64,000 bases of DNA from Candidatus Magasanikiibacteriota bacterium. GTDB taxonomy: Bacteria; Patescibacteriota; Patescibacteriia; Magasanikbacterales; UBA922. Both the position numbers and the translations under genes were made by a program. Below, piece by piece: positions 1 to 64,000 of the stretch; the first letter of the stretch is position 1; every line of letters begins with the position of its first letter. The stretch covers positions 15,539 to 79,538 of the forward strand of contig JBDGRL010000002.1 of assembly GCA_042218065.1 (NCBI GenBank), in the 5' to 3' direction. Below the pieces are notes generated by a model, which searched no databases, was not told where the DNA came from, and was given only the letters and a program-made list of their open reading frames with translations.

Positions 1-354
1 ATTTTATTAATATTCTTCTTATTGTCTGGACCAGAAGTGCAAAAACATTTTTTCATCTCTTTTGATTTATTTTTTAACCATTCACTATATTCCTTTCTTT
101 TATTCTTAGAAGCATACATTTTACAATCCACCAAAGAAAAATCAATTACAAATCTTTTTTGAGCATACTTTCTCATATTCTTCTTGCCTTGAGTGCAATT
201 TCTTACTTTTTTAGTGCTGCGTATAGTTGAGTTTTTTTCAGGAATTTTACAGTAGCAAAAACCGGCTGAATAAGTTATATCAGGTAAAAATAAAAAATAA
301 AATAATGAAAATATAAGTATAGTTTTTGAAAACCTATTGGACATTACATACTGC

Positions 355-876
355 TTAAAAAGCCTGCATAACAAAACTAACCAGTGCATAGCTGGCAAAT
401 ATTGCTACCAAGCCTAAGGAAGACCACAGGATTGTTTTTAATCCTTGTAGATATCTGTCGGATTGACCTTCTGAAGTCATGATAAGCAATCCTCCATAGA
501 TGAACATTACTAGACCAACTGTGCCTACTACCTGTAGGAGTATTTTTATTACTCTTCCTACTGCTTGACTTGCTGCTTGTGTGCTGGTTGTTTTTGTTTC
601 TTGGAATTTATTTAAATTCTCTAATCTGTTCTCCACTCCTTTTGTAATAGGGTTTTTAACTGTTTCTGTATTTTCTTTTGATTTACTCCAACTACAGCTT
701 TGAAAAACAGGGGATTTTTTTTCATTCTCTTTGCATTGTTTTTCGTTCTCAGCAGAAGTTACCAACTCTTTACCATTTTTCTTCTCACACATGCATTTTT
801 CTTGAGCAGAAGCAACACCAGAAAGAAATAAAAAAATAAACAAAAACAATGAAAAAAAAGTAATTTTTTTAAGCAT
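355..876 (-). CDS. Secreted Cys-rich membrane protein with a signal peptide and two C-terminal TM helices (TrbC/VirB2-pilin-like topology)
   Basis: The N-terminus MLKKITFFSLFLFIFLFLSGVASA looks like a Sec signal. A Cys-rich hydrophilic middle is followed by two hydrophobic helices at the C-terminus. The topology is typical of conjugative/T4SS-type pilins; no motif-level identification was made. Confidence 0.35.
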   Translation of the reverse strand: MLKKITFFSLFLFIFLFLSGVASAQEKCMCEKKNGKELVTSAENEKQCKENEKKSPVFQSCSWSKSKENTETVKNPITKGVENRLENLNKFQETKTTSTQAASQAVGRVIKILLQVVGTVGLVMFIYGGLLIMTSEGQSDRYLQGLKTILWSSLGLVAIFASYALVSFVMQAF

Positions 877-886
877 ATGAAATAAC

Positions 887-1744
887 CTAATTAATTAGGC
901 CTTTCTTTTTAGCGAAATGCATCTCCGCTTTCAGCATTGCTTCAGGGTTTCCAGTATCAAAATACTCTCCTTCATATTCATACGCATAAAATGGAGCACC
1001 TTCATTTAACATTCGGTTTGCAGCATCGGAAACCCATATTTCATCATCCTTACCTCTGTCTTGAGTCTCTAAATACTTCCAGATCTCATTCGTGAAGATA
1101 TAGCGCATACCTGCAATTATTATACCATGATCAGAAACATTATCCATATCTGGTTTTTCAACTAACTTATCTACTTTATAAGTTCTGTCTTCATCTGTAG
1201 AACTTACATATACATTACCATATTTAGTCATCTCTTGCTTATCTTCTAATTTCTGCACTCCTATAACACATTCTTGAGTTTCATGATAAGCATTGAGCAT
1301 CTGCTTAACTGGAGGAGTGTCATAATCAATTACGCTATCCCCATCAGAGAAAGCAAACGATTCGTCTCCTACAAACCTTTTTGCTTGTAAAAGAGCATGT
1401 CCGTTACCTAAAGGACGTGATTGTCTGGTGTAATAAAAGTCTACATCTTCACAAACATCAATGACAGATTGTATCCTATCTTTTTTACCTTCTTTTTCAA
1501 GATATTCTTCATAATCATAATCCCTGTCAAAATGATCCTCGACTGCATTCTTGTTTGAACTAGTCACTAATAAAATATCTTCAATTCCACTTTCCGCCAT
1601 CTCCTCTACAATATATTGAAGAACGGGTTTACCCAAGACGGGTAACATTTCTTTTGGCATGGCTTTTGTTGCCGGTAAAAAACGAGTACCAAGACCAGCC
1701 GCAGTAATTACTCCTTTTTTAACTTCTTTTTGGTAAGCAGACAT
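887..1744 (-). CDS. galU: UTP-glucose-1-phosphate uridylyltransferase
   Basis: The N-terminal motif KGVITAAGLGTRFLPATKAMPKEMLPVLGKP matches the GalU nucleotidyltransferase signature. Confidence 0.85.
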   Translation of the reverse strand: MSAYQKEVKKGVITAAGLGTRFLPATKAMPKEMLPVLGKPVLQYIVEEMAESGIEDILLVTSSNKNAVEDHFDRDYDYEEYLEKEGKKDRIQSVIDVCEDVDFYYTRQSRPLGNGHALLQAKRFVGDESFAFSDGDSVIDYDTPPVKQMLNAYHETQECVIGVQKLEDKQEMTKYGNVYVSSTDEDRTYKVDKLVEKPDMDNVSDHGIIIAGMRYIFTNEIWKYLETQDRGKDDEIWVSDAANRMLNEGAPFYAYEYEGEYFDTGNPEAMLKAEMHFAKKKGLIN

Positions 1745-1844
1745 GATTTATTGTGTTATTAAAATTTTAATTTATATGTTTTTATTAGCTTCAATGTTAT
1801 TGAAGGATACCATTTTAAAGAATAGTTTCAACTTTTATTAAAAA

Positions 1845-1870
1845 TACCCGCCTCTCGGCGGGTATTTTAT
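1845..1870 (-). terminator. Rho-independent terminator downstream of the rpsF-ssb-rpsR operon
   Basis: The hairpin ACCCGCC-TCTC-GGCGGGT lies immediately 3' of the rpsR stop. On the minus strand it is followed by a T-rich run. Confidence 0.5.
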
Positions 1871-1888
1871 AACTCAATTATTATGTAC

Positions 1889-2113
1889 TTATTGTCTAGT
1901 ATCGTAGGGAAGCAAGCCAGCTTGTCTAGCCTTTTTTATAGCAGTCGAAATATCTCTTTGATGCTTAGCACAAATACCAGTACGCTCTCTTGGTCTTATC
2001 TTTAGGTTTGTAGTCAGAAATCTTTTTAATAAATCTACATCACGATAATTAATCTCAAGCTGGTTTGCATCAAAGAAGCATTCATTTTTATCTAACTCTT
2101 CAAGTGTTTTCAT
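1889..2113 (-). CDS. rpsR: 30S ribosomal protein S18
   Basis: RPRERTGICAKHQRDISTAIKKARQAGLLPY matches the S18 signature. It sits in the operon with rpsF and ssb. Confidence 0.9.
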   Translation of the reverse strand: MKTLEELDKNECFFDANQLEINYRDVDLLKRFLTTNLKIRPRERTGICAKHQRDISTAIKKARQAGLLPYDTRQ

Positions 2114-2144
2114 ATTCTCTAAATTATCTTAATTAATTTTAAAA

Positions 2145-2624
2145 TTAAAATGGAATATCTTCTACTTCAATTTCTTCTTCATCTTGTTCTCCAGGTCCGC
2201 CACCTGACTGATTTTGTGGTTGTTGCGGCTGACCTCCGCTTTGTTGTTGGGACTGTTGAGGGGGTGGTGGCTGCCCTTGACCTTGAGACTGACCCTGCTC
2301 TCCTCCAAGCATAATTAAATTGTTTACCACTATCTCTGTTCTATATCTCTTTACTCCGTCATCGCCCGTCCAGTCTCGTGTCTGTAATCTGCCTTCACAA
2401 TAAACTCTCCTACCTTTTGAAAGATATTGTCCAGCTATTTCTGCTAATTTACCCCAAATTACACAATTGTGAAACTCAGTCCTTTCTTGTTGTTCTCCAT
2501 TATCATCGGTCCAAACTCGGTTTGTAGCTACAGTCATGTTAGCTACACTTCTGCCTGAAGGCGTGCTTCTAAGTTCTGGATCCTGCGTCAATCTACCTAA
2601 AATTGTAGCCCTATTCAGGTCCAT
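2145..2624 (-). CDS. ssb: Single-stranded DNA-binding protein
   Basis: An OB-fold region precedes a Gln/Gly/Pro-rich linker and the acidic C-terminal tail EEEIEVEDIPF (the SSB DIPF tip). It lies between rpsF and rpsR. Confidence 0.9.
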   Translation of the reverse strand: MDLNRATILGRLTQDPELRSTPSGRSVANMTVATNRVWTDDNGEQQERTEFHNCVIWGKLAEIAGQYLSKGRRVYCEGRLQTRDWTGDDGVKRYRTEIVVNNLIMLGGEQGQSQGQGQPPPPQQSQQQSGGQPQQPQNQSGGGPGEQDEEEIEVEDIPF

Positions 2625-2665
2625 AAAATAAAATTAATGTGAATTATGTGTTTATTATAACACAA

Positions 2666-3247
2666 TTACACATCTGATAAATCTTCGTCATCATCTAAAA
2701 TATCATCCAACTTATCGTCTATTTCTTCTATTGAAACATCTTCATCTTCTTCGGTTTCTGTTCGTTTGTCAACGTCTTCATCCTCCTCAGTAGCTTCATC
2801 TTCTTCGGCTTCCTCTTTTTGACTAGAATCTGTTTTAGTTTCATCGACGTCCTCTTGTTTTTTTTCAAAATATTCTTCTTTTTCATCAATCCACTCGAGT
2901 ATCTCATCTCTGTTTTTAATGGATTTTATCTCATTAATTTCTCTTCTTTTTTCTTTTTGTTCAGGATCAACCTGTTCAATCATGGCTCTTAGTAGACTTG
3001 ATATTTTGTTCAACTCCTCTTGAAGCTGGTCGTTATTAGATGGTTCTAAATTATAGTTAAATAAGAAATAATAACCATACTTAATGCCGTCCATTTGGTA
3101 TGACATCTTTGTTTTACCCAAATCTCTAACATCTAAATTTTCAGCACCTAAATCTTTTAATATGTCTTTTACTTTTTCTAGTTCCGGCTCCAATTCGGTC
3201 TCTGTCAAAGTTCCGGGCAAAACAGTTAATAGTTCATATTGTTTCAT
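2666..3247 (-). CDS. rpsF: 30S ribosomal protein S6 with a long acidic C-terminal extension
   Basis: The S6-like N-terminus MKQYELLTVLPG...DLGKTKMSYQM is followed by about 90 aa of an extremely Asp/Glu-rich tail. It is first in the rpsF-ssb-rpsR operon. Confidence 0.8.
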   Translation of the reverse strand: MKQYELLTVLPGTLTETELEPELEKVKDILKDLGAENLDVRDLGKTKMSYQMDGIKYGYYFLFNYNLEPSNNDQLQEELNKISSLLRAMIEQVDPEQKEKRREINEIKSIKNRDEILEWIDEKEEYFEKKQEDVDETKTDSSQKEEAEEDEATEEDEDVDKRTETEEDEDVSIEEIDDKLDDILDDDEDLSDV

Positions 3248-3315
3248 AAATCTTTAATTTAGTTATACAAGTGGAAGTAATATAGGAAATTTTTTTATTT
3301 TTGTCAACAACTTTA

Positions 3316-4002
3316 TTAAGCACCAAAGTTTCTTTCTCTAGTGTTAAAGAACTCAATAGCTTCATCCAGGTCTTTTTGGTCAAAAGCGGGCCAAAGAGTA
3401 TCAGTAAAAAAGTACTCAGCATAAGCAGCTTGCCAAATTAGGAAATTAGAGATTCTTTTCCTAGCACCAGTTCTTATCAACAAATCAACAGGAGGCATAT
3501 CACCTGTATCAAGAAAATCACCAAAGGTTCCCTCATCTAAGTCTTCAGGCTTTACGTCAGACTCCATAACCCTCCTTGCAGCCCTGGTAATCTCATCTCT
3601 ACCTCCATAATTTATAGCTAAAGTTAAAGTTAAGCTTTCATTCTCTTTGGTTTCTTCTTCTACTTTTTGTATTGTCTCTCTGGTATCTTCTGGTATTTTG
3701 CTTAAATCTCCAATCGTGTTTAATTTTACGTCATTTTCTAACAACTCATCCAGGTGATTAATCAATCTTTCAAATAAAGAAAAGAGGTGGTTCAACTCTC
3801 TCTCACTTCTTTCTTTTAAATTTTCAGTAGATAAAGCAAAGACCGTCAAATAAGGTATATCCTCTTCTAAAACAAGCTCACCTACATCTTTTAAGTTTTT
3901 ACCTCCTTCAGTATGTCCTTTTAATTTAGGTAACCCTTTACTTTTCGCCCATCTCCTGTTTCCATCCATGATTATTGCTAAATGTTTTAATTGATTGCTC
4001 AT
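3316..4002 (-). CDS. uppS: Undecaprenyl-diphosphate synthase
   Basis: HLAIIMDGNRRWAK is the classic cis-prenyltransferase motif, and the C-terminus carries RTGARKRISNFLIWQAAY. Confidence 0.9.
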   Translation of the reverse strand: MSNQLKHLAIIMDGNRRWAKSKGLPKLKGHTEGGKNLKDVGELVLEEDIPYLTVFALSTENLKERSERELNHLFSLFERLINHLDELLENDVKLNTIGDLSKIPEDTRETIQKVEEETKENESLTLTLAINYGGRDEITRAARRVMESDVKPEDLDEGTFGDFLDTGDMPPVDLLIRTGARKRISNFLIWQAAYAEYFFTDTLWPAFDQKDLDEAIEFFNTRERNFGA

Positions 4003-4102
4003 ATTTTTTTATTTGATCTTTACACAAAGATAAGGATAGTGAAAAAGATTGAAAAAAGCAAGTTTTTGTGCTACAATTGTGTTTGTAAAATACAAGATAC
4101 AA

Positions 4103-4186
4103 GCCGCGGTGGTGGAATTTGGTAGACACGGGGGATTTAAGATCCTCTGGGCTTTGCCTGTGCGGGTTCGAATCCCGCCCGCGGCA
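4103..4186 (+). tRNA. tRNA-Leu (anticodon TAA)
   Basis: Acceptor stem GCCGCGG/CCGCGGC with discriminator A. The anticodon loop is TT-TAA-GA, there is a long variable arm (type II), and the T-arm is GCGGGTTCGAATCCCGC. Confidence 0.8.
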
Positions 4187-4191
4187 CAAGT

Positions 4192-4264
4192 TGTGGATAA
4201 TTCTGTGTGTAACCTCCTTCTAATGTGGATAAATAAGGGTGATTTCCACAATTTCTGTGTATAA
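4192..4264. promoter_or_regulatory. Trio of DnaA-box 9-mers immediately 3' of tRNA-Leu
   Basis: Perfect TGTGGATAA at 4192-4200 and 4224-4232, plus TGTGTATAA at 4256-4264. Confidence 0.4.
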
Positions 4265-4363
4265 CTTGCCCTTAGAAGGCTGGTCATTATCAACAATCTC
4301 TAGATTGTAAAAATGATAAAAGTTTTATATAATTAACCTACTTAATAAATAATTCAAAAAAAT

Positions 4364-4609
4364 ATGGGAGAAATAAGTAAAGAAGAGCTTGAAAAAGAAA
4401 AGAAGCTAATATTAAAAAAATTAATCGATCACGCTGAATACAGTCCAAAACTGGAAGAAAAAATTAAAGCTAAATTTGAAGACTTAGGTGATGATGTAGA
4501 CGATAGTGTTCATGAGGTAGAACAGATGGAAGTGGAAACTACTGTGGTTTCTTTGCTTTTCGATAGACTTGAAGATATAAACAAAAAACTAGAACAAAAA
4601 GAAAAATAA
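4364..4609 (+). CDS. Hypothetical small acidic coiled-coil protein
   Basis: Complete ORF with a Lys/Glu-rich sequence; no recognisable motif. Confidence 0.35.
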   Translation: MGEISKEELEKEKKLILKKLIDHAEYSPKLEEKIKAKFEDLGDDVDDSVHEVEQMEVETTVVSLLFDRLEDINKKLEQKEK

Positions 4610-4619
4610 TTATAATAAA

Positions 4620-5075
4620 TTGCTCCAAGGAGATACACTCAAAAAAACCCGCCCAAGTTACTATCTTCTTGTTGGCGGTGTTTTTTTAATTATTGATCAA
4701 TTTTTAAAATTCTTAGCAAGAACTCATACAAATTATAGTTACTATCTCTATAAGCCATGGGTCGGCTGGGAGTATTTTGAAAACACAGGTATAGCATTTG
4801 GTTTAAATATACCGACCTGGTTTTTAATTATCATAACTCCAATTATACTTGTTTTATTTGTACATTTATTTTTAGAAAAGTCCTTCCTTGCAAAAACAGG
4901 TATCTTGAGTTTACTTTTACCGGGTGCCATTTCAAATTTTATAGATAGAATTTTATTTGGAGTTACGATAGATTATCTGAGATTTTTTACAACTCTATTT
5001 AACATAGCTGATGTCTTAATAATATCCGGAATTTTAATCTTAATATTTCATTACCTTAACAAAGAAGAAGGGTAA
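4620..5075 (+). CDS. lspA: Lipoprotein signal peptidase (signal peptidase II)
   Basis: Four TM segments carry the conserved motifs NTGIAFG, GAISNFIDR and FNIADV. Confidence 0.8.
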   Translation: MLQGDTLKKTRPSYYLLVGGVFLIIDQFLKFLARTHTNYSYYLYKPWVGWEYFENTGIAFGLNIPTWFLIIITPIILVLFVHLFLEKSFLAKTGILSLLLPGAISNFIDRILFGVTIDYLRFFTTLFNIADVLIISGILILIFHYLNKEEG

Positions 5076-5096
5076 ATTTTATATAAATTAAATCCA

Positions 5097-6614
5097 ATGT
5101 TTTCTAATCTAAAATCAGCCACAGTTATAGGTTTAGAATGTCGTTCGGTTTCTATAGAAGTGGATATCTCAGGTAGCTGGCCCGCTTTTCAGATAATAGG
5201 ACTACCAAATACCGCAGTTCAAGAAGCAAAAGAAAGAATACGGGTAGCCTGGAGAAACAGCGGCTACTCTTTCCCTAATAACAAAAGAATTATAATCAAT
5301 TTAGCTCCTGCAGATGTACGAAAACAAGGAACAGCCTTTGATTTACCTATGGCGTTAGGTTTATTTTTAGCAGAAAAACAAATAGATATAGATCTCTCAA
5401 ACTGTTTATTTACCGGAGAACTAGCTTTAAATGGACAAGTTAGACATACGAAAGGAGTGCTTCCTTTAGCAATTTTTGCTAAAGAACAAGGTATAGAAAA
5501 TCTTTTCGTCCCACAAGCAAATGCAGAAGAGGCAGCGGTTATCGAAGATATAAATGTCTTTCCTGTAGAAAATCTAAAACAAATATTAGATCATATAACC
5601 AAAAAAGAGAAGATTGAATCTGTAAACAGAAAAAACAAAGAAAATTTATTAGAATACAACGACCATCAGATTGATATATCAGAAATAAAAGGTCAAAGTT
5701 TCGCCAAAAGAGCACTAGAGATATCAGCGAGCGGATCTCACAATGTTTTATTAGAGGGTCCGCCGGGCGCAGGAAAAACCATGCTTGCAAAATCTTTTCC
5801 TTCTATTTTACCAAAGCTAACTGTAAGTGAGGCTATAGATGTAACAAAAGTCTACTCAGTAGCAGAAGAGCTTCCAGAGGATAAACCTATGATTACCAAA
5901 AGACAGTTTCGGGCACCTCATCACTCAGCCAGCTCTTCTTCTTTGGTGGGGGGAGGAAGGTACCCTTCACCTGGAGAAATATCTCTAGCTCATCGTGGTG
6001 TATTATTTTTAGATGAATTCCCAGAATTTCCACGAGATGCAATCGAAAACCTTAGACAACCTCTAGAAGAAGGTCAAGTCACCATTTCTAGATCTGAGGG
6101 CAGACACACCTTCCCTGCTGATTTTATGCTTATTGCAAGCCAAAACCCTTGTCCTTGTGGGTTTGCAACAGATGAAGAAAAGTCATGCAACTGCACACCC
6201 GGTCAAATAAAAAGATATAACAAAAAAATTAGCGGACCAATAAAAGACAGAATCGATTTATATGTGGAAGTATCCAGAGTAAAATATGAAAAATTAAGCA
6301 AGGACACGAAAAAAGAAAAATCAAAAGAAGTCAAAAAAAGAGTAGAACAAGCAAGAGAAAGACAGCAAGAAAGATTTGAAGATGAGAATTACAATACAAA
6401 TAATGAAATGAGTAACGAAGATACAAATAAATACTGTCAAGTAAACCAAGAATCAGAACAACTTTTAAAACAAGCAGTAAATAAAATGAATCTAACTGCA
6501 AGAGGGTATCAGCGGGTCTTAAAAGTAGCTAGAACCATAGCAGACCTGGAACAATCGGAGGATATAGAAACTTCTCATGTAGCAGAGGCACTTCAATACA
6601 GAGATGATAAATAA
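5097..6614 (+). CDS. comM: YifB/ComM family Mg-chelatase-like AAA+ ATPase
   Basis: An N-terminal Lon-protease-like domain, a Walker A (LLEGPPGAGKTMLAK), a ChlI-type AAA+ core and a C-terminal domain. The size (505 aa) is typical. Confidence 0.85.
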   Translation: MFSNLKSATVIGLECRSVSIEVDISGSWPAFQIIGLPNTAVQEAKERIRVAWRNSGYSFPNNKRIIINLAPADVRKQGTAFDLPMALGLFLAEKQIDIDLSNCLFTGELALNGQVRHTKGVLPLAIFAKEQGIENLFVPQANAEEAAVIEDINVFPVENLKQILDHITKKEKIESVNRKNKENLLEYNDHQIDISEIKGQSFAKRALEISASGSHNVLLEGPPGAGKTMLAKSFPSILPKLTVSEAIDVTKVYSVAEELPEDKPMITKRQFRAPHHSASSSSLVGGGRYPSPGEISLAHRGVLFLDEFPEFPRDAIENLRQPLEEGQVTISRSEGRHTFPADFMLIASQNPCPCGFATDEEKSCNCTPGQIKRYNKKISGPIKDRIDLYVEVSRVKYEKLSKDTKKEKSKEVKKRVEQARERQQERFEDENYNTNNEMSNEDTNKYCQVNQESEQLLKQAVNKMNLTARGYQRVLKVARTIADLEQSEDIETSHVAEALQYRDDK

Positions 6615-6627
6615 AACTAGTATACAA

Positions 6628-8016
6628 TTAACGGATATATTTCAGAGGGTTTTTTCTTCGACCTCTTATCCTCACCTCAAAGTGTATATGAGGCCCGGTT
6701 GAACGCCCCGTAGACCCCATTGCAGCTACAGTATCACCTTGAGTTACCCTCTCACCCCTACTCACGTATAAACGGTAAGCATGAGCATATAAAGTCCTAA
6801 CTCCACCTCCATGATCTATCACCACATAACAACCATATCCACCATTCCAACCACAACTAGATCTCACCACTCTACCTGATTTAGATGCCAATAGGTCTGT
6901 TCCTCTTGGTCCTGCTATATCTAAACCAGTATGACGCCACCCAAAATATTGAGTTATATTATGCACGGTAGTCGGCCAGATATAACCTGAACCAGCAGGA
7001 GTATTAACAGAGCGGCTTGGAGAAGTAGCTTGTTGAACCGGGTTTTCCTCTGCTTCTGTTGTTTGCACTTCACTAGTTTCATCTTGAGTTTCGGTTCTAG
7101 TTTTTTCTCCATCAGGTACTATAAGCTTTTGTCCGACATTTATAGTTTGATTTTCCAGTTCATTATACTTCATTATCTTATCTACCTGAGCATCATACTT
7201 ATTAGCTATACCTTGTAAAGTATCCCCTGGACTAACTGTGTGTAAAACCCCGGAAACCGGTAAAATTTTCAGTGTATCCCCCGGCCTGATATATGAATTA
7301 TAACTAAGATCATTCGCCCAAAGAATGGTTCTGACACTTATACCATATCTATCGGCTATGCCACCCACTACATCGCCAGGTTTAACTGTATACTCAATTA
7401 TATCTTTCCTGTCGCTTTTCACTGAAGATGTAGCTATAGTCCTATAATTTCTATCAATAGAAGTGCCTGGTGGAATATTTGGTTTCATGATTGCAGTTCC
7501 ACCTATGTTGAACTTATTTAATTCTCTTTGATTTATACTTATCGAAGCAGAACTTAATTTCTTGGCTGCCACTACGCCTTGTCTCCATTTTGGGGTAATT
7601 TGAGTAACAGGGTTTGACCGCATCTTAATCTCTTCAATTTCAAAATTCTGATCACCGGGCCCAACTATAGAATAAAGTATAGTTTCTCTACCAGCTATAG
7701 AAGCAATATCCTTGTTGTATAACTTGCTGTGAGGAATGCTTACGACTACTGCTGCAATTAAAAAAATAACCTGCAAGGTGGATCTCTTCCCTAAAAAGCC
7801 GACAAAACCTTTATCTGTAGCAAACTTAAACTTTTCCGACCACTTTCCTAACCTTAATTTCCACTTGTAAAACCTAAAACCTAGCTTTTTCCTAATTATA
7901 TCAGACAAATACTCTATCAGGTTCCAAACCAATCCCAGCAACCAAAACAAAGCTTTTTTTACTAGCTTTAGTACTCTATATAGTAATAAAATTGTCTTGT
8001 AAAAATATATCTTCAT
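6628..8016 (-). CDS. LysM-domain M23 family metallopeptidase
   Basis: An N-terminal TM is followed by two LysM-like repeats (VKPGDVVGGIADRYGISV and VSPGDTLQGIANKYDAQV). The C-terminal M23 domain carries HTGLDIAG...VIDHGGGVRTLYAH...GSTGRSTGPHIHFEV. Confidence 0.85.
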   Translation of the reverse strand: MKIYFYKTILLLYRVLKLVKKALFWLLGLVWNLIEYLSDIIRKKLGFRFYKWKLRLGKWSEKFKFATDKGFVGFLGKRSTLQVIFLIAAVVVSIPHSKLYNKDIASIAGRETILYSIVGPGDQNFEIEEIKMRSNPVTQITPKWRQGVVAAKKLSSASISINQRELNKFNIGGTAIMKPNIPPGTSIDRNYRTIATSSVKSDRKDIIEYTVKPGDVVGGIADRYGISVRTILWANDLSYNSYIRPGDTLKILPVSGVLHTVSPGDTLQGIANKYDAQVDKIMKYNELENQTINVGQKLIVPDGEKTRTETQDETSEVQTTEAEENPVQQATSPSRSVNTPAGSGYIWPTTVHNITQYFGWRHTGLDIAGPRGTDLLASKSGRVVRSSCGWNGGYGCYVVIDHGGGVRTLYAHAYRLYVSRGERVTQGDTVAAMGSTGRSTGPHIHFEVRIRGRRKNPLKYIR

Positions 8017-8122
8017 TGTACCTGATTGGCTACATCTTCAGTATTATCAATAAATTTTGTGGTTTTGTCAATAATTATCACTTCAGACTGTTGAAATACT
8101 ATTCTAGCACGGATTCGAACAC

Positions 8123-8168
8123 CTTCCGAGCCTCGCTGATCAGACAAGATGAGGCTTCGGCCCGGAAG
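8123..8168. other. GC-rich nested hairpin in the divergent intergenic region between M23 and tig
   Basis: CTTCCGAGCC ... GGCCCGGAAG forms a 10-bp stem (one mismatch) enclosing GCCTC...GAGGC. GC-rich against an AT-rich background. Confidence 0.3.
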
Positions 8169-8379
8169 ATATTCTGCACCCTTTGAAAATGTAAGTTTTT
8201 TAATGTTCTTAACACTTAGATCGCTGAAAATTTTTAAAAACCAAATTCGTATCATTTTATTTCTAAAATTCACTGGTCACAAACAACCTGTCTTTGTTTT
8301 TTTCACTAAAAAGTTTTTGACAAAAACACTTCCTCTTGTTATAATTCCCCTCAGACTTATCTAAATTAACCAAAATCAA

Positions 8380-9684
8380 ATGGATTATAAAATCAATGAA
8401 CTTGATGGTTCAGAAGTTGAAATAGAGATTACCGTAGAACCGGAAGAATATAAAGAAGATATGAAAAAAGCAGCTGAACGAATCTCAAAAGAAGTCGATA
8501 TTGACGGTTTCAGACAAGGAAACGCTCCATATAGGGTAATCAAGAATGAAGTTGGGGAAATGAAAATAATGCAGGAGGCAATTCAAACTATAGCACAAAG
8601 AACCTATGTAAAAGCACTTAAGAAAGAGGATATTGAAAGTATAGGATCTCCAGAAGTAGATATTAAAAAAATGGCACCAGGTGATTCAGTCGAATTCACT
8701 GCCACAGTAGGAGTAATGCCGGAAGTTGACTTAGCAGACCCTAGTGAGTTGGAGGTAGAAAAAGAAGTAAAAGAAGTGAAAGAAGAGGATGTGCAAGATT
8801 CTATAGACAGCTTAAGAAAAATGCATGCAGATGAAGAAATTAAAGAAGGACCGGCTGAAGGTGATGATAAACTAGTGTTAGACATGAACATGTCTGTAGA
8901 TGGTGTACCAGTTGAAGGAGGTCAGGCTAAAGATTATCAAGTTTACTTAGATGAAGACGAACAACACATACCTGGTTTTAATGAAAAAGTGGAAGGTATG
9001 GAAGCAGGAGAAGAGAAAGAATTCACCTTAGACTTCCCAGAAAACCATTATCAACAAAATTTAGCTGGTAAAACTGTGGATTTCGATGTAACTGTAAATG
9101 AGGTATACAGTCAAGAACTACCTGAATTAGATGATGATTTTGCAAAAAAAATGGGACAAGAAGATGTAGAGGGTATCAAAAACTTAATCAAAGAAAATCT
9201 TAAACAAGAAGCTAAGAAGAAGGAAAACCAGCAATTTGAAATAAAACTCTTAAACAAAATGGTAGAAGAATCAGAGTTTGAAGAAATACCCGAAGTACTT
9301 GTAGATGCTGAAAGACAGAAGATGTACGAGGAGTTGAAAAATGATTTAGATAAAAATGGAGTAACAATTGAACAATATCTAGAAGATATCAAAAAAACAG
9401 AAGAAGAACTTCTAGAAGGGTTTACAGAACAAGCTACAAAAAGAGCAAAAACAGCTTTAATCTCAAGAAAATTAGCAGAAAAAAATGAAGATCTACAACC
9501 GAAAGAAGAAGAGATAGAGCAAGAAATAGAACGAATAAGACAAGCAAATCAAGGTAACGAAGAAATGGAAGAAAGACTACAAAACCAAGAAGTAAAAAAC
9601 ACTATAGCAACCACCGTCCAAAACAGAAAAGTTGTAGAATGGTTAAAAGATCAAGTTGAGGTAAAAGAAAAGAAAGAAGAATAA
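8380..9684 (+). CDS. tig: Trigger factor
   Basis: The N-terminal ribosome-binding motif GFRQGNAPYRVIKNEVG (the GFRxGxxP signature), a size of 434 aa and a central PPIase-like region. Confidence 0.9.
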   Translation: MDYKINELDGSEVEIEITVEPEEYKEDMKKAAERISKEVDIDGFRQGNAPYRVIKNEVGEMKIMQEAIQTIAQRTYVKALKKEDIESIGSPEVDIKKMAPGDSVEFTATVGVMPEVDLADPSELEVEKEVKEVKEEDVQDSIDSLRKMHADEEIKEGPAEGDDKLVLDMNMSVDGVPVEGGQAKDYQVYLDEDEQHIPGFNEKVEGMEAGEEKEFTLDFPENHYQQNLAGKTVDFDVTVNEVYSQELPELDDDFAKKMGQEDVEGIKNLIKENLKQEAKKKENQQFEIKLLNKMVEESEFEEIPEVLVDAERQKMYEELKNDLDKNGVTIEQYLEDIKKTEEELLEGFTEQATKRAKTALISRKLAEKNEDLQPKEEEIEQEIERIRQANQGNEEMEERLQNQEVKNTIATTVQNRKVVEWLKDQVEVKEKKEE

Positions 9685-9710
9685 ATAAAATTTTTTAAAA
9701 ATAACAAAAA

Positions 9711-9740
9711 AACACCCTTTTTTACAGGGTGTTTTTTTAT
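9711..9740. terminator. Bidirectional rho-independent terminator
   Basis: AACACCCT-TTTTTTAC-AGGGTGTT followed by TTTTTTAT, lying between the convergent tig (+) and DUF167 (-) genes. Confidence 0.6.
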
Positions 9741-9779
9741 TTAAATACTAAATTCTTTAAAGATTATTTCAATATTAAA

Positions 9780-10031
9780 TTATGTTTTAATAAGTACTGT
9801 TTTTCTTCTACTCGTTTTACCTCTTTTTATTTTAATACCTGAAGTATCAACACCGAACTTCTCTGCCAATATTTTTAATAACTGTTCATTGGCTTTACCG
9901 TCTTTAGGTTGAGCGGTTAAATTCACTTTTAAAGTGCCATCAGCCATATTATTGACGGCTACCTGAGAAGAATTAGGGTTTACTTTTACTTTAAGTTTTT
10001 TCATTTTAGAAACTGCATAACTATTAATCAA
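9780..10031 (-). CDS. DUF167/YggU family protein
   Basis: An 83-aa protein with KVKVNPNSSQ...DGTLKVNLTAQPKDGKANEQLLKILA, typical of UPF0235/YggU. Confidence 0.65.
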   Translation of the reverse strand: MINSYAVSKMKKLKVKVNPNSSQVAVNNMADGTLKVNLTAQPKDGKANEQLLKILAEKFGVDTSGIKIKRGKTSRRKTVLIKT

Positions 10032-10033
10032 AT

Positions 10034-10303
10034 CTACGGTTTATCTACACCACCATCATTCCAGGGATTACACCGCAATACTCTCCAAAAACACTTTAAA
10101 CTACCTTTTATAACCCCCTTCTTTTTAATACTTTGTTTGCAATACTCACTACATGTCGGATGAAATTTACAATACCCACAAGGATAAAACTTGCTAGACC
10201 AAAAGCTATGATCCGGAGAGAAAAACTTCTGATAAAGATTTAAAATTAACAAAATTATTTTTTTTCCTATTCTAGATAAAAAATTTACAATTCTTATTAA
10301 CAC
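10034..10303 (-). CDS. yidD: Membrane protein insertion efficiency factor YidD
   Basis: LYQKFFSP...PCGYCKFHPTCSEY...LRCNPWNDGGVDKP matches the YidD pattern. It is adjacent to rnpA. Confidence 0.8.
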   Translation of the reverse strand: MLIRIVNFLSRIGKKIILLILNLYQKFFSPDHSFWSSKFYPCGYCKFHPTCSEYCKQSIKKKGVIKGSLKCFWRVLRCNPWNDGGVDKP

Positions 10304-10305
10304 AA

Positions 10306-10680
10306 TTATTCAATTATCCCCACTTTTGTTAACAAATTTCTTATATCATCTTTAATATCTTCAAATCCATAATCTAGTATAGTCTCTTTTGCTAAAATAG
10401 CGGCTAAATAACCTTTATTTTTATTGTACTGATTCAATAATTCCTTTGTAGCTTCCCTAATTTGCCTTTTCTTTTTGTTTCTAACCGTAGCTTTATTTGA
10501 AATATTACTACTTACTATAAAACCTATCTTTAAATCATTTTCATTGAATCTACCAGAGTATTTATCTATATCTATTTTCCAGTATTTTAAATCAACAATA
10601 TCCCCACCTTCAAAATCACCTTCAGAGAACAAAATTTCAAAATTTCGTTCTTTTTTTAACCTAAATTCAGAAGGAATCAC
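10306..10680 (-). CDS. rnpA: Ribonuclease P protein component
   Basis: A small basic protein with LKKERNFEILF...KATVRNKKKRQIREA, typical of RnpA, placed between dnaN and yidD. Confidence 0.7.
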   Translation of the reverse strand: MIPSEFRLKKERNFEILFSEGDFEGGDIVDLKYWKIDIDKYSGRFNENDLKIGFIVSSNISNKATVRNKKKRQIREATKELLNQYNKNKGYLAAILAKETILDYGFEDIKDDIRNLLTKVGIIE

Positions 10681-10685
10681 AAAAT

Positions 10686-11807
10686 TTACTCACGTATAGG
10701 CATAACGATATACTTGTAATCACTCTTACCTTCCTCTTTAAAAAGACATGGTGATTCAGAGCTGTTCATCTTAAATTCTACTTCTTCGCTCATATTCTGT
10801 AACCCATCCAAGACGTATCTATGATTTAATAAGATAGAATTATCTTCGCCCGTTATATCAGCTTCTACTTGGTCTTCGTGCTCTCCTTTTTGAGTACTAT
10901 CAGAAGATATCTCTATGTTATTATCACTAGAATTCAAAATAAACTCAACTGAGTTTACTCCAGCTGTAGTAAAAAGACTAGCGGCTCTAATCTTCTGAAT
11001 CATTACATCCACCGGAAAGGAAGCTTCACTAGAAAATGAGTCAGGTATAATTTCTGCATAATCTGGATAATCTCCTTCAACTAACCTGCTAGATAATTCA
11101 AAGTCACCATACCGCATAATCATCTGATTTTCATTAAAAGAAATCCTCACTTGAGACTCGTCAGTTAGACTTTGAGCATTTGATATCAGTCTAGCCATCT
11201 CACTAACAGTAGAACCTGGAACTATACACTCAAGCTCATCTTCCCCTTGTGCTACAGACATTTTCTTTTCTGCTAAACGATAAGAATCAGTAGCTGCAAG
11301 AACTAACCCATCATGACGGTCACCAAAAAAACCAAAAAACACACCGGAAAGTTCTGGTCTAATCTCATTTTGAGCTACAGCTATTTCTGTATTTTTTAAA
11401 GATTGACGAAAAGGTTCTGCTAATAAAGAATAAGTAAACTTTTCTTCTACCTCAGGGATTACAGGATACTCTTCAGGATCTTCACCTTTAATTTTAGTAC
11501 TAGAAGTACCACAAGTTACTGATAATTCATTACCTTCTAATTCTATTTCAACTTTCTCATCATTTAAAAGATGAATATAATCCTTCAACGTACTTGCAGG
11601 AACAGTAAACTCACCTTGTTCTTCTACTTTTGCTCTAAAGGTAGATTTTACTGTTAACTCCAAATTTGTTGCTGTCAGTTCAACTTTACTTTCTCCAACC
11701 TCGATCAATATGTTTTTTAATATTGGTAAGTTAGGATTCTTATCAACCACACCACTCACTTGATCCAATGAGTTAGCTAAATTTTCTCTGGTACATGTGA
11801 GCTTCAT
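10686..11807 (-). CDS. dnaN: DNA polymerase III beta sliding clamp
   Basis: 373 aa with the three-domain clamp architecture, N-terminus MKLTCTRENLANSL...PILKNILIEV, immediately downstream of dnaA. Confidence 0.9.
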   Translation of the reverse strand: MKLTCTRENLANSLDQVSGVVDKNPNLPILKNILIEVGESKVELTATNLELTVKSTFRAKVEEQGEFTVPASTLKDYIHLLNDEKVEIELEGNELSVTCGTSSTKIKGEDPEEYPVIPEVEEKFTYSLLAEPFRQSLKNTEIAVAQNEIRPELSGVFFGFFGDRHDGLVLAATDSYRLAEKKMSVAQGEDELECIVPGSTVSEMARLISNAQSLTDESQVRISFNENQMIMRYGDFELSSRLVEGDYPDYAEIIPDSFSSEASFPVDVMIQKIRAASLFTTAGVNSVEFILNSSDNNIEISSDSTQKGEHEDQVEADITGEDNSILLNHRYVLDGLQNMSEEVEFKMNSSESPCLFKEEGKSDYKYIVMPIRE

Positions 11808-12076
11808 GTGTTTATTTAATTAATATTTATAACTGATTATTTTTTAAAATTTTATGTATATTATTAGTGTTGTGAATTGTGGGGATAACTTTTATTTTGC
11901 TTTAATCTTAGTCATACTTCTGGATTTATACCACTTAACAATAGATCTAACAACAAGTTAATAATGTGTGTACGAGATCGAACCTTATTTTGTCAGCTGT
12001 GGATTGCTGTTTATGGGATGTTAATGGAAAGTACAGTTTTATTCAAGCTATTCACAGCTTATCCACTTGTGGATTT
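11808..12076. promoter_or_regulatory. oriC-associated region (dnaA-dnaN intergenic) with DnaA boxes and an AT-rich unwinding stretch
   Basis: DnaA-box-like 9-mers: TGTGGGGATAA (11877), TGTGGATTG (11998), TTATCCAC (12059) and TGTGGATTT (12068). A highly AT-rich stretch lies at 11808-11870. Confidence 0.55.
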
Positions 12077-13468
12077 AATATTACTATACAGTCTTTGTTT
12101 GACTAAATCTATATCTTCTTTCAAATCTAAATCTTCTTCTATCTTTTTTTCTATTTTTTCATAGCCGTGAATAGCAGTAGTATGATCCCTACCACCAAGT
12201 TCGTTTCCAATCTCTGGGTAAGACATATCCAGCTCTTCTCTTAGTAAAAACATTGCTATTTGTCTAGGTAAAGAGTATTTCTTTTTTCTGCTTTTACCTA
12301 GTATTTCTTCTAATTCTATATCAAAAAAATCAGCAACTGTATTTAATACTTCTCTGGATGTAAGTGTTTTCTTTTGGTTCTGAGATTTGAAGCTATCTAG
12401 TACAGATTTTATCGAGTCTTCTGTAGGTTTGAAGTTCTTTAATTGATGGTATGCAATAATTTTATTTAAAGCACCTTCAAGTTCTCTGATGTTACTTTGC
12501 ACTAAAGTTGCTATCAATTCAAGTAACTCTCTATTAATTTCAAAATCCTTTTGTTGGCATTTTTTATCAAGTATAGCAACTCTTGTTTCTAAATCTGGTG
12601 AATCTACATCAGCTATCATACCCCATTCAAATCTACTTTGAAGCCTATCCTCTAAGGCTGGGATAGCTTTTGGAGGTCGGTCTGAGGATATAACTATTTG
12701 TTTATCATTTTGATACAGTGAGTTGAATGTGTGGAAAAACTCTTCTTGTGTCTGTTCTTTTCCACTTATAAATTGGATATCATCTATAAGCAGTAGGTTT
12801 ACATCTCTATATCGATCTTTAAACTCATCAGCCACGCCATCCTTAACTGATCCAACATATTCACTAGTAAATTTCTCTGCACTTACGTATAGGATTTCTT
12901 TTTGTTTATTTTTCTTTATTATCTCATTAGCGATTGCTTGTAGTAGATGTGTTTTTCCTAAACCTACATCACCGTAAATAAATAATGGGTTATATGCTTG
13001 TCCTGGTTCTTCTGCTACTGCTTTAGCGGCTGCGTGTGCTAGTTCATTACCTTTACCAACTACAAAAGTTTCAAAGTTATATTTATGACTGATACCATAT
13101 TCTTCCGCAACATCTTTAACTTCTTTTTCTTCTTTCTGTTTATATTGAGGGTTTTCAGGTGTTGACACTTCTTTTGTTTCTTTTGGTTGGCATTTCATAT
13201 CTTGTATCTTGTTTTTCTTTTCTATTTCATACTCAACTTTTTTCACTTTGATACCACTTTTTTCTTCAAGTAAATTCTTTATCTCATTATGGTATTTCTT
13301 TTCAAGCCAGCTTTTTATAAAACTGTTTGGCACGCAAATACAAACTTTACCCTCATCTTCGTCTACTTCACCGATTCCAGTATTTTGGAACCAAGTAGAA
13401 AAACTAGCTTTAGAAACTTTAAGTTCAAATTCAGCTAAAACAGATTGCCAAACCTCTGTTTTTTCCAT
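12059..13468 (-). CDS. dnaA: Chromosomal replication initiator protein DnaA
   Basis: Walker A GDVGLGKTHLLQAIANE, the AAA+ core, and the C-terminal helix-turn-helix DNA-binding domain (LPRQIAMFLLREELDMSYPEIGNELGGRDHTTAIHGYEKIE). Confidence 0.95.
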   Translation of the reverse strand: MEKTEVWQSVLAEFELKVSKASFSTWFQNTGIGEVDEDEGKVCICVPNSFIKSWLEKKYHNEIKNLLEEKSGIKVKKVEYEIEKKNKIQDMKCQPKETKEVSTPENPQYKQKEEKEVKDVAEEYGISHKYNFETFVVGKGNELAHAAAKAVAEEPGQAYNPLFIYGDVGLGKTHLLQAIANEIIKKNKQKEILYVSAEKFTSEYVGSVKDGVADEFKDRYRDVNLLLIDDIQFISGKEQTQEEFFHTFNSLYQNDKQIVISSDRPPKAIPALEDRLQSRFEWGMIADVDSPDLETRVAILDKKCQQKDFEINRELLELIATLVQSNIRELEGALNKIIAYHQLKNFKPTEDSIKSVLDSFKSQNQKKTLTSREVLNTVADFFDIELEEILGKSRKKKYSLPRQIAMFLLREELDMSYPEIGNELGGRDHTTAIHGYEKIEKKIEEDLDLKEDIDLVKQRLYSNIKSTSG

Positions 13469-13681
13469 GTTTGATGTGGATAAATTAATTCTAGGTATAT
13501 TTTAGCAAAAAAATGACGAAGGTAAAGTTTTGTCAAACTATAAGTTATGGATAAACCTGTGGAAAACTTGTGGAGGTTGTGGATATCTCCTTCTAAACCT
13601 ATGTTGAAAACTTGATTTTATTGGTTAATTAATTGTGAATAATTAGTTTTTAAGATTATTTTAGATTACTGTTTTGAAAGA
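13469..13681. promoter_or_regulatory. DnaA-box cluster upstream of dnaA (oriC/dnaA promoter region)
   Basis: Perfect TGTGGATAA at 13475-13483, then TATGGATAA (13545), TGTGGAAAA (13558), TGTGGAGGT (13569) and TGTGGATAT (13578). That is five boxes within about 110 bp. Confidence 0.65.
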
Positions 13682-16675
13682 TTATTTAACTTTCATTTTC
13701 ATACTTCCACCTATATACTCATTGTTATTGGATCTTATTTTTGCTTTTATAGTCCACTGTCCTTTATTTTCTTCTGGATAATTATTCCATATGACTTTGT
13801 TTCTTTCTTTTTTGAATCTTGTTTTGTCTTTAATTTTCTCTAGAGTTATAGATTTGTCATTTTTTGTGGCTTGTATAGTTATAGAGTCTATTTCTTTTTC
13901 TTTGTAAGTTCTGAAAAATATAGATAATGGATAGTCTCGTTTAGTTATAGTTTTATTAAACCTTATGAAAGATACAGAGGACTTAACTTTACCTGCTTTT
14001 AAGATAAAGTTAATCTTTTTGATTTTCCTGTTTCCAATATCATCTTGAGCAATAATTGTTAATGTATGCTTGCCATCTTCTAAGGTTTTAGCTTTGTAAT
14101 TTAAATTGAAGGGGTGTTTGTCTTCTACACCGACATACCTTCCATCAATTCTGTATATTACTTTATCAACTCCTCTTGGAGCTGAGAATCTAATATCAGT
14201 ATTAATTTCTCTGGTCGTAATTGTTGAGCTTGGTTTTGGGTAGACGACATTAACAGTAGGAGCTAGCTCAGGTGAATATCCTTTATCTTTTTTGGTTGGA
14301 GGTTTTTTAAAGGTTAGATTCCAGTCAGGTTTTTTCTTTTTCATTCTTTTTTTCCAGTCTTTGATTGCTTTTTCCCATATTTCGTACTGTGGGTCTTTAC
14401 TTGGATTTTCTGGTCTTGGTCCTCTGGGATTATCTTTATCTACGTAGTGGAGTATTGAGTGTGGTGGTACAAAGGTTTTTGTTTCTATAAGATGATCTGG
14501 AGTTGAGCTGGTGGCAATCAGGCCTGTTTCTTCATTTATTTTCATTTTAATTTTACCTTTTTCTCCTTTTAGTATTGGTTTATCTACGTCTAAGTTAGGG
14601 GGATCAGGGAATTTTTTTATTGGCTTGTCTTCAAGAGCTTTTTTCATAAACTCATTCCAGATCGGTCCTGCTACTTTTGAGCCGCCAAAACCTCTTTTCA
14701 TAGGTGAGTTATCTGTATTTCCGGCCCAAACACCTGCAACTAAGTTCGGTGTATATCCCATTGTCCAAGAGTCTACATAATCGTTTGTAGTACCTGTTTT
14801 TGCAGCTACTGGCCTTTCTTCTAGTTGAAGCACACTATCAGTACCAAATGCGAATGCTCTTGCTTCGTTGTCACTTAGTACGTCAGTTATTAATTTGGTG
14901 TACTTTGCATCTATGATTCTTTCCCCTTCTTTTTTCTTTTGTTCATAAAGTATTTCTCCATTTGGCCCCTCTACTTTTAGTATACTTGTAGGCTCCCTTT
15001 GTATGCCTCCATTGGCTAAAGTTGCATAAGCATTTGCGTGTTCAAGAGGTATTACTCCTCCCCCTCCTAATACGAGCGATAGTCCCAGGTTTCTTTTTGA
15101 TAAAGTGGTATATCCTAAATCTTTCGAAAACTCTAATGCTTTATCAGTACCGGTAAGATAAAGTGTTTTTACCGCAGGGATATTTATAGACCCTTGTAGA
15201 GCTTTTCGCATTGTAACTGGCCCTCTTTCTTTAAGGTCATAGTTTTTTGGTATATATTCTTTTGATTCCGGAACTGCAAAATCGGTTTTTACGTCATAAA
15301 GTATAGTGGAAGGAGTATAACCCTTTTGAAATGCAGCTGTATATACTATCGGTTTGAAGGATGAGCCGGGCTGTCTTTTAGCTTCAGTTATAATATTAAA
15401 TTTACCGTCAATTTTTTCATTATAAAAATTTTTTGATCCAATCATAGATAAGATCTGGCTTGATTTTGGGTCCATAGCGACAAGTCCTGTATTATCTGCT
15501 TCTGCTTTATTTAATACCTTGCTTCCGGTAGAGCTTACTACTTTCTTTGCTTTTTTTTGCATATCCCAGTCTAAAGAGGTGATCACTTTCAAACCACCGG
15601 TGTCTACTTTTCTTTCTCCAAATTTATCTATCAATTTCTCTCTTACATGGAGTACGAAGTGTGGAGCTTTTATATTTTGAAAATCTCTAGATAAGGATAG
15701 AGGTTTCTTTTGTGTATTCTCCATTTTTTCTTTTGAGATATAACCTTCTTTATACATTCTATAAAGTACAAAGTTCCTTCTTTGCTTAAGTTCTTTTGGG
15801 TTGGCAAGAAATGAGCTCGGAGCCTTTGGTAAACCGGCCAATATGGCAGATTCATTTAAATTTAAATCTGAAACCTCTTTGTTAAAATAATCTTCAGCTG
15901 CAGATGCTACCCCGTAGTTTGTAGAGCCATATGGTATTTCATTGAAGTACATTTTGAGTATTTGTTTCTTGGAATATTGTTGCTCCAGCTTTAGTGATAA
16001 TATCATCTCTTTAATTTTTCTAATGTAGCTTCTTTCTCTTGTTAAAACAGCATTTTTTACTAATTGTTGAGTCAGTGTAGATGTGCCCTGTATTCGTTCG
16101 TTATAAACTATGGCGTTGAAGACAGCTCTAGCAATGCTCAAAGGTCTAACGCCGTAATGTTCATAAAACCTATCATCCTCCGTTGCTATAACCCCTTGTT
16201 TTAGGTGTTTAGGAACTTTATTCAATTCAACTAGAGTTCTATTTTTATTGGCAAAAATTTCGTAAAGCAGGTGTTCTCCACTCCTGTCATAGATTTTGGT
16301 GGTTTGTGCTATATCTCTTTGTATTAGTTGATCCGGGCTGGGAAGGTTTTTACTAGCCCAAGCTGTAATTATTGTTATAGAAAGAAAACCAAACACAAAT
16401 ATAGTCAAAGCACCCCAACCTATAATCTTCTTAAATTTTGAACTTTTTATGAAATTTATCTTAAAAATGAAGGAGAAGATATAAAAAATACCACTGAATA
16501 CAGCTTTAATAATGCTCCAAAGAAATTTAAAAATCCAAGCACCAATTTTATAAGATACTGTAAAAACTTTTCCTAAAACACTTGTATTTTTCTTCTTTTT
16601 GGTGTATTTCTTCTTGGTTTTTTTATTTTCTTTTTTATTGTCAAAGCCGTAGGATCTTCGGTCTTTTTTACTCAT
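13682..16675 (-). CDS. mrcA: Class A penicillin-binding protein 1A (glycosyltransferase plus transpeptidase) with a Lys-rich N-terminal tail and a long C-terminal extension
   Basis: GT51 motifs (EDDRFYEHYGV, RxxTLTQQ), transpeptidase SSFKP (SxxK) and KTGTTND (KTG). About 40 aa of N-terminal Lys-rich sequence precede the TM, and about 250 aa of extra beta-rich C-terminal sequence follow. Confidence 0.9.
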   Translation of the reverse strand: MSKKDRRSYGFDNKKENKKTKKKYTKKKKNTSVLGKVFTVSYKIGAWIFKFLWSIIKAVFSGIFYIFSFIFKINFIKSSKFKKIIGWGALTIFVFGFLSITIITAWASKNLPSPDQLIQRDIAQTTKIYDRSGEHLLYEIFANKNRTLVELNKVPKHLKQGVIATEDDRFYEHYGVRPLSIARAVFNAIVYNERIQGTSTLTQQLVKNAVLTRERSYIRKIKEMILSLKLEQQYSKKQILKMYFNEIPYGSTNYGVASAAEDYFNKEVSDLNLNESAILAGLPKAPSSFLANPKELKQRRNFVLYRMYKEGYISKEKMENTQKKPLSLSRDFQNIKAPHFVLHVREKLIDKFGERKVDTGGLKVITSLDWDMQKKAKKVVSSTGSKVLNKAEADNTGLVAMDPKSSQILSMIGSKNFYNEKIDGKFNIITEAKRQPGSSFKPIVYTAAFQKGYTPSTILYDVKTDFAVPESKEYIPKNYDLKERGPVTMRKALQGSINIPAVKTLYLTGTDKALEFSKDLGYTTLSKRNLGLSLVLGGGGVIPLEHANAYATLANGGIQREPTSILKVEGPNGEILYEQKKKEGERIIDAKYTKLITDVLSDNEARAFAFGTDSVLQLEERPVAAKTGTTNDYVDSWTMGYTPNLVAGVWAGNTDNSPMKRGFGGSKVAGPIWNEFMKKALEDKPIKKFPDPPNLDVDKPILKGEKGKIKMKINEETGLIATSSTPDHLIETKTFVPPHSILHYVDKDNPRGPRPENPSKDPQYEIWEKAIKDWKKRMKKKKPDWNLTFKKPPTKKDKGYSPELAPTVNVVYPKPSSTITTREINTDIRFSAPRGVDKVIYRIDGRYVGVEDKHPFNLNYKAKTLEDGKHTLTIIAQDDIGNRKIKKINFILKAGKVKSSVSFIRFNKTITKRDYPLSIFFRTYKEKEIDSITIQATKNDKSITLEKIKDKTRFKKERNKVIWNNYPEENKGQWTIKAKIRSNNNEYIGGSMKMKVK

Positions 16676-16709
16676 GTTTTCTATTTAATACATATAAATA
16701 CTAACAGGG

Positions 16710-16738
16710 TTGACAAAAATTTTCTAGTATGCTATACT
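16710..16738 (+). promoter_or_regulatory. Consensus sigma70-type promoter
   Basis: TTGACA (16710-16715), a 17-nt spacer, then TATACT (16733-16738), about 50 nt upstream of the 3D-domain gene. Confidence 0.5.
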
Positions 16739-16785
16739 CTTGCGTTGTTCTAGTTGAGCAACAAATTTAGTACTTAACTTATTTT

Positions 16786-17307
16786 ATGAATATACTGGAT
16801 CAAATCAAGTTAGAAGATAATTTAATAAGACTTTTTAGTCTTTCAGTTATAGCAATTTTTGTCCTAACTGCAGCAAAACCAGCAACAATTACCACAAAAG
16901 CTAAAAATAAAACACCAAAAAAGAACGAAATACATAATTTTAATGGAAATAATCTACCTAAATCTAAACAAAAAGATCCTATAAGGTCTTATTGGGTTGT
17001 AGCCACTGCTTATTCGTCTGAGGTAGGACAAACTGATGATTCACCATGTATACCATCTAAGGCTGATTTTAACCTCTGTGAGCATTACAAAAAGCACAAA
17101 ATAGAGGATACGATAGCTGCCAACTTTCTACCTTTGGGAGCTAAAGTAAAATTCCCCGAGCTTTACGGTGATAAAGTATTTACTGTAAGAGATCGTATGA
17201 ATGAAAGATATAACGGAACTGCTCGTATTGATTTTTGGAAATCTCACACCTCTGAAGCCGAAAACTTCGGTGTCAAAAGTGTAAAAATGGAGATTATAAA
17301 ATACTAA
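16786..17307 (+). CDS. 3D-domain (MltA/YuiC-like) cell-wall-associated protein
   Basis: An N-terminal TM, then VATAYSSEVGQTDDSPC...AANFLPLGAKVKFPELYGDKVFTVRDRM...RIDFW, which matches the 3D-domain pattern. Confidence 0.6.
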   Translation: MNILDQIKLEDNLIRLFSLSVIAIFVLTAAKPATITTKAKNKTPKKNEIHNFNGNNLPKSKQKDPIRSYWVVATAYSSEVGQTDDSPCIPSKADFNLCEHYKKHKIEDTIAANFLPLGAKVKFPELYGDKVFTVRDRMNERYNGTARIDFWKSHTSEAENFGVKSVKMEIIKY

Positions 17308-17349
17308 GATTGCAACAAGCAGGTAAAAATGATAAAATTTACCTGCTAT

Positions 17350-17420
17350 GGCACGGTAGCCAAGTGGTAAGGCAGGGGACTGCAAATCCCCGATCCCGGG
17401 TTCGATTCCCGGTCGTGCCT
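17350..17420 (+). tRNA. tRNA-Cys (anticodon GCA)
   Basis: Acceptor GGCACGG/TCGTGCC, anticodon stem-loop GGGGA-CTGCAAA-TCCCC, T-arm CCCGGGTTCGATTCCCGG; length 71 nt. Confidence 0.85.
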
Positions 17421-17421
17421 C

Positions 17422-17973
17422 AAGATTAAACCGCTTTCTGAAGACCTGGATTTTACCGGACTTACTTCTAGTTCTAATGTAGAATCACTTTTTCTTACAA
17501 CTGTAGATAGGCTAAAGCAAAGGGGTATTACTGCTGAACTAGCAGAATCAAAACACACTTCCGGTGGTTTTTTAGGAGTCTTGTCGGTGAGTCTGTATGA
17601 GCTAAATATAGAGATAAAAGTAGAGGTCTCGCTGCGAGAAAAGAGTGCTAAAAGTGAGATTATAACTATCGCGAATGATTTCATTCCCAGCTATACAATT
17701 ACAGCACTAGCTCAAGAAAAAATTGTAGAAGAAAAGCTGCAGGCTGTGTTTAAAAGAACTAAACCCAGAGATTGGTACGATCTTTATTTTTTACTTCGCT
17801 CTCGGCTGGTTCCTGTAGAACAAAGAGATGTTTTAAAAGATGCCCTAGTAAAACTTAATCAAACAGATATTTCCTTTAGAAAATTGAAATTATTATTACC
17901 TCAAGACCATCATCAGATTTTACAGGATTTTGAGAAAAATTTGTCTCGTGAATTGAAAAGATTTGCAGACTGA
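17422..17973 (+). pseudogene. N-terminally truncated AbiEii/DUF1814-type nucleotidyltransferase toxin gene; the reading frame runs open from the tRNA-Cys 3' end
   Basis: Only the C-terminal part is present (KPRDWYDLYFLLRSRL, the AbiEii C-terminal motif). The frame is open from 17422 directly abutting the tRNA, with no ATG or RBS. The nucleotidyltransferase N-domain is absent. Confidence 0.5.
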
Positions 17974-18169
17974 CATTCTGCTTTGGGTCAAGTTGGCACA
18001 TCCGCTCTGATTTTTCAAACCCCGATCTCTTAATGAATATATTTTTACTACGTATTTAGAGAAGCCTGACTTGGACTCTTTTGAGAAGATAATAGAAAAA
18101 AGCAGAAAGATTGTAGCAAAAAAGATATAGAGAAAGAGGATGTTAAGGAGATTATAAAAGAAGTTAGAG

Positions 18170-18274
18170 ATGAAAATAATTCTTGATACAAATGTAGTTG
18201 TTTCCGGTATATTTTGGTCCAGTCCTCCATTTGAAATGCTTCAAGTTGGAAGAGAAATAGATTTCAGGTTATAA
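18170..18274 (+). pseudogene. Fragment of a PIN-domain toxin gene (first 34 codons only) overlapped by the tail of a decayed upstream antitoxin-like frame
   Basis: MKIILDTNVVVSGIFWSSPPFEMLQVGREIDFRL then stop. A typical PIN N-terminus (DTNVVVS) is truncated after about 34 aa. The upstream frame ...KEDVKEIIKEVRDENNS ends in an ATGA overlap with the toxin start. Confidence 0.5.
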
Positions 18275-18300
18275 TTACAAAAGAAGTTTATAATGAATGC

Positions 18301-18328
18301 TTGACATTTTTTTGATTTATTGTATAAT
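18301..18328 (+). promoter_or_regulatory. Consensus sigma70-type promoter for the DUF4143 ATPase gene
   Basis: TTGACA (18301-18306), a 16-nt spacer, then TATAAT (18323-18328). Confidence 0.5.
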
Positions 18329-18376
18329 TAAGTTGGTTATTTATGGAGTAAGATTATTAATTAGCCTGGTTATTTT

Positions 18377-19645
18377 ATGAATAGTGTTCAATTTATTAAA
18401 AGGGATCTACTTGAAGAACTGAAAGACCACTTATCTGAAAAAGAAATGTCTCTGATAGTCGGCCCCAGACAAGCAGGTAAGACTACCATAATGAGGAAAG
18501 TGCAGTCCCACCTGGAGAAAAACGGACAAAACACTCTGTTTTATGATTTGGATAAGCAGCCAGAGCTGTTTGAAACACAAGAAGAGTTTTTACAGAATCT
18601 CAAACTTGATGCGAACAAACAGAGAACATTCGTATTTTTAGATGAAATTCAACGCAAAAAAAACGCCGGTTTGTTTTTAAAAGGTATATATGACCGTGAT
18701 TTAGACTATAAGTTTATAGTTTCCGGCTCCGGCAGCTTGGAGCTTAAATCCGATGTGCATGAATCCATGGCGGGAAGAAAATTGGTGTTTGAATTGAGTA
18801 CAATATCCTTTCCGGAGTTTGTGAATTTTAAGACTGATTATCAATATGAAAGTCAGCTAGATCAATTTTTTCGCCTCAGAAAGGAAAAAGCTAGACTATT
18901 TTTGAAAGAGTATCTTAATTTTGGCGGTTATCCCCGTGTTGTTCAGAAACAAACAAGAGAACAAAAAAGAAGAATGATTGGTGAAATAGTGGATAGTTAT
19001 TTAAGAAAAGATATAACTGATTTGCTTGGTGTCAGAAAGACCGATAAATTCTCTAAACTGATAAAAATAGTTAGTGACCAAGTAGGTCAACCAATGAATT
19101 ACTCTAAATTAGCCCGTGATCTGCAAATAGACCAAAAAACGATTAAAAATTATATTTATTATGCTGAGGAGACTTTTGTAGTGGATAGAGTAAGACCTTT
19201 TTTTAGAAATAGAAAAAAAGAATTAACTAAAGCACCTGTTCCTTATTTTTTTGATATAGGTTTTAGAAATTATGAGCTAGGACAGTTTGGCAATTTAAGA
19301 ACAAGCAGCGAGTTTGGTATAGCTTTTGAAAACTTGGTGTACAATCAGCTTAAATCTAAGACCAGATTTTCTGCTTATGAAGTAAAATATTGGAGGACCA
19401 AGAACCAAACTGAGGTAGATTTTATTGTGACTTCAAGTCAAAGAAGAGCAGTTCCGATTGAGGTGAAATATAAAAACTTGAAAGAAACCAAAATACCCCG
19501 TTCTTTCAGGAGTTTTCTAAAAAAATATGAACCTGAAAAAGCTTATATCGTCAATCTAAGTCTTAATGAAACCAAGGAAATTGAGGATGTTGAAGTTGAG
19601 TTTATTTCTATCTTTAATTTTTTAGGCAAGTTGATAGTTAGCTAG
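18377..19645 (+). CDS. AAA+ ATPase with a C-terminal DUF4143 domain
   Basis: Walker A GPRQAGKTTIM, Walker B FVFLDEIQ, and a 422-aa two-domain architecture typical of the AAA_14/DUF4143 family. Confidence 0.75.
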   Translation: MNSVQFIKRDLLEELKDHLSEKEMSLIVGPRQAGKTTIMRKVQSHLEKNGQNTLFYDLDKQPELFETQEEFLQNLKLDANKQRTFVFLDEIQRKKNAGLFLKGIYDRDLDYKFIVSGSGSLELKSDVHESMAGRKLVFELSTISFPEFVNFKTDYQYESQLDQFFRLRKEKARLFLKEYLNFGGYPRVVQKQTREQKRRMIGEIVDSYLRKDITDLLGVRKTDKFSKLIKIVSDQVGQPMNYSKLARDLQIDQKTIKNYIYYAEETFVVDRVRPFFRNRKKELTKAPVPYFFDIGFRNYELGQFGNLRTSSEFGIAFENLVYNQLKSKTRFSAYEVKYWRTKNQTEVDFIVTSSQRRAVPIEVKYKNLKETKIPRSFRSFLKKYEPEKAYIVNLSLNETKEIEDVEVEFISIFNFLGKLIVS

Positions 19646-19696
19646 AAGAGGGTGTTTAATACTTAGTACAGTTTTGAGAGCATGCTTTAACTTATC

Positions 19697-19770
19697 CGCG
19701 GCAGTCAAGTGATAAAGCAGGGGGCTCCAAATTTTCGATTAATGTCGGTCGTACCTAAAGATTAAATCGC
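19697..19770 (+). repeat. Degenerate direct repeat of tRNA-Cys (D-loop to 3' end plus about 15 nt of 3' flank); putative distal att site of a decayed island
   Basis: GCAGTCAAGTGATAAAGCAGGGGGCTCCAAATTTTCGATTAATGTCGGTCGTACCTAAAGATTAAATCGC aligns at about 75% with the tRNA-Cys 17358-17434 region, including the flank AAGATTAAA(C/T)CGC. Confidence 0.6.
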
Positions 19771-19810
19771 ACAGAAAACTATGCGGTTTTTGTAGTAAAT
19801 TAAATATAGA

Positions 19811-20221
19811 TTAATTTTCTTTTTGTTCTGCTAATTCTCTAATAAGTTCAGCTTGCTCTTCGCTAAGAAGGTCTTCACTAGCAGTGCCTACTCCACCTGA
19901 CCCTTCCTTATCAAGTCCAAAAGCTTGATTTACTTTATCACCTCTTACAACTATGCTTATATGCTCTTCTCCATTTGTTAATTCTTCTGTTCTAATATCG
20001 AAATTATGGTCTCCAGCATCTGATACTTCTATTCCTTCTCTGTCTGAAACGTCACTACTTTCAAAAATAGCCTCAGCAATACCAGCTTCTTTTATTTTTT
20101 GGTCAATCTCTGGGGCAGACGACTCACCTTCTTGTCCAGATTCTTTATTACACTTTGGACAAGTTTTCCCTTTAGGGGTGCCGTGACTACATGTGGGAGT
20201 GTACCCTTCACCTATAGCCAT
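19811..20221 (-). CDS. Hypothetical acidic protein with an N-terminal Cys/His cluster (zinc-ribbon-like)
   Basis: N-terminus TPTCSHGTPKGKTCPKCN; the rest is acidic and low-complexity. Confidence 0.35.
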   Translation of the reverse strand: MAIGEGYTPTCSHGTPKGKTCPKCNKESGQEGESSAPEIDQKIKEAGIAEAIFESSDVSDREGIEVSDAGDHNFDIRTEELTNGEEHISIVVRGDKVNQAFGLDKEGSGGVGTASEDLLSEEQAELIRELAEQKEN

Positions 20222-20372
20222 AAAATTTTATTAAGAATAAACAACAACTTAATTATATATATATCGATAACTGGTCAAATTAGCTTAGTTGCAAAAAAGC
20301 AAGTTTTAAATTAAAAAGTTTATTCAAAATCCGATTAATGCTATAATCCAACTAAATTTAAAATTGTTATAA

Positions 20373-23069
20373 ATGGACAAAAAAAACTACAAAAACAGAC
20401 TCGTACTCATAGACGGCCATGCCATAGTCCACCGTGCCTATTATGCTCTGCCTCCTATGACTACCAAAGACGGCACTATGGTCAACGCGGTCTATGGTTT
20501 TACCACTATGCTGCTTAAAGTTCTGGAAGATTTGGAGCCGACACACATGGCGCTGGGAGTGGATGTAAAAGGAAAAACTTTTCGTGATGAGATGTATGAA
20601 CAGTATAAGGAACATAGAGAGGAAAAAGACCAGGAGCTGTACGATCAGATACCTATGACTCACAAGATTGCTGAAGCTTTTGATATCCCGGTATATAAAA
20701 AGCAAGGTTTTGAGGCTGATGATATTTTGGGAACTGTAGCCAAACACATCGATGAGCTGGACGGAGAAGATACGGAGGTGATAATAGTTACAGGTGATAA
20801 AGATATGCTACAGTTAGTTGATGAGCGCACCCGTATTGCTTTGATAAAAAAAGGCATAACTAACTTAAAAGTATATGATAGAGATGAGGTAGTTGCGGAA
20901 TATGGGTTTGCTCCTGAAAAGATGATTGATTATAAGGCTCTGAAAGGCGATTCATCAGACAACATACCCGGCATCAGCGGTATCGGAGATAAGCGAGCCA
21001 AGGATTTGATCGATACTATTGGAGGAGTAGATGAGGTGTTGGATCAGATTGATAAGCAAGATAGTAAGCTTTATAAGGAGTTTACTGAAAATATAATCTC
21101 TAAGATAAAAGACGGAACAGAAGATGCACAGATAAGCAAAAAGTTAGCCACAATACGCACTGACGTAGAAGAAACTAATTTTGACTTAGATAAGTGTAAG
21201 CTGGATGAGTTTGACCAACAAAAGATCAGAGATACATTTAAAAAGTTTGAGTTCTTTTCTCTACTAAAGCGTATTCCCGGCGCTGAAAACTTTGATACAT
21301 CCAAAAAGAAGGATGATTTTCTGAAAAACTTGAAAGATATTACAAGAATTACTACTTCAAGTGATTTAAAGCAATTGAAAAAAAAGATAGATAAAAACGG
21401 AAGTTTTGCTTGTAAAGAAGTGTTAAACTCGGAGTCAGTTATAAACTCCAGGGTTGAAGGTTTTGTATGTTTAGTAGATAATCAGCCCTTTTATATAGAT
21501 ATTAATGAGATAAACAGTAAAGAAAAGGTTTTGGATTTATTTGGCAAGGATATAGAGGTAGTAGGACACGATTTGAAGAGATTAGCCAAAACTGTACTAG
21601 ACCAAGGCAAGCCCTTTAGTTCAAAGCTGTTTGATATCAAGGTCGCATCTTATTTGATAAACTCCTCAGCCGACAGCCACAGCTTGGAGGAGATTATCCT
21701 CCGAGAGCTGGAGATAGAAGCTGAAGAGGAAGACAACCAGGATACTCTATTCGGAGAAGACCCGAAGCTGATAGCAGAGAACCTATACTTTTCTCTTAAA
21801 ATAAAAGAAGAATTCAGCGAAAAGCTGGATGAGGTGGATACTGAAAATTTATTCGAGGAGGTGGAGATGAAGTTGATACCTATCTTAGCGAAGATGGAAC
21901 TAAACGGAATTGCTATAGACCGAGACAAGTTTGACGATCTGTCCCAGCAAGTAAAAGAAAAAATAAAACAACTCGAAGAAAAGATTCATGAGCATGCGGG
22001 AGAAAAATTCAATGTAAACTCTACCAAGCAGTTGCGTGAGGTTTTATATGACAAACTTGAGCTTCCGACTGAAAATATAAAAGAAGGCAAGACAGGCTAT
22101 TCCACGGCAGCAAGTGAGCTGGAGAAACTTCGGGGAGAGCATCCGATTGTTGAGCTGATAGAAGAACATCGTGAGCTAGAGAAACTTCGCAATACATATA
22201 TAGATGTACTTCCTACATTAGTAAATGAGAAGACAGGTCGGATTCATACCAGCTTTAACCAAACCGTCACCGCCACCGGCAGACTTTCCAGCTCGGATCC
22301 GAATCTGCAAAATATACCGATACGCTCCGATTTGGGCAAAGAAATACGAAAGGCTTTTGTAGCAGAGAAAGGAGGCAAGCTTTTAGCTGCAGATTATTCT
22401 CAGATTGAGCTGAGGATAGTGGCACATCTGTCGGGAGATGAGAAGTTGATAGATATTTTCTCTAAGAATCAGGATGTACATACCGCTACAGCCGCTGAGA
22501 TTCATGAAGTTGAGCCCGACGAAGTTACGGCTGATATGCGCTCAAAGGCTAAAGAGGTTAATTATGGAGTATTATACGGCATGGGGCCACACGGTATGGC
22601 ACAACGGACGGATATAGACCGAGCGGAAGCCAAAAAGTTTATAGAGCGCTACTTTGAGAAGTTCAGCGGCGTGGAGAGATTTGTAGATAAATCTATCGAA
22701 TATGCTAAGGAGAAGGGTTATGCTGAGACCATGTTTGGACGTAGACGTTATCTACCAGAGCTTGAGTCTGATAACTACCACCTTAGACGTTCAGGCGAGA
22801 GGATGGCGATAAATATGCCGGTGCAGGGCACTCAAGCCGACCTAATCAAGATGGCGATGATTGAGATTGATCAACATATTGAGGATAAATTTAAAGGTGA
22901 TCTTAAAATGTTGCTTCAGGTACACGATGAGCTTGTTTTTGAAATAAATAAAGACGAGATAGACTTGGCCAAAAACATGATAGTAGAACAGATGGAAGAT
23001 ATAATTGATCTGGTTGTTCCGGTGGAGGTTGATGTGGCTGTAGGTGATAGGTGGGGTGAGTTGAAGTAA
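20373..23069 (+). CDS. polA: DNA polymerase I
   Basis: An N-terminal 5'-3' exonuclease domain (LVLIDGHAIVHRAYYALPP), then polymerase motif A DYSQIELR and motif B RSKAKEVNYGVLYG, then motif C VHDELVFE. Length 898 aa. Confidence 0.95.
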   Translation: MDKKNYKNRLVLIDGHAIVHRAYYALPPMTTKDGTMVNAVYGFTTMLLKVLEDLEPTHMALGVDVKGKTFRDEMYEQYKEHREEKDQELYDQIPMTHKIAEAFDIPVYKKQGFEADDILGTVAKHIDELDGEDTEVIIVTGDKDMLQLVDERTRIALIKKGITNLKVYDRDEVVAEYGFAPEKMIDYKALKGDSSDNIPGISGIGDKRAKDLIDTIGGVDEVLDQIDKQDSKLYKEFTENIISKIKDGTEDAQISKKLATIRTDVEETNFDLDKCKLDEFDQQKIRDTFKKFEFFSLLKRIPGAENFDTSKKKDDFLKNLKDITRITTSSDLKQLKKKIDKNGSFACKEVLNSESVINSRVEGFVCLVDNQPFYIDINEINSKEKVLDLFGKDIEVVGHDLKRLAKTVLDQGKPFSSKLFDIKVASYLINSSADSHSLEEIILRELEIEAEEEDNQDTLFGEDPKLIAENLYFSLKIKEEFSEKLDEVDTENLFEEVEMKLIPILAKMELNGIAIDRDKFDDLSQQVKEKIKQLEEKIHEHAGEKFNVNSTKQLREVLYDKLELPTENIKEGKTGYSTAASELEKLRGEHPIVELIEEHRELEKLRNTYIDVLPTLVNEKTGRIHTSFNQTVTATGRLSSSDPNLQNIPIRSDLGKEIRKAFVAEKGGKLLAADYSQIELRIVAHLSGDEKLIDIFSKNQDVHTATAAEIHEVEPDEVTADMRSKAKEVNYGVLYGMGPHGMAQRTDIDRAEAKKFIERYFEKFSGVERFVDKSIEYAKEKGYAETMFGRRRYLPELESDNYHLRRSGERMAINMPVQGTQADLIKMAMIEIDQHIEDKFKGDLKMLLQVHDELVFEINKDEIDLAKNMIVEQMEDIIDLVVPVEVDVAVGDRWGELK

Positions 23070-23112
23070 AATTAGCAACGCTGCTGTAAATAAATAGGAA
23101 ACACCAAAACAA

Positions 23113-23135
23113 AAACCGCCCTCTCGGGCGGTTTT
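23113..23135. terminator. Rho-independent terminator between the convergent polA and doxX genes
   Basis: AACCGCCC-TCTC-GGGCGGTT followed by TTT. Confidence 0.6.
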
Positions 23136-23158
23136 CAGGCTTCGTATTTAGAAAGATT

Positions 23159-23587
23159 TTATTCTTCTTTCATTTTGCAAATTCCACACCAGCTAAAACA
23201 TTCTTTTTTAATTAGCTGCCAGCTTCCTCCACCTAGTGCAGCTAGAGCTATATTAGCTCCTAGCAGTGCAATATCTAGACGTGCCGCTTTAAAACCGGAC
23301 TTTGCCTTCACTGTCAGGATAGCTACTAGCATAATTATAGCTAGTAGTTTTGCAAAGCATCTTAGGTAAACACCTAGAATTAAGGCAATACCACCCAAAA
23401 ACTCTACAATAGCTACTAGGTAAGCCCAGAAAGTTGGTCCGGGTAGGCCGATGCTGCCCATCATACCTACGATAGGGTCGATACCTGTTAATTTAGCCCA
23501 TCCTGTGGCTATAAAAATAGCACCTACTGCAAGCCGCAGCGCCAAAAAGCCTATATTTCTCAGCTTTTCTTCTTTGATTTTACCCAT
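23159..23587 (-). CDS. DoxX family membrane protein
   Basis: A four-TM protein with the DoxX-type N-terminus (LALRLAVGAIFIATGWAKL). Confidence 0.75.
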   Translation of the reverse strand: MGKIKEEKLRNIGFLALRLAVGAIFIATGWAKLTGIDPIVGMMGSIGLPGPTFWAYLVAIVEFLGGIALILGVYLRCFAKLLAIIMLVAILTVKAKSGFKAARLDIALLGANIALAALGGGSWQLIKKECFSWCGICKMKEE

Positions 23588-23630
23588 AAGTATATGGGTT
23601 AAGAATTAACTAGTTTAATTATAGCAAAAT

Positions 23631-24878
23631 TTAATCGTTTTTAAAAACTTTTGGTGAAATATTAGTCAAGTTTCTAAAGCCAAAAGTTCTCAGAGTCCAA
23701 TCTATCACTATTCTTATTTTTCTCACTACTCCCGGCATAAATAGTACATAAGCAGTTCTTCGCAGCCACCAGGCAAGCTTTCCAAACAATTTTAAATCAT
23801 TTAGCCAGGGAAAAACGGCTACTCCGTACCACTCCCCTACCGGCATAAGTCTTCCCTTGGATTTAAATGTAAATTGTTCTATATCGTTGTCTGTAATCTC
23901 GGATGTGATCTGCCTTGCGATGTATTCTCCTTCTTTGTGAGACGCTTCTCCCAGCTGAGGATAAACTTCTTTAGTTTTCGGGTCTTTTATCAGGGCTATA
24001 TCCCCGATCGGATACAGCGACTTGAATTCCAGGTGTTGTAGGTGCTCATTTGTTGGAACCCTGTCTTCTTTTAGGTATTTTTTCGGTAAGTATTTGCTGG
24101 CTTGAGTAGTAAAGCCTGTAGACCAGATAGTAATATCATTCGGCACCTGTTCGTTATTTGATAACTTTACCTGATTGTCGGTTACTTTATTTGCAGAAAC
24201 TTTAGTGTGTATTTCAACCCCTAGATCATTTAACCTTGCTTTAACTTTATTTTGCACTTTTTCACTCATATTACACATAATAGTATCCTGCACTTCAAAT
24301 ATTTGCACCTTCATATTAGTTTCTGGGTACAGTTTTTTGAAGTCATCCTGTTTTAGCTGCGCGATTTCTGCAGCTATCTCCACACCGATATATCCACCTC
24401 CGACAATATTAATATGTAGTTTATCTTGTTGCTGTTCTAGCTTGTTAATGAGTATGCTTTTTAGCTCAAGTGCCTCTTCTAGAGATCTTACATGATGAGT
24501 ATTTTCCTTGGCGCCCTCTACTCCGCAAAAATTAGTAACACTACCTAAAGCCAAAACACAGCGATCATACCTAATAGTACCTATATTTGTCTCTACTTCC
24601 TTTTCTTTAGGGAAGATAGTGCTTACTCTGGCTTGTCTGAACTTATGTCTCGACTTGTAAGTAAGCTCTCTAAGCTGAAGAGTAGCATGGGGCGGGTCAA
24701 CTGCTCCGGTAGCGACCTCATGCAACAATGGAACAAAGGTAAAGTAGTTGTTTTTATCAATCAGAGTTATCTCTTTATTTATGTTTTGCTTTTTAAATTT
24801 CTTCTTGAGACTGCGAAAAGCTTCAAGACCGGCAATACCTCCTCCTAGAATAGCCACGTCTGTTTGAATATCGCTCAT
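23631..24878 (-). CDS. ndh: Type II NADH:quinone oxidoreductase (NDH-2)
   Basis: An N-terminal FAD Rossmann fold VAILGGGIAGLEA, then LIDKNNYFTFVPLLHEVATG, a second NAD-binding GxGxxG (IVGGGYIGVE), and a C-terminal membrane-anchoring region. Confidence 0.85.
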   Translation of the reverse strand: MSDIQTDVAILGGGIAGLEAFRSLKKKFKKQNINKEITLIDKNNYFTFVPLLHEVATGAVDPPHATLQLRELTYKSRHKFRQARVSTIFPKEKEVETNIGTIRYDRCVLALGSVTNFCGVEGAKENTHHVRSLEEALELKSILINKLEQQQDKLHINIVGGGYIGVEIAAEIAQLKQDDFKKLYPETNMKVQIFEVQDTIMCNMSEKVQNKVKARLNDLGVEIHTKVSANKVTDNQVKLSNNEQVPNDITIWSTGFTTQASKYLPKKYLKEDRVPTNEHLQHLEFKSLYPIGDIALIKDPKTKEVYPQLGEASHKEGEYIARQITSEITDNDIEQFTFKSKGRLMPVGEWYGVAVFPWLNDLKLFGKLAWWLRRTAYVLFMPGVVRKIRIVIDWTLRTFGFRNLTNISPKVFKND

Positions 24879-24964
24879 ATTATCAAATGTAAATTAGACT
24901 AGGATAACTATAGCATTTTTAGGGTTTTTTTAAAATGAACGTACACCTATTATTCAGATCTTGT

Positions 24965-25186
24965 TTAGGGCTTCTGTAGTTTGGCAATAAAGGAGGTAAG
25001 CTTTCCGTCTTGTGTTAACTGCAAAGATTTTTCCATATTAAAGTTTTGTTTTATTTTAGGTTTGAATTTCTCTGGCAGTTTTTCTTGAATTTCTGTTTTA
25101 TTTCTTTTGATTTTATTTAATACTTTTTTGTAAGTTTTAGATAAATGTGTGTTTAGATCTTCAAAATTTTCTAATCTGTTTAACAC
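24965..25186 (-). CDS. Hypothetical small basic protein
   Basis: Complete ORF of 73 aa; no motif recognised. Confidence 0.3.
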   Translation of the reverse strand: MLNRLENFEDLNTHLSKTYKKVLNKIKRNKTEIQEKLPEKFKPKIKQNFNMEKSLQLTQDGKLTSFIAKLQKP

Positions 25187-25481
25187 TATCGATGAAGATG
25201 TTGGGTTTTTTAATTAAATTGACGTCATTCTCAGACAGCCATTTGTTTATCTTCCTTTCTATGTCTTCTCAGACGGAAGGGTAGTCCAGACACCCTTTGA
25301 ACATTTTGACTTTCATTTTTTCCTCCTGTTTTACTACACCTTACCACATAACACCCGAACGGTTTAACAGACGGCATTACGTCTGAAATTATGTGGGTTT
25401 GTTAGAGAACGATAATTATTACAAATATTTTTTGTAACAAGTATCGTTTTCTAACTTGAAAATCGGAGTGCGGCGTCAAGT

Positions 25482-25575
25482 GAGTGCAGTACTTGACGCC
25501 GCATGTACTTTGGTCTCTACTTGAAGCACAGCTTCAAGTAGAGACACCGGACTTACGTGTCCAGCGGTTTTTGAG
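25482..25575. other. Tandem perfect GC-rich hairpins immediately 3' of the GC-rich gene (putative terminators or structured element)
   Basis: GCGGCGTCAAGT-gagtgcagt-ACTTGACGCCGC is a 12-bp perfect stem. It is followed by GGTCTCTACTTGAAG-cacag-CTTCAAGTAGAGAC and then CCGGAC-ttacgt-GTCCAG. Confidence 0.5.
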
Positions 25576-25577
25576 AG

Positions 25578-26747
25578 TTAACTCTCTTGTTTTGGCGCGG
25601 ATTCGACAGCATCTTCGGCTCTGTTCTGCCAATCACCGGCATGAACCACGCGCTCAACGGCAAGTTCTTTCGCTTTCGTGGCTGTAAACTCACCATTGGC
25701 GAAGTCACGCGCCAACTCTTCCTTGTCGAACACGAACATGGCGTGTCCGTAGTTCGGAGAGTCGACCACGTAGACAGGTTCGCCGTCTTTTTTGCCGATG
25801 AAGAGCAGACGTTCGCCGAGACTGACCTCGACGTCGTGACATTTATCGAAGATGTCACCGTCGAAACATTCGCCCTTGACCTTCTCGATCCGTTCTTTGT
25901 TTCGATTTCGTTTCCTTTGCTTTTTTACTTGCTCTCGGACAAGTTCGTTGGAGTTGATCTCATCGAGAAACTTGCCCTCAATCGCTTCCAGAAACAGCCC
26001 CCAGTTTTCCTCTTTGATTGGTTGGGCGAAACGGATGTCCTGATGCTTTTTCTGCCACTCGTGTCCATGAGGGCGTTCAGGCGGGATTTCTATCTCACGG
26101 TTCGTCATTTTTGAACCAAACCAACGAAAGGGTTGCTCGAATTTTCTAGCGAGCACATCCCCCTCCGAAAGATTGCGAGCCTGCTCGAAAGTAATGGTTT
26201 CGTCCAGGATCGTAGTGGCACTACAATAAGGCTCCAAAATCTCCGTTCTTAAAAGCAGGTCTCCAATAATCTCTTTATCCAGATCAGCCAACTCCATGAT
26301 TTTATCAAGTCTTCCATATCTATAGAATCCATCTAAGAGGGATGAGCTTTCGTCTTTCTCTTTCCAACTATTTACCGACCCATCCCAGCACATAACAGGT
26401 ACTTTTTTGGATCTAAAAGTAAAATGGCTTCCATCTTCAGTTTGGATGTAAACTACCTCTACTGTCGTAGGAAATGAAATATTAGGGTCTCTAGGCATGA
26501 ATCCCCGTGGATTACACTCATCACTTGGACGATCATAAAACACTGTTCTCGGCTGATCCGAATCGGAAAAGTATACTTGTTTAAGGTATTGCTGCAACTT
26601 TCGATGGGTCTCCTCCTTTACATCTACTTCTGGTACAGGCATCATCGAAGGATCGATCCCCTTTTTTGTAAAAATTTTCTCAGTATAGATTCTTTTTGAT
26701 TTAACTGTAAGAGTTTCCAAAAATCTCTTTTTGTTGTCGTTGCTCAT
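25578..26747 (-). CDS. Hypothetical protein encoded by a compositionally anomalous (GC-rich 3' half) gene
   Basis: 389-aa complete ORF. The 3' two-thirds of the gene (about 25580-26250) is visibly about 50% GC against a local background near 30%. Overlapping ORFs on both strands are typical of high-GC DNA. No family was recognised. Confidence 0.45.
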   Translation of the reverse strand: MSNDNKKRFLETLTVKSKRIYTEKIFTKKGIDPSMMPVPEVDVKEETHRKLQQYLKQVYFSDSDQPRTVFYDRPSDECNPRGFMPRDPNISFPTTVEVVYIQTEDGSHFTFRSKKVPVMCWDGSVNSWKEKDESSSLLDGFYRYGRLDKIMELADLDKEIIGDLLLRTEILEPYCSATTILDETITFEQARNLSEGDVLARKFEQPFRWFGSKMTNREIEIPPERPHGHEWQKKHQDIRFAQPIKEENWGLFLEAIEGKFLDEINSNELVREQVKKQRKRNRNKERIEKVKGECFDGDIFDKCHDVEVSLGERLLFIGKKDGEPVYVVDSPNYGHAMFVFDKEELARDFANGEFTATKAKELAVERVVHAGDWQNRAEDAVESAPKQES

Positions 26748-27019
26748 CTTCCTCTCCTCGTTTGAGAAGAATTCAAAACCGCGGGTTCAGCTGTCTGAAC
26801 CGCTTCCAGAGCGGAATAGCATACTTGAGAAAAGTACACTACTCCGCTCTGGATTTTTAAAGAACAATATCATCAATATTGACATCGATGACATTACATT
26901 TAAACATAATTATTAAAGTTTGTCAAGCCTGTCATTGATTTTTTGATGACAATTTGTAATAATATATTTGACTTAAAGTAGGTGTTGGAAGGCTAATTTA
27001 TCATAATTTAATTGACAAA

Positions 27020-28180
27020 ATGAAAACTTTAAGAAAAAATCTTCAAAAACTCGGCTTTTCAAAAAATAAGATCGACGTTTATCTTGCTTTGTATGAAGAA
27101 GGTGAAGCAAAAGCTAGAAAGATTATTGATAAAACGGATTTACATAGGAATATTGTCTATACTGAGCTAAATGAGTTGATTGATAAAAATTTAGTTGCAA
27201 AAAAGGAGGAAAGCGGAGTTGCGGTGTTCCAGGTGCTTGCCCCACAAAGACTAATGCAAGAGATAAAAAGGAAAGAAGAGATAGCAAAAAACACTATAGA
27301 AGAGTTGCAGACTATCAATGAACCACAAAAACAGGAAATTGTTATACGAGAAGGCAAGGAAGAGCTTCGGGACATTTTGTATGAAATGCATGAAAATAGA
27401 GATGAAAATGAGGAGTGGAAAATATTAGGAGCCTCAGAAAAATGGTTTGAAAAAAATATTTTATCTCAAGATGATTACAATGAGCTGATCAAAAAACAAG
27501 AAAAAAAAGGTTTTAGAAAAAAAATAATTAGTTCCAGTTCAATTAAAGATTTTCCCGAGAGAAGTAATACTGAGTTTAAATTAGTACCCAGCTTAACTAC
27601 TGAAGATAATGAAGTACATGTTTTTGGAGATAAGGTAATTCATACTGTTTTGGTTGAACCTTATACGGTAATTGAGTTTTCAAACAAAAAATTAGTTAAT
27701 TCCTATGATAGTTTCTTCAACAGTCTTTGGAGCCAAGAAGTCATAACTTACAGAGGCTGGGATGAAATTAAAAATATGTATATGGATGTAGTTTTACCTT
27801 CATTGGAGTCAGGGGATGATAGTTATTTGTTCACGACTTACCCCCAACAAGAAAAGGAAGCTGAGATAGGAAGTAGAGTTTGGGATGAGTTTAATGAAAA
27901 ATGGAAAGAAAAAGGTTTAAATAAGAAATTTATCTTTTTTTCAGAAGAAGAGGCAGAAATAACAAAAGAGAGACACCGGGAAACCGGGATAAGAAAAAAA
28001 TGTGAGTATAAAACTCTACCTAAGGAATATTTTTCTGTCTTATCCATAGTAATTTACGGTGATAAATATGTGGCGCTAACTGATCTTTCCGAACCTGTTG
28101 CTACTTTGTATTCGAATGAAAATATAATCGAAAGTTATAAAAGTCATTTTAAGATGTTGTGGAATATTGCAGAAAAGTAA
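27020..28180 (+). CDS. TrmB-family (winged-helix) transcriptional regulator with a large C-terminal domain
   Basis: The N-terminus LQKLGFSKNKIDVYLALYEEGEAKARKIIDKTDLHRNIVYTELNELIDKNLV matches the TrmB N-terminal HTH pattern. Confidence 0.55.
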   Translation: MKTLRKNLQKLGFSKNKIDVYLALYEEGEAKARKIIDKTDLHRNIVYTELNELIDKNLVAKKEESGVAVFQVLAPQRLMQEIKRKEEIAKNTIEELQTINEPQKQEIVIREGKEELRDILYEMHENRDENEEWKILGASEKWFEKNILSQDDYNELIKKQEKKGFRKKIISSSSIKDFPERSNTEFKLVPSLTTEDNEVHVFGDKVIHTVLVEPYTVIEFSNKKLVNSYDSFFNSLWSQEVITYRGWDEIKNMYMDVVLPSLESGDDSYLFTTYPQQEKEAEIGSRVWDEFNEKWKEKGLNKKFIFFSEEEAEITKERHRETGIRKKCEYKTLPKEYFSVLSIVIYGDKYVALTDLSEPVATLYSNENIIESYKSHFKMLWNIAEK

Positions 28181-28223
28181 AATAAGTTTTATCATACATA
28201 AAAATAATACTTCTTTTTACTTT

Positions 28224-29198
28224 ATGGTTTTATTACTTTACGGCGAAGACACCTTTCGCTCTAAGCAAAAATTGAAAAAAATGAAGCAAAAATTTAGCGA
28301 TGAGAGGGATAAAGAAGGTCTAAACTTAGTAAAGCTTGATGCAGAGAACTCTGAGCCAGGAGAGATCGAGGAGCAGATATTCGCATCTCCTTTTCTATCA
28401 GAGAAAAGAATGGTCATAGTTGAGAATTTTATAGAATCAGACCATGATAATCTGAAGGAGAGATTGTTGGAGAAAATAGAATCCAGGAAAATACCCGATT
28501 TCATTAATTTAATTTTTTGGGAGGGGGATATTGATCCAAATAAAGGAATAGCTCAAGATTTATTTGATCGACTGCAACAAGAAAAATACTCACAGGAGTT
28601 TAATAAATTTGAGGGGCAGAAGCTTCGGGCGTGGGTAAGTAATAAGATTGAAGATTTGGGGGGTGATATTAATAGAGGTGCTTTAGATTATATGGTCCGA
28701 CATGTGGGGAATGATATGTGGCAGCTTAATAATATTTGTCATCAGCTGGTTGCCTATACCGACAAAGGCACCATAGAGCGAGAGGATGTAGATGTATTTA
28801 TAAAAGAGGATGTAGATACCGATATATTTAATTTAATTGATTCGATAGTGGAGAAAAAACCGAAAGAAGTGTATAATATGATTCGTGAACAATACAGATC
28901 CGGAAAAGATCCTCACTATATTTTTGCTATGGTTTTACGTCAGTTTAGGATAATGTATAAGATAAATGATGCAATAGAGCGTGGAGAAAACCCAAAAGGT
29001 AAAAAATATGCCAATAAACTGGATCTACACCCTTATGTATTAAAAAAGACCCGGCCTGTAGCCGAGAAATATGAAAAAAATAAAATTGAAGATATTTACG
29101 ATAAGCTGCTAGATATAGACGAAAAAACTAAGACTGGACAGCACGACGAAGGGCTTTTGGTTGATGTTTTTGTTGGTGAGATTTGCAAAAATGCTTAA
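28224..29198 (+). CDS. holA: DNA polymerase III delta subunit
   Basis: The start MVLLLYGEDTF resembles the HolA N-terminus, and the length is right. The ORF track start at 28167 overlaps the upstream gene, so the internal ATG at 28224 is preferred. Confidence 0.6.
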   Translation: MVLLLYGEDTFRSKQKLKKMKQKFSDERDKEGLNLVKLDAENSEPGEIEEQIFASPFLSEKRMVIVENFIESDHDNLKERLLEKIESRKIPDFINLIFWEGDIDPNKGIAQDLFDRLQQEKYSQEFNKFEGQKLRAWVSNKIEDLGGDINRGALDYMVRHVGNDMWQLNNICHQLVAYTDKGTIEREDVDVFIKEDVDTDIFNLIDSIVEKKPKEVYNMIREQYRSGKDPHYIFAMVLRQFRIMYKINDAIERGENPKGKKYANKLDLHPYVLKKTRPVAEKYEKNKIEDIYDKLLDIDEKTKTGQHDEGLLVDVFVGEICKNA

Positions 29199-30337
29199 TC
29201 TATAGAGTTTTCAAGTTCTTCAATAGCCTCATCTCGTCTTTCTATAGCAGCTTCTATTTTTTCCATGACAACAGTATCTAGCCCCATATCTTTTGCTCTT
29301 TTTTGTGCTTGCTCTAATCTGCCACTTTCAATAAGTTTTTTAATAAAATCTGCAACAGATGTTTTTTCAGTGGTAGATTCTTCCTTTGTGAACTCCTCAT
29401 CCTTGCCTCTATAAATAACAGTTTCAAACATATTTTCATTAGAATCATCAACTATATTTATCCTTAACTGATTTTTTCCACTGGATGATCCGGCGCCTTG
29501 TTTTGCAGAGAGTTCAGCCTGGTCAGCTTGGGTTATCATTCTGCTAGCTATTGTTTTGGGTTTCCCAGCCAAGCTTTCTTTTGGTGAAACAATTCTTGAT
29601 CCCATACTTACAGATAAGTTTTTTTGTATTTTCCTTCTATCTTCATCAGAAAGACCAATAGTTTCGTGAATATCAATATCTGTTAGTTTATCAAAAAGTC
29701 TTTTAGGTGCGGACATTGCATTTTTTTTGCTACTAATCTCTCTAAACATTACACTAAACTCGTCACCACCCTCACTAGCTGCCACATCAGATTCTCTAAT
29801 TGTGTCTTCAATAACTCTTGCGATCTTTTTAATTATCTTGTCACCTGCCGGATGGCCAAAATTATCATTAATTTCTTTGAAATCGTCTATATCAATATAA
29901 ACTACATTAAAAAACTTATCTCTTTCTCTGTCTTCCCCTATTTCTTGGGCTAAAACCTCTCTTATGGGTCCCTTTTCCAGGAGACCAGTTAGATCATCCT
30001 CCCTCCCTTCTATTTTAGTTTCAGTGAATCTTATTGCATGATCAGCTATTATCTCTTTTTCTACTTGAGTTATTGTGTAGCCCTCACCTTTATCTTCTCT
30101 ATTTTTTTTAAGCCTGGCCTCAATATCTCTCTTAATAGTATCTTTAAGTATGCCCTTTTTTAGATTTTCCATTGGTTTACTTTCACTTCTAATTTTTTCG
30201 AGATATCCTTGTAAATCTTCTAGGCTTTCATCCTTTAACATATTTTCCAAATGGGATCTTGCGATAGTTTCACTCATATCAAATTCTTGGGTTTCTGGTT
30301 CTTCGCCTCTTCCTCTCTGACCTTCGCTTGTGTCCAT
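29195..30337 (-). CDS. GGDEF-domain protein (putative diguanylate cyclase) with an N-terminal coiled-coil region
   Basis: DIDDFKEINDNFGHPAGDKIIKKIA...RESDVAASEGGDEFSVMF. The GGDEF active-site motif is intact and no TM or EAL domain is present. Confidence 0.75.
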   Translation of the reverse strand: MDTSEGQRGRGEEPETQEFDMSETIARSHLENMLKDESLEDLQGYLEKIRSESKPMENLKKGILKDTIKRDIEARLKKNREDKGEGYTITQVEKEIIADHAIRFTETKIEGREDDLTGLLEKGPIREVLAQEIGEDRERDKFFNVVYIDIDDFKEINDNFGHPAGDKIIKKIARVIEDTIRESDVAASEGGDEFSVMFREISSKKNAMSAPKRLFDKLTDIDIHETIGLSDEDRRKIQKNLSVSMGSRIVSPKESLAGKPKTIASRMITQADQAELSAKQGAGSSSGKNQLRINIVDDSNENMFETVIYRGKDEEFTKEESTTEKTSVADFIKKLIESGRLEQAQKRAKDMGLDTVVMEKIEAAIERRDEAIEELENSID

Positions 30338-30343
30338 ATTGTA

Positions 30344-30610
30344 CTATTGTTGTTTATTAACTTTCTTCTGCATCTGAGACATTATTCTAGAAGCTTTATT
30401 TTCTTTAATAGCACCGACTTTAGCTGCTTTGTCTAGTGCTTTTTGAAGATTTGAAAGTTTTTCATTTAACTCATCTTCATCAGCTCCATTTTTTATAGCT
30501 TTTTCTAGTTCTTTTTTGATTTTTTTATATTCCTCTTTTCTTTTGTTATTTATTTTTGTTCTTTTCTTGGTTTGCTTCAGGTGTTTTTTCGCTGAAGGTC
30601 TGTTTGGCAT
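30344..30610 (-). CDS. rpsT: 30S ribosomal protein S20
   Basis: An 88-aa basic protein with N-terminus MPNRPSAKKHLKQTKKR and C-terminus KVGAIKENKASR. Confidence 0.85.
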   Translation of the reverse strand: MPNRPSAKKHLKQTKKRTKINNKRKEEYKKIKKELEKAIKNGADEDELNEKLSNLQKALDKAAKVGAIKENKASRIMSQMQKKVNKQQ

Positions 30611-30667
30611 ATTAATGTTTTTAATAAATTAATCTAGATTAAACTATAGTAAATTTAGTCTATTTTG

Positions 30668-31780
30668 TCAACTTTCTAACTCCGGGCCTTCTACTTGTTC
30701 AGCTTCTATTTCTTGCTCTACTTCGGTAATTTTAGCTACATCTTTATCTACTTTTCTCAACTCATCATAAGCAGTATTAAAATGATTCACTGTAGTAGAT
30801 AGAGTTTTTCCTAGCTTTTGCATATAAGTATCGTGATTTTGGATGTGGTTTTTTAACTTTTCTACATTTTTTCTTATTTCTTTGGCGCTTTCTTCTATTT
30901 GAAGAGATTTCAAACCTTGCAATACAGTTTGTAGATAAGCTGCGAATGTAGTTGGTGATACGATTATAACATTCTTGTCCTTGTGTGCATACTCGATTAA
31001 ATTTCTTGTAGTCGCTTCAGTAGAACCTACTTTATTGACTAGAAGATCATAATATATTGCTTCAGCCGGGATAAACATGAATGCAAATTCTAGTGTACCT
31101 TGGTTTGGTTTAATGTACTTGGAAGTCTCCTTGATTCTATTTTTTAAGTCTTTTTTAAGTTGTTTTTTTATTTTTTCTTTTTTATCTTTGTCTTCTGTTT
31201 TCATAAGTCTTGAGTAATTGTCCAATGAGAATTTTGCATCAACCGGTATTAGCCCATTTTTAGTTTTCACCACTGCATCTACTTGGTCACCATCTTCGAA
31301 TTTGTATTGCATTTCATATCCCATTGGAGGAAGAATGTTTTCTAGTATTAGTTTAAGTCCTGCTTCCCCCAGTGCTCCTCTTCTTTTTTGGTGGGTTAAA
31401 ACCTGTTTTAGATCTTGAAGCTGTTCTGAATAATCCATTACCTTCTCATTTGTCTTTTCTAAGCTCGTTAGTTTTTTCTGTAATTCTTTCAGTTCTTTTT
31501 TGCTATCTTTGGTTATATCTTTGATTGTTTCTTTGTTCTCTTTGTATTGTTCCTTGATAGATTTGTTTAATTTTTCCTTTGTTTTAGACATTTCTTTGTG
31601 GGTGTTTTGCATTTTTTCGTCTACAGTTTTATTTAGTTGCTGGATTTGTTTCTGTAGCATCATCATAGAATCTTTATTTTCTTCAGTTTGAAGCTGTTTT
31701 AGTTTTTTATACATTATATATATACCCACTAATGCGGCAATCAATAAAATTGTGAGTAAGATTAATAAAAGCTGTTCCAT
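30668..31780 (-). CDS. rmuC: DNA recombination protein RmuC
   Basis: An N-terminal TM and a long coiled coil precede a C-terminal RmuC domain (FAFMFIPAEAIYYDLL...IIVSPTTFAAYLQTV). Confidence 0.8.
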   Translation of the reverse strand: MEQLLLILLTILLIAALVGIYIMYKKLKQLQTEENKDSMMMLQKQIQQLNKTVDEKMQNTHKEMSKTKEKLNKSIKEQYKENKETIKDITKDSKKELKELQKKLTSLEKTNEKVMDYSEQLQDLKQVLTHQKRRGALGEAGLKLILENILPPMGYEMQYKFEDGDQVDAVVKTKNGLIPVDAKFSLDNYSRLMKTEDKDKKEKIKKQLKKDLKNRIKETSKYIKPNQGTLEFAFMFIPAEAIYYDLLVNKVGSTEATTRNLIEYAHKDKNVIIVSPTTFAAYLQTVLQGLKSLQIEESAKEIRKNVEKLKNHIQNHDTYMQKLGKTLSTTVNHFNTAYDELRKVDKDVAKITEVEQEIEAEQVEGPELES

Positions 31781-32084
31781 TTAAATAGTGTTACTTAATG
31801 CCAAGTTATTATAACACTATAGGTAATGGATAGAAAATTTTAGTATATTATATTTTACGACGCAGAATTTATTCTTAATTAAGTGAAATTTAAGTTTGTT
31901 AAAAAGTGATTAAAAATTTAATCAGAATCTGATTTTATTAATTCTCGTTTGTATCTTAATTTATTTTATTTGAAATTGTTTCACGTGAAACAATATAGGC
32001 TTTTTAAACTAATAAGATTAAAATAAATATTTTAGCTTGATAAATTTATTGAAATTTGTTACTGTGAAGTTGTTCTTTCAGGAC

Positions 32085-32365
32085 AACGAGTTTGCTAGTG
32101 GTAATTCCTAGGATTACCTACTGGCATGCCCTAGCCATCTCTGGGAGCAGCTAATAGCTGCCTAAGATTGATGCTCCGTTCGGGCGAGTCCGGATAATCA
32201 ATCTTAGAAAAAGCTGGCAGCCGATGCTGGGGCTTACTTGCCTTCGGCAGGGCAGGACCTCCTCCCCAGTGAATCGGTTTGGGGTTTCACCCACCCCGCC
32301 TCCCGATAGATCTCTATTGCCCTGATCAAGCAATATATCTACCGGGAGGTAAACGGGTTTTTTTA
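32085..32365 (+). ncRNA. GC-rich structured RNA-like element of unassigned identity, between parS sites 1 and 2
   Basis: About 280 nt at over 50% GC inside roughly 25% GC intergenic DNA. Multiple hairpins: GGTAAT-tcctagg-ATTACC, GCAGC-taata-GCTGC, GATTGAT...ATCAATC, CTTGCC-ttc-GGCAGG, and a long CCTCCCG...CGGGAGG stem followed by a T7 run. No clear protein frame. Confidence 0.35.
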
Positions 32366-32800
32366 TTTAAAATTGTTTCACGTGAAACAATTCTGCTCGT
32401 ATTTTACTCTGATATGGGTATTTAGCAGTAATTTTGCAGTTAAAATGTTTCACGTGAAACAATTTTACATCAATATACAGTCTTTTTGCTTATAAAAAAT
32501 GTTTCACGTGAAACAATTTAGTTACTTAAAACGTGTAAATAAGACAAAACACCGAAAAAAAGTGAATAATATTGTTTCACGTGAAACACTTTTTAAACTG
32601 AATAACCAAAATTATCTTTATTTGCATATTTATTACTTTTTTTTAGTATAGCTCCCTTTTTTATCTTAGATTGATAACAGCTCCCAAAAATGCTATAATC
32701 ACCCTGTATTGTTTCACGTGAAACAATTTAAACCAAGAAAATATAGGAAATAGGGTAAATGAGATGAAAAATGGATGAAAATGTTTCACGTGAAACATTT

Positions 32801-32872
32801 GCCCTCGTAGTTTAATGGACAAAACAAAAGCCTCCTAAGCTTTAGATGCACGTTCGATTCGTGCCGAGGGCA
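32801..32872 (+). tRNA. tRNA-Arg (anticodon CCT)
   Basis: Acceptor GCCCTCG/CGAGGGC, anticodon stem-loop AAAGC-CTCCTAA-GCTTT, T-arm GCACGTTCGATTCGTGC; 72 nt. A parS site sits immediately upstream (32780-32799). Confidence 0.85.
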
Positions 32873-33180
32873 CAAGTAAATACTCTTCATTAGAAAGGTG
32901 CTGAGTGTTCTTTTAGTGTATATTTAGACTCAATGTTTCATGTGAAACATTGAAAAGATAAATTAAACTTGTTAAACCCCTATAAAAGCCAAAAAGTTAT
33001 AAAGATATAGAAAAAAGTATATTTATAACTGAAAAGTACATAAAATTGTTTCACGTGAAACAATTTGGTAAAACCTTTAATCAAAAACGGGCTTGTTAAT
33101 TGTTTCACGTGAAACAAAGAGGAGTTAAAAATCTGTTTAGTTGTTTTTTGAAATTTTAGCGTCGTAAAATATTAATATCT

Positions 33181-33265
33181 TGTGGAAAACTTGTTGATAA
33201 GTTAAAAAAATTAGTGGATAAATTGTGTATAAGTTCTTAAAATCTGTTGATAAAGCTGTGGATAA
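33181..33265. promoter_or_regulatory. Dense cluster of six DnaA-box-like 9-mers (second oriC-like or DnaA-titration element)
   Basis: TGTGGAAAA (33181), TGTTGATAA (33192), AGTGGATAA (33213), TGTGTATAA (33224), TGTTGATAA (33246) and a perfect TGTGGATAA (33257-33265), all on the same strand within 85 bp. AT-rich DNA follows. Confidence 0.5.
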
Positions 33266-33361
33266 AAACAATTTAAACTAAATTAAGCTCAAATTATAAT
33301 AAGTTTATATAGATCCGTTTTTATCGACTAAATATTGAAAAATTCATCAATCAAGGCGTAT

Positions 33362-33690
33362 TAGATCATAAAAAAATGTTACTGAAATGACTTACGGTTA
33401 GATCACAAAAAATGTTACTGTGGTGTGTTTAATTTTTTAAATTGAACACACCATGAACAATCAAGCTAAAACATCTTACCAGCGAGTGCAAGAGCACTCG
33501 CAGATAGACCAGAAAGTAAAAAATAAACTTAAAGAAAAATTTAAGCAACTTAACCCCAAACAACTTAAAGAAAACATAGACAAAATGATTAAAAAGATTA
33601 GAAAATCAGCCCAAAATACAAAATAATTTCAGTAACATGCTTTTATGATCTAACCGTGGGGGGTTGAGTAACAATTTTTATGATCTAAAG
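33362..33690. repeat. Four copies of a TAGATCA(Y)AAAAAATGTTACTG motif (two direct, two inverted) bracketing a 57-codon Lys-rich ORF
   Basis: Direct copies at 33362-33388 and 33398-33424; inverted copies at 33618-33648 and 33668-33690. The ORF 33453-33626 (+) encodes MNNQAKTSYQRVQEHSQIDQKVKNKLKEKFKQLNPKQLKENIDKMIKKIRKSAQNTK. A related GTTACTG motif lies at about 32055. Confidence 0.35.
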
Positions 33691-33732
33691 CGCAAGGTAC
33701 ACCCTTTTTAAAGTATGTGTTATAATAACCAC

Positions 33733-34392
33733 ATGAATTTGAAAAGAATAATCACAATATCAATCCTTTCGTTTGTTTTATTTGCCATTCTTCCGAAAAC
33801 TGCTGACACTCAGATGAGTGGAGGGGGTTATAATATTTATACTGACAAGTTTTCTGTGGTTAGTACTAATACTTCTACCGGTGGCGCTTATGAGATTACC
33901 CAAACTGGCGGGCAGTACTTTGCTACTAATACAAAAAAAGGCAGTTTTGAGTTGCGCGGAGGATTTCAAGCACAAGAAAAAGGAATTTTAAAGGTAAATT
34001 TAAGTAAAAATACCCTTGATTTAGGTACTATTTCAAAAAGCAATGTATCAAAAGGTAGTATAAAAGTCACAATAACGACTGATTCAGAAACTGGATATAA
34101 CTTATCTATAAGCGAAAATCATAATTTAAAGTCAAATTCATTAACAATAAATGATGTTTCAGATGGTTCGGTGACTGGTGGCAGTCAAGAGTATGGAATT
34201 ACTACAAAAGGGGCTGATGGTTTGCTAAACCAAGACAAAGGTATTTCTGGCAATTTAAATATAGCGTCACACGATGGACAGGTGTACAAACGAACAGTGG
34301 AGGTTATATTTAAAGCATCTTTGTCCAATACTCCTGCTAATAATGAAGATCTATCACACAAAGTGACATTCAACACAACTGTAAATCCTTAA
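33733..34392 (+). CDS. Secreted beta-rich protein (first gene of the surface module)
   Basis: Signal peptide MNLKRIITISILSFVLFAILPKTADT followed by a Thr/Ser/Gly/Asn-rich sequence. The start at 33733 is preferred over the track start 33715, and a -10 TATAAT lies at about 33718. Confidence 0.5.
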   Translation: MNLKRIITISILSFVLFAILPKTADTQMSGGGYNIYTDKFSVVSTNTSTGGAYEITQTGGQYFATNTKKGSFELRGGFQAQEKGILKVNLSKNTLDLGTISKSNVSKGSIKVTITTDSETGYNLSISENHNLKSNSLTINDVSDGSVTGGSQEYGITTKGADGLLNQDKGISGNLNIASHDGQVYKRTVEVIFKASLSNTPANNEDLSHKVTFNTTVNP

Positions 34393-34393
34393 A

Positions 34394-35257
34394 ATGATTA
34401 GAAAAATAGCAGTTTTCATAATAATACTTGCTCTTTTTTTACCTTTAGAGGCTGAAGCTGTGTCAATTTCTCCTTTGCGCCAGGCAGTTTCTATAGAAAA
34501 AGGTGAAAAGAAACAAGTTCAGGTTAGCGTAAAAAACACATCAGACTCAAGAAAAAAATTTGTACCTGAGGTGAGCGGTTTTGATTTAAATAGTAGGGGG
34601 AGTATAAATTATGAAGCAGAAAGTATAGCTGAAGACTGGTTGCTTTATGACAGAAACCCCTTTGTTTTAGACCCCGGAGAAGAGAAGGAGGTCAGTTTTA
34701 CTATTAATATTCCAAATGAAGCTAAATCAAAGTCTTATTATTTGGTATTATTTATAAAAAGGGCAGGCATTGAGAGAAAGATGGCCGCCAGCCCAAAAGT
34801 AGGGTCTTTGTTATTTGTTCATGTAGCTGGGACTAGAGTAGAGAAAATGAGTATAGATAGTTTTGTGTCTTCTCGAAATTATTATTTTAGTACTCCGGTA
34901 AATATTAATATGAATACGAGAAATCTGGGTTCTATTCATGTTATACCTCAGGGAGCTGTAAGTATATTAGACAATGGAGAAGTGGTGGCAAAGAAAGAAA
35001 TAAATAAATCTAAGCAGATGGTTTTGCCGGATGGTACCTTTTCTAGAGAATTATCTTTTTCTAACTTAAATTGGACAGAAACCGGAAAACTAAAAGCAGT
35101 AGCTTATTTAAAATATGGCAGAACCTCAAAAACTACCTCTGCTTCTACAGAATTTTGGTTCATACCCAAAAAAGTTTTGATTTTTACTGGTGTCTTGATT
35201 ATAGCTCTGCTTTTCTTACTTTTTAGATTGAAGTCAAAAATAAAAAAATATGACTAA
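34394..35257 (+). CDS. Cell-surface protein with signal peptide and C-terminal TM anchor plus basic tail (DUF916/DUF3324-like or pilus-chaperone-like Ig fold)
   Basis: Signal peptide, then AVSISPLRQAVSIEKGEKKQVQVSVKNTSD in a beta-sandwich-like pattern, and a C-terminal TM FTGVLIIALLFLLFRLKSKIKKYD. Confidence 0.45.
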   Translation: MIRKIAVFIIILALFLPLEAEAVSISPLRQAVSIEKGEKKQVQVSVKNTSDSRKKFVPEVSGFDLNSRGSINYEAESIAEDWLLYDRNPFVLDPGEEKEVSFTINIPNEAKSKSYYLVLFIKRAGIERKMAASPKVGSLLFVHVAGTRVEKMSIDSFVSSRNYYFSTPVNINMNTRNLGSIHVIPQGAVSILDNGEVVAKKEINKSKQMVLPDGTFSRELSFSNLNWTETGKLKAVAYLKYGRTSKTTSASTEFWFIPKKVLIFTGVLIIALLFLLFRLKSKIKKYD

Positions 35258-36197
35258 TGAAAAAAAACAGAAAATTTTATTTTTTTCTTTATTTTTTATT
35301 TTTATATTGGCCTCCTTCTTTTTTATAAAAAATTCCTTTGTTTTAGCAGATTCTAAATCAAAATCTGCTACCATAAAAGGGACGACAAAAAGTGGCGGCG
35401 GTGGAGGTGGTGGAGGTGGAGTAAGTAACTCTTCTCCTGATATATCTAATATTTCTACAAGCACCCGGATGAATTCAGCTACAGTTACTTGGAAAGCTAC
35501 TGATGATAATCAGGTAAAAAAATGTGATTTCAAGTACAGTTCTGGTGTAAGTTACAACAAAAGCGTGTCCGTCACAAAAAGTGGTAATACTTATACAGCT
35601 AAACCTTCAGGGTTGAGCCCCACCACTACCTATAACTTTAAGATTATATGTCATGATAATGTTCAAAGCTCTGATGAGAAAGGACAATTTACAACTCTAG
35701 CTAAAGCTATAATAGATCTTAATTTAACTGCGATTCCTGCAAAAAGGGTAAAAAAGAAAGGTGGTAATTTAGCATTAAAGTTCATATTAATCATTGTTGA
35801 TCCACAAACCAATAATGTGATGTTAAAACACAAAGGAACTACTAATTCAAAAGGTACTTACACTGCAAAAAGATTAAAAGCGGGTGCAGGATCAGCCCAT
35901 GCTTATCTGAAGGGGCGCTCTCACTTAGCAAAAAAGATTGTAGGTGTTAATATAAAAGATGGAAAAACAGTGAAATTAGACTTTTCTGCAGGAGGAAAAT
36001 CTAAGTTGATTCCCGGCGATGCGGCTGGCAAGGGTCTAAAAGACAACTTTATAGATATATTAGATTTATCAGTAGTACTAGCTAAAATGAATACTGCCGA
36101 CAAGGACACTGATTTAAATAGGGATGGTATAACTGATATTTTAGATCTTAGTATTTTATTAAATAATTTTAATAAATCTGGAGCAAAACTACCTTAA
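35250..36197 (+). CDS. Secreted protein with poly-Gly linker, fibronectin type III-like domain and C-terminal dockerin-like repeats
   Basis: Signal/TM, G9 linker, an FN3-like region (ATVTWKATDDNQ...TTYNFKI), and two dockerin-type Ca-binding repeats at the C-terminus (DNFIDILDLSVVLAKM and DLNRDGITDILDLSILLNNF). Confidence 0.55.
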   Translation: MTNEKKQKILFFSLFFIFILASFFFIKNSFVLADSKSKSATIKGTTKSGGGGGGGGGVSNSSPDISNISTSTRMNSATVTWKATDDNQVKKCDFKYSSGVSYNKSVSVTKSGNTYTAKPSGLSPTTTYNFKIICHDNVQSSDEKGQFTTLAKAIIDLNLTAIPAKRVKKKGGNLALKFILIIVDPQTNNVMLKHKGTTNSKGTYTAKRLKAGAGSAHAYLKGRSHLAKKIVGVNIKDGKTVKLDFSAGGKSKLIPGDAAGKGLKDNFIDILDLSVVLAKMNTADKDTDLNRDGITDILDLSILLNNFNKSGAKLP

Positions 36198-36198
36198 T

Positions 36199-39100
36199 AT
36201 GGTTTTTAAGAGTGTAGATAAAATTGTATATTCTTTAGTCTTGGCTTTATTTGTCTTGGTGTCATTAGGATATTTTTCAGTAGCGCAAGCAAAAGGTGTG
36301 TTATCTATTAACCCCAGTTCAGGTCAAGCAAAGACCAACTGCCCTTTTAATGGGGATATAAGGCTAGACACAAAAGGAAACAAAGCTGATGCCACACAGG
36401 TTTATATTGATCATGATTTTACAGGAGGACAAGAGACATTCTCTTTATCCGGTTCTCGCTTATTCAATTCTTACTCTAATATTAAAAATAAGAATTTGCC
36501 TTCGGGGGTTGAGGACGGGTTAATAGGGTATGGTGGTAAAGTCAGTGGTTCAAACTTAAAGTTTGCCAGCTTCAAATTAAAAAGCCCAAATAAAGGCAAA
36601 ACTGGACAGGTAAAAATTTACTTTAAACCAAAGAAGAATAAGACAAGTAAGGTAGCTAAGAATGGAACTAATATATTATCCAAAGTAAATAACGGAACTA
36701 TTAATGTAGTACAAGGATATTGTGAGAACAAAAAGCCAAATGTAGTAAATCTAGACCCAAAACATAGAGAACCAAACCACCCTGTGGATAAACCGATAAA
36801 ATTTGACTTAACGGATAATAGTTCTGGGGTTGATATCTCGACCCTCCAAGTGATAATTAAACACAATAATAAAACTAACAAATATAGTAATCAAGATTCG
36901 GAGGTTACAACTAACAAGATAAATAATACAGATTATTCTGTAGAAGTTGACCCTCAAAAAGACTTTACTCCTCAAGTTCGTGTGGATGTAGAGGTGCAAG
37001 TGAAAGATAAAGCAGGAAATCAAGGTAAAAGAAAGTACTATTTTAATGATTTAACTTGTAAGCAGTTGGGATGTGTGGGGGTGCAAGTGAAAACTCAGTG
37101 TAATGATGGTAAAGACAATGACGGTGACGGTAAGATAGACTTAAATGATCCGGGTTGTAGTAGTAAGTCAGATAATAATGAATATCAGGTCGGTCTTACA
37201 AAATGTAATGATGGCCGTGATAATGATGGAGATGGTTTAGTAGATTTCGCTGATCCTGGCTGTCAAAGTGAGAAAGCTCAAGTGCAACAACAAATTAAGA
37301 CGCAGACTGTAACTAACACAGTAATAAAAACAAAAACTACTACGGTACCGACAAAAGTTCCAGATAAAACTAAAACAGTAACTAAGACTGTACAAAAGGT
37401 CATAACTTCCACAGTAAGAGAGGTTGAAACAGTAACCACAACTGAAGTAGCAACAGTCACCAAAAAAATAGAAAAACCTGACTGTAATGATGGAATTGAC
37501 AATGACGGAGATAAGTTGACTGACTTTCCTGAAGACCCTGGGTGCGACAGCAAACAAGATGATAGTGAGTTCGACAAAGCTACGCAAAAAGTACTGCAGT
37601 TATCTGATGTTTCTTTTCAGATAGGAGGACTGAGTGTGGAGCCTTCAGAAGGTAGAGTGGTGGATGTACTTAGAGGGTCTAAATTAAATGTCAGTCTAAA
37701 TATCTCTAAAGTAGAAAAGACTATTGAATCGGTGGAGCTACAATTTCAGGACCAAAAGAAAGAGATGTTCTATAATAATGAAACTGGTAATTATTCAGGC
37801 GAGATTACAATAGACGAGAAAAGAGGAGTTTATAGTGGCTTTGTTAGAGCTAATTATTCAGATGGCGACTTTGATTCTGTTCCGTTTAGTGTTTTGGTGC
37901 AGCCAAGTGGAAAGATAGTAGGCAGAAATAAAGAGGGTGAGATATCTGGACTAAAAGGGGCAAATATAAAAATTCAAAAATTAGAAGACGGAGAATATAC
38001 TGAGTTTAAGCAAACAAAAACAAATAAAAATGGAATATATAGTGTCTTTGTACCGAATGGTGTTTACCGGTTGTCGATATCAAAAAAAGGTTATGAAAGT
38101 GATGTTACGGCTGGGTTCGAAGTAGAGAACAACATTATAAATAAGAAAATACAGCTGCTTGAAGATATACAACTTCTAGATCCGAATGTTTCTACCGGCA
38201 AGAAGATACAGTACATACAAGATTTATCTGTAAAGAAGACTAAAGAAGCAGGGGAGCTAGCGGACGATCCTACGGTAGAGAAGCAAACTCAGTCTTCTAT
38301 TGCCCCTGCTGCGGCAGCGGCTACAGGAGCAGCTGTAGCTCCTGCTTTAGGTCTGGTGAATCTCTTGAATTACTTGAGGTTCTTGTTCTTCCAGCCATTG
38401 CTTTTGCTGGGAAGAAGAAAGAGAGAAGATTGGGGTGTAGTGTATAATTCACTTACTCGATCAACCATTGATCTAGCTGTCGTAAGGTTGGTTGATTTTG
38501 AATCAGACGAGGTGGTGCAGTCGAGAGTGACTGATGCTGAAGGCAGATACATCTTCTTTGCAAAACCGGGCAAATATAGGATAAAAGTAGAAAAAGAACA
38601 GTTTGATTTTCCAACTGAAAATCTGTCTGATGTAGATGAAGATGGTCCATATACAGATATATACCACGGAGAACCTATAAGAGTTGAAGAAGAGGATACA
38701 GCAGTTGCTCCAAATATCCCGCTTGATCCGGTAGAAGCCGAAGAAAAAACACCTTCAAGAATTAAATGGGACAAGATTAAAAAGACTGCACAGAAATATT
38801 TGGCTAGACTTGGTATCATTGCAGGTGTAATTTCTATGATTATTAATCCAACTTGGTTAATAGGTATCCTTCTGGCTGCTCAGATTGGTATTTATTACCT
38901 ATTTAGACGACTTGGAACCACACCTGAACCTGAGAATTGGGGAATTATAAAAGAAGAAGATACCGAATCTCCTGTTGGAGAGGCTACTGTTCGACTGTTT
39001 ACTAAAGATAGGAACAAACTTGTGTCCACTCAGCAAACAGATGAAAATGGTCGCTATGCTTTCCTTGCTGGTCCAAAGGACTATTATGTGCGTGTTGATA

Positions 39101-39243
39101 AAGAGGGTTACTCACCGGAAAGTAAAGAAGTTTCTGTAGAGGAAGGAGAAGAATTTATTCAAGAGGATGTAGATCTAAAAAAGACTAAACAAGGACCAAA
39201 AACAGAAGATGATGGAGAGGATGACTTGTCATTTGCAGAGTAA
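36199..39243 (+). CDS. Giant (1014 aa) surface protein with three Cys-bounded DxDxDG calcium-binding repeats, three carboxypeptidase-regulatory-like (prealbumin-fold) domains and internal TM segments
   Basis: Signal/TM at the N-terminus. Three repeats: CNDGKDNDGDGKIDLNDPGC, CNDGRDNDGDGLVDFADPGC and CNDGIDNDGDKLTDFPEDPGC. Three CarbopepD_reg-like modules (NGIYSVFVPNGVYRLSISKKGY, GRYIFFAKPGKYRIKVEKEQF, GRYAFLAGPKDYYVRVDKEGY). Hydrophobic segments at about aa 690-730 and 860-900. Confidence 0.55.
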   Translation: MVFKSVDKIVYSLVLALFVLVSLGYFSVAQAKGVLSINPSSGQAKTNCPFNGDIRLDTKGNKADATQVYIDHDFTGGQETFSLSGSRLFNSYSNIKNKNLPSGVEDGLIGYGGKVSGSNLKFASFKLKSPNKGKTGQVKIYFKPKKNKTSKVAKNGTNILSKVNNGTINVVQGYCENKKPNVVNLDPKHREPNHPVDKPIKFDLTDNSSGVDISTLQVIIKHNNKTNKYSNQDSEVTTNKINNTDYSVEVDPQKDFTPQVRVDVEVQVKDKAGNQGKRKYYFNDLTCKQLGCVGVQVKTQCNDGKDNDGDGKIDLNDPGCSSKSDNNEYQVGLTKCNDGRDNDGDGLVDFADPGCQSEKAQVQQQIKTQTVTNTVIKTKTTTVPTKVPDKTKTVTKTVQKVITSTVREVETVTTTEVATVTKKIEKPDCNDGIDNDGDKLTDFPEDPGCDSKQDDSEFDKATQKVLQLSDVSFQIGGLSVEPSEGRVVDVLRGSKLNVSLNISKVEKTIESVELQFQDQKKEMFYNNETGNYSGEITIDEKRGVYSGFVRANYSDGDFDSVPFSVLVQPSGKIVGRNKEGEISGLKGANIKIQKLEDGEYTEFKQTKTNKNGIYSVFVPNGVYRLSISKKGYESDVTAGFEVENNIINKKIQLLEDIQLLDPNVSTGKKIQYIQDLSVKKTKEAGELADDPTVEKQTQSSIAPAAAAATGAAVAPALGLVNLLNYLRFLFFQPLLLLGRRKREDWGVVYNSLTRSTIDLAVVRLVDFESDEVVQSRVTDAEGRYIFFAKPGKYRIKVEKEQFDFPTENLSDVDEDGPYTDIYHGEPIRVEEEDTAVAPNIPLDPVEAEEKTPSRIKWDKIKKTAQKYLARLGIIAGVISMIINPTWLIGILLAAQIGIYYLFRRLGTTPEPENWGIIKEEDTESPVGEATVRLFTKDRNKLVSTQQTDENGRYAFLAGPKDYYVRVDKEGYSPESKEVSVEEGEEFIQEDVDLKKTKQGPKTEDDGEDDLSFAE

Positions 39244-39310
39244 GATGTTTAAATTAGTTCTTGTGATTACTGTTGATCTTTTCATCAAATCCCAGCGTGA
39301 TTTAATGAGG

Positions 39311-39369
39311 TAACTCCTTTACGACTATCCGACAGATTGGCGGGATAGACCATGCTCGTAGAGGAGTTA
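39311..39369 (+). other. Nested stem-loop element in the dcd 5' region / 3' of the giant surface gene
   Basis: TAACTCCT ... AGGAGTTA is an 8-bp outer stem enclosing the TACGA/TCGTA and CTATCC/GGATAG stems. It is GC-richer than its surroundings and no T-run follows. Confidence 0.3.
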
Positions 39370-39423
39370 AGCCCGATCAACAGAATCACAAGTAAAAAAA
39401 TATGAATAAAATAAATAATCTCA

Positions 39424-40005
39424 ATGATTTTATCTGATCGCGATATAAAAGAAGAAATGGATGAAGGTAATATTGTTATTGATCCTTTCAATGAAGAAAA
39501 TCTGCAGCCGGCATCTTATGATCTGCATTTGGACAAGCATTTTCTAGTTTTTGATGAGATTCAACATCATGTTATCGATCCTAAGCAGAATCTAGATGAT
39601 AAAATGAAAGAAGTAGAGATCGACGAAGATGATGCTTTTATCATTCATCCGAATGAGTTTGCACTGGGCATGGTCAAGGAGGTGACTGGTGTTTCTGATA
39701 AAATTGCAGGGAGGCTGGAAGGTAAAAGTTCTGTAGGCCGGCTTGGGTTGTTAATTCATGTGACGGCTGGTTTTTTAGATCCTGGAAATGAGCTGAAGTT
39801 GACTCTAGAGCTTCACAACACAGCTCCGATGCCAATTAAATTGTATTATAATATGCCGATAGCACAGATTGCCTTCGAAAAGCTTAGTGATTCTTGTTCT
39901 GACCCTTACTCAGAAGGAAGAGAGGAAGATAAATATTACGGCGATATGAAGCCCAAAGCTTCACAGATGTTTAAAAACTTTGATGAAGATCAGGGATGGG
40001 TATAA
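39424..40005 (+). CDS. dcd: dCTP deaminase
   Basis: The N-terminus MILSDRDIKEEMDEGNIVIDPF is the classic Dcd start, and the C-terminal beta-barrel (dUTPase-like) fold pattern is present. Confidence 0.85.
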   Translation: MILSDRDIKEEMDEGNIVIDPFNEENLQPASYDLHLDKHFLVFDEIQHHVIDPKQNLDDKMKEVEIDEDDAFIIHPNEFALGMVKEVTGVSDKIAGRLEGKSSVGRLGLLIHVTAGFLDPGNELKLTLELHNTAPMPIKLYYNMPIAQIAFEKLSDSCSDPYSEGREEDKYYGDMKPKASQMFKNFDEDQGWV

Positions 40006-40541
40006 AACTAGGTATTGTAGGAAAAATAGGCAGTGGAAAAACTACTGCAGCTAAGTATCTACAACAGGCACATAATTTTAAAACTATTAAGTTTTCTGGA
40101 TTTGTTCGAGATATTTTAGACAGGATGCATTTACAGCAGAATCGGGATAATATGTCCAAATTATCAACTTCTCTTAGAGAAAGTTTTGGTAAGGACATAT
40201 TTAGTCGTGTGCTCATAAAAGAATCAAAAAACAAGGATAGAGTGATATTAGAAGGCGCCAGAAAACAAGAGGATTTATCCAATTTTAAAGACAGAGAAGA
40301 TTTTTATTTACTTGCCATAAGTGCCGACCAGGAAATTAGATATAATAGAGTTTCATCTCGTAATGAGAATGAAGATGATAAAGGTAAAACTTTTGAAGAA
40401 TTTAAACAAGACGAGAAAAAAGCTACTGAAACTGAAATTGCTTCTTTAATGAAACTAGCAGATTATACAATAAGCAATAATGGAACATTGGCAGAATTTC
40501 AAGAAAAATTAGATAAATTAATAGCTAAATTAAATGAATGA
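39996..40541 (+). CDS. P-loop nucleotide kinase (CoaE/dNMP-kinase-like) embedded in the pyrimidine cluster
   Basis: Walker A MGIKLGIVGKIGSGKTTAAKYL, a 181-aa size, and a lid-like region. Its position between dcd and dut suggests a (d)NMP kinase role. Confidence 0.55.
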   Translation: MGIKLGIVGKIGSGKTTAAKYLQQAHNFKTIKFSGFVRDILDRMHLQQNRDNMSKLSTSLRESFGKDIFSRVLIKESKNKDRVILEGARKQEDLSNFKDREDFYLLAISADQEIRYNRVSSRNENEDDKGKTFEEFKQDEKKATETEIASLMKLADYTISNNGTLAEFQEKLDKLIAKLNE

Positions 40542-41433
40542 GAAATTTAGAGAAAATAGGTATGTAGCAAGTTCGGAATCTGAATATACTGAATTAACAA
40601 GAGAAAATAGAGAAGAGCTAAAAGAAGAATTAAAAGAATCTTTGCCTGAATTAAAGAAACTTTTCTTGGAGGAACTTGAATCTTGTCCTTTTATAAGTGA
40701 TAATTTGATTGATAATATTAAAGATAGGGTTGACGAAGTAAATTTTAATCTAATTAATGAAATTCAAAAAGAACATACAGGATTGTTTAGGGGTATTTAT
40801 GATTTTATAACTGATGAAATTAAACTGAAAGAAAAGGCTAACAAAGGTACTATTATTCATGAATTACTGCACGCTGTAAGTAGTAGATTAATGAACAAAA
40901 AATCCCTAGAAGAAGGAGAGTTTAAAGTATTAGTCGGGGGTCTTAGTCCTGGAATAAAGTTAGATTTAGAAAAAGTAGATTTTGATTCAGAAGATGAAAT
41001 TAAAAATTTTTTTGAACATCCCGAATATGTAAGATGGCTAGAAGAAGGGGTTACTGATAAGTTTACCAGAGATATTTTTGGAGAAGAGGGGAGTAAAAAT
41101 TATGACCCTTATGTTTATTTACTAGAAGCTATACAAGAAGAGGCTGGAATTTCAGACGAGGAACTGGCAGAGGCATACTTTAAACCTTTTAAAAAATCTG
41201 AACAAAGTGAATATAATACAGAGGCAATTAGTAATTTCTTCAGTGCTATAAATGAGCGTTATACTTCTGGAATTATTTTTTATATACATGTAGTTTTAGG
41301 ATATGAATATACTCCTAAAGAAAGAGAAGAAATTGATAGTATTGATAAAGCGAAAGAATTTATTGAAGAAGTAGAAAAGGAATATAGTGATCGAAGTTTA
41401 ACTGATTTGGTAGAAGATTTGAAGCAACAGTGA
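40534..41433 (+). CDS. Hypothetical acidic protein with an HExxH motif
   Basis: A 299-aa Glu-rich protein; TIIHELLHAVSS contains HExxH; otherwise unrecognised. Confidence 0.35.
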   Translation: MNEKFRENRYVASSESEYTELTRENREELKEELKESLPELKKLFLEELESCPFISDNLIDNIKDRVDEVNFNLINEIQKEHTGLFRGIYDFITDEIKLKEKANKGTIIHELLHAVSSRLMNKKSLEEGEFKVLVGGLSPGIKLDLEKVDFDSEDEIKNFFEHPEYVRWLEEGVTDKFTRDIFGEEGSKNYDPYVYLLEAIQEEAGISDEELAEAYFKPFKKSEQSEYNTEAISNFFSAINERYTSGIIFYIHVVLGYEYTPKEREEIDSIDKAKEFIEEVEKEYSDRSLTDLVEDLKQQ

Positions 41434-41456
41434 AGCTAATTTAATAAAAGGTCTAT

Positions 41457-41882
41457 ATGAAAGTTAAAGTAAAAAAACTAAAAGGAGAAGCAAAAATTCC
41501 CAGCTTTGCGCATGAAGGTGATGCAGGAATGGATATTTATTCGACAGAGGATAAAGTAATCACCCCAAAAAACAGGGAGACGATTGAGTTGGGTTTCGCA
41601 ATGCAGTTTCCGTCAGATTACATGGTTATTTTTAAAGATAGAAGCAGTTTGGCTTCGGAGTATGGGGTTCATACTTTAGCGGGAGTTATAGACTCGGGGT
41701 ATAGAGGTGAGTATAAAGCAGTATTGGTTAATTTGGGGGATGAAAGTTTTGAGGTTGAAACAGGACAGAAAGTAGGGCAGATGTTATTTTTACCAAGACC
41801 TGAAATAGAGGTAGAACAAGTAGAAGAATTATCAGATTCTATTCGAGGAGAAGGAGGGTTTGGAAGCACAGGTAAGTTTTAA
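41457..41882 (+). CDS. dut: dUTP diphosphatase (trimeric dUTPase)
   Basis: Motifs AGMDIYS, GVIDSGYRGE and the C-terminal RGEGGFGSTG (motif V). Confidence 0.9.
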   Translation: MKVKVKKLKGEAKIPSFAHEGDAGMDIYSTEDKVITPKNRETIELGFAMQFPSDYMVIFKDRSSLASEYGVHTLAGVIDSGYRGEYKAVLVNLGDESFEVETGQKVGQMLFLPRPEIEVEQVEELSDSIRGEGGFGSTGKF

Positions 41883-41891
41883 TTAAATAAT

Positions 41892-43673
41892 ATGCAAGAA
41901 TACTCAGACAAAGAGCATAAAGCTTTACTTAATTTTGTAACAAGCACGGATTCAAATATTTACGCAGTAAAGAATTTACGTCCAGAAGTTTTTGGTGCTT
42001 TTGGTTCCTTCTTTTCGCGCAGCCCGAAAGATGTACGTGATCATATATTGGATGCAGTTAAAGGTGAAATTCGAGGTTACGAGATGGAGGGTGGAGAAGA
42101 AAGATTGAATAAATTAGCTACAAGCTATGAATTTCTACAAAAAAGATCAAAACTAGACTCTGGTGAAGACAGTGGAGGTATTAAGCAAGAGTTGAAAGAT
42201 ATTTTGAATAAAAAACGAGGGGTTAGAGCTGAGCTTGAAGCTTCTATTTTTGAACCACCAATGAAGGCTTTAGAGTCTGGTTTAGAGAAATCTCAGTCTT
42301 TTTTTGAAAAGTATTATGGAACTTATGGTCACAAATCTATTGCAAATACTGTTTGGATTTCATTTGTGGCAAATGATGTCAGTCAACTTTTTGCCCGAAA
42401 ACTGGCTGATGACCAACTTGCATTTTTTATTGAACAATCCACACGTTTTGTCGAATTTGAAGATAATTATTACAAGGATCCTAGAATTATGGAAAGTGAA
42501 TATAGCGATCTCTATAATGATACCTTAGAAACTATGATTGAATACTATAACAAATTTTATGAGCTAGCTAATAATTTCTACCAAGAAAAAATACCATTTA
42601 ACGACTGGCTAGACCAACAATCAGATAGGGTTAAAGAAAAGTCTGATAGCTATCAGGAAAGAAAATATGAAAGAGAACTAAATGGAAAAGCTTTGGATAT
42701 CGCAAGATTTTTGTTGCCTCAAGCTATAAAAACTAATTTAGCGTGGATCCTAGACGCTAGAAGTACGGAGTTTGATATAGCAAGCTGGAAGGGGCACCCA
42801 TTGTCCGAGATACAAGAATCAGCTGAAAAAATAGAACAAGCTGGCGGAGAAATTGCACCTTCTTTGCTTAAATACACAGAAAAAAATGATTTTTATGAAG
42901 AAAAGTTGCATGAATATGGTGGTGATTTAGAATTAGACTTGGAAGATAAAGAGATTGAAAAAGGGGTAGAAATTGTATCTACTCCCGAAGACTGCTTTGA
43001 GAAAGTGGTAGCACACATCTTAAAGCAAAATAATATAGGTAAATTTAGTCAGTTTTTCCAAAAAGCGAAAAATATGACTTATGATGAAAAGCTAGATATT
43101 TTAGAGCGTACAGTAAAAAATAGAGGTGAATACGATGAGTGGGTGGGAGCAAATGAGGAGATAGATTTAGAAAAAATCGTGGTAGAGATTAAAACTGATG
43201 TGGGAGCACTGAGGGATATTAGAAGACATCAAAAAAATGATAGAGGAGAGCATAGATATTCGCTAGATATGGGGTATTATCGTCCTGATGTAGTTGATAA
43301 AATGAACAAAGAAGCCCAAAATTTATTCGATAAAACTATGGATATTGCACATGAAGCTGAGAAAGAAATTAGAAAAGACTTCCCTTTTGCGGTTCAGTAC
43401 TTGATTCCTATGGCATCCATGACAACTATTACTATGAGTATGGGGTTCGATCAGTTGCAATACTTTATCTACACTAGGTCAACTCCAGAAGGTAATTTTT
43501 CTTATCGAGAAGATACATTTAATTTAACAGAAGCATTAGTAAAGAAATTTCCTTGGTTGTTGGGAATGAAAGAATACCCTGAAGATAAGGACATCAAAGA
43601 AGTTTATGATAATTGTAGTTGGCAAGATTTGTTTATCTCTTTAAGTACTGACGAGACTGGTTTACATACTTAA
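41892..43673 (+). CDS. Tandem-duplicated ThyX-like (flavin-dependent thymidylate synthase fold) protein with non-canonical catalytic motifs
   Basis: The first-half segment GHKSIANTVWISFVANDVSQLFARKLADDQLAFFIEQSTRF aligns with the ThyX core [41 protein letters not shown], but ADD replaces RHR. The second half has VEIVSTPED...IVVEIKTDVGALRDIRRHQKNDRGEHRYS, with RHQ in place of RHR and the Ser position not conserved. Length is 593 aa against about 220-250 for canonical ThyX. Confidence 0.5.
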   Translation: MQEYSDKEHKALLNFVTSTDSNIYAVKNLRPEVFGAFGSFFSRSPKDVRDHILDAVKGEIRGYEMEGGEERLNKLATSYEFLQKRSKLDSGEDSGGIKQELKDILNKKRGVRAELEASIFEPPMKALESGLEKSQSFFEKYYGTYGHKSIANTVWISFVANDVSQLFARKLADDQLAFFIEQSTRFVEFEDNYYKDPRIMESEYSDLYNDTLETMIEYYNKFYELANNFYQEKIPFNDWLDQQSDRVKEKSDSYQERKYERELNGKALDIARFLLPQAIKTNLAWILDARSTEFDIASWKGHPLSEIQESAEKIEQAGGEIAPSLLKYTEKNDFYEEKLHEYGGDLELDLEDKEIEKGVEIVSTPEDCFEKVVAHILKQNNIGKFSQFFQKAKNMTYDEKLDILERTVKNRGEYDEWVGANEEIDLEKIVVEIKTDVGALRDIRRHQKNDRGEHRYSLDMGYYRPDVVDKMNKEAQNLFDKTMDIAHEAEKEIRKDFPFAVQYLIPMASMTTITMSMGFDQLQYFIYTRSTPEGNFSYREDTFNLTEALVKKFPWLLGMKEYPEDKDIKEVYDNCSWQDLFISLSTDETGLHT

Positions 43674-43683
43674 AAATAATTTA

Positions 43684-44157
43684 ATGATAGCCCACATAGC
43701 AGCAATCTCAAAAAACAATTGTATCGGCAAAGATGGTGATTTACCTTGGTATATACCAGAAGATATGAAGCATTTTAAGCGCTTAACTCAAGGTAAAACA
43801 GTTTTGATGGGCAGAAAAACTTGGGAGTCAGTTCCAGAGGAATATAGACCTTTGCCTAACAGAAAAAATTTAGTTCTTACCAATCAAGGTGATTATAAAG
43901 TACCCGATGAAGTAAAGGTTTATGATAATATCCCCCAAGCATTAAAAGATCATAAAGAAGATGAAGTTATGGTAATAGGAGGTGAATCTGTATATAAAGC
44001 CACTATGGATAAAGCAGAGAGGTTATATATAACACATGTAGAACAAGAAGTTGATGACTGTGATGCATACTATCCTAAAATTAGAGGAGATGAGTGGCAA
44101 GAGATTAAAAGACAAGAGCATGATGGTTTTTCTTTTGTCACTTATAGGAGGCTATGA
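43684..44157 (+). CDS. folA: Dihydrofolate reductase
   Basis: MIAHIAAISKNNCIGKDGDLPWYIPEDMKHFKRLTQGKTVLMGRKTWESVP...RPLPNRKNLVLT matches the DHFR signature. Confidence 0.85.
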   Translation: MIAHIAAISKNNCIGKDGDLPWYIPEDMKHFKRLTQGKTVLMGRKTWESVPEEYRPLPNRKNLVLTNQGDYKVPDEVKVYDNIPQALKDHKEDEVMVIGGESVYKATMDKAERLYITHVEQEVDDCDAYYPKIRGDEWQEIKRQEHDGFSFVTYRRL

Positions 44158-44873
44158 AAAAAGGTGAGTTTATAATGGTTGATGGAGTTGATGGTGCAGG
44201 CAAGACTACAATAATAAATACTTGGAAAAAATTTTTGAGACAGAATAATCGGAAAATATTTGGTATAAGGGAATATTGGCAACAAAACCAGAATCATCCG
44301 GAGTTTGAACAGCTTAAAGATTATGATTTCATCTTTTCAGCTGAGCCAACTTCTGTTTGGACAGGAGCGGCACTGCGCAAAGAAATGATTAAACAAGATT
44401 CAGATTATTCAGGTAAGGCAATAGCCGAAGCTTTTAGTTTAGACCGGCTTGTACTATATAAGCGCTTACTTTTAAAGTTATTAAATGAAGATGTGAGTAT
44501 AATTCAAGATCGAGGGATCAGCACTTCTTTATGTTATCAGCCGCTACAATCTACTGAGTTGACGAGAGAAAAAGTAGCTAATCTGGAAGGAAATGCGTTT
44601 GCTTTGAAGAATAACCCAGAATATTTAATTTTGGCGGATCTACCGATTGAAGATGCGCTAGAACGTCTAGATTTACGTCAGCAACAAGATGATTCTGTGT
44701 TTGAGAAAAGGAAATTTTTAAACAGGGCTCGAGAAACTTTTTTATCGAAAGAATATCAAGATTATTTTATAAAGCAAGGTACGGAGATAAAAAAATTGGA
44801 CACCTCTGTAAACATTGATATAATGAAAGAGAAATCTGTCAGTTTACTGCAAAATATATTAAATATTAACTAA
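44154..44873 (+). CDS. tmk: Thymidylate kinase
   Basis: P-loop FIMVDGVDGAGKTT and the DRGISTSLCYQ motif (DRY/S-loop-like). Its start overlaps the folA stop. Confidence 0.75.
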   Translation: MKKGEFIMVDGVDGAGKTTIINTWKKFLRQNNRKIFGIREYWQQNQNHPEFEQLKDYDFIFSAEPTSVWTGAALRKEMIKQDSDYSGKAIAEAFSLDRLVLYKRLLLKLLNEDVSIIQDRGISTSLCYQPLQSTELTREKVANLEGNAFALKNNPEYLILADLPIEDALERLDLRQQQDDSVFEKRKFLNRARETFLSKEYQDYFIKQGTEIKKLDTSVNIDIMKEKSVSLLQNILNIN

Positions 44874-44878
44874 TTTTC

Positions 44879-45835
44879 ATGATTAGTTCATCTAATATAA
44901 TATCCAGAAGCATTTCTGTATATAAGAATAATTTTCTGGATTATGTAAAATATATCGTACTAGGTTTACTTCCCGGTGCAATAATGGGTGGTCTATTCTT
45001 AGTTTTTGGTTCTGCTGCTGCGATAGGGATTGTAGGATCGGGTATGAGTAGTACGGCTTCTTTAGTTTTTGGGGTTATTCTTTTTGCCATTATAGTTTTA
45101 TTTGCCATAGGTTTGTCCTTATGGGTTAATTTTGCGTTTATTAGAATGATCGGCTTAAAAGCAAGAGGAGAAGATACTGAAGGGGTTTTAGATAATTTTA
45201 TTGCCGTACGTTCTAAGTTTTGGCGGGCAATCGGGGCTAGCATTGTCATGAGTATATACGGAGGTTGGCCTCTGATTGTGGTTTCTTTGTTTTATTATTT
45301 GTATAGCTTAACAGGAGCAGAAGTAAGTGGTTCTGTATTAGTAGTATTTGCACTACTTGGATTGGCTGCGTTATTTTTGGGTATCTACTTTTTTGTAAGA
45401 GTGTTTTTCTCTGTTTTTCATGTCATTTTAGGTGATGCTGATATTTTTGAAGCTATAGATTACAGCCAAGATCAAGTAATAGGAAGCTGGTTTGGTGTGT
45501 TTTGGAGGCTTATTGCTCCTGCAATTGTATTTTTCATCATCAGTATTCTAGCACAAATTCTGCTTGGAGGTCTCTCAGCAGTTATAGATGCTACTGCAGT
45601 TTCTTTGCTTCTTTCCTTGCTTTTGTTTGCAATTCAAGTTCTAGTTCCACCACTATTTCCAACTGCACAGGTAGTTTTATACAATGATTTAGCTAACTCA
45701 AACCCTTCTTTGGGTGAGGATGAAGACAGCTCGGTGGATAGTTCTAAAGAAAAAGAAGATAAATCAAATACGAAAGAAGGGCAATCTGAAGAGAACCAAG
45801 CCGATGTCGATCTCAACGAATCCTTGGATAGCTAA
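44879..45835 (+). CDS. Polytopic membrane protein with acidic C-terminal tail
   Basis: Glycine-zipper-rich TM helices; C-terminal EDEDSSVDSSKEKEDK...DVDLNESLDS; paralogous to the next gene. Confidence 0.4.
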   Translation: MISSSNIISRSISVYKNNFLDYVKYIVLGLLPGAIMGGLFLVFGSAAAIGIVGSGMSSTASLVFGVILFAIIVLFAIGLSLWVNFAFIRMIGLKARGEDTEGVLDNFIAVRSKFWRAIGASIVMSIYGGWPLIVVSLFYYLYSLTGAEVSGSVLVVFALLGLAALFLGIYFFVRVFFSVFHVILGDADIFEAIDYSQDQVIGSWFGVFWRLIAPAIVFFIISILAQILLGGLSAVIDATAVSLLLSLLLFAIQVLVPPLFPTAQVVLYNDLANSNPSLGEDEDSSVDSSKEKEDKSNTKEGQSEENQADVDLNESLDS

Positions 45836-45893
45836 TTAAGAAGCTGAATTACCTGGAAATCAAAATTAAATTAAACAAAGCAAAGCAGACAAA

Positions 45894-46679
45894 ATGCTTA
45901 TTAGTGCAAGTAAAATAATTACAAAAAGTGTAGAACTATACCGGGAACATTGGAGAAAGATTCTAGAATATGTAGGAGTATTTTTTGTATCAATTTTGCT
46001 ATTAATTGTATTACAGCAATTAATTTTTCCTCCCAAAACAATAGTTATAACCAGCATCTCTGATATTAATGCAACCTATATTGCTTATCTCATATACAAG
46101 GCTGTTTTCATAATAGTTTTACTTTGGCTTACAGTAGGTCTTATTAAGGCAATGGCTCGTTGCTATAAAGGAAAGAAACCTCAAGGCATGAAAAATGAGT
46201 TAGAGTATAGTGCTAAGCATATCCTTTCTATAATAGGTGTTTCTATAGCAGTAAGCTTGACTGTTTCTGTGGGGTTTTTGTTGCTAATTATACCCGGAAT
46301 TATATTTTCAGTTTGGTTTAACTTTGCCTTGTATAGAGTAGCGCTGGAAGATGAAACTCCGATAACTGCAATGAAAGAAAGTAAAGAGCTGGTAGAAGGT
46401 AGGTGGTGGTCTGTTTTGTGGAGACTATTCTTGCCAGCTTTTGTTTTAAATTTAGGAATATTTTTGATTCAAGGGATTTTGATATTTGTTATTCGTATGA
46501 TAACGCCTAATGCTTTGATTATTAATACAGCTTCGGGTATAGCTAGTCTGTTTTTGTTCCCTGTTACACTTTTGGCAGCTATTATTTTATATATAGAGCT
46601 CAAAAAGACACCCGTAGAACAAAACCAACCACACCCAGAACCAAATAGCGATTCAGAGAGTAATGTGATAGAGAGTTAG
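45894..46679 (+). CDS. Polytopic membrane protein (paralog of 44879-45835)
   Basis: N-terminus ITKSVELYREHWRKILEYVGVF compared with ISRSISVYKNNFLDYVKYIVLG in the neighbour; the TM layout is similar. Confidence 0.4.
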   Translation: MLISASKIITKSVELYREHWRKILEYVGVFFVSILLLIVLQQLIFPPKTIVITSISDINATYIAYLIYKAVFIIVLLWLTVGLIKAMARCYKGKKPQGMKNELEYSAKHILSIIGVSIAVSLTVSVGFLLLIIPGIIFSVWFNFALYRVALEDETPITAMKESKELVEGRWWSVLWRLFLPAFVLNLGIFLIQGILIFVIRMITPNALIINTASGIASLFLFPVTLLAAIILYIELKKTPVEQNQPHPEPNSDSESNVIES

Positions 46680-46761
46680 TAAAATGGTTTAGAGATATTC
46701 GCAAGAAATTATACAATTTATTAGAAATTATTGAATATAAGCTAAAATAACAAACACAATT

Positions 46762-48309
46762 ATGCCAGATTATACACCGGTAATAGGAATGGAAGTGCAC
46801 GTACAACTTAAAACAGAAAGTAAGATGTTTTCTTCTGCTAAGAATGAGCTGGATGAAGAAGAGCCAAATGTGAATATAAATGAGATTGATTTAGGTCATC
46901 CCGGGACACTACCTGTTCCCAATAAGAAAGCCATAGAATGGACAGCAAAGATAGGGTCAGCCTTGGGTTGCGATATTGCTGAAGAATCGAAGTTTGATCG
47001 TAAGCATTATTTTTACCCTGATCTTCCTAAAGGATATCAAATCTCACAGTATGATCAGCCAATTGCAAAAGATGGAGAGCTGCAGCTAGAATTTTATTTA
47101 GATGATAATATTCGCGATGAAGCAAAAATAGGGATTAAACGAGCTCACCTGGAAGAAGATACAGGAAAATCAACCCATGACATTCATGGCAATACAATGG
47201 TCGACTTTAACAGAGCAGGCACTCCCTTGGTAGAGATAGTCACAAATCCAGATTTTAGGAACGGCTTGGAGGCAAAAAAGTATTGCCAGGAGCTCCAAAG
47301 AATTTTGAGATATTTGGAGGTAAGTGATGCTGATATGGAGAAGGGGCACATGAGATGCGAGGCTAATATTTCCCTACAAGAAGTCGGTAAATTTGAAAAA
47401 GAAGATGGTGAAATTAAACCTTTGGGTGATTATAATTTAAATAATAAGGTAGAAGTCAAAAATTTGAACTCATTTAAGGTTGTAAAAGAGGCGATAGACT
47501 ATGAGATAGATCGTCAAAAAGCAATGCTGGAAGAAGGTGATTCATGGATACAACAAACTCGTGGCTGGAATGAAAATGAAAAGAAGACAGAACTACAAAG
47601 AAAGAAGGAGACAGCAGCGGACTATAGGTATTTTCCTGAGCCTGATATCCCTCCTTTTAACCCTTTAGAAATTTCAGGTGGTTTATCTATTCCGGAGTTA
47701 CCTATTGAAAAAAGATTGCGTTTTCATAATGAGTATGGTTTTTCTTACTCCGACGCTGAACAATTAACCAGAAGCAAAAAGTGGGCAAGTTTTGCTGAAG
47801 GAGTTATGAGTGATCTTGTTAGTTGGCTTCATGCTTCTGATGATATAGAGAGTGATACTGATGAAATTTTAAAAAACAGGAAGGAAGAGCTGGCACAGCT
47901 TGCCGGAAACTGGATGAATAATGAATTAAAAGGGAAACTCAAAGAAACACAAAAAAATATTGATGATTTATCTTTTGCTCAAGAAAATTTTGCCGAATTA
48001 ATAACTTTAATTTACACCGATCAAGTTAATTCTACTAATGCCAGCAAGATTCTGGAGAAAATGATAGATTCTGATACGGACATTGATCCAAGCCACATTA
48101 TGGAAGAGGAGGGATATGGGCAGATTAGTGATGAAGATAAGATTGAGGAAATTGTTGAAGAGGTAATAGATGACAATCCAGAACAGGTTCAGCAATACAG
48201 GGACGGTAAAGAGGGGGTGCTGGAATACTTAGTAGGAATGGTTATGAGAGCAACTGAAGGTAGTGCCGACCCACAACAAGCTAAAAAAACATTAAAAGAT
48301 AAGCTGTAA
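46762..48309 (+). CDS. gatB: Asp-tRNA(Asn)/Glu-tRNA(Gln) amidotransferase subunit B
   Basis: The N-terminus MPDYTPVIGMEVHVQLKTESKMFSSA is the GatB signature. Length is 515 aa. Confidence 0.9.
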   Translation: MPDYTPVIGMEVHVQLKTESKMFSSAKNELDEEEPNVNINEIDLGHPGTLPVPNKKAIEWTAKIGSALGCDIAEESKFDRKHYFYPDLPKGYQISQYDQPIAKDGELQLEFYLDDNIRDEAKIGIKRAHLEEDTGKSTHDIHGNTMVDFNRAGTPLVEIVTNPDFRNGLEAKKYCQELQRILRYLEVSDADMEKGHMRCEANISLQEVGKFEKEDGEIKPLGDYNLNNKVEVKNLNSFKVVKEAIDYEIDRQKAMLEEGDSWIQQTRGWNENEKKTELQRKKETAADYRYFPEPDIPPFNPLEISGGLSIPELPIEKRLRFHNEYGFSYSDAEQLTRSKKWASFAEGVMSDLVSWLHASDDIESDTDEILKNRKEELAQLAGNWMNNELKGKLKETQKNIDDLSFAQENFAELITLIYTDQVNSTNASKILEKMIDSDTDIDPSHIMEEEGYGQISDEDKIEEIVEEVIDDNPEQVQQYRDGKEGVLEYLVGMVMRATEGSADPQQAKKTLKDKL

Positions 48310-48526
48310 AACACTTAATCCTACTCTTTTTAGCTCTCTTGTTTTATTTTCAGCTAAGAATTAATTTTTAAATTGAGCTCAATATTTTGGAAGAAGAATT
48401 AATTATATTTTTTGAACGGTGACTTAGGTGTGTCAGTTTCGATTGCAGTGACTGATGCAGTAGTAAATATTATTGAGTATTATTTTCATGAGAGAATTTG
48501 GAATGGTATCAAGTGGGCGAAGTAAT

Positions 48527-49072
48527 TTAGTTTATGGTGATGTTTTCCTCTAAGATAGAATATTTTAGTATATAATAAGACAAAAATTCATTTTTTATGT
48601 CGCCTTTTATGGCCATTTCGGCTGCTTTTTCTAGATTAAAAAATTTCACCTCCTCTACCATCTCCCCCTTGTCTTCTTCAATAGAACTTTCCTCTAGATT
48701 TTTAGCGATATAAAAATATACATCCCATACAAAGTAGGAAGAATCTTCATTTTTCTTGTATAGCTCAAGCTGATTCGCTTTATATCCAGCTTCTTCTTGT
48801 AGCTCTTTTTGGGCTGCTTCCTCTGGTGTTTCATCTTGTTCTATTTTTCCTGCCGGCAAAAACCACGTCGGTTCAGAATACCTGAATCTTTCCTCTTTTA
48901 TTAAAAGTAATTGCCCTTCTTCGTTAAAAGCAAATACATTTACACTGGGAGAGCGATAACACAATTCATAAGTAGCAGTTTCACCGTCTTCATATTCTAC
49001 TTTTTGAGTTTGAATGCTGAATATTTTACCTTCGTATTGTGTTTCCGGTTGTTTGATTGGTTTTGGTTGCAT
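48527..49072 (-). CDS. NUDIX hydrolase
   Basis: The Nudix box LPAGKIEQDETPEEAAQKELQEEAGY is present. Confidence 0.8.
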   Translation of the reverse strand: MQPKPIKQPETQYEGKIFSIQTQKVEYEDGETATYELCYRSPSVNVFAFNEEGQLLLIKEERFRYSEPTWFLPAGKIEQDETPEEAAQKELQEEAGYKANQLELYKKNEDSSYFVWDVYFYIAKNLEESSIEEDKGEMVEEVKFFNLEKAAEMAIKGDIKNEFLSYYILKYSILEENITIN

Positions 49073-49492
49073 GAAGTTTTATTTACCTTTGCAGGTAGAT
49101 ATTTACATTTTCTATAAACTTAGTAGTACTAGACTTATAACTGTTCTTTAATATCTATTTTTCAAAACTATTTTTTCAAAAGCTTTTAATTAAAATAATA
49201 TTATTACTAAAAAAATACAAATCACCATTATTGTTTATAGACAAAAATAATACACAACTTTCTGTTTTCAGGCACATTTTGAAATGGCGTTGCGTATATT
49301 TGTTAGTATGCAATACTACACGAAACTGTTTAGCCTCTCTTCACTGCTGTCTTAAGTAGCGTTGACAAGCCCATAGTACGGTGGAATAAATATTTTTTTT
49401 ACACTATACTACACTACATAGTATTTGACGAGCTTCGTAATTAAAAGGCAAAAGGTAGTGGCTATAGTATTATTTATTTTTAAAGAACTTAT

Positions 49493-50242
49493 ATGAGAAA
49501 AATAGTAATTATAACAATCTCATTAACTTTACTGTTTCCTTTTTGGGTAGAAGCCCAGGGGATAAAATACACCGACCAACAAGATCACTACTCTTTTAGT
49601 GTTCCAAAAGGATGGACTGAAATACCGAAGGAGCAAATTGAACAACTAGAACAAAATGTACAAAAACAGTTTGGGGGGAAGGGCCAGGTGATAGATTATA
49701 AAACCGGTTTTCAACCCAAAAGCCATAAAAGGATTAGACCTCCTCATATAATTGTACAAGTACAAAAACACAAATCAATAAATACCCCCTCTTATAGTCA
49801 GATTAAAGAAATATTACAAAATAAAAAACCTATAAGAAAACTTGAAGGTAAAAGTAATTTATCTGAATTATTATCTAATGCTGAAATCAATGAGCCTATT
49901 ATAGATAAAGAAAGAAATATTGTACTTACAAATATGGAGACTAATTTGAAAAATGGTAAAAAATTAAAAATGATGATGGTTATGTTTTTAGGTAAAAAAA
50001 ATATTACACAATTGAATTTTTACTCCTTAAAATCTGAATACTCAAAAAATTTGCCAATCTTCAAAAAAGTTATTGATTCGTTCAAGTATGAGCAGGGATA
50101 CAAATATAATTTAGAACAAGCAAAGAAAAATGACCCCCCAAGCATTTTTGAGGGGATGACAGAAGCAGGAATTAAGGGACTGATAGGAGGGGTGCTTTTA
50201 GCATTAGTTGGTGGTTTAGTTTATAAGTCTAAAAGTAAATAG
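49493..50242 (+). CDS. Hypothetical secreted protein with C-terminal glycine-zipper TM anchor
   Basis: A signal peptide and the C-terminal GIKGLIGGVLLALVGGLVYKSKSK. Confidence 0.4.
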   Translation: MRKIVIITISLTLLFPFWVEAQGIKYTDQQDHYSFSVPKGWTEIPKEQIEQLEQNVQKQFGGKGQVIDYKTGFQPKSHKRIRPPHIIVQVQKHKSINTPSYSQIKEILQNKKPIRKLEGKSNLSELLSNAEINEPIIDKERNIVLTNMETNLKNGKKLKMMMVMFLGKKNITQLNFYSLKSEYSKNLPIFKKVIDSFKYEQGYKYNLEQAKKNDPPSIFEGMTEAGIKGLIGGVLLALVGGLVYKSKSK

Positions 50243-50296
50243 AAATATATTAAGGTTTAAATTTTCAAAGTTTATGAATTATTTTTTTTGCAGTTT

Positions 50297-51706
50297 TTAA
50301 TACCGATAATACTCCGGCTTCATCGGCCCATCTTTATTCACTCCGAGATAATCCGCTTGTTCTTCACTAATTTCGGTGAGATTTACTCCTAGTTTATCTA
50401 AGTGAAGTCGAGCAACCTCCTCATCTAGATGTTTTGGTAGTCGATAAACATTTTTTTCATATTTTTCCTTATTTTCCCACAGCTCCATTTGTGCCATTAC
50501 CTGGTTGGTAAAGGATGCACTCATGACAAAGCTGGGATGGCCGGTAGCACAGCCTAGATTTACCAATCGCCCTTCGGCTAGCAGAAATATACTATTTCCG
50601 TTGTCAAAAGTATAACGATCTACTTGCTCTTTTATGCTATCCTTCTCAGCAGAAGAATTATTTAGAGCTGAAACTTGGATTTCATTATCAAAGTGGCCGA
50701 TATTGCAGACAATTGCTTGGTCTTTCATTTGCTTCATATGCTCAAGCGTAATTACATCTTTGTTTCCGGTAGCAGTTACATAAATGTCAGCTTTTCCTAG
50801 CGTATCCTCGATTGTGGTTACTTCATAGCCTTCCATGACAGCTTGTAGAGCACAGATCGGATCGATCTCAGCTACTATTACACGACAGCCTTGTCCGTCC
50901 AGTGCCTGAACCACACCTTTGCCTACATCGCCATAACCGCAAACTACAGCAGTCTTGCCACCCAGCATTACATCCATCGACCTGTTTAATCCATCAACTA
51001 TTGAGTGACGGCAGCCATATTTATTATCAAATTTTGATTTGGTGACTGAGTCATTTACATTTATTGCTGGAAAAAGTAGCTTATTTTCTTCAGCTAGCTC
51101 ATAAAGTCTGTGTACTCCGGTAGTGGTTTCTTCTGACACTCCCTTGATATTCTCTGCTACTTTATGCCAGCGATTTTCATCTTTTTCATATTCTTTTTTT
51201 AATTTTTTGATCAGCTCTTGTTTACTTTCTGGTTTGTCAGATAAGTCCTGCTCAAGCAGCTCTGGGTTTTCTTCTAGTTCATAGCCTTTGTGTACCATCA
51301 ATGTTGCATCCCCACCATCGTCTACTATCAGATCAGGACCATTTCCGTCGCCAAAGTTCAGTGCTTGTTCTGTACACCACCAATACTCTTCGACAGTTTC
51401 GCCCTCCCAAGCAAAAACCGAGATATCTTGATCAGCTATAGCTGCAGCGGCATGGTCTTGGGTAGAGAAGATATTACAGCTAGCCCAACGGACTTCTGCA
51501 CCTAATGCATCCAGAGTTTCAATCAATACTGCAGTCTGGACAGTCATATGCAACGACCCCATTATTTTTACTCCTTCTAGGGGTTTATCATCGGCATATT
51601 TGTCTTTGACTTGCATTAGACCGGGCATTTCTTGTTTGGCTACTTCTATCTCTTTGTGTCCTTCATCGGCTAGGTTAATATCTGCTATTTTATAGTCATT
51701 GGACAT
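50297..51706 (-). CDS. ahcY: Adenosylhomocysteinase
   Basis: [31 protein letters not shown] and an NAD-binding GYGDVGKG motif; 469 aa. Confidence 0.9.
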
Positions 51707-51718
51707 AACTGGTGTTTA

Positions 51719-52675
51719 TTATGATTTAAAAAGTTTATCGGGTAGTTTTTTGTTATATTCTTGTTTGAATCTTTTCTCAAAACTTTTTTGATCAAATTCA
51801 TATTCTTGAGTTCCATAATTTTCTACTGCATAAACAGCAGAGGTAGATGCTATCTGTCCGCAAGTTTTAAGGTCTAATCCTGAATTATAGCTAGCAATGA
51901 AACCGGCCCTATAAGCGTCCCCTGCACCTGTAGGGTCTAGGTTTTCTCTTGGACTGCAAGCTTCTATGTCTAGTTTTTTTTCTTTAGTTTTAATTATTGA
52001 ACCCTTTGGCCCTTTTGTTTTTATCAAGATTTCGACTTGTTCTTCAAGTTCTTTTTCGCTAATATTTGCTTGGTCAGTAATTAGTTCAATTTCATAATCA
52101 TTACCAATAGCAATATGGGCTCTTTTTAGGGAAGATTTTATTTGTTTTTCACTAAAACTAGTGATTTGTTGTCCAGGATCGAAAGCAAATTTGATATTTT
52201 TTTCCTTGCACTCTTTTCCAAATTTAACAAAAGCCTCGGGTTTAGAAGGTGAATGAATAGCGAAGTCAATATTTTCTTCTACATCTTTTATGCTCATTTC
52301 ATCTGTGTACGTTAAGGCTCCATTATGGAATGCTGTAATCTGATTATCTTTTTTGTCTGTAGTTATATGTGCCGAAGCAGTCATTTCCTTTTCTATTTGT
52401 TTTATATAGGTTGTATCTATTCCTTTTTGTTGTAATTTTTCGATATATTCGTCTCCATCTTTGCCTAAAGGGGCTAATATTATGGGGTGTCGACCAAGAA
52501 AGTTTAAAGTGTGTGCAATATTTCCAGCTGTCCCACCTAGATTTTTTTCTAGTTGATCTATATTAAAGGAAACACTAAGTTCGTGGATTTTGTCTTCGAT
52601 AATGTAGTCTTCAAACTTTCCCGGAAAATCCATAATGTAATCATAGCATAGTGATCCTGTAACTAAGATCGACAT
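51719..52675 (-). CDS. PfkB-family carbohydrate/nucleoside kinase (likely adenosine kinase, given adjacency to ahcY)
   Basis: N-terminal GG motif region and C-terminal DPTGAGDAYRAGFIASY. Confidence 0.75.
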   Translation of the reverse strand: MSILVTGSLCYDYIMDFPGKFEDYIIEDKIHELSVSFNIDQLEKNLGGTAGNIAHTLNFLGRHPIILAPLGKDGDEYIEKLQQKGIDTTYIKQIEKEMTASAHITTDKKDNQITAFHNGALTYTDEMSIKDVEENIDFAIHSPSKPEAFVKFGKECKEKNIKFAFDPGQQITSFSEKQIKSSLKRAHIAIGNDYEIELITDQANISEKELEEQVEILIKTKGPKGSIIKTKEKKLDIEACSPRENLDPTGAGDAYRAGFIASYNSGLDLKTCGQIASTSAVYAVENYGTQEYEFDQKSFEKRFKQEYNKKLPDKLFKS

Positions 52676-53015
52676 AACTGATATGAAATTAATAAATAAA
52701 TTTTGCCACGCCCCCCTTATGCGTGGCTTCTCCTTCGTTTTAGTCTGCTCCTATCTGTTTTTCTATATGTTCAATATCATATTTAGGCCCATCTTCATCT
52801 GACCTACTTTGTGATACTTTTGCCCTGAACCTATGCAAGAAAAGTCTGTTTTCATCTATATCAGACTTATTTGTGTCTTTTTTCTGTTCTGAGCCTTCAC
52901 ACTCTGAGCCTTCACACATTGTATTTCCTCTTGTCTGTAGGAGCTGAACTCTATCAAATTATAACTTTTTTAGAATTTTTTTGCCAGAGAAAGATAATCA
53001 AAATTTAGTTCTATT

Positions 53016-53534
53016 TTATTCCTCTAGGGTAAATCGCAAGGGCTTATCTGCCCATTCTTTAGCATAATCTACACCTATGCGTGGACTAGAGTTTATCTGG
53101 TCTTTTGAAATTTTATTTTTATTATCTTCGATCCATAAACCTGTTTTTTTATTTGCCGGTTTATTATTATAAGACCTATTAATATTTAGTTCTCGAGTTA
53201 ATATACCCGGACCATCGTACTCTCCTGCAGATCTTATAAGCACGGCGCAGGGGGTATTTTTTTCTTCTGTGACTATATTGAGCATATCGTACATGCCATA
53301 GATTAAATATACATACCAGACTCCGGGTGGGCCATACATGACTTTGGTTCTGTCAGTTTTTCCTGAGTGAGCATGGCAAGCTTTGTCTTCTTCCCCTAAA
53401 TATGCCTCAGTTTCCTTTATTTTTAATTTTTTTAAACCTTGTTTTTCTTGTTTGACTATATGTTTCCCTAATAGGTCTTTAACAATTTTAATTGTATCTT
53501 GATTAAAATACTCTTGACCTAAGATTTTATTCAT
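53016..53534 (-). CDS. DNA-3-methyladenine glycosylase (MPG/AAG family)
   Basis: ETEAYLGEEDKACHAHSGKTDRTKVMYGPPGVWYVYLIYGMYDMLNIVT...AVLIRS matches the methylpurine glycosylase fold. Confidence 0.8.
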   Translation of the reverse strand: MNKILGQEYFNQDTIKIVKDLLGKHIVKQEKQGLKKLKIKETEAYLGEEDKACHAHSGKTDRTKVMYGPPGVWYVYLIYGMYDMLNIVTEEKNTPCAVLIRSAGEYDGPGILTRELNINRSYNNKPANKKTGLWIEDNKNKISKDQINSSPRIGVDYAKEWADKPLRFTLEE

Positions 53535-53582
53535 TGTATTTTTTTGAGTATAGTAATTTAAAAGACAACTAATATCAAACCT

Positions 53583-54161
53583 ATGGATATCAACTCAGTT
53601 TTAGATCAATCTCAAAACTTAGAACCTACCTCCGGAGGAGATGATAAGATCGATGATATGTTATTTGATGACGATGATGATAACCCCCAAGAAAGTGAAC
53701 AACAAAAAACAAGGAAAGAGTATTCGCAGGAGGAACTGCAAGAAAAACTTAAAAATTTAAAAGAAAAAATAAAATCTAGAAAATGTGACACTTACCCCGA
53801 AGCCGATGCAGAAGATAGGCTTGAGGAGATAGAAAGACAATCCAGTACAGTAGGTTTAGAGAGCATTTCTGGTACAGTAAATGACCTTAAGCTTGATTTA
53901 GAAAATATTGTCCAAGAAACAGAGCAGGGTTTAGAAAAAGAACCAATACAAAAACTGAAAGAAAATGATATTTCTAAGGCTGAACTTAAAAGAGGCCAAA
54001 AAGAGTTATTAGATCTCAAGGAAGCATATGAAGAACGCATGGAAAGATTGTGGGAGCGGGTAGAGAGATTAGAGACCGAACTAGAAGAAGGTGATTCTGG
54101 CACAGATGACTTTTCTGCTGGCATGGGTGATATTAGTAATGGGGGACTAGGAGCAATTTAA
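53583..54161 (+). CDS. Hypothetical acidic coiled-coil protein
   Basis: Complete ORF; Asp/Glu-rich; no motif. Confidence 0.35.
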   Translation: MDINSVLDQSQNLEPTSGGDDKIDDMLFDDDDDNPQESEQQKTRKEYSQEELQEKLKNLKEKIKSRKCDTYPEADAEDRLEEIERQSSTVGLESISGTVNDLKLDLENIVQETEQGLEKEPIQKLKENDISKAELKRGQKELLDLKEAYEERMERLWERVERLETELEEGDSGTDDFSAGMGDISNGGLGAI

Positions 54162-54219
54162 TTTTTTTTATTTAAAAACAGATGTTATACTAAAGATAGT
54201 TTATTTTTAACAGAGATTT

Positions 54220-54555
54220 ATGGGCAGTCTTTATGCGTTTCTTCCTCTGCTCGTGACCATAATTATATATGCATATTTTGCATATAGTCTTATGGTTATA
54301 GCTCAAAGACTAAACGTAGAGAACGCTTGGCTAGCTTGGATCCCGATAGTTAACCTATATACTCTGGTTATGGCAGCAGGTCGTCCAGCATGGTGGTTCA
54401 TACTAATGCTTATCCCGGTTGTTAATTTGATTGTGATGATAGTAGCTTGGATGGACATTGCTGGCCGCTTAGGTAAACCCAAGTGGGTTGGAATTTTAGT
54501 TATAATTCCAGTAGTTCAGCTGATATTGCCTGGTTATTTGGCTTTTAGTAACTAA
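54220..54555 (+). CDS. Small integral membrane protein (three or four TM helices)
   Basis: 111 aa, highly hydrophobic with Trp-rich loops. Confidence 0.4.
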   Translation: MGSLYAFLPLLVTIIIYAYFAYSLMVIAQRLNVENAWLAWIPIVNLYTLVMAAGRPAWWFILMLIPVVNLIVMIVAWMDIAGRLGKPKWVGILVIIPVVQLILPGYLAFSN

Positions 54556-54580
54556 GAGAAAAAACAACTTGTTTTGATAA

Positions 54581-54606
54581 AGGGGCCGAAAGGCCCCTCT
54601 TTTTAA
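54581..54606 (+). terminator. Rho-independent terminator
   Basis: AGGGGCC-GAAA-GGCCCCT followed by CTTTTTAATT. Confidence 0.65.
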
Positions 54607-54616
54607 TTATCCACAG

Positions 54617-54644
54617 TTGATACCGAAATTTTTATAGGTATACT
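54617..54644 (+). promoter_or_regulatory. Sigma70-type promoter upstream of the mqo-like gene
   Basis: TTGATA (54617-54622), a 16-nt spacer, then TATACT (54639-54644). Confidence 0.4.
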
Positions 54645-54671
54645 AAAAAGTGTCAAAATAAAATAACCTAC

Positions 54672-55985
54672 ATGTCTAAAAAATATGATACTACAATAAT
54701 TGGGGGAGGTATTAGTGGAGCAGCTTTATTGTATGTATTAAGTAAATATTCTGATATAGAAAATATAGCTCTGATTGAAAAAGAGGAGCAAATAGCTATG
54801 GGTGCTTCAAATAAAAATAATAACAGTCAAACTCTTCATTTTGGAGATATAGAAACTAATTACACCTTAGATAAAGCAAAAAAAGTAAAAGAAGCAGCTG
54901 AGATGGTAGTAAACTATATTGAGAATCATAAGCAAGAGAATTTATATTCAAAAACACATAAAATGGTTTTAGCAGTAGGAGAAGAAGAGGTTGAAAGATT
55001 GGAAGATAGGTATGATAAATTTAAAGAACTGTTCCCTAAATTAAAAAAAGCTAGAAGAGAAGAATTAAAAAAGATTGAACCAAATTTAGTAAAACAAAGA
55101 GATGAGGATGTGCCTCTATTAGCTTTAGTTACTTCTGATGGATACATTCTAAATTACGGAAAATTAGCTCGATCATTTGTTCAGCATGCAAAGGAGTCAA
55201 ATAAGGATGTTGATGTTTTTTTAGAAGAGAAAGTAAAAAGTATCGAAAAAAATTCTGACTTCAGGATTAAAACTAAAAAAAGAGAAATTAATACAAAAAC
55301 TATTGCTGTAGCGGCAGGTGGGTATAGTTTGAAGTTTGCTTATCAACTAGGTTATGGAAAAGATCTGATAATTTTACCTGTAGAGGGGAGCTTCTTTTGT
55401 GCTGAGGATAAGGTCAATGGAAAAGTTTATATGATGCAAGACCCTAAGCTGCCTTTTGCTGCAATTCACGCTGATCCAGATGTAGAGGATCCGACTGAAA
55501 CAAGGTTTGGCCCAGTATCAAAAGTTCTTCCAATGCTAGAAAAGAGAAATTGGAGATCTATTATTGATTTTTTTGACTTATTTGAGTTTAGGTGGGATGC
55601 GATTGCTAGTTTATTTAGTATCATTTCTGATCCTGTATATTTGAGATATGTTGTTATGCAGATTATTTATGCGCTGCCGATAATAGGTAAGCTGGCATAC
55701 TTAAAAGAGGCAAGAAAAATAGTGCCGTCTATAAAATACAGTGATTTAAAGTTGGATACCTCAATCGGTGAGATAAGACCCCAGATAGTAAATGTAAAAG
55801 AAAGATCGCTTGATTTGGGTGAGGCTAAAATAATAGGTGATGATATAATATTTAATATTACTCCTTCTCCTGGAGCTTCAGTTTGTTTGCAAAATGCAAA
55901 GAAAGATGCTGAAACCACCTTGGGTTTTTTAAATAAGGACTTTTACAAAGAAAAGTTCGAGCAAAAGTTTGGATCTAGGAAATAG
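54672..55985 (+). CDS. mqo: FAD-dependent malate:quinone oxidoreductase family protein
   Basis: TTIIGGGISGAALLYVL...SNKNNNSQTLHFGDIETNYT parallels the Mqo N-terminus (GGGI...NNAGTGH...ELNYT). Confidence 0.65.
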   Translation: MSKKYDTTIIGGGISGAALLYVLSKYSDIENIALIEKEEQIAMGASNKNNNSQTLHFGDIETNYTLDKAKKVKEAAEMVVNYIENHKQENLYSKTHKMVLAVGEEEVERLEDRYDKFKELFPKLKKARREELKKIEPNLVKQRDEDVPLLALVTSDGYILNYGKLARSFVQHAKESNKDVDVFLEEKVKSIEKNSDFRIKTKKREINTKTIAVAAGGYSLKFAYQLGYGKDLIILPVEGSFFCAEDKVNGKVYMMQDPKLPFAAIHADPDVEDPTETRFGPVSKVLPMLEKRNWRSIIDFFDLFEFRWDAIASLFSIISDPVYLRYVVMQIIYALPIIGKLAYLKEARKIVPSIKYSDLKLDTSIGEIRPQIVNVKERSLDLGEAKIIGDDIIFNITPSPGASVCLQNAKKDAETTLGFLNKDFYKEKFEQKFGSRK

Positions 55986-56616
55986 TTTTAAAATATTGCC
56001 TTACTTCTTGTTCTAAATTAGAGGGATTAGAGATAATTTTATAGGGGCTGCCTTCTTGTAGAGTTGCTCTGTTGTGATAACCCCAAGTAACACCGATAGA
56101 GCTAACATCAGCCTCATTAGCCTCTCGGATGTCTCCGAGTGTATCTGTGATTAGGATAGATTGTTTGGCTTTAACATCAAATGTGTCTAGGGTGTCTTTA
56201 ATTTTCTTGGTCTTGCTGGCAGATACATCGTATCCCAAAGTTTCTATAAAATATTGATCTAGATCTTGTTCGTGAAGTTGTCGGTTTATTACCCTGGAGC
56301 CGGTCGAGGATACAATAATAAGTAAAAAATCGTCAGCTAAATTTTTAATCACCTCAGCCATCTTAGGATTAACCTCTTTGTGTCTTACTTTTTTGTTGAA
56401 TTTCTTAAAAAATTCTTGCTTGAACTTTTCTGCCCCATCTCCTTCTTTCTCTTCTATGGCCTGGTGAGGGTTATTTTTAAACCATTTTCTATACTCTTCT
56501 TTTTTTATAGAGTGATCTAGATCGTGTGCTATAGCAAATGCGTCCTGGAATGTATTTACTATTACACCATCGTAGTCAAAGAAGACGACCTTCTTTTCGA
56601 ATTTATTCGAGCTCAT
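55975..56616 (-). CDS. HAD-superfamily hydrolase
   Basis: Motif I VVFFDYDGVIVNT, plus motif II/III-like segments. Confidence 0.75.
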   Translation of the reverse strand: MSSNKFEKKVVFFDYDGVIVNTFQDAFAIAHDLDHSIKKEEYRKWFKNNPHQAIEEKEGDGAEKFKQEFFKKFNKKVRHKEVNPKMAEVIKNLADDFLLIIVSSTGSRVINRQLHEQDLDQYFIETLGYDVSASKTKKIKDTLDTFDVKAKQSILITDTLGDIREANEADVSSIGVTWGYHNRATLQEGSPYKIISNPSNLEQEVRQYFKTIS

Positions 56617-56842
56617 TTATCTTCTTTTTATGCTTGACAGCCTTAACTGCACCAAAGATAAATAGTATAAAGCCGACAACTATAAAAAACCAAGCAAAAG
56701 CAATCATCCAGAAGCTGACAAAAAACTTTAATATTGCCACTCCTGTCACCCAAAAGGCTAAGGCTGTACGGATATAAGCAAGCGAAGTACGCTCAAAAGC
56801 TAGCTCTGTCCTCTTTTTTCTGGATTTTTGTGCTTGATCCAT
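56603..56842 (-). CDS. DUF202/YidH-family small membrane protein
   Basis: RTELAFERTSLAYIRTALA followed by two TM helices. Confidence 0.6.
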   Translation of the reverse strand: MDQAQKSRKKRTELAFERTSLAYIRTALAFWVTGVAILKFFVSFWMIAFAWFFIVVGFILFIFGAVKAVKHKKKINELE

Positions 56843-56843
56843 G

Positions 56844-57119
56844 TTAATATTTTATTCTAAATTTATCGTAGTCTTTTAGTGTTTCTTTCTCGTTTACTTC
56901 TACTTCATCTACTTTTGCTCTTTTAGGTCCGTCTTTACACCATTCTACCAATTTTTTTAATCTAGACTCCTCGCCTTCTGCTTCTATTTTTACAGTTCCG
57001 TTCGCCATATTTTTAACATAACCTGATAAACCCAAATTTCTTGCTTGTTTTTGGGTGTTCTTACGATAAAATACACCTTGAACCTTGCCTTTTACTGTTA
57101 TATTGTAGTGCTTTTTCAT
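56844..57119 (-). CDS. acyP: Acylphosphatase
   Basis: VKGKVQGVFYRKNTQKQARNLGLSGYVKNMANGTVKIEAEGEE matches the acylphosphatase signatures. Confidence 0.85.
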   Translation of the reverse strand: MKKHYNITVKGKVQGVFYRKNTQKQARNLGLSGYVKNMANGTVKIEAEGEESRLKKLVEWCKDGPKRAKVDEVEVNEKETLKDYDKFRIKY

Positions 57120-58120
57120 GTTAATGTGTGTTTTTGGTCTTCGATAATATCGTTATCTTTGAGTTCTTTAATGGCTCTTTCCATAGTTTTCATCCCTATG
57201 TCCCTGTTGGTTTGAATTACTGAGTTTATCTGATTAATTTCATTGTTGGAGATGAGGTTTGCTACTGCGGAGTTATTGATCAAAATCTCTCTAGCAGCCA
57301 CTCTGCCTCCTTCTTTTCTCGGTAGTAGTCTTTGTGAGACTACCATTTTTAATACCGATGAGAGCTGTACCAGGATTTGTCTCTTCTTTTCTCCGGGAAA
57401 CAGATCAATAATTCTCTCGACAGTATCAGCTGCAGTAGGTGTGTGGAGAGTAGAGAAGACCAGATGACCTGTCTCGGCGGCAGTTAGTGCTGCAGATACA
57501 CTCTCCTTGTCGCGCATCTCACCTAAAAATATAATATCCGGGTCCTGTCTTAAAGCAAATTTAAGGCCGTGATGAAATGATGGTGTGTCTATATTTACAT
57601 TCCTTTGTTCAATTATTGATTCCTTGTCCTCAAATACCATCTCCACCGGATCTTCGATTGTGATAATATGTTTGGATTTTTGTTTGTTTACTTCTTCAAG
57701 CAGAGAAGTGATAGTTGTGGATTTTCCTGATCCAGCGGGACCTGTTACTAACACTAATCCGTGAGGCAAGTTAGTAGTTTGCCTAATTACATTCTCGAGT
57801 TGAATTTCATCGGGTGTCATAATCTCTTCTGGGAATATTCTCAAAGCTGCACCCACACCATCAGTTTGTTGATGAATGTTTACTCTCATGGAAGTTCCGT
57901 CCACCTGGTGGCGAATATCTAAGTCTTTTTCTTGTTTAAATGCTTCTTTTTGGTCTTTGTTTAGTTGTTTCCAAAAATAGTCCTTTATGTCTTCGTGTTT
58001 AAGTTCGTCCTCGTCTATTTTATTAAGCCTACCGTCTACTCTAATAGTAGGAACCGAGCCGGAGGTGAGAAAAATATCACTTGCGACTTTTTGTATTGCT
58101 TGTTTTATGTATTTTTCCAT
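57116..58120 (-). CDS. pilT: Type IV pilus retraction ATPase PilT
   Basis: Walker A GLVLVTGPAGSGKSTT; Asp box and His box (DPDIIFLGEMRD, TGHLVFSTLHT); 334 aa. Confidence 0.9.
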   Translation of the reverse strand: MEKYIKQAIQKVASDIFLTSGSVPTIRVDGRLNKIDEDELKHEDIKDYFWKQLNKDQKEAFKQEKDLDIRHQVDGTSMRVNIHQQTDGVGAALRIFPEEIMTPDEIQLENVIRQTTNLPHGLVLVTGPAGSGKSTTITSLLEEVNKQKSKHIITIEDPVEMVFEDKESIIEQRNVNIDTPSFHHGLKFALRQDPDIIFLGEMRDKESVSAALTAAETGHLVFSTLHTPTAADTVERIIDLFPGEKKRQILVQLSSVLKMVVSQRLLPRKEGGRVAAREILINNSAVANLISNNEINQINSVIQTNRDIGMKTMERAIKELKDNDIIEDQKHTLT

Positions 58121-58171
58121 TTTTATTTTTATCTTGTATTAACTATACAATATTTTGTGTTCTTTCACAAT

Positions 58172-59062
58172 TTAACTATAAAGGTGGATTAAGATTACAC
58201 CTGAAACAGATAGAACCACAGCTATCAATTTTTGTGTTAATATTGCAAAATTATATTCTTCTTTCAATAATTTTGGGGAGAATTTTCCTAACAAGACAGT
58301 AAGCAGAAAAATAATAATAGCCTCAATCTCAGCAACAGCAGCAACTAATGAAACAGGACCTTTATCTAGGGCGTTGATATAAAAATAATATGCTAAACCA
58401 TTTACTATTCCCAAGATTGTGAGGTGCTTGAGTCCTGTTAAATTGGCCTGTTTTATTTTTTGAGATTTTGTAAGCATTATTAATATAGAGAAAATGGCAC
58501 CTGATATACCTATCCAGAAAGTTAAGTTCCAAAAATCGAACAGTGTTGAAGAATATTTAAAGACAAGTTCTCTGGCTGCAAAAAAAGAAGAAGCTATAAT
58601 AGCAAAAATAAATCCGAGTTTAGATTTGAGCTTAGACAGGCTGTGTAGTGGATCTTTTAGAGAAACTAATACTGCTCCGCATATAGTTAAGATAATTCCC
58701 AGATATATGATAGGCTGAAATGACTCCCCTAAAAATAAATAAGCAAATATGACTATAAATATAGTAGTGATTGACAGAGTTGGTCCGAATCTGGATACTT
58801 CTTCACTTTCAAGTCCCGAGTAATAGGAAAGAATAGACCCAAAGTATAAGATGCAAATTATTACACTATACCAGTTGAAAGAATAGATGTTTTCCGATCC
58901 GAAAATTAGTGACAGGAGAACTAATACTATAAAGTGAGAACACAAGGAAAAACTAGTAGTAATAAAAATATCTTTTACTTCTTTATTTACTATTATCTTG
59001 TCAGCTACTTCAATACTTGCCCACAAAATAGTTGCTGCAAATGTATAAAATACCCAGCTCAT
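58172..59062 (-). CDS. EamA/DMT-family transporter
   Basis: Ten TM helices in a two-EamA-repeat architecture; tandem paralog of the upstream gene. Confidence 0.7.
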   Translation of the reverse strand: MSWVFYTFAATILWASIEVADKIIVNKEVKDIFITTSFSLCSHFIVLVLLSLIFGSENIYSFNWYSVIICILYFGSILSYYSGLESEEVSRFGPTLSITTIFIVIFAYLFLGESFQPIIYLGIILTICGAVLVSLKDPLHSLSKLKSKLGFIFAIIASSFFAARELVFKYSSTLFDFWNLTFWIGISGAIFSILIMLTKSQKIKQANLTGLKHLTILGIVNGLAYYFYINALDKGPVSLVAAVAEIEAIIIFLLTVLLGKFSPKLLKEEYNFAILTQKLIAVVLSVSGVILIHLYS

Positions 59063-59955
59063 TAGCTATAGATCTTAATTAATAATACTCCCGCTATAAT
59101 AATAGTTGTTGCAAATACTTTCTGTAGGATTGTTTTTTTGTCTAGTTTTTCGTGGATAATTTCAGGGTGATATTTACTGACAGCAGTTGAACCCAAAAAT
59201 ACCAGCAAGGGTTTGATTTTTATTGCTGTAACTACCAATGACACCGGCCCCAGTGTAATTGCCTTTACATAAATCAGATAAGCTCCGGCTCTGATTAGCC
59301 CGACCAAAGGTAGGTGATCTATATGCTCGTATTTTTTTATCTGTTTAAACTTGGTGATTAGTAAAATAATGATTACAGTAAGACCCCCGATACCAAGCCA
59401 AAACAATATAGTCCAATAATTCATGCTGAAACCAGAAAACTTTATTATCAGGCTTCTAACAGCAATAATTATCGCCGATGCAACTCCGAGCATTACTGCC
59501 AGCCCCGACTTGAACTTGTGCCAGTTTTTCAGTGGATTTTTCAGAGATATTAGAATAGCACCGAAGACCGTGAGGAGTATACCTACATATACTATCCACG
59601 AAAAATTTTCTCCAAGCAGAAAGAATGCAGCAATAGCAGTTATGACCGGTATAATCCCGAACAAGGGGATAAAGCGTGAGACATCTTCTCTTTTTATTCC
59701 CGAATAATAGAAAATTAAACTTATCGGGTACAAGATACCCGCCAACAGTGGTAGCCAGAACTTATTTGATATAAGCGTACTAGCTGTATCAATTTGAAGG
59801 TAGGAGACTATTGTGATCACGATAAATCCCAGAAACCCCGATATTCCAACATCTATTACCGGGTCATTTATCTCATGATCTACTATAAATTTGTCGGCTA
59901 AATTAACTATAGCCCAAAGAAAGGCAGCAATTAAAGCAAGATAAAGCCAGCTCAT
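59062..59955 (-). CDS. EamA/DMT-family transporter (tandem paralog)
   Basis: Ten TM helices; the N-terminus MSWLYLALIAAFLWA compares with MSWVFYTFAATILWA in the neighbour. Confidence 0.7.
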   Translation of the reverse strand: MSWLYLALIAAFLWAIVNLADKFIVDHEINDPVIDVGISGFLGFIVITIVSYLQIDTASTLISNKFWLPLLAGILYPISLIFYYSGIKREDVSRFIPLFGIIPVITAIAAFFLLGENFSWIVYVGILLTVFGAILISLKNPLKNWHKFKSGLAVMLGVASAIIIAVRSLIIKFSGFSMNYWTILFWLGIGGLTVIIILLITKFKQIKKYEHIDHLPLVGLIRAGAYLIYVKAITLGPVSLVVTAIKIKPLLVFLGSTAVSKYHPEIIHEKLDKKTILQKVFATTIIIAGVLLIKIYS

Positions 59956-60071
59956 AAACGGTAATTGTATTAGTTATAGTAATTAACATTATAACAAATA
60001 AACATACGGTTTTTATTTTGTTATAATAAATATCAAGTAAAATAAGTTTAGTATTTATTTAAAAAAATATC

Positions 60072-60707
60072 ATGAAGATTAAAACATTAATTTTAGCGGC
60101 ACTAAGTATAATATTAGTAGGTGCTGGGTGTACGGGATCTGGAGGCTCGGATACCCCAAGTCAGTCCGAAAGCAGCCAAAAAGCTTCCGGCAATATTCAT
60201 GTTTCCGAGACAGCTCTCAAGGGGGATGTATGCAACAAATTGATGCCAAAAGATTTTGCTAGTAAAGTTTTGGGTTTTCCAGCTTCAGCTTTGAAAAAAG
60301 CTAAAAATTACTGTGTCTATACGGGAAAATCGAACGGTACTTATGCCAAAGCTTATTTGAATTATAGAAGATTCGAAGATAAGAAGACTGCTATGAACTG
60401 GTTTGAAAATGAGACTTCCGGTAAAACCAGCGAAGACGTCAATCCCACTCAAAGCTCTGAAGGTGAAAGAGAGGTTTCCGGAGTGGGGGACGCGGCATAC
60501 TTCACCGGTTCGAGCTTGAGAGTAGTTTTGGGTAACGTATTGTTAAAAATTACTGCATTCACCAGACCGACACTCGACCCAACGAATTTTAAAAATATGC
60601 AAAAGTATGCTCAAGCAACTCAAGAAAAGAGAGTGTCAGCAGAAAAACAAATCCAGATGACAAAACAGATAGCGCAAGAAGTAAAGAAAAATTTGTCTGA
60701 GCTTTAA
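60072..60707 (+). CDS. Hypothetical lipoprotein
   Basis: Signal peptide with lipobox LVGAGC (Cys at about residue 20), then a Ser/Thr-rich linker. Confidence 0.5.
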   Translation: MKIKTLILAALSIILVGAGCTGSGGSDTPSQSESSQKASGNIHVSETALKGDVCNKLMPKDFASKVLGFPASALKKAKNYCVYTGKSNGTYAKAYLNYRRFEDKKTAMNWFENETSGKTSEDVNPTQSSEGEREVSGVGDAAYFTGSSLRVVLGNVLLKITAFTRPTLDPTNFKNMQKYAQATQEKRVSAEKQIQMTKQIAQEVKKNLSEL

Positions 60708-60830
60708 AAGTAAAATAGTAGCTGGTTTTTCAACCATCTAGTTTAAGCATTGGTAAAAATTGTTAAGTCCTTACCTTCCTTGTCCTGCAATCTCTAATAA
60801 TTGCTCTTCGGTGTATTAACTCATTTATTG

Positions 60831-60917
60831 CGGAGAGGAGGGGATTTGAACCCCTGAGGCCGTGAGGCCTGCCGGTTTTCGAGACCGGTGCATTAAACCA
60901 GGCTCTGCCACCTCTCC
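60831..60917 (-). tRNA. tRNA-Ser (anticodon CGA)
   Basis: The minus-strand sequence is GGAGAGGTGGCAGAGCCTGGTTTAATGCACCGGTCTCGAAAACCGGCAGGCCTCACGGCCTCAGGGGTTCAAATCCCCTCCTCTCCG. It has a long variable arm (type II), anticodon loop CT-CGA-AA, and discriminator G. Confidence 0.8.
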
Positions 60918-60974
60918 GTGCAGGTAAGTATATACAAGCTTAGTATAAAAATCAAGGTTATCTAACTATTTCAT

Positions 60975-61271
60975 ATGATTAAAAGTTATTTAGATTTTCT
61001 CAAGGAGTACAAAATTGTAGGTCTAGCTTTGGGTGTTATTATGGGTACTGCTAGTACTGCCTTAGTTCAGTCTTTGGTGCAAAACATTATTATGCCTATT
61101 ATCAGTATTGTTATACCTTCCGGAGGCTGGAGAGAAGCTAGCTTCAGTGTAGGTTCTGCTGTAATAAGATGGGGTCCTTTTCTAGCGGAGCTGATTAACT
61201 TTATTATTCTTGCTTTTGTGGTTTTTCTGATTGTAAAGAAAGTTATGCGCTGGGAAAATATACAAAAGTAA
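60975..61271 (+). CDS. mscL: Large-conductance mechanosensitive channel
   Basis: MIKSYLDFLKEYKIVGLALGVIMGTA...IIMPII...GPFLAELINFIILAFVVFLIVKK is the classic MscL N-terminus and TM1/TM2. Confidence 0.85.
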   Translation: MIKSYLDFLKEYKIVGLALGVIMGTASTALVQSLVQNIIMPIISIVIPSGGWREASFSVGSAVIRWGPFLAELINFIILAFVVFLIVKKVMRWENIQK

Positions 61272-62645
61272 TTAACTAATCGAGTTTATTCTTTCGCTTA
61301 ATAGCGCAAGTGCGATCGGAAACCAAAATAATAATGCGAGATCATCTTTTATATAGGGAGAATCCACCAAACCCATAACCAAAAATGTAGTAAAAATGCT
61401 TGTAGCTAGCAGCTTTAGCTCTTGCTGTGTTTTTATTTGCTCGTATTTTTCTTTTGGTCCTACGAAATAATAAAACCAAAATAAAACCCAAACAAATCCA
61501 ATGAGACCTACTATCCCTAAATTGACCCAGATCGTTAGCCATAAATTATGTGGGTGGTGGAACACCTCTACATTCGGGTTGTCCCGGTAGGGGATTATTT
61601 TTTGTTTGTAAGCGCTGATTCCGGCGCCGAAGACGGGCTGGTCTTCGATAAACTCAAAGGTTTGCTGATACATATCGATGCGAAGTTGTCCGGTTCTGTT
61701 TTGTAGAAGAAGTTCTTGTCTTATATTATTTCCCCGAGGCAGTAAAAAGACTCCGATTATTCCCACAACTCCCAAAGTTACCGCCCACCAGCGCCATTTG
61801 CTAAATAGAAGTAAAACACCCAGACCTCCGAGCACCCCCATTAGTGCTCCAGTGGATTTTGCAAAAATAATTCCCAGCAGCCCCGAAGGTACAGCCAATA
61901 GCGATATAGTTAGGATTAGTGTGTTTTTAGTCTCTTTTTTTGTTCGATCAGGCTTATTATTCTTTTTAAAAATATGCGGTAAGCTATAGAGAAAGTGCTT
62001 AATTTTATCCAGCCAACCTATTGGTTTAGTTCTGATTTGATCATAGACCAGATAAGAAGCAATTATTACAGCTGGAGCTAGAAAATGCCCGACCGCATTC
62101 GGAAAGCCGTACCAAGCGGTGACCCTGAAGGCATTGTTATTTTCCCAGAAACTATAAGGCACCAAGAAGCCGGTAAAGTGTTGATAGACAGCCAAGATTG
62201 AGACAGCGAACCCGCTTACAACGATAGCGAATAAAATGTTTTTTAGCTCTTCTTTACTGTCCAAACTCGTAGTTAGAACCGCAGCTAATATTATCGGCTC
62301 GATATAGAACGATTTCCACTCGCCGAGGGCAGAGATCGGGTCTAATCCGTTAAAAATTGATATGGTAGCCCCGAGAACGAACAACGAAACACCGACAACG
62401 AGCCACCGGTGCCGTTTGTATATTTGCTTCACCTCTTTTATTATTTTTTTTCTTTTTTTGACCAGCCAAGCCAACACAACAAGTCCCAGCATTACCTCCA
62501 GCATGTCGGTTGGAATAGGTCCGATACTGAAATCTATGAGGTAGGTTGGTAATAATAAAAATAAGATTGACAGAGCTAGATTGAATCTGGTAAAACTTAG
62601 GAAGGTGAAACAAATAAAGAATGTAATCAGCAATGCGGTTTGCAT
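61272..62645 (-). CDS. O-antigen ligase/polymerase-like polytopic membrane protein (Wzy_C-like)
   Basis: About 12 TM helices with a large periplasmic loop; adjacent to the GT2 and flippase genes. Confidence 0.55.
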   Translation of the reverse strand: MQTALLITFFICFTFLSFTRFNLALSILFLLLPTYLIDFSIGPIPTDMLEVMLGLVVLAWLVKKRKKIIKEVKQIYKRHRWLVVGVSLFVLGATISIFNGLDPISALGEWKSFYIEPIILAAVLTTSLDSKEELKNILFAIVVSGFAVSILAVYQHFTGFLVPYSFWENNNAFRVTAWYGFPNAVGHFLAPAVIIASYLVYDQIRTKPIGWLDKIKHFLYSLPHIFKKNNKPDRTKKETKNTLILTISLLAVPSGLLGIIFAKSTGALMGVLGGLGVLLLFSKWRWWAVTLGVVGIIGVFLLPRGNNIRQELLLQNRTGQLRIDMYQQTFEFIEDQPVFGAGISAYKQKIIPYRDNPNVEVFHHPHNLWLTIWVNLGIVGLIGFVWVLFWFYYFVGPKEKYEQIKTQQELKLLATSIFTTFLVMGLVDSPYIKDDLALLFWFPIALALLSERINSIS

Positions 62646-62652
62646 TTTAGTT

Positions 62653-63333
62653 TTATTCTATTTCTTGTTTAGCAAATTTTATCGTTTGTTTCACATACTC
62701 TGAAACCCCGGCATATGACAAAATACTTTTAATCATAGTACAGTCCTCTTTAACTGCCTGCAGGTAATTTTCTCTCTTTTCTGCTTTTTTAGGTGTCCTT
62801 AACTGGGATTTCATCCATCCGACCTCTTTTTCTCTTTTCCTCATAAATCTATTAATAGCTATCTCAAGCTGAAAATCAACAAAATTCTCAGTTTTCGCTA
62901 TCTCCAAAAAATCTTTCCTATAGAGTAATCTTTGTCCCGCAAGTAGAATATGGCTCCGGGCAATATCTATCGGAGAAATAGCTTTGTCCAGTTTCAATAT
63001 AATCATATCAAAGTTGCCCGTTTTCATATGGAGTACAGCTTGTCTTATATCCTTTTTATTTAAATTTTTAAGATCAGCATCAAGAAAAAATAACACTTCA
63101 CTTCTTGCTTCTCTAGCCCCCGTCTTAATTGCCTCGGATTTTCCTCTGTTTTTATTTAATTTAATTAAATTTACTTTTGGAAACTTATTTTTAACTTCTT
63201 TGTATATATCATCATCACTGCCATCGTCTATACAAATTATTTCATCGAATTCATCAATTTGGTTTATTTTTCTCAAGGTCTTAATGATTCTGTGTCCCTC
63301 GTTGTAGAAAGGAATAATACAAGAAAATGTCAT
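62653..63333 (-). CDS. Family 2 glycosyltransferase
   Basis: FSCIIPFYNEGHRIIKTLRKI...IICIDDGSDD, with the DxD-like and GT-A fold motifs. Confidence 0.8.
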   Translation of the reverse strand: MTFSCIIPFYNEGHRIIKTLRKINQIDEFDEIICIDDGSDDDIYKEVKNKFPKVNLIKLNKNRGKSEAIKTGAREARSEVLFFLDADLKNLNKKDIRQAVLHMKTGNFDMIILKLDKAISPIDIARSHILLAGQRLLYRKDFLEIAKTENFVDFQLEIAINRFMRKREKEVGWMKSQLRTPKKAEKRENYLQAVKEDCTMIKSILSYAGVSEYVKQTIKFAKQEIE

Positions 63334-64000
63334 GAGGTTGATGCTTCAGTTTTTTTAAGTTTGATTATTTCTTTTATTGTTTTAATGGATATACCTCCGA
63401 TAGCAAATAAAGTAGTTGCGTAGATTACACCACCAATAACTACCAGCAGCAGTACATGCCATTGAGGCAGGACCATTATAGCTCCTCCCATAATCGTCGC
63501 CGCAAATATTATTTTACCAAAAGTTTTAAAGCTGAGTTTGAGTTCGGCGAATTTTCTCACAGTGAAGAAAAGGAAAAAACCCGCATAAAGTTCAGCAAAT
63601 ACACTCATCCACGCTGCTCCTATCATACCGTACTTGGGCACAAAGATTAAGTAGCCGATCAGCGTCAGTATTGCATCGGATATATATACCCACAACGTTT
63701 GCTTTTGTTTATTCATTGCAACTGCTGTATGGCTAAAGGTGGCTCCTAAAAATACTCCAAATACAGCTATAGATAAAATTTCCAAAGGTAAAGCAGACTC
63801 AGAGAATTTACCACCGGCCACCATTAGCATTATTGGTTTAGATAATATAATTGCACCTACTACTAGAGGTGTGCCCAGAGCCATCATAATATCAAATGAT
63901 TTTTGTAATCTTTGTTTAAATTCTTTCATTTTGCCCCGAGACCAAGCATGCGTGAGCAAAGGCAATAACAATCCCATCATCATCATTGCTGATTCGGTTA
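63330..64000 (-). CDS. Polysaccharide biosynthesis/export flippase-like membrane protein (Wzx/MATE-like); 5' end lies beyond the window
   Basis: The C-terminal six or so TM helices are present. The frame is open upstream of the listed ATG to the window edge, and the start overlaps the GT2 gene by 4 nt. Confidence 0.5.
   Translation of the reverse strand, partial: TESAMMMMGLLLPLLTHAWSRGKMKEFKQRLQKSFDIMMALGTPLVVGAIILSKPIMLMVAGGKFSESALPLEILSIAVFGVFLGATFSHTAVAMNKQKQTLWVYISDAILTLIGYLIFVPKYGMIGAAWMSVFAELYAGFFLFFTVRKFAELKLSFKTFGKIIFAATIMGGAIMVLPQWHVLLLVVIGGVIYATTLFAIGGISIKTIKEIIKLKKTEASTS

Follow-up and report, generated by a model that had tools for sequence, protein, structure and literature searches.

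The spacer between tRNA-Cys and polA in an uncultured member of the Magasanikbacteria (CPR) is best read as holding a 2.3-kb remnant of horizontally acquired DNA. The insert is bracketed by a functional tRNA-Cys and a decaying copy of this tRNA, and contains two toxin genes, both broken, and a candidate anti-phage gene that is intact. It is an ordinary tRNA-anchored island remnant. Our best explanation overall, to which we give a probability of roughly 60%, is that a circular element entered tRNA-Cys and that a deletion and the nested insertion of a cassette followed later. All coordinates refer to the window, the whole 64-kb stretch of DNA that was analysed. Across 17218-27645 the window agrees at 100% identity with an independent Logan assembly (L001).

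Results

A lineage-specific insertion between tRNA-Cys and polA

The following features delimit the insertion:

17310..17338, plus strand: ancestral tRNA-Cys promoter, TTGCAA-17-TAAAAT with a TG extension (promoter scan)
17350..17421, plus strand: intact tRNA-Cys(GCA), the left repeat copy (attL in the integration model; ARAGORN; Rfam tRNA 65.1 bits, E=4.9e-13)
17354..17434, plus strand: left repeat block, tRNA positions 5-72 and 13 nt of 3' flank, TCAAGATTAAACCGC (local alignment)
19699..19770, plus strand: decayed copy of tRNA-Cys positions 5-72 and the 13-nt flank (attR in the integration model; local alignment)
19768..19785, no strand given: hairpin terminator CGCACAG-AAAA-CTATGCG followed by a T run, just after the decayed copy (terminator scan)
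19811..20221, minus strand: acidic ORF of 136 aa, ancestral right flank, outside the insertion (position and conserved intergenic DNA)
20373..23069, plus strand: polA, the conserved right-hand anchor for finding orthologous loci

The insert lies directly 3' of tRNA-Cys (17350-17421), and the cargo begins 14 nt past the tRNA end. In four relatives (L008, L009, L010 and L011) the syntenic locus has a single tRNA-Cys and neither the second copy nor the cargo. The common gene order is PBP1A(-) / 173-178-aa ORF / tRNA-Cys / (small ORF) / polA / doxX, and polA identity to the window is 81% for L008 and 67% for the other three. The collections searched contain no genome with polA identity above 90%. 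Hence, the 2.3 kb are a lineage-specific insertion. This comparison of empty sites had been set beforehand as the refuting test, and the idea of an insertion survived it. In the more distant L006 and L007, tRNA-Cys lies 33 nt upstream of polA. Of 12 further Magasanikbacteria loci examined with tRNA-Cys upstream of polA, not one has a duplicated tRNA-Cys, and the tRNA-Cys–polA spacers of L002, L003, L005, L009, L011, L017, L019 and L020 contain no tRNA-derived repeats. A candidate tRNA-Cys 3' remnant at 9332-9346 of L008 was rejected (z=1.4, not significant), and we claim no second scar.

The ancestral flanks lie outside both copies: the promoter to the left of the intact gene, the terminator and the region from the 136-aa ORF to polA to the right of the decayed copy. 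The arrangement TTGaAa...TGnTAnAnT is kept upstream of tRNA-Cys in L008, L009 and L011, a conserved layout from which it follows that the intact tRNA retains its ancestral 5' context. On the other side, the hairpin at 19768..19785 is probably the original tRNA-Cys terminator. A hairpin terminator stands directly 3' of tRNA-Cys in L008, L009 and L011, and the left repeat copy retains just the first three stem bases (CGC). The 136-aa ORF matches no family in Pfam and PADLOC profile searches, and it is the positional counterpart of minus-strand small ORFs in L008 and L011. Since the protein similarity to these ORFs is weak (18-24%), its positional orthology rests on the intergenic DNA between it and polA, which is conserved in the window, L008 and L011.

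The decayed copy aligns to the left repeat in two gap-free blocks, one of 41 nt (17354-17394/19699-19739, 78% identity) and one of 25 nt (17410-17434/19746-19770, 88% identity), separated by a 9-nt T-arm deletion in the decayed copy. The alignment scores 56. Shuffled versions of the tRNA-polA interval score 17.8±1.8 and at most 26 (z≈21), and the runner-up in the whole 64-kb window, another tRNA, reaches 26. The earlier note was right about a second copy of the tRNA with a shared 3' flank, and the details have shifted. The flank is 13 nt long instead of about 15 nt, overall identity is about 80% instead of about 75%, and the repeat starts at position 5 in the acceptor stem, not at the D-loop. 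The repeat is therefore not limited to the 3' part of the tRNA, as had been thought, and spans almost all of it. It is sharply bounded on both sides: extending it upstream, into the promoter of the tRNA (p=0.52), or downstream (p=0.17) gave no significant similarity.

Substitutions are found at 12 of the 66 gap-free positions in the decayed copy, nine of them toward A/T. Its anticodon reads CCA, tRNA positions 1-4 are absent, and it is called a tRNA neither by ARAGORN nor by Rfam (E≤10). It matches the tRNA-Cys of its own clade (the tRNA-Cys of the window is identical to that of L009), not that of more distant Magasanikbacteria. The 13-nt flank is found in this genome only; the flanks of relatives differ. 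A copy that combines the tRNA-Cys sequence of the clade with a genome-specific flank derives from the resident gene or from an attachment segment that matches it.

Content of the insert

Between the two copies lie the following features:

17435..17973, plus strand: abiEii remnant, codons 60-238 of a 238-aa AbiEii toxin (PF08843, PADLOC, homologue)
18170..18290, plus strand: PIN_3-like toxin stub, about 40 codons, with a frameshift near 18262 (translations, weak PF13470 match)
18287..19696, plus strand: single-gene PDC-S01 cassette of 1.4 kb, right end undefined (homology to the L013 cassette from about 18287, in the promoter region)
18301-18328, plus strand: PDC-S01 promoter, TTGACA-16-TATAAT (promoter scan)
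18377-19645, plus strand: PDC-S01 coding sequence, 422 aa, AAA_14 and DUF4143 ATPase-nuclease (Pfam, PADLOC)

The first gene is indeed a truncated AbiEii toxin. It matches PF08843 with E=1.7e-16 and 61 bits (cut-off 22.5) over profile positions 33-212 of 238, the PADLOC AbiEii profile matches it with 2e-17, and it is 83% amino-acid identical to residues 60-238 of the intact homologue P0121. Residues 1-59 of the 238-aa homologue are missing, including the GG(T/S) motif (FKGGTAL). The earlier note had considered that AbiEi and the AbiEii N-terminus might lie elsewhere; the remainder of the window contains neither. No abiEi is adjacent, the tRNA abutting the abiEii fragment, and tblastn with the ORF upstream of abiEii in L012 found nothing in the window.

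Nucleotide homology of the remnant to L012, in which abiEii is intact, begins at 17435, at a CGC microhomology. The left junction in the window reads ...AGATTAAACCGC up to the break and TTTCTGAAGAC after it. Across the equivalent point, the intact abiEii of L012 reads ...CACCTCGC and then TTTTCTGAAGAC, and the right repeat copy ...AGATTAAATCGC and then ACAGAAAAC. The tRNA flank is thus fused after position +13 to abiEii codon 60 at CGC. Hence, the left edge of the cargo is a deletion scar and not an att or integrase boundary. The fragment has no stop in 183 codons, where about 5 would be expected after a decay of the same duration as that of the tRNA copy. Its dN/dS against the intact homologue is 0.15. 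The open frame and this ratio suggest a truncation of abiEii more recent than the decay of the tRNA copy, and thus that at least part of the cargo may postdate the duplication.

A PIN-toxin stub with an antitoxin tail had also been described. A PIN toxin is weakly suggested: the uncorrected 34-aa ORF matches no family in profile searches, and the frameshift-corrected 48-aa peptide matches PF13470 at positions 1-46 of 115 with 19.4 bits (cut-off 27; E=0.0019). As for the antitoxin tail, the peptides upstream of the stub have no family match; the DNA in front of the stub (18041-18172) may be the 3' remnant of a putative antitoxin gene. The stub ends where the ATPase cassette begins.

The PDC-S01 ATPase-nuclease is the only gene that appears functional today, and judging by its sequence it is a candidate single-gene anti-phage defence. 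The 422-aa protein matches PF13173 (2.5e-29, 102 bits) and PF13635 (1.1e-41, 143 bits), both above cut-off, and the PADLOC profile PDC-S01 (PDLC04789) over residues 7-393 (3.1e-84). Its motifs are intact (Walker A GPRQAGKT, Walker B FVFLDE and EVDFIV...IEVKYK, a D...ExK of the PD-(D/E)XK type), and its own consensus promoter agrees at 12 of 12 positions, so that the gene was described correctly from the start as an intact DUF4143 AAA+ ATPase with a promoter of its own. The assignment to this nuclease superfamily is taken from PMC3424549. PDC-S01 genes are reported to be among the commonest, still unvalidated defence candidates of prokaryotes, and their patchy distribution across domains has been described (PMC12988326). 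Homologues with 50-55% identity to our ATPase are found in Nanohaloarchaea, Howlettbacteria, Omnitrophica and Paceibacteria, and the rest of the window contains no paralogue.

In a sister lineage (L013), an ATPase gene whose product is 70% identical and whose promoter is homologous lies in the gap between the terminator of doxX and the polA stop. In the window and in L008 this polA-doxX site is unoccupied, and no convincing terminal inverted or direct repeats surround the L013 cassette. PDC-S01 thus appears to behave here as a promoter-plus-gene cassette of 1.4-1.6 kb whose intergenic site differs between sister lineages. The insert had been taken for one old eroded island. A remnant it is, but not a single island, because the ATPase belongs to a separate cassette of a type found elsewhere in the sister lineage. 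As a defined unit for cloning and testing, this cassette is the most useful by-product of our analysis.

No tyrosine or serine recombinase, neither ORF nor fragment, is found in 17422-19698, and there is no recombinase or transposase among the scanned window ORFs of ≥110 aa. That scan (Pfam on 40 further ORFs of ≥110 aa, and gene tables) covered the plausible genes of the 64-kb window. The earlier statement that no integrase remains is therefore correct for the island and for these ORFs, which is compatible with a remnant. Neither an intact related element nor a phage or plasmid with the attachment segment was found. A blastn search with the 2.3-kb insert had no match among GenBank phages and PLSDB plasmids, and a scan for the exact 30-mer of the tRNA-Cys 3' end returned 0 viral and 0 metagenome contigs. 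A tRNA-Cys 22-mer in two high-GC viral contigs was discarded; these contigs contain no full tRNA and are unrelated to this clade. A literature search for tRNA islands in CPR bacteria found nothing specific.

Discussion

How the insert may have arisen

Our preferred explanation has four steps. First, a circular element with an attachment segment resembling tRNA-Cys would have entered the gene of this tRNA through one crossover, most probably a site-specific one catalysed by the element's own integrase, and the shared segment would have been duplicated. The left copy would have kept the chromosomal promoter and stayed a working tRNA, while the right copy, left with the chromosomal terminator, would have become non-functional and degenerated under mutation biased towards A/T. 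Second, an AbiE (abiEi/abiEii) pair and a toxin-antitoxin pair of the PIN type would have been part of the element's cargo. Third, the 1.4-kb PDC-S01 cassette would have inserted independently, cutting off the PIN gene. Fourth, and comparatively recently, a deletion at the CGC microhomology would have joined the tRNA flank to abiEii codon 60. This deletion would have removed abiEi, the abiEii N-terminus and the material to their left, presumably including the integrase. What the sequences show directly is the insertion polymorphism, the repeat with its limits, the truncations, the microhomology junction and the occurrence of this cassette type at a second site in a relative; the circular intermediate, the integrase and the order of the second and third steps are inferred.

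The earlier note had proposed a tRNA-Cys-anchored genomic island closed by a repeat. The lineage-specific insertion and the repeat are borne out; for the integrase origin, it is the geometry of the locus that points to such an enzyme. Several observations count against it. The searches of the island and of the scanned window ORFs found no recombinase, no intact related element came to light, and the abiEii fragment looks younger than the tRNA copy. With its start at tRNA position 5, the repeat also exceeds most tRNA att identity blocks in length. The segment is not set apart by its GC content (0.28-0.39 inside, compared with about 0.30-0.40 in the flanks and about 0.35 nearby). Moreover, the left edge of the cargo is a scar of illegitimate recombination and the cassette of L013 entered without long repeats. 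Hence, an integrase is not strictly required.

This opens the way for another explanation, which we think unlikely but which deserves to be taken seriously. The 81-bp segment (tRNA position 5 to +13, perhaps once longer) could have undergone a local duplication by slippage or template switching, toxin-antitoxin and defence cassettes could then have gathered between the copies by illegitimate recombination, and the promoter-less copy would have decayed. Such a history agrees with the only readable junction, a 3-4-nt microhomology join, and with a PDC-S01 cassette that sits at a different intergenic site in a sister lineage without integrase or long repeat. It would also account for a repeat that covers almost the whole tRNA, for cargo that appears younger than the repeat, and for the failure to find an integrase remnant in the island or the scanned window ORFs. 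However, it calls for a rare short duplication and then for two or more independent insertions that fall exactly between the copies, whereas the single crossover of a circular element yields repeats and insert in one step. Furthermore, a duplicated tRNA-Cys would have to have arisen here when 0 of the 12 other Magasanikbacteria loci show one.

One could also argue that PDC-S01 genes are themselves mobile, as self-contained cassettes of a promoter and one gene that enter intergenic DNA beside structured elements such as terminator hairpins and tRNA genes without a recombinase, perhaps through their own PD-(D/E)XK nuclease. The tRNA-Cys duplication would then be a by-product of break and repair. 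The argument is based on the 70% identical cassettes that flank polA at two sites in sister lineages, the one in L013 beside a terminator and the one in the window beside the tRNA copy and its terminator, and the microhomology at the sole readable junction counts for it. The insertion in L013 produced no long duplication, which counts against it, and we consider this explanation improbable.

It is more improbable still that the decayed copy is a foreign tRNA pseudogene that came in as a passenger of the cargo, perhaps together with the ATPase cassette. This cassette ends 51 nt upstream, which places the copy immediately 3' of it, and the anticodon of the copy differs (CCA). But a foreign pseudogene should not match both the tRNA-Cys of the clade and a 13-nt flank found in this genome only, nothing tRNA-like accompanies the homologous cassette in L013 or is found at the L012 and L014 loci, and the A/T bias of the substitutions is what the decay of a resident sequence would produce. 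Finally, chance similarity or an assembly artefact, for which nothing speaks except the low complexity of an A/T-rich genome, is refuted by the alignment score (z≈21; 56 vs 26 for the runner-up in the window) and by the identical Logan assembly.

Relation to known systems

The islet is a small, clean case of a streamlined CPR genome that acquired and then eroded defence genes, at one hotspot (the spacer from tRNA-Cys to polA, a few kb from dnaA) and with one duplicated attachment segment. It leaves the current picture of tRNA-targeted integration unchanged. Like P4-type islands, ICEs and tRNA prophages, it is inserted directly 3' of a tRNA gene. As in other tRNA islands, tRNA sequence makes up the direct repeats, one of which contains the intact gene and the other a partial copy without function; the insert is absent from the orthologous loci of relatives, and the cargo consists of toxin-antitoxin and defence genes. 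Unlike them, the islet has no integrase or mobility gene, only 2.3 kb of it are left, and its host is a CPR bacterium. Its repeat also comprises tRNA positions 5-72 and 13 nt, not only the 3' third of the tRNA, and its inner left edge is a microhomology deletion scar.

Repeats of this extent have a parallel in SLP1 and pSAM2, two integrative plasmids of actinomycetes in which the identity between attP and attB spans most or all of the tRNA gene and continues past its 3' end. Both plasmids encode int and xis and are demonstrably mobile. We know of no sequence relationship between them and the islet.

The cargo can be compared in the same way. The 183-codon fragment is clearly AbiEii, as in type IV toxin-antitoxin or abortive-infection systems of the AbiE type, and the intact 238-aa homologue has a partner ORF upstream. 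In contrast to an AbiE system, the fragment lacks the first 59 residues, the abiEi partner and an evident start or promoter; it is a remnant, not a working system. The ATPase gene, on the other hand, matches PDC-S01 (COG1373, an AAA_14 and DUF4143 ATPase fused to a PD-(D/E)XK nuclease) over its full length and shows no structural difference from it.

A tRNA-Cys gene and its decayed copy

The segment downstream of tRNA-Cys is made up as follows.

17350-17421, plus strand: intact tRNA-Cys(GCA) (ARAGORN; Rfam 65 bits)
17422-17973, plus strand: abiEii remnant, open from the first base after the tRNA (PF08843, 1.7e-16, profile positions 33-212 of 238)
18170-~18290, plus strand: PIN_3-like N-terminus, frameshifted once (E=0.0019, short of the Pfam threshold)
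18301-18328: promoter TTGACA-16-TATAAT upstream of the ATPase gene (12/12 positions)
18377-19645, plus strand: intact AAA_14 + DUF4143 protein (Pfam domains; PADLOC PDC-S01, 3e-84)
19699-19770: degenerate tRNA-Cys copy, 2.35 kb downstream of tRNA-Cys, in two gap-free alignment blocks

The degenerate copy proposed in the earlier note is real. Its local alignment to tRNA-Cys scores 56, against 17.8±1.8 (maximum 26) when the tRNA-polA interval is shuffled; the second-best match across the window, also scoring 26, is another tRNA. The first block (17354-17394/19699-19739, 41 nt) is 78% identical and the second (17410-17434/19746-19770, 25 nt) 88%, with 9 nt of the T arm deleted between them. The copy does reach the tRNA 3' end and its flank, but it starts at tRNA position 5 rather than in the D-loop, and the flank is 13 nt rather than about 15. 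Beyond these limits similarity is not significant (upstream p=0.52, downstream p=0.17). Neither ARAGORN nor Rfam calls the copy a tRNA, and nine of its 12 substitutions are towards A/T. An assembly artefact is ruled out, since L001, an independent Logan assembly, shows 100% identity across 17218-27645.

The terminator is no longer found behind the functional tRNA-Cys and now lies at 19768-19785, after the decayed copy. Transcription of tRNA-Cys probably runs on into the abiEii remnant (region 17422-17980).

Empty sites in relatives

The island idea survived the comparison of this locus among relatives, which had been set beforehand as its refutation test. Synteny is kept exactly in the closest database relatives, L008 (polA 81%), L009 and L010 (67%) and L011 (67%). 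Each has one tRNA-Cys followed by a hairpin terminator, an optional small minus-strand ORF and polA; the tRNA is not duplicated at any of these four loci, and abiEii, the ATPase and a PIN gene are all absent. The window, L008, L009 and L011 share a conserved promoter region in front of the intact tRNA, and the intergenic stretch that separates the small ORF from polA is likewise conserved in L008, L011 and the window. Hence, judged by sequence conservation, the ancestral flanks lie outside both repeat copies and the 2.3 kb is an insertion.

In remoter Magasanikbacteria the tRNA-Cys-polA linkage is still present, with spacers from 33 nt (L006, L007) to 1.7 kb (L002, L017, L018); none of those examined contains a tRNA-derived repeat. 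Across Magasanikbacteria the spacers are filled with small hypothetical ORFs lacking any Pfam match. The spacer may be a general hotspot of gene gain.

L002/L017/L018, 8260-9988: tRNA-Cys-polA spacer
L020, 154-1516: tRNA-Cys-polA spacer
L005, 5280-5840: tRNA-Cys-polA spacer
L003, 9577-9943: tRNA-Cys-polA spacer

A composite segment

The island reading is largely right, but the segment is a composite rather than a single eroded unit, and its left edge is a deletion scar rather than an att-type junction. Full-length AbiEii homologues have 238-242 aa. In the top homologue (P0121, with a partner ORF upstream), residues 60-238 are 83% identical to the remnant; the toxin is therefore truncated as claimed, without its first 59 codons, including FKGGTAL. 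Nucleotide homology to intact abiEii (on the 951-nt contig L012) begins at 17435, and the left tRNA copy is readable only to +13, where the scar lies.

Window: ...AGATTAAACCGC|TTTCTGAAGAC
Intact abiEii (L012): ...CACCTCGC|TTTTCTGAAGAC
Right repeat copy: ...AGATTAAATCGC|ACAGAAAAC

Aligned in this way, the left junction is a CGC microhomology join, as typical for illegitimate deletion. The fragment has a dN/dS of 0.15 against L012 and no stops in 183 codons, where about 5 would be expected for drift as long as that of the tRNA copy. Hence, the truncation is comparatively recent.

The PIN stub stands, if weakly, on its sub-threshold match; the antitoxin tail proposed with it matches nothing.

The ATPase is intact as described (Walker A, Walker B and D...ExK motifs) and has its own consensus promoter. 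The literature describes PDC-S01 as very common but, as a candidate for defence, unvalidated; it joins an ATPase to a PD-(D/E)XK nuclease and has repeatedly been passed between domains of life (PMC12988326; PMC3424549). Its nearest relative (P0202, 70% identical) is encoded on L013, a contig from a sister organism (polA C-terminus 84%, DoxX 77% identical), where the cassette occupies 569-2171 (Logan SRR28304478), between the doxX terminator and the polA stop. In the window a 90-nt spacer takes up this position, and in L008, too, nothing is inserted there. On L013 neither tRNA-like sequence nor convincing terminal or flanking repeats were seen. Homology between the two promoter regions begins at about 18287 of the window, the point at which the PIN frame stops, so that the cassette probably cut off the PIN gene. 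The ATPase is a cassette separate from the rest of the island.

Further homologues (50-55% identity) occur in Nanohaloarchaea, Howlettbacteria, Omnitrophica and Paceibacteria. Behind two Logan matches, the best named relatives are from Nanohaloarchaea (DPANN archaea), at ~53% identity. The protein comparisons suggest exchange across domains between two groups of ultra-small episymbionts. The behavior of the PDC-S01 cassette is the most reusable by-product of our analysis.

Host and neighborhood

A MAG assigned to 'Candidatus Magasanikbacteria' encodes an identical PolA, and the remoter relatives are also Magasanikbacteria. The gene order is dnaN(-), dnaA(-), PBP1A(-), a 173-aa ORF(+), tRNA-Cys(+), the 2.3-kb segment, a 136-aa ORF(-), polA(+) and doxX(-). 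Cumulative GC skew reaches its minimum at ~16.8-17.2 kb, where there is also a strand switch, and DnaA boxes cluster upstream of dnaA, which places the probable origin of replication a few kb from the locus. Scanning for the DnaA-box-like 9-mer TTATCCACA with at most one mismatch gave 44 matches in the window (18±4 expected), including three clusters.

13475-13642: 5 boxes, upstream of dnaA
4192-4295: 4 boxes, directly behind tRNA-Leu
33181-33265: 6 boxes with regular 11/21-nt spacing, behind tRNA-Arg

A compact dNTP-metabolism cluster (39424-44873) encodes dCTP deaminase, a small kinase, dUTPase, Thy1 (ThyX), DHFR and thymidylate kinase. Its Thy1 is unusually long (593 aa), with two matched stretches.

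Origin of the insertion

A circular element carrying a segment like tRNA-Cys from position 5 to +13 probably integrated at tRNA-Cys by a single crossover. This would account in one step for the repeats, the insert, and the ancestral promoter on the left copy with the ancestral terminator on the right. The main rival, a short local tRNA duplication followed by cassette insertions, needs no recombinase, and is less parsimonious. As the earlier note had it, no integrase is left in the island; nor does any of the scanned ORFs of at least 110 aa in the 64-kb window match one. Searches of phage, plasmid, viral and metagenome sequences found no intact related element, phage or plasmid. Two high-GC viral contigs from IMG/VR (L015 3440-3461, L016 2106-2127) match the T-arm/acceptor 3' end of tRNA-Cys exactly over 22 nt, without a complete tRNA; the match may be the attP of phages with unrelated hosts.

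At the acceptor-stem pair 3:70 (17352/17419) the window and L009 have C:G, L008 and L011 T:A. At position 70 (19755) the decayed copy carries A, like the tRNAs of L008 and L011. This is a weak hint in favor of integration, in which the right copy would keep the original chromosomal 3' end, but plain G>A decay accounts for A70 equally well.

The locus has the same geometry as classical tRNA integration, and the toxin-antitoxin cargo of the island is typical of it. The locus belongs to a well-known kind, with a putative integrase step suggested by the integration geometry.

Follow-up and report, generated by a model that had tools for sequence, protein, structure and literature searches.

Introduction

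Genomic islands can occupy integration hotspots between core genes, and messenger RNAs can be stabilised by stem-loops, as exemplified by the 5′ leader of E. coli ompA, the 3′ REP hairpins of malE–malF and the RNase III sites of phage T7 early mRNA. Patescibacteria commonly exchange genes and carry genomic islands, of which a catalogue exists (PMC12455944). Here, we describe a locus of an AT-rich Candidatus Magasanikbacteria genome, contained in a stretch of DNA of 64 kb that was analysed as a whole (the window), and compare it with the orthologous site in related genomes. We think it probable that the locus represents a 3.2-kb island in which a regulator and a promoter of resident type drive a foreign gene whose transcript carries RNA hairpins at both ends.

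Results

Junction alignments revealed that homology to the short holA–Pyr_redox spacer of four related genomes (L009, L011, L013 and L014) ends at about positions 24964 and 28164 of the window (Table 1). In these relatives, whose Pyr_redox orthologues are 55–78% identical, only 122–160 nt separate holA from Pyr_redox, while two further genomes (L016 and L030) carry nothing but a DUF1003 gene between the two. The alignments show an insertion of about 3.2 kb between holA and the ndh-like gene, and the orthologous site is free of it in six related genomes, as is characteristic of a horizontally acquired island. A homologue of the 389-aa gene at the same locus of relatives, which would have spoken against a foreign origin, was missing in all six. 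The island comprises a TrmB-like regulator, a conserved promoter, the 389-aa gene with its hairpins and small ORFs. Neither an integrase nor any other mobility gene was found in Pfam scans or gene calls of the island, its borders are devoid of tRNA genes, and the junction alignments exhibited no clear target-site duplication or direct repeats. For the 15-codon ORF, read-through of its TGA or a frameshift into the 73-aa ORF was considered and rejected, as Pfam offered no family support.

Table 1 Features of the island and its surroundings (positions in the window)
Feature	Position	Strand	Remarks
Inserted island, ~3.2 kb	24965–28163	.	In the divergent holA/ndh-like (NADH-dehydrogenase-like, Pyr_redox) promoter region; homology to relatives' spacer ends here
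73-aa lysine-rich ORF	24965–25186	–	Island edge, AT-rich, no family
15-codon ORF	25269–25316	–	Perfect AGGAGG upstream (25322–25327), TGA end; read from the sequence
3′ stack of five stem-loops	25344–25565	–	25546–25565, 25513–25545, 25469–25503, 25401–25455, 25344–25396; no proper U-tract
389-aa gene ABEJ24_00290	25578–26747	–	Uncharacterised protein family; compositionally foreign
Shine-Dalgarno hairpin	26749–26771	–	GAGGAGAGGA (26750–26759) pairs with UUCUUCUC (26764–26771)
Terminator-like leader hairpin, 9 bp, GC-rich	26781–26803	–	Followed by GGUUUUGAAU; partial match to an intrinsic terminator only
Leader hairpin, 22 bp	26805–26853	–	Three DNA mismatches, all G·U on the sense strand
Imperfect palindrome just past the –10 box, 14 bp, 4 G·U	26865–26896	–	Candidate operator and 5′-terminal mRNA stem-loop
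Conserved cargo promoter, sigma-70-type	26898–26934	–	TGACAG 26929–26934; –35 TTGACA 26921–26926; 17-nt spacer; –10 TTAAAT 26898–26903
TrmB-family regulator gene, 386 aa	27020–28180	+	PF01978 wHTH, E = 1.1e-11; host-like GC3 0.26–0.31

The GC content of the window is 35.1% (600-nt stretches: mean 35.2%, sd 3.8%), that of the 389-aa ORF is 45.1%, with 50.4% in the 3′ half (25578–26162) and 39.8% in the 5′ half. The initial annotation had estimated about 50% GC for the 3′ two-thirds of the ORF against a genome of 30–33%; the GC-rich part is indeed present, but it covers the 3′ half, and the background is 35%. Windowed values confirmed that GC is not uniform and identified the gene region as the top outlier of the 64 kb in both measures: the 600-nt stretch from 25501 marks the GC maximum (50.7%), and tetranucleotide deviation peaks at 25401–26600 (z = 4.6; scan of the 64-kb window). 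The GC gradient within one gene was likewise borne out, since GC3 climbs by quarters along the gene (0.37, 0.40, 0.55 and 0.61; host reference 0.295 ± 0.063, 47 long ORFs of the window), and simple amelioration does not account for this 5′-to-3′ course. In the 3′ half, synonymous-site GC lies about 4–5 sd over host genes. Homologues of the family reside mostly in genomes of 53–66% GC, where their own GC equals that of the host; the best homologues of the 389-aa protein share 41–47% identity, in the C-domain only. Given that six relatives lack the gene and its flanks at this locus, that synonymous-site GC is high and that the family occurs in genomes of 53–66% GC, horizontal acquisition, as proposed initially, is supported, with a higher-GC genome as the putative donor. 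The deviant composition is limited to the cargo gene. The TrmB gene itself resembles host genes in GC, so its history may differ from that of the cargo.

A metagenome-assembled source and a GC shift within one ORF might also point to an artefact or a native gene, i.e., to an assembly chimera, a contaminant, or a GC content imposed by amino-acid constraints. We regard this as extremely unlikely. A Logan assembly of SRR28304479 was 100% identical over 16,185 bp and spanned both junctions, and because this assembly is independent, chimerism at the locus is unlikely. The ORF is intact with family homology along its length, the anomaly resides at synonymous sites (GC3), and the gene is absent from the locus in relatives.

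Judging from homology to its family along its length, ORF 25578–26747 is a real, intact gene. The initial annotation had recognised no family, which holds for named ones: the 389-aa protein, 47 family members and 10 long members all remained unmatched in Pfam, PHROGs, PADLOC and NCBIfam. There is, however, an unnamed family defined by the C-terminal domain of the protein, with at least 118 representative clusters (E < 1e-3), all of which match in the C-terminal part. Members are soluble and consist of an N-terminal beta motif and a C-terminal alpha/beta domain of about 190 aa. The motifs P-x-x-R-P, NW, VDSP-x-YG and H...W of this domain are present in the 389-aa protein, and P222, P226, H369 and W373 are invariant across 47 family sequences. 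Its N-terminal part contains the motif ‘FP..V.V..I.T.DG’ of the same family, aligned at residues 89–125; the ORF thus represents one gene, and the earlier idea of a fused or chimeric gene was ruled out. The C-domain of the AlphaFold model is confident (pLDDT > 90), while searches returned neither a PDB match nor a viral structural relative (BFVD). No match was obtained by tblastn of the protein against phages, plasmids and IMG/VR, and PADLOC, PHROG and BFVD yielded nothing that would identify it as an anti-phage defence or phage protein. In other lineages, family members are syntenic and single-copy. Depending on the locus, their neighbours are ftsZ, ftsK, mraW with an ftsL-sized ORF, recA or nrdR. 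Such gene contexts are suggestive of core, division-related neighbourhoods with no conserved operon.

The PF01978 match of the regulator exceeds the gathering score, assigning an N-terminal TrmB winged helix, whereas the NCBIfam TrmB models matched only weakly and the protein beyond residue ~145 had no match in Pfam or NCBIfam. A full-length TrmB orthologue (33% identity, E = 1e-74) is encoded at the same site in genome L029; no match turned up when metagenomes were scanned with the TrmB protein. The cargo promoter stands divergent to the TrmB gene and is accompanied by operator-like TGTCAT/GTCAY palindromes, with TGTCAT/ATGACA occurring three times in 161 nt versus 0.07 expected. A GTCAY...RTGAC palindrome recurs at the equivalent position in L012 and L029, and the palindrome just past the –10 box is likely to serve as both operator and 5′-terminal stem-loop of the mRNA. 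The promoter block is kept in L012 (76% over 85 nt) and in L029, and these two genomes harbour, at the same site and behind the same promoter, each a different, unrelated GC-rich gene. Five matches to the promoter pattern in IMG/VR all arose by chance within unrelated coding sequence.

A 120-nt sliding scan identified the two flanks of the gene as the most structured places of the window on either strand, and the two longest of the 14 perfect hairpins of at least 9 bp in the 64 kb lie in the island. The 5′ flank (26749–26896) folds into four stem-loops (z = –9.9). Structure in this flank goes beyond what the initial annotation had described. The 120-nt stretch containing the 22-bp hairpin reached –59.8 kcal/mol in sense vs –42.7 kcal/mol in antisense orientation, and the whole leader –69.6 vs –47.1 kcal/mol, with eight G·U pairs vs none. 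In the long stems of L012, imperfections are likewise G·U on the sense strand. Since stem imperfections appear as G·U pairs on this strand, the hairpins most likely exert their effect at the mRNA level, as elements of the sense transcript for stability, insulation or translation control. The transcription start site, the 3′ ends and any processing of the cargo transcript are predictions.

The 3′ flank is predicted to form five stem-loops (–104.5 kcal/mol, z = –10.5). Perfect repeats of 12 bp and 14–15 bp had been noticed before; both are present with measured lengths of 13 bp (25469–25481/25491–25503) and 15 bp (25513–25527/25531–25545). A third, imperfect inverted repeat was located at 25546–25565, and two further hairpins noted earlier also fell into stems: CAGACG...CGTCTG is nested in a CACATAA...TTATGTG stem (25344–25396), and AACGATA...TATCGTT forms part of an AT-rich hairpin with 25-nt arms (25401–25455). 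A terminator scan of the minus strand (25320–25580) detected no intrinsic terminator, and the native terminators of the window (1841, 9706 and 23112) show the canonical A-tract/stem/T-tract, unlike the island hairpins. Strong strand asymmetry is a property of the leader only. The 3′ stack folds equally on both strands, so that a role at the DNA level is conceivable for it. When both flanks were compared with the 64-kb window by blastn-short, only self-matches resulted, with no dispersed repeat, REP/BIME copies or second hairpin copy, and the exact hairpin sequences did not occur in IMG/VR.

Dense and very stable secondary structure could also mark a retron- or intron-like structured RNA or a stand-alone non-coding RNA gene beside the ORF, an idea raised in the initial annotation. 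This explanation has very little probability. The absence of a reverse-transcriptase motif reported there was corroborated by Pfam, which found neither reverse transcriptase nor maturase in the island or any neighbour. Rfam gave no family for 24500–27300 at E ≤ 10, nor for the whole window at gathering score, and permissive searches of the locus, the whole window and the L012 insert produced only chance miRNA-like matches to the hairpin shape. Moreover, the structures form a string of simple, independent hairpins with no long-range architecture, placed exactly in the 5′ and 3′ UTRs of the gene, and lack the appearance of a separate structured-RNA gene.

A rather unlikely, though less remote, explanation is that the GC-rich hairpins arrived with the gene from an intergenic region of the donor and are without function in the present host. 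Tandem hairpins after the gene are a feature of high-GC CPR bacteria, Uhrbacteria among them: at two Uhrbacteria loci (L003 and L004), three hairpins lacking a U-tract follow directly on the family member, the last overlapping the ribosome-binding site of the next gene. The hairpins at 25469–25565 also match the GC content of the 3′ end of the gene. However, neither the leader hairpins nor the AT-rich 25-bp hairpin have a donor-like composition, and the perfection of the 13- and 15-bp stems, as well as the restriction of imperfections to G·U pairs, argues for continuing selection. The cargo of L012, unrelated to the 389-aa gene, is bracketed by hairpins in the same arrangement.

This bracket, together with three unrelated GC-rich cargos that share an orthologous promoter and a chromosomal site, could alternatively reflect a gene-capture platform, where the TrmB/promoter module is a fixed expression slot which foreign single-gene cassettes enter by site-specific or single-strand recombination and the hairpins are the recombination sites, comparable to integron attC or HUH subterminal hairpins. 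The missing strand preference of the 3′ stack would fit, as would the long 5′ hairpins, whose basal stems read alike in the window and L012. Yet local alignment placed this likeness of the hairpin bases, and the similarity of the 3′ regions of the window and L012, within shuffled controls. The hairpin stacks bracket two of the three cargos only, as L029 has the platform but no stacks, and the right-hand junctions of the window and L012 are not alike. Furthermore, neither the island nor its surroundings encode a recombinase, integrase, HUH protein or transposase, each site holds a single cargo rather than an array, the stems are perfect with neither the extrahelical bases nor the R″/R′ boxes of attC, and no hairpin copies exist elsewhere in the 64 kb. 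We consider such a platform quite improbable. Equally doubtful is a broader proposal, that the TrmB-type regulator and the divergent, operator-bearing promoter constitute, in this CPR clade, an integrase-less ‘expression slot’ into which single GC-rich foreign genes are captured time and again, with the hairpin stacks marking or insulating the cassettes.

Discussion

We thus favour a small island with a foreign gene under resident-type control and RNA structure at both transcript ends. In this model, the conserved sigma-70-type promoter would drive a gene acquired from a higher-GC donor. The 5′-terminal stem-loop, the 22-bp hairpin, the terminator-like hairpin and the hairpin sequestering the Shine-Dalgarno sequence would impose tight attenuation and protect the 5′ end. 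The five hairpins of the 3′ stack may stop 3′ exonucleases as well as read-through to the essential downstream gene, which would remain under a conserved promoter of its own. The site that follows regulator and promoter may be a hotspot, given the unrelated GC-rich genes found there in two related genomes.

The locus is a clean example, verified by comparison with relatives, of a streamlined CPR bacterium acquiring a gene, and the wiring of the foreign gene is visible in it: as read from the DNA, it lies behind a resident, probably repressible promoter, and its mRNA is set apart from an essential neighbour by unusually strong structure. With its confident C-domain model and neither a Pfam model nor a structural relative, solved or viral, the protein family is a candidate for annotation. 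Should the pattern of one platform with different GC-rich cargo prove general, it would represent a new way of domesticating genes; otherwise, the locus is an ordinary small island. If it exists, the expression slot would give streamlined symbiotic bacteria a previously undescribed means of domesticating foreign genes, with repression already in place.

Compared with known systems, the locus resembles retrons in having stable stem-loops beside an uncharacterised ORF, but it lacks a reverse transcriptase, an msr/msd-like architecture and an Rfam match. Rfam found no domain V/VI and Pfam no reverse transcriptase or maturase of a group II intron, and neither TnpA (HUH) nor TnpB of an IS200/IS605 or hairpin-ended transposon was assigned to the 389-aa protein by Pfam or NCBIfam, nor was there a second hairpin copy in 64 kb. 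With integrons (intI–Pc–attI) it shares a divergent platform gene next to a fixed promoter, a proximal variable gene and hairpin-forming DNA at the 3′ side. In place of the IntI tyrosine recombinase there is a TrmB-type wHTH regulator, and one cargo takes the place of an array. In contrast to attC cassettes, the stems are perfect and have no core sites or extrahelical bases, and hairpins occur 5′ of the gene too; reading for R″ (RYYYAAC)...R′ (GTTRRRY) boxes found none, the sole GTTAG...CTAAC stem having them in reverse order. Sugar-responsive TrmB regulators are similar in their N-terminal winged helix (PF01978), their length and the palindromic candidate operators over a divergent promoter, whereas the C-terminal ~300 aa match no TrmB sugar-binding model. 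As in mRNAs with stabilising stem-loops, a stem-loop stands a few nucleotides from the predicted 5′ end and stacked hairpins devoid of U-tracts follow the stop codon, and the duplexes of 22–25 bp could, by analogy, be RNase III substrates; the sequences here are unique, belong to no repeat family and are unusual in number and perfection around one gene. The likeness to hotspot genomic islands lies in the position between conserved core genes (holA and the ndh-like gene), the absence from close relatives, the deviant composition and the other content at the same site in relatives. This island differs in its very small size (3.2 kb), in having neither an integrase nor a tRNA target nor detectable direct repeats, and in that variation is confined to the downstream gene, the resident regulator and promoter being conserved.

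A horizontally acquired island between holA and an ndh-like gene

The window derives from a Candidatus Magasanikbacteria (CPR/Patescibacteria) MAG, in which the 389-aa ORF is annotated as hypothetical protein ABEJ24_00290. The initial annotation had described this gene as GC-rich and foreign, which was correct in substance: GC content was 45.1% overall (5′ half 39.8%, 3′ half 50.4%) versus 35.1% for the window. Among 600-nt stretches, the maximum of the 64 kb started at 25501 (50.7%; mean 35.2%, sd 3.8%), and tetranucleotide deviation peaked at 25401–26600 in a window scan (z = 4.6). GC3 rose by quarters from 0.37 and 0.40 to 0.55 and 0.61, compared with 0.295 ± 0.063 for the 47 long ORFs of the window. 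The compositional anomaly resides in synonymous sites.

We retrieved the orthologous locus in nine related assemblies, using the neighbouring Pyr_redox_2 (ndh-like) gene as anchor; L010, L015, L017 and L028 were repeats of these loci or broken at the Pyr_redox start. holA and Pyr_redox were divergent neighbours only 122–160 nt apart in L009 (78% identity), L013 (68%), L011 (66%) and L014 (55%), and separated by a DUF1003 gene alone in L016 and L030, while about 3.2 kb lies between them in the window. Alignment placed the island borders at about 24964/24965 and 28163/28164, the ancestral spacer being split without loss. An independent Logan assembly of run SRR28304479 was 100% identical to window 17218–33402, making a chimeric join very unlikely. 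Neither a chimera nor a native gene fits the independent assembly, the GC3 values and the unoccupied sites of relatives. The horizontal acquisition suggested earlier is supported: the island is real, its borders are well defined, and it was acquired horizontally.

In coordinate order, the island comprises the 73-aa ORF, the 15-codon ORF, a 3′ hairpin stack, the 389-aa gene, leader hairpins, a promoter region and a TrmB-family regulator gene of host-like composition (GC3 0.26–0.31). In-frame read-through and a frameshift from the 15-codon ORF into the 73-aa ORF yield a longer product, for which no family support was found; the 15-codon ORF may encode a leader peptide or be the remnant of a decayed gene.

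Features of the window and of loci from other assemblies
Feature	Sequence	Position	Strand	Details
DnaA-box-like cluster	window	4192–4295		4 copies, next to tRNA-Leu
469-aa ORF	window	12059–13468	−	
DnaA-box-like cluster	window	13475–13642		5 copies, upstream of the 469-aa ORF
AbiEii-family toxin and AAA_14/DUF4143 ATPase genes	window	17587–19645		gene calls from Logan locus L007
polA	window	20373–23069		GC3 0.38–0.44
Island	window	24965–28163		
73-aa ORF	window	24965–25186	−	lysine-rich
15-codon ORF	window	25269–25316	−	perfect AGGAGG Shine-Dalgarno; stop TGA
389-aa gene	window	25578–26747	−	
Predicted transcript start	window	about 26889–26891		from the conserved promoter
TrmB-family regulator gene	window	27020–28180		PF01978, E = 1e-11
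parS-type cluster	window	31977–33116		10 copies (9 perfect) in 1.1 kb
Structured GC-rich stretch	window	32200–32360		non-coding
DnaA-box-like cluster	window	33181–33265		6 copies in 85 nt, adjoining the parS-type cluster
mraW region with family member	L005	3763–6564		
mraW region with family member	L006	3815–6552		
mraW region with family member	L022	2763–5564		
GC-rich insert	L012	180–1150		orphan 197-aa ORF
192-aa ORF	L029	5267–5845		GC3 0.65
191-aa ORF	L030	1108–1683		GC3 0.73

Surroundings of the island

Mild GC enrichment was seen between positions 20 and 27 kb of the window, also outside the island; polA exceeds most window genes in GC3, with local GC up to 47% (22100–22850). The AbiEii toxin and ATPase genes, about 6 kb from the island, suggest more accessory content in the region. 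A parS-type palindrome, TGTTTCACGTGAAACA, recurs (chance expectation 0.04) in a gene-free region of about 1.9 kb around tRNA-Arg(CCT) and resembles a centromere (ParB-loading) cluster of unusual density. Just ahead of its first sites lies the GC-rich stretch, which folds strongly, ends in a terminator-like hairpin, is one of the window's strongest outliers in structure and had no Rfam match at E ≤ 1. Clusters of the DnaA-box-like 9-mer TTATCCACA (≤1 mismatch) occur at three places; the 469-aa ORF is possibly dnaA, and the window probably covers the replication origin region, judging from these motifs.

The protein family

The 389-aa protein had no match in Pfam, PHROG, PADLOC or NCBIfam. An exhaustive HMMER search yielded 118 representative clusters, nearly all matching the C-terminal part (query residues ~185–381). 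P222, P226, H369 and W373 were invariant across 47 sequences, and R225, W231, W249, D329 and P331 nearly so. The N-terminal half is poorly conserved, but homologues share its motif FPxxVxVVxIxTxDG... (residues 89–125) in their own N-terminal parts. The ORF is accordingly a single gene belonging to a single family, and the fusion proposed earlier is unsupported. Genomes with family members elsewhere had 53–66% GC (one 39%; two are Candidatus Uhrbacteria, 62%), each gene matching its host.

No conserved operon was found around family members among the loci examined. Their neighbours are housekeeping genes: nrdR and pyruvate kinase with ftsZ; ftsK; recA; and mraW with a 114-aa ORF, syntenic across three genomes. 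In the latter, high-GC genomes, a member of 489–491 aa comes immediately after mraW (rsmH; supported by Pfam in L005 and L006, deduced in L022 from the size of the ORF and its synteny) and the 114-aa ORF (L005 and L022; not resolved in L006). In classical dcw clusters, ftsL and ftsI occupy the position after mraW. This placement, together with ftsZ or ftsK neighbours elsewhere, may hint at a connection to cell division. An IS200/IS605-type element fails, as there is no TnpA or TnpB, a single copy is present in the window and family members are syntenically inherited in other lineages.

A recurrent regulator/promoter platform with different cargo

L012, a locus from a different study (Pyr_redox 64% identical), shares an 85-nt block with the regulator-gene spacer of the window (76% identity). 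Downstream of it lies a different insert, ~1 kb at 55–63% GC within a roughly 30–38% GC context, in which the 5′-to-3′ GC3 climb recurs; this climb is absent from family members elsewhere except for a lower first quarter. At the same site, L029 (50% identical) carries a full-length TrmB orthologue (33% identity, E = 1e-74) and, divergent from it, an unrelated ORF with much higher GC3 than its neighbours (0.32–0.43), ending in a canonical terminator with no hairpin stack. In L030 a TrmB paralogue, shorter and at another site, lies divergent from a GC-rich ORF. Cargo behind the platform was GC-rich in every case found. Window, L012 and L029 align in the same layout: TGACAG, a −35 TTGAC, a 17–18 nt spacer, a TANANT-like −10 and, directly following, a GTCAY...RTGAC palindrome. 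TGTCAT/ATGACA occurs three times in the 161-nt spacer of the window (0.07 expected). On this sequence comparison, a resident regulator/promoter module stands in front of a gene of foreign composition in each of these genomes, and these genes are unrelated to one another.

Hairpins flanking the cargo gene

The hairpins noted 3′ of the gene were confirmed. An imperfect 7-bp stem lies just past the stop codon; two perfect stems, of 13 and 15 bp, an AT-rich hairpin with 25-nt arms and a nested CACATAA/CAGACG hairpin complete the set, and the 3′ flank as a whole folds at −104.5 kcal/mol (z = −10.5). The 5′ flank, overlooked initially, is as structured (z = −9.9). A 120-nt sliding scan of both strands ranked these flanks as the most structured places of the window, and they contain the two longest of its 14 perfect hairpins of at least 9 bp. 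The cargo gene is embedded in exceptional mRNA structure. L012 likewise has a 23-bp leader hairpin (z = −8.2) and a 330-nt 3′ stem-loop stack (z = −7.2; no Rfam match).

Within the window, the hairpins are unique in sequence rather than a dispersed repeat, and they lack the A-tract/stem/T-tract form of the genome's evident terminators. A retron- or intron-like element, as once proposed, is excluded: there is no RT and no Rfam match, and the hairpins are simple, independent and confined to UTRs. An integron fails every defining feature tested (no IntI, array, attC boxes or extrahelical bases). That the hairpins act at the DNA level in 'cassette capture' is improbable, given the lack of a recombinase, fixed junctions or repeats. 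Imperfections in the hairpins speak for a single-stranded role in sense orientation. The sense fold of the 153-nt leader reaches −69.6 kcal/mol and has eight G·U pairs, the antisense fold −47.1 kcal/mol and none. In the sense RNA, each of the three DNA mismatches in the 22-bp leader hairpin is a G·U pair, and this pattern is also seen in the long stems of L012 (3, 2, 2 and 1 G·U); the 3′ stack of the window has no strand preference.

The predicted transcript would start 2–3 nt ahead of a 14-bp stem-loop, itself a candidate operator, followed by the 22-bp hairpin, an attenuator-like 9-bp GC stem with GGUUUUGAAU behind it, and a stem in which the Shine-Dalgarno GAGGAGAGGA is base-paired to UUCUUCUC. 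The leader may attenuate foreign-gene expression and protect the 5′ end; the 3′ stack may act as a barrier to 3′ exonucleases and to read-through toward the ndh-like gene, which retains its own promoter AAAAATGCTATAGT, conserved in relatives. The duplexes of 22–25 bp have the length required of RNase III substrates. At both Uhrbacteria loci, tandem hairpins without U-tracts follow the family member, the last overlapping the ribosome-binding site of the next gene; the transfer may thus have carried some of the stack along with the gene.

Comparison with known systems

Islands acquired by HGT are documented as common in Patescibacteria (PMC12455944), so this kind of island is known; the parts worth pursuing are the hairpin brackets and the recurrent platform with swapped cargo. 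The L029 and L030 ORFs, unrelated to each other, have signal-peptide-like N-termini and a terminal aromatic residue; in the latter they resemble outer-membrane beta-barrel proteins, an odd likeness for CPR bacteria.

Follow-up and report, generated by a model that had tools for sequence, protein, structure and literature searches.

A dense array of ten parS sites in the genome of a Candidatus Magasanikbacteria bacterium (CPR/Patescibacteria) very probably represents the chromosomal centromere, or its main part, and would load ParB-CTP clamps at multiple sites. The array consists of canonical sites, is confined to one locus within 64 kb, is located in the origin-proximal part of the chromosome and is conserved in one relative. 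To define the array we searched the whole stretch of DNA analysed (64 kb; hereafter the window), which is ordinary chromosome of a metagenome-assembled genome (MAG), using the palindromic 16-mer TGTTTCACGTGAAACA as query and dinucleotide-preserving shuffles for the chance level. Ten sites were identified between positions 31977 and 33116 (~1.14 kb), nine exact and one with a single mismatch, corresponding to a density of ~9 parS per kb. No eleventh site is found across the 64-kb window at up to 3 mismatches, with 0.04 (up to 2 mismatches) and 0.29 (up to 3 mismatches) sites expected from shuffles, and parS half-sites are no more frequent outside the array than expected by chance (7 found, 7.6 expected). 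Start-to-start distances are 397, 72, 54, 73, 137, 72, 152, 113 and 54 bp. The first-pass annotation of this DNA had described ten palindromes with an irregular spacing of 54-397 bp, which is borne out with one of the ten being near-exact. It had also reported that the palindrome is usually extended to a 20-mer. The immediate flanks are indeed constant, with A at -2 in all ten sites and T at +2 in nine, but the full 20-mer ATTGTTTCACGTGAAACAAT is present at only four. All ten sites fall into a 1,934-bp (1.9-kb) gap that extends from rmuC to 33715, where the next credible ORF is located. Small ORFs overlapping the sites are artefacts, as each starts with MFHVKQF, the peptide encoded by parS itself. 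The array is thus entirely non-coding, where the earlier description had conceded only almost all copies. Coordinates of the array and of its surroundings are collected in Table 1.

Table 1. Sites of the parS array and associated features in the 64-kb window.
Feature	Position	Strand	Remarks
dnaN	10686-11807	-	origin-region gene
dnaA	12059-13468	-	origin-region gene; DnaA boxes at 13475-13642 upstream
rmuC	30668-31780	-	Pfam RmuC 5e-56; left flank of array, synteny anchor
parS 1	31977-31992	palindromic	perfect; between rmuC promoter region and GC-rich RNA-like element
GC-rich structured element	~32068-32366	+	~300 nt; MFE -133 kcal/mol
parS 2	32374-32389	palindromic	perfect; directly after T-run closing the GC-rich element
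parS 3	32446-32461	palindromic	perfect
parS 4	32500-32515	palindromic	perfect
parS 5	32573-32588	palindromic	perfect
Promoter-like site	32671-32699	+	TTGATA-17-TATAAT, extended TG; 11/12 matches, consensus only
parS 6	32710-32725	palindromic	perfect; ~4 nt past predicted tRNA-Arg transcription start
parS 7	32782-32797	palindromic	perfect; ends 3 nt before tRNA-Arg, within probable tRNA leader
tRNA-Arg (anticodon CCT)	32801-32873	+	Rfam 70.8 bits; ARAGORN
parS 8	32934-32949	palindromic	TGTTTCATGTGAAACA; one mismatch, central CATG for CACG
parS 9	33047-33062	palindromic	perfect
parS 10	33101-33116	palindromic	perfect; 65 bp before DnaA-box cluster
DnaA-box cluster	33181-33265	+	six co-oriented 9-mers: one perfect TGTGGATAA, five with one mismatch

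Sequence comparison within the array indicates that the individual sites are maintained. The spacers between the sites show no mutual similarity and the 16-mers are invariant, which argues for selection on each parS site and against recent tandem duplication. The sole exception is a 34-nt direct repeat, made up of a site and its flank, that carries parS 1 and parS 2 and whose second copy occupies 32358-32391. Helical phasing of the sites was considered and rejected: at a period of 10.5 bp it yields p = 0.02, but with the period left free over 10-11 bp the value rises to p = 0.22. An independent Logan assembly of run SRR28304479 contains the identical array with the same ten sites, and the array is therefore no assembly artefact.

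The array motif is the canonical ParB-binding parS sequence, as the first-pass annotation had recognized. Nine sites match all 16 positions of the pan-bacterial parS consensus TGTTNCACGTGAAACA. The same 16-mer makes up the core of the idealised parS duplex that was prepared for X-ray crystallography of ParB (10.1101/724823), and comparison with the literature shows that it serves as parS substrate in many ParB studies. The Noc-binding site (NBS, ATTTCCCGGGAAAT; 10.1101/724823) was rejected as an alternative identity; the array motif differs from it at the specificity positions.

The position of the array is conserved at short evolutionary range. Relatives were obtained by a protein search with RmuC followed by contig look-ups. 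The RmuC encoded in the window is 100% identical to MFB6181328.1, which is encoded on a 116-kb contig of a Candidatus Magasanikbacteria MAG, and the RmuC search of GTDB genomes returned no close relative. The closest relative fetched (two loci, L122 and L123; RmuC 75% identical) carries four parS at the same junction upstream of rmuC, two of them perfect and two with one mismatch, at spacings of 54, 54 and 58 bp. Its rmuC-proximal sequence aligns with the window, and the spacers between its sites are unalignable. No tRNA gene and no GC-rich element is located between the four sites of L122, and the short-read contigs of both loci stop at or just past the array. The gene order rmuC-rpsT-holA-polA is kept in relatives. 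Magasanikbacteria at ~59% RmuC identity possess no parS within 10 kb of rmuC, which limits conservation of the array position to short range.

Well-characterized segregation systems share individual properties of the array. The Spo0J/parS-type chromosomal ParABS system of B. subtilis (TGTTNCACGTGAAACA) uses the identical 16-bp palindrome and likewise possesses multiple origin-proximal sites (within ~20 kb of dnaA). Many of the B. subtilis sites are located inside genes. In contrast, the window array packs ten sites into 1.14 kb of non-coding DNA with parAB not adjacent, the four strongest parS of B. subtilis being ~5, 13 and 39 kb apart (PMC5815017). M. xanthus contains 22 parS in a 3-kb cluster, out of 24 in total, located ~4 kb upstream of parA and 30-35 kb from oriC (PMC3899335, PMC3778016), and the 3-kb fragment is gel-shifted by ParB (PMC3899335). 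Both are dense chromosomal arrays tens of kb away from oriC, with ~7 sites per kb in M. xanthus and ~9 in the window. The M. xanthus cluster however follows a GC-rich consensus (TGTTCCACGTGGAACG), is made up of less uniform sites and adjoins parAB, whereas nine of the ten sites of the window array are perfect idealised parS and RNA genes are interspersed between them. In Caulobacter crescentus, five strong parS are found within 5 kb, ~8 kb from ori, and the published argument is that clustering increases the density of DNA-bound ParB where a single site supports spreading over short distances (PMC5815017). Clustering near ori is thus common to both systems, but the Caulobacter sites differ in affinity and are located in essential genes or genes of high fitness cost, while the window array is intergenic and uniform. 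Plasmid and phage centromeres of the F sopC type also concentrate many ParB sites in at most ~1 kb of non-coding DNA. These centromeres consist of plasmid-specific sequences and are located beside their own parAB operon on a mobile replicon. The window array is neither plasmid-specific in sequence nor located beside parAB or mobile-element genes, and syntenic housekeeping genes form its flanks.

Dense arrays of canonical parS are found in a range of chromosomes. In a scan of GTDB with a single genome per species, we identified at least 120 loci with a pair of perfect parS at a distance of 30-60 bp, in Lachnospiraceae, Streptomyces, Chloroflexota, Acidobacteriota, CPR and other groups. Within the 1.2 kb of highest site density, most of the listed loci hold 2-4 parS when up to one mismatch is allowed. 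Eight loci show higher counts: 11 sites in an uncultured (reduced) Bacilli genome (L082; ten at an exact 55-bp period and one additional site), 9 in Ca. Onthocola, also a reduced Bacilli lineage (L107), 8 in a Lachnospiraceae genome of the Clostridia (L047; 46-47-bp period), 8 in a Paceibacterota chromosome (CPR; L077), 6 in a Parcubacteria genome (CPR; L078), 6 in each of two Clostridia, with the array between rsmG and parA (L057) or between mnmG and rsmG (L118), and 5 in a Saccharibacteria genome (CPR; L120). All eight resemble the window array in using the same 16-mer at 5-11 sites per 1.2 kb, in being intergenic and in being located in the origin region. Regular tandem periods (55 bp x 10, 46-47 bp x 8, 52 bp) characterise several of the eight, whereas the window array is irregular, with unrelated spacers and embedded RNA genes. 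In L082 and L107 the neighbourhood reads gyrA, array, tadA-ffs-dnaX-recR. The 8-site array of L047 is located immediately upstream of parA-parB (Pfam-confirmed), and about half of the 120 listed genomes with tight pairs encode parB inside the 8-kb locus, which together tie such arrays to ParB. Reviews give 1 to 20-23 parS near ori per chromosome and treat the cause of clustering as an open question (PMC7333895). The first-pass view, which set a tight intergenic array apart from chromosomal layouts and closer to plasmid or phage centromeres, is consequently overstated, considering the 22 sites in 3 kb of M. xanthus, the textbook status of clustering near ori (PMC7333895, PMC5815017) and the at least 120 loci, several with 6-11 sites per 1.2 kb. 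The window array is the dense end of an already known continuum and not a new kind of feature.

Two RNA features are embedded in the array. The tRNA-Arg gene starts 3 nt after parS 7, confirming that a parS abuts its 5' end. Judging from its fit to the consensus, the promoter-like site at 32671-32699 is the probable promoter of this tRNA; the number of promoter-like sites in the array region does not exceed that in shuffles. The predicted transcription start near 32706 would place parS 6 at ~+4 and parS 7 within the leader. The GC-rich RNA-like element that had been pointed out beforehand is present and folds more stably than shuffled sequences on both strands (z = -6.3 on the plus strand, z = -5.2 on the minus strand). 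It has an estimated G+C content of ~58%, AT-rich flanks and a 3' T-run, and is bracketed by the 34-nt direct repeat carrying parS 1 and parS 2. A promoter-like TTGATA-N17-TACTGT can be seen by eye upstream of the element.

Homology searches with the GC-rich element point to an orphan. Rfam 15 yields no match at the gathering threshold or at E<=10, including a search restricted to the element itself, and ARAGORN reports nothing credible even at relaxed thresholds. No homolog was detected by blastn and nhmmer against all fetched loci and no match by blastn against plasmid and phage records, and similarity to the sequence downstream of the L122 array is weak and unconvincing. An exact 20-mer scan of JGI metagenomes returned a single chance match, located in what appears by eye to be a high-GC helicase-like ORF. 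Known RNA families were considered and rejected. The topology fits neither the standard nor the permuted form of tmRNA, with no Rfam or ARAGORN match; the CR-I and CR-V motifs of RNase P are absent, again with no Rfam match; and SRP, 6S and all other Rfam 15 families give no match at E<=10. By visual inspection, the element contains a minihelix resembling a T-arm plus acceptor and a hairpin recalling the tmRNA stop-codon hairpin. We consider the element a candidate orphan stand-alone ncRNA gene.

The arrangement of sites around these RNA features raises the question of whether the array serves mainly in transcriptional control or insulation, with ParB at parS 6/7 and parS 1/2 repressing or gating the tRNA-Arg and the GC-rich RNA and segregation being secondary. 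A strong promoter-like site followed by parS 6 at ~+4 and parS 7 in the leader, 3 nt before the tRNA, would fit such a role, as would the position of parS 1 and parS 2 on either side of the RNA element within the direct repeat. Effects of ParB on the expression of genes near parS have also been described in some species (reviews, PMC7022226). However, a relation to a promoter exists for only four of the ten sites, and the promoter in question is a consensus match of a kind that occurs at chance level in the region. In B. subtilis, expression of parS-adjacent genes is unchanged without Spo0J (PMC7022226), and the four parS of L122 enclose neither RNA feature. Tight parS pairs are found near tRNA genes in only 1 of the 120 listed loci, and on this basis we rejected the idea that tRNA genes generally accompany parS clusters. 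A primarily transcriptional function is therefore decidedly unlikely.

The array is located close to, but does not coincide with, the replication origin. Besides dnaA, dnaN and rmuC, the window encodes rnpA, ssb, rpsF, rpsR, a PBP1-type penicillin-binding protein, polA, holA, rpsT, gatB, a dNTP-metabolism cluster and four tRNAs. The dnaA/dnaN genes are found to the left of the array at a distance of 18.5 kb. Gene orientation splits at the array, with minus-strand genes to its left and 15 kb of plus-strand genes to its right. To locate the origin, per-gene GC3, GC and AT3 skews were regressed on coding strand and on the side of a movable switch point. All three skews put the replication switch at 12-15 kb, which corresponds to dnaA/dnaN, while a switch placed at 33.2 kb fits worse than a model lacking any switch. 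The window contains more DnaA-box-like 9-mers than expected (44 against 18), with clusters at three positions: 4192-4295, 13475-13642 (upstream of dnaA) and 33181-33265 (65 bp beyond the last parS). The dnaA/dnaN region (10686-13468) together with the boxes at 13475-13642 is the probable oriC region, and the cluster at 33181-33265 is a secondary cluster and not oriC. Since the skew switch maps to dnaA/dnaN, the array is origin-proximal, ~19 kb out on the right replichore, but is not itself oriC. This agrees with the origin-proximal setting suggested by the first-pass annotation. Its statement that the window contains no parA or parB gene is likewise upheld: no ParA or ParB domain is present in any window ORF of at least 150 aa, and tblastn with B. 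subtilis Spo0J, used as a probe only, gave no match in the window while the same probe recovered parB in ~60 other loci. The window likewise contains no SMC gene, and the proteins encoded at its edges map only to Logan contigs that stop within its limits.

These data also bear on whether the array and the adjoining DnaA boxes could be the true origin or a second origin-like module, that is a fused oriC and centromere 20 kb away from dnaA. Six co-oriented DnaA-box-like sites are found 65 bp past the last parS, with AT-rich DNA beyond them, gene orientation diverges exactly at the array, and a 218-bp repeat of the Parcubacteria genome L078 combines parS and perfect DnaA boxes in interleaved order. 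Against this stand the agreement of all three skew measures on a switch at 12-15 kb, with 33.2 kb performing worse than no switch, and the presence of another DnaA-box cluster upstream of dnaA. DnaA boxes are moreover not enriched near parS clusters across the 120 listed genomes (ratio ~1.0), and we rejected a general link between the two. We rejected oriC at the array on the basis of the skew regression, and a fused or second origin is very unlikely.

Two further explanations carry almost no weight. The array could instead serve as centromere of a mobile element, such as a plasmid or phage, that has integrated into the chromosome, considering that IMG/VR viral contigs contain 43 stretches with tight canonical parS pairs, reaching 8 sites per 1.2 kb, and that a small ORF flanked by inverted repeats is located just to the right of the array. 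However, no parAB, integrase, replication or phage gene is found nearby, the flanks are housekeeping genes with the conserved synteny rmuC-rpsT-holA-polA, and L122 carries parS at the same junction. In addition, there is no compositional island except for the RNA element, which itself has no match in plasmid or phage records, making a mobile origin extremely improbable. The chance that the identity to parS is a coincidence and the palindromes represent a generic repeat, such as terminators, REP-like hairpins or operator sites for an unrelated regulator, is equally close to negligible: although they are perfect, hairpin-capable palindromes in AT-rich intergenic DNA and no ParB gene is visible in the 64-kb window, nine of them match the pan-bacterial consensus at 16/16 positions, they are restricted to one origin-proximal locus within 64 kb and not dispersed, half-sites elsewhere stay at the chance level given above, and the identical sequence builds arrays beside parAB in other phyla.

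A function as a centromere suggests the following mechanism, in which a cognate ParB of this genome is assumed. As in the established ParABS pathway, each 16-bp palindrome would be bound by a ParB dimer via its helix-turn-helix. With CTP, ParB would form a closed clamp and slide onto the flanking DNA, leaving the site free for the next dimer. Ten tandem sites would multiply the loading flux and give rise to a small, very dense partition complex ~19 kb from oriC, which could serve as ParA cargo, as an SMC loading point or as both. Because parS are present on both sides of the transcribed stable-RNA genes, loading on either side would be independent of clamps crossing these genes. Spreading of ParB across the tRNA-Arg and the ncRNA candidate, as the first-pass annotation had envisaged, would be plausible. 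A more elaborate form of the centromere would be a composite regulatory hub, with transcription of the ~300-nt RNA and of the minor tRNA-Arg(CCT) taking place within the partition complex and the six-box DnaA cluster 65 bp away from the last parS. Such a hub would link ParB loading in cis with titration of DnaA and with expression of a new RNA family embedded in the centromere. We consider this extension unlikely.

The array would locate the centromere of the Magasanikbacteria chromosome. In the literature searched, we found no paper describing parS in CPR/Patescibacteria, and the array provides indirect evidence that a reduced Magasanikbacteria genome uses canonical ParB. In practical terms, the short-read contigs of the closest relative (L122 and L123) stop at the array or shortly after it, and parS sites yield spurious gene calls starting with MFHVKQF. 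The general understanding of ParABS is unchanged by the array. Overall, very dense arrays of consensus parS, some of them perfectly tandem, recur in small-genome lineages (CPR, reduced Bacilli and some Clostridia), and this recurrence bears on the question posed in reviews of why parS sites multiply and cluster.

The parS array, a run of ten ParB-site palindromes between rmuC and the next credible ORF, contains an orphan GC-rich element with strong predicted folding. A promoter-like signal and a T-run are present, and a 34-nt direct repeat is found on both sides of the element with one parS in each repeat copy. No Rfam family matched the element, ARAGORN returned no credible call and no homolog was found in any of the collections searched. 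By eye, a T-arm-like hairpin (GGGGU-UUCACCC-ACCCC) can be discerned within it, directly followed on the 3' side by GCCUCCC, whose pairing partner GGGAGGU lies 39 nt downstream.

Two further sets of repeated motifs are located to the right of the array. The third of the three DnaA-box-like 9-mer clusters in the window begins 65 bp past the last parS. Since regression of per-gene skew places oriC at dnaA, this cluster is regarded as secondary and possibly represents a DnaA-titration or regulatory site. The second set consists of four copies of a ca. 20-nt repeat, GATCAYAAAAAATGTTACTG, two direct and two inverted, at 33361-33688. These copies flank a small lysine-rich ORF that closely precedes an operon for a cell-surface protein, and an independent Logan contig of the same organism (L001) terminates within the first repeat pair. 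The GC-rich element has a related 15-mer at its promoter-like site (32052-32066). The GATCAYAAAAAATGTTACTG repeats may form a group of operators, or they may be what is left of a small mobile element. Elsewhere in the window, a dNTP cluster comprising dcd, dut, folA and tmk hosts an ORF with two Thy1 stretches that is about twice the usual ThyX length.

Features of the window and dense parS arrays in other public genomes
Feature	Source	Coordinates	Strand	Details
DnaA-box-like 9-mer cluster	window	4192-4295		
DnaA-box-like 9-mer cluster	window	13475-13642		
Orphan GC-rich element	window	32068-32366	+	folding z = -6.3
DnaA-box-like 9-mer cluster	window	33181-33265		six co-oriented boxes, spacing 11/21/11/21/12 bp
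Lysine-rich ORF	window	33453-33626		57 aa
Thy1 (ThyX) ORF	window	41892-43673		593 aa
L047 array	Clostridia MAG	1014-1353		8 parS, 46-47 bp apart
L057 array	Clostridia MAG	7246-7498		6 parS, 34-70 bp apart
L118 array	Clostridia MAG	6325-6709		6 parS, 56-58 bp apart, first one 141 bp out
L082 array	reduced-genome Bacilli MAG	5384-6463		ten parS, exact 55-bp period, plus eleventh site
L107 array	reduced-genome Bacilli MAG	2059-2959		nine parS, irregular spacing

The regular arrays of the Clostridia MAGs are located in the classic mnmG-rsmG-parAB origin neighbourhood, and in L047 the array directly precedes the parA-parB pair. Both Bacilli arrays lie between gyrA and tadA-ffs(SRP RNA)-dnaX(-recR), the interval that holds an rRNA operon (rrnO) in B. 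subtilis. The Parcubacteria MAG JAAZHW010000091.1 (L078, 4440-4915) carries a tandem unit of ca. 218 bp, composed of a split parS (TGTTTCAC-N7-GTGAAACA), an immediately adjoining perfect DnaA box (TTATCCACA) and three parS 52 bp apart; about two units are seen and the repeat stops ca. 150 bp before the contig end.

In short-read assemblies of this organism and of related ones, contigs (L001, L122, L123, L124 and L128) often end 0-1.6 kb upstream of rmuC. Those of the closest relative retrieved, L122 and L123, break at the parS array or just past it, which suggests that the repeated palindromes disrupt de Bruijn-graph assemblies, at least in these two cases. The small ORFs of the array (32367-33117) all start with MFHVKQF, the translation of AATGTTTCACGTGAAACAAT, and the Logan contig bears a gene call of 50 aa for one of them (32499-32651). 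parS arrays can give rise to such calls, which are annotation artefacts.

Follow-up and report, generated by a model that had tools for sequence, protein, structure and literature searches.

Structured RNAs of bacterial intergenic regions

Screens for GC content and intergenic-region length in AT-rich genomes yielded the OLE, raiA, ROOL and HEARO RNAs. Islands of this type are marked by a GC content far above the intergenic background together with a strong predicted structure, and the same signature is carried by the element described here, about 295 nt on the plus strand (~32070-32365) of a 64,000-nucleotide stretch of DNA (the window, meaning the whole of the stretch that was analysed). The window belongs to a metagenome-assembled genome (35% GC) of an uncultured Candidatus Magasanikbacteria organism (Patescibacteria/CPR). 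The OLE, raiA, ROOL and HEARO classes have many representatives with covariation, whereas the element is a singleton without a match to any of them in Rfam 15, and as a singleton it cannot define a new RNA class.

Free-standing bacterial ncRNA genes, with a sigma-70 promoter and a Rho-independent terminator, provide a second comparison. Like these genes, the element occurs as a single intergenic copy with a promoter, stable hairpins and, at its end, a stem followed by a U-run; it contains no ORF, and its 5'-terminal hairpin is of the sort found in many stable sRNAs. Compared with typical base-pairing sRNAs, however, it is larger (~295 nt) and far more structured (eight stacked hairpins), and it has no seed-target complementarity, no family and no conservation. 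Protein-sponge RNAs of the CsrB/RsmZ type, which end in a terminator, also carry many adjacent hairpins in one transcript. Unlike CsrB/RsmZ, the element has no repeated loop motif (no recurrent GGA), its hairpins differ in sequence and size, and it has no Rfam match. Intron-bearing tRNA genes of Patescibacteria (PMC13011429) come from the same phylum, are of similar length and are likewise invisible to default tRNA finders, but no tRNA exon halves and no group I core were detected in the element.

The element is a composition island with a stable fold, no coding potential, a house-type promoter, a terminator-like end, and no family match or homolog. We regard it as a candidate orphan ncRNA gene of a familiar kind, not of a new kind; a housekeeping identity is not supported. 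The reading that we prefer, and to which we give an even chance of being right, is a gene that is specific to this lineage and dispensable, with a stable ncRNA of ~295 nt as its product, highly structured and acting in trans.

Genomic setting

The 1.9-kb intergenic region that houses the element has RmuC on its left (30668-31780, minus strand; 100% identical to the NCBI protein of the same name) and a surface-protein operon, starting at 33715, on its right. Ten parS sites (TGTTTCACGTGAAACA, at most one mismatch) are spread across 31977-33116, where 0.04 would be expected by chance. One is located to the left of the element and the other nine (sites 2-10) to its right, in agreement with the first-pass annotation, which had described the element as embedded in a parS array. 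The main features of the setting are:

31977..31992, no strand assigned: parS site 1 (TGTTTCACGTGAAACA), an exact match; left flank of the unit
32374..32389, no strand assigned: parS site 2, the right flank of the unit, 9 nt past the T-run
32801-32873: tRNA-Arg(CCT) gene, within the same intergenic region, between parS sites 7 and 8
33181-33265: six DnaA-box-like sites on the same strand, within 85 nt, directly after the parS array and ~800 nt beyond the element

The dnaA, dnaN and rnpA genes are located 18-22 kb to the left of the element, and another DnaA-box cluster is present directly upstream of dnaA. Because of the parS sites, the DnaA boxes and this dnaA/dnaN/rnpA neighbourhood, the position of the element is, judged from the sequence, that of an origin-proximal, centromere-like array.

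The parS array is unusually dense for a chromosome, with ten consensus sites per 1.14 kb and tRNA-Arg(CCT) embedded among them. The same design, with nine parS sites and a tRNA, is found in a related locus (L085, 107-927) with a flanking protein 71% identical, and an array is also present in L083; the synteny of RmuC, parS and tRNA-Arg recurs in many Magasanikbacteria-like genomes. The tRNA-Arg gene has a strong promoter, TTGATA-17-TGcTATAAT, at 32671-32699, ~100 nt upstream of the tRNA. Its predicted precursor leader would hold two complete parS palindromes (32710 and 32782), so transcription would cross partition sites.

DnaA-box-like 9-mers form three clusters in the window (33181-33265, 13475-13781 and 4192-4295). 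One of them immediately precedes dnaA and is close to the minimum of the cumulative GC skew, and another adjoins tRNA-Leu; in L085 the same six-box cluster follows the parS array. The functional oriC may be any of the three clusters, or the origin may be bipartite. A 24-nt repeat, TTAGATCAYAAAAAA(A)TGTTACTG, is present in two direct and two inverted copies at 33358-33425 and 33625-33690, flanking a 57-aa lysine-rich ORF (33453-33626) for which a Pfam search gave no match. The TGTTACTG 8-mer occurs four times in the 64-kb window, always within the same 1.6-kb zone, and one copy forms the -10 region of the element; the repeat that contains it may be a shared operator or promoter element.

Composition and predicted fold

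The GC content is 0.555 over 32100-32299 and 0.22-0.26 in the flanks, which bears out the earlier description of a GC island above 50% in AT-rich DNA. Among all intergenic regions in the 64 kb, the element has the highest 200-nt GC content (0.56, against 0.19-0.47 elsewhere), and the next richest, two regions at 0.47, both contain tRNAs. Its overall value of 0.55 is within the range of the four tRNA genes of the window (0.49-0.63), as is expected for a structural RNA in a genome of 35% GC. The element is single-copy, with no other copy in the 64-kb window, and since an identical sequence is present in an independent Logan assembly of the same organism (L083), it is not the artefact of one assembler.

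The plus-strand minimum free energy (MFE) is -125.4 kcal/mol for 301 nt, and none of 100 dinucleotide shuffles is as stable. The corresponding z-score of -6.3 (-6.9 in a separate control run) is not distinctive by itself, since the neighbouring parS-rich and repeat-rich DNA is also low (-5.6 and -6.1); what sets the element apart is such a value together with its GC content. The RNA is predicted to form eight hairpins in a row, spaced 0-3 nt apart, with mean pair probabilities of 0.66-0.99, where the first-pass annotation had counted at least five clean hairpins and, at the end, a long stem followed by T7, now placed at 32298-32350 and 32358-32364. The parts of the predicted RNA are:

32070..32086, + strand: P0, 5'-terminal hairpin of 7 bp, loop UUC; pair probability 0.90
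32093..32126, + strand: P1, 15-bp hairpin with one bulge, apex CCUAGG; pair probability 0.97-0.98
32130..32145, + strand: P2, 5-bp hairpin, loop CCAUCU; pair probability 0.86
32147..32161, + strand: P3, 6-bp perfect hairpin, GCAGCU-AAU-AGCUGC; pair probability 0.93
32162..32207, + strand: P4, 11-bp perfect stem and 4-bp apical stem with G/C-rich unpaired bases (GGGCGAGU); pair probability 0.99 and 0.95
32219..32279, + strand: P5, three-segment hairpin (7+7+8 bp), internal loop with ACCUCCU; pair probability 0.77-0.94
32281..32297, + strand: P6, 5-bp hairpin, loop UUCACCC; pair probability 0.73
32298..32350, + strand: P7, long terminal hairpin of 8+5+6 bp (19 bp)
32358..32364, + strand: T7 run, forming with P7 an intrinsic-terminator-like end

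The minus strand folds nearly as stably (z -5.7), and the mirrored structure costs only ~3 kcal/mol. It may therefore be that the hairpins reflect palindromes at the DNA level instead of an RNA fold.

Promoter, strand and 3' end

A promoter of the house type of this genome lies 5-7 nt upstream of the element, a feature absent from the first-pass annotation. Its two parts are:

32037..32042, + strand: -35 hexamer TTGATA, the same as in the tRNA-Arg promoter at 32671
32057..32065, + strand: extended -10 TGtTACTGT, separated from the -35 by a 17-nt spacer; also one of the four TGTTACTG sites

The house promoter, as shared by tRNA-Leu, tRNA-Cys, tRNA-Arg and S20, has a -35 of TTGAnA, a 17-nt spacer and an extended -10 of TGnTAnnnT. 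The strict pattern TTGANA-N14-TGNTANNNT is present five times in 64 kb, with 0.54 expected (~9-fold), and a count of five is reached in 0 of 100 shuffles. The remaining four precede tRNA-Leu, trigger factor, an ORF at 16786 and tRNA-Arg, each oriented as the gene that it precedes. In the -10 hexamer of the element, TACTGT, only three of the six bases fit the consensus. The site looks like a sigma-70-type extended -10 promoter that would drive the element, and the transcript start predicted from the -10 spacing (~32069-32073) falls on the first base of hairpin P0.

At the other end, P7 is followed by UAAACGGG and then by T7 at 32358-32364. The U-run is 8 nt from the main P7 stem unless a 4-bp CCCG/CGGG extension forms across a UAAA bulge; this extension is part of the R2 consensus structure and brings P7 up to the U-run. 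A simple terminator scan did not call P7 and T7, the loop and stem of which are beyond the limits of the scan. Only on the plus strand does a U7 follow the last stem. In the plus-strand fold, G.U pairs number nine and there is a single A.C mismatch, the counts for the minus strand being four and two; the MFE of the plus strand is also lower, by 3-6 kcal/mol. The plus strand is thus favoured in the modelled fold, although the asymmetry is modest. Overall, the element looks like a self-contained plus-strand transcription unit; we infer transcription, the functional strand and all of the function discussed below.

Coding potential

One 60-aa frame is present on the minus strand (32151-32333, with a TTG start), and every other frame has stops. 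The first-pass annotation had dismissed this ORF as an artefact, seeing no credible ORF in the element, and the dismissal stands: the ORF is there, but it has no Pfam match and no relative among 5.8 billion proteins, and the gene caller of the Logan assembly did not call it. There is no codon-position GC bias (GC3 periodicity), six-frame translation was negative, and tblastn against 80 related loci gave no similarity. A coding sequence or pseudogene was rejected on the basis of the frames, GC3, tblastn, Pfam and the 5.8-billion-protein search. There is next to no chance that the element is a small protein gene, whether this minus-strand ORF or a short plus-strand one: the uninterrupted run of 60 codons would fit such a gene, but the TTG start, the lack of homologs and of codon-position bias, and the absence from the Logan gene calls argue against it.

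Comparison with known RNA families

At gathering thresholds, Rfam 15 detected only four tRNAs in the whole window, and a search of the 500-nt region 31950-32450 with lax filters gave nothing real at E<=10. The first-pass annotation had proposed a cmscan comparison with Rfam; as no family matches even at E<=10, the element is not simply a known gene. The same annotation had expected a housekeeping RNA (long SRP, 6S, tmRNA or RNase P), and this expectation fails: no model matches, ARAGORN is negative, the motifs are absent, and the element is missing in relatives. The RNase P, tmRNA and SRP motifs, which it could not match with confidence, are absent or of the wrong topology, and its fallback, a divergent or novel structured RNA, survives the lack of a match in Rfam 15.

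A formal check for RNase P RNA was warranted because rnpA is in the window (10306-10680). The element shares with type A/B RNase P RNAs a near-minimum size, a high GC content, the presence of rnpA in the window and two words, AGUCC (32187) and GGCUUA (32231), the only RNase P words that it contains. However, no RNaseP_bact_a/b match was obtained over 31950-32450 at the gathering threshold or at E<=10, the CR-I GGAAAGUCC and CR-V ACAGAA motifs are absent from the element, and there is no P1 closure; the motif strings used are those of E. coli M1 RNA. In RNase P RNA, the CR-I and CR-V strands form the P4 pseudoknot, which encloses the S-domain and P15, most of the molecule. The P4-like words of the element, being 40 nt apart, cannot enclose most of the molecule, and with the other motifs absent this identity was rejected.

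The remaining housekeeping RNAs were rejected as well. ARAGORN finds no tmRNA at default settings or with -m at an 80% threshold, and there is no T-loop motif, no tag reading frame and no tRNA-like domain with its acceptor stem, T-arm GGUUCGA and CCA-proximal end. The SRP domain IV (helix 8) motif (GGAAG..AGCA, GNRA loop), which caps a long helix 5, is absent, the fold has no long 5'/3' helix, and there is no Rfam match to SRP RNA. 6S RNA folds into one rod of ~180-200 nt, a hairpin opened at its centre by a large bubble. The eight separate hairpins of the element form no end-to-end rod, and there is no RF00013 match at E<=10. A riboswitch, T-box or ribosomal-protein leader was also rejected: there is no Rfam match, the DNA downstream consists of the parS array and a tRNA-Arg served by a separate promoter, and no ORF of at least 60 aa follows the element before 33715.

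It may still be asked whether a housekeeping RNA (RNase P RNA, tmRNA, SRP RNA or 6S RNA) so divergent that standard models miss it is encoded here. The presence of rnpA at 10306-10680 requires that the organism have an RNase P RNA at some locus; a structural RNA would be of such a size and GC content, AGUCC and GGCUUA are similar to the strands that pair in RNase P helix P4, and CPR RNAs may elude standard models (PMC13011429). We nevertheless consider this highly improbable, given that 500 nt yielded no Rfam match at E<=10, that the P4-like words are 40 nt apart while GGAAAGUCC, ACAGAA, SRP domain IV, a tRNA-like domain and a tag are absent, and that a chain of hairpins is neither a 6S-type rod nor a P1-closed RNase P architecture. 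In addition, the element is absent or decayed at the same locus in relatives; since it is missing at their syntenic locus, unlike an essential RNA at a conserved locus, it is not a universal housekeeping RNA.

CPR RNAs can escape standard models, as group I introns do (PMC13011429), and divergent tRNA introns of Patescibacteria were found with gpI_bact_tRNA.cm (tFind), a model outside Rfam (PMC13011429). In the literature on CPR-specific RNase P or structured RNAs, nothing was found beyond that tRNA-intron paper (PMC13011429). That the element is a tRNA gene split by an intron, or a divergent group I intron standing alone, of the kind found in Patescibacteria, is extremely improbable. A length of ~280 nt would suit a tRNA with a small intron, but the intron search of ARAGORN (-i) is negative at default settings and at >=80%, there is no RF00028 match at E<=10, and neither tRNA half is present: the 5' end lacks an acceptor or D-arm half, and the 3' end lacks a T-arm or acceptor half. 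ARAGORN made two calls at 70%, but their stems are poor and their exons are drawn from parS sequence; they were judged spurious.

Relatives and the question of foreign origin

Syntenic loci were collected through RmuC and the 225-aa protein of the right flank, giving 80 RmuC loci from GTDB genomes and 10 from the closest relatives. In the layout conserved among them, RmuC points away from a parS array that contains tRNA-Arg(CCT). Neither nhmmer nor blastn detected a homolog of the element across the 90 loci. Two covariance models, of the 5' and 3' halves, were run over 1.37 Mb and recovered only the element itself and one 15-bit match, in L081. The complete intergenic region of a relative at 54% identity (L088) lacks the element. 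The contigs of the three nearest relatives (L081, L085 and L090) end inside the parS/origin region, so that only part of this region is represented in these three.

L081, which holds the 15-bit match, is the nearest relative, with an RmuC 75% identical; the match falls at the syntenic position and has the same orientation as the element. A local alignment of the inter-parS segment with the L081 tail scores 56.5, compared with 38.6 +- 4.9 for shuffled sequence (1 of 500) and 35.5 for the reverse-complement control. For the GC-rich body alone, z is 3.1-3.9 against shuffles and ~2.5 against real AT-rich controls, some of which score higher; the RmuC gaps of other relatives are similar to the element only at background level. 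The L081 stretch is AT-rich and unstructured (fold z +0.3 and -0.2). The alignment contains one possible two-sided change, C-G to U-A in P2, which is weak evidence; the L081 match is itself marginal. It is possible, and the data are suggestive, that the L081 stretch is a decayed or never-elaborated ortholog. Since the nearest relative has at most a decayed trace and distant ones have nothing, the RNA would be dispensable, and not a universal housekeeping RNA.

GC-rich islands are present at the same position in five other loci (L001, L002, L008, L010 and L021), but these are protein genes on the RmuC strand and were rejected as counterparts of the element. They do indicate that the gap between RmuC and tRNA-Arg is a variable region. 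These gap genes (L001 ~9100-9850, L002 ~3950-4500, L008 ~9400-9800, L010 ~2300-3500, L021 ~8950-9800) are 10-25 points above genome GC; that of L002 encodes a signal-peptide protein and that of L008 a small helix-hairpin-helix-like protein. The origin-proximal RmuC-tRNA-Arg gap appears to be a hot spot for foreign DNA.

The element could accordingly be a foreign remnant, a recent GC-richer import (for instance an RNA gene or the non-coding end of a phage, plasmid or integrative element) with no function for the host or a selfish one. We consider this unlikely, though its chance is appreciable. It would suit the variable gap with its GC-rich protein genes in the five loci named above, the absence of the element from relatives, and the near-identical parS-containing 22-mers on both flanks, which are possible mediators of recombination. 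The unpaired positions are about as GC-rich as the paired ones (0.48 and 0.55), which fits a recent import from a GC-richer donor as well as functional constraint. However, blastn found no match in INPHARED phages or PLSDB plasmids, six exact-word scans of IMG/VR viral contigs gave chance matches only, and exact words in JGI metagenomes gave none for a 24-mer and, for an 18-mer, 21 chance matches in high-GC coding DNA. The element is also single-copy in the window, with no integrase or transposase gene nearby; its promoter follows the pattern of the host and contains the local TGTTACTG motif, and there is the weak collinear similarity to the syntenic stretch of L081. An inert GC-rich insert would, moreover, be unlikely to retain eight near-perfect hairpins.

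Exact-sequence look-ups of RmuC and S20 for sister strains returned only the source sample. Short-read contigs of every close relative (L081, L082, L084-L086 and L090), like the source's own Logan contig (L083), stop inside the parS/DnaA-box region, a pattern suggesting that assemblies of CPR MAGs break systematically at centromere/origin arrays.

Possible function

In the preferred reading, that of a trans-acting ncRNA gene, transcription would start at the sigma-70-type extended -10 promoter TTGATA-17-TGtTACTGT, and the RNA (~32070-32365, plus strand) would fold co-transcriptionally into its dense chain of eight hairpins. Transcription would stop at the P7 stem and U7, just before parS2, sparing the array of partition sites. 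The product would be a stable free-standing molecule that acts in trans, and its partner would probably be a protein or a second RNA. That it binds a protein or serves as a scaffold is a guess by exclusion.

Base-pairing at ribosome-binding sites is not the proposed mode of action. Antisense complementarity to the start regions of the 59 window genes is at chance level, the longest match being 10 nt compared with 9-12 nt for shuffled sequence. The exposed ACCUCCU and the C-rich loops are unlikely to be anti-SD seeds, because only 4 of the 59 genes have a Shine-Dalgarno-like 4-mer at -20 to -4. Translation in this organism appears to start largely without SD pairing.

The location of the element between parS1 and parS2-10 raises another model, in which the transcription unit or its DNA hairpins act in cis at the centromere or origin, either as a transcriptional or structural barrier with an influence on how ParB loads and slides on the array, or by terminating transcription conditionally and so controlling read-through across parS 2-7 towards tRNA-Arg. 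The end of the putative terminator 9 nt before parS2, the six DnaA boxes 800 nt further on and the stability of the fold on both strands would be in keeping with such a role, and the ACCUCCU of the P5 loop could rival the P7 5' strand, GCCUCCC, for GGGAGGU in a switch-like manner. However, relatives keep the parS array, tRNA-Arg and the DnaA boxes without the element, so centromere function does not depend on it; tRNA-Arg is preceded by a strong promoter of its own (32671-32699), and no known precedent was found. We regard a cis-acting element as improbable. There is a very small chance that the unit, strongly expressed and tightly terminated within the ten-site parS array next to the DnaA boxes, serves the chromosomal centromere as a component peculiar to this lineage, through the RNA or through transcription as such, and that it insulates or tunes ParB loading and sliding, or gates read-through of parS. 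Were this true, bacterial chromosome partition would receive an input from an RNA or from transcription; we know of no precedent for this.

If the ncRNA gene proposed here is expressed, its product would join a very short list of candidate structured RNAs without a housekeeping role that have been reported from Patescibacteria/CPR. In the tiny genomes of CPR bacteria, 300 nt of GC-rich non-coding sequence is costly to retain. The unusual site in a dense parS array near DnaA boxes offers a concrete locus at which to ask how transcription and the partition complex interact. In practical terms, the value of the analysis is in a flagged candidate and in a negative result, namely that the element is not the RNase P RNA, tmRNA, SRP RNA or 6S RNA of the organism.

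Other unusual segments of the window

A second intergenic stretch with a strongly negative fold z (-4.6) is located at 25174-25468. It adjoins a GC-rich 389-aa ORF (25578-26747) that has no Pfam match and overlapping ORFs on both strands, and the area 25174-26747 may be another imported or unusual segment. Elsewhere, a truncated AbiEii-type toxin domain (17581-17973, 130 aa) matches only the C-terminal half of its profile. It adjoins a DUF4143/AAA_14 ATPase at 18377-19645, and together the two look like the remnant of a defence or toxin-antitoxin module.
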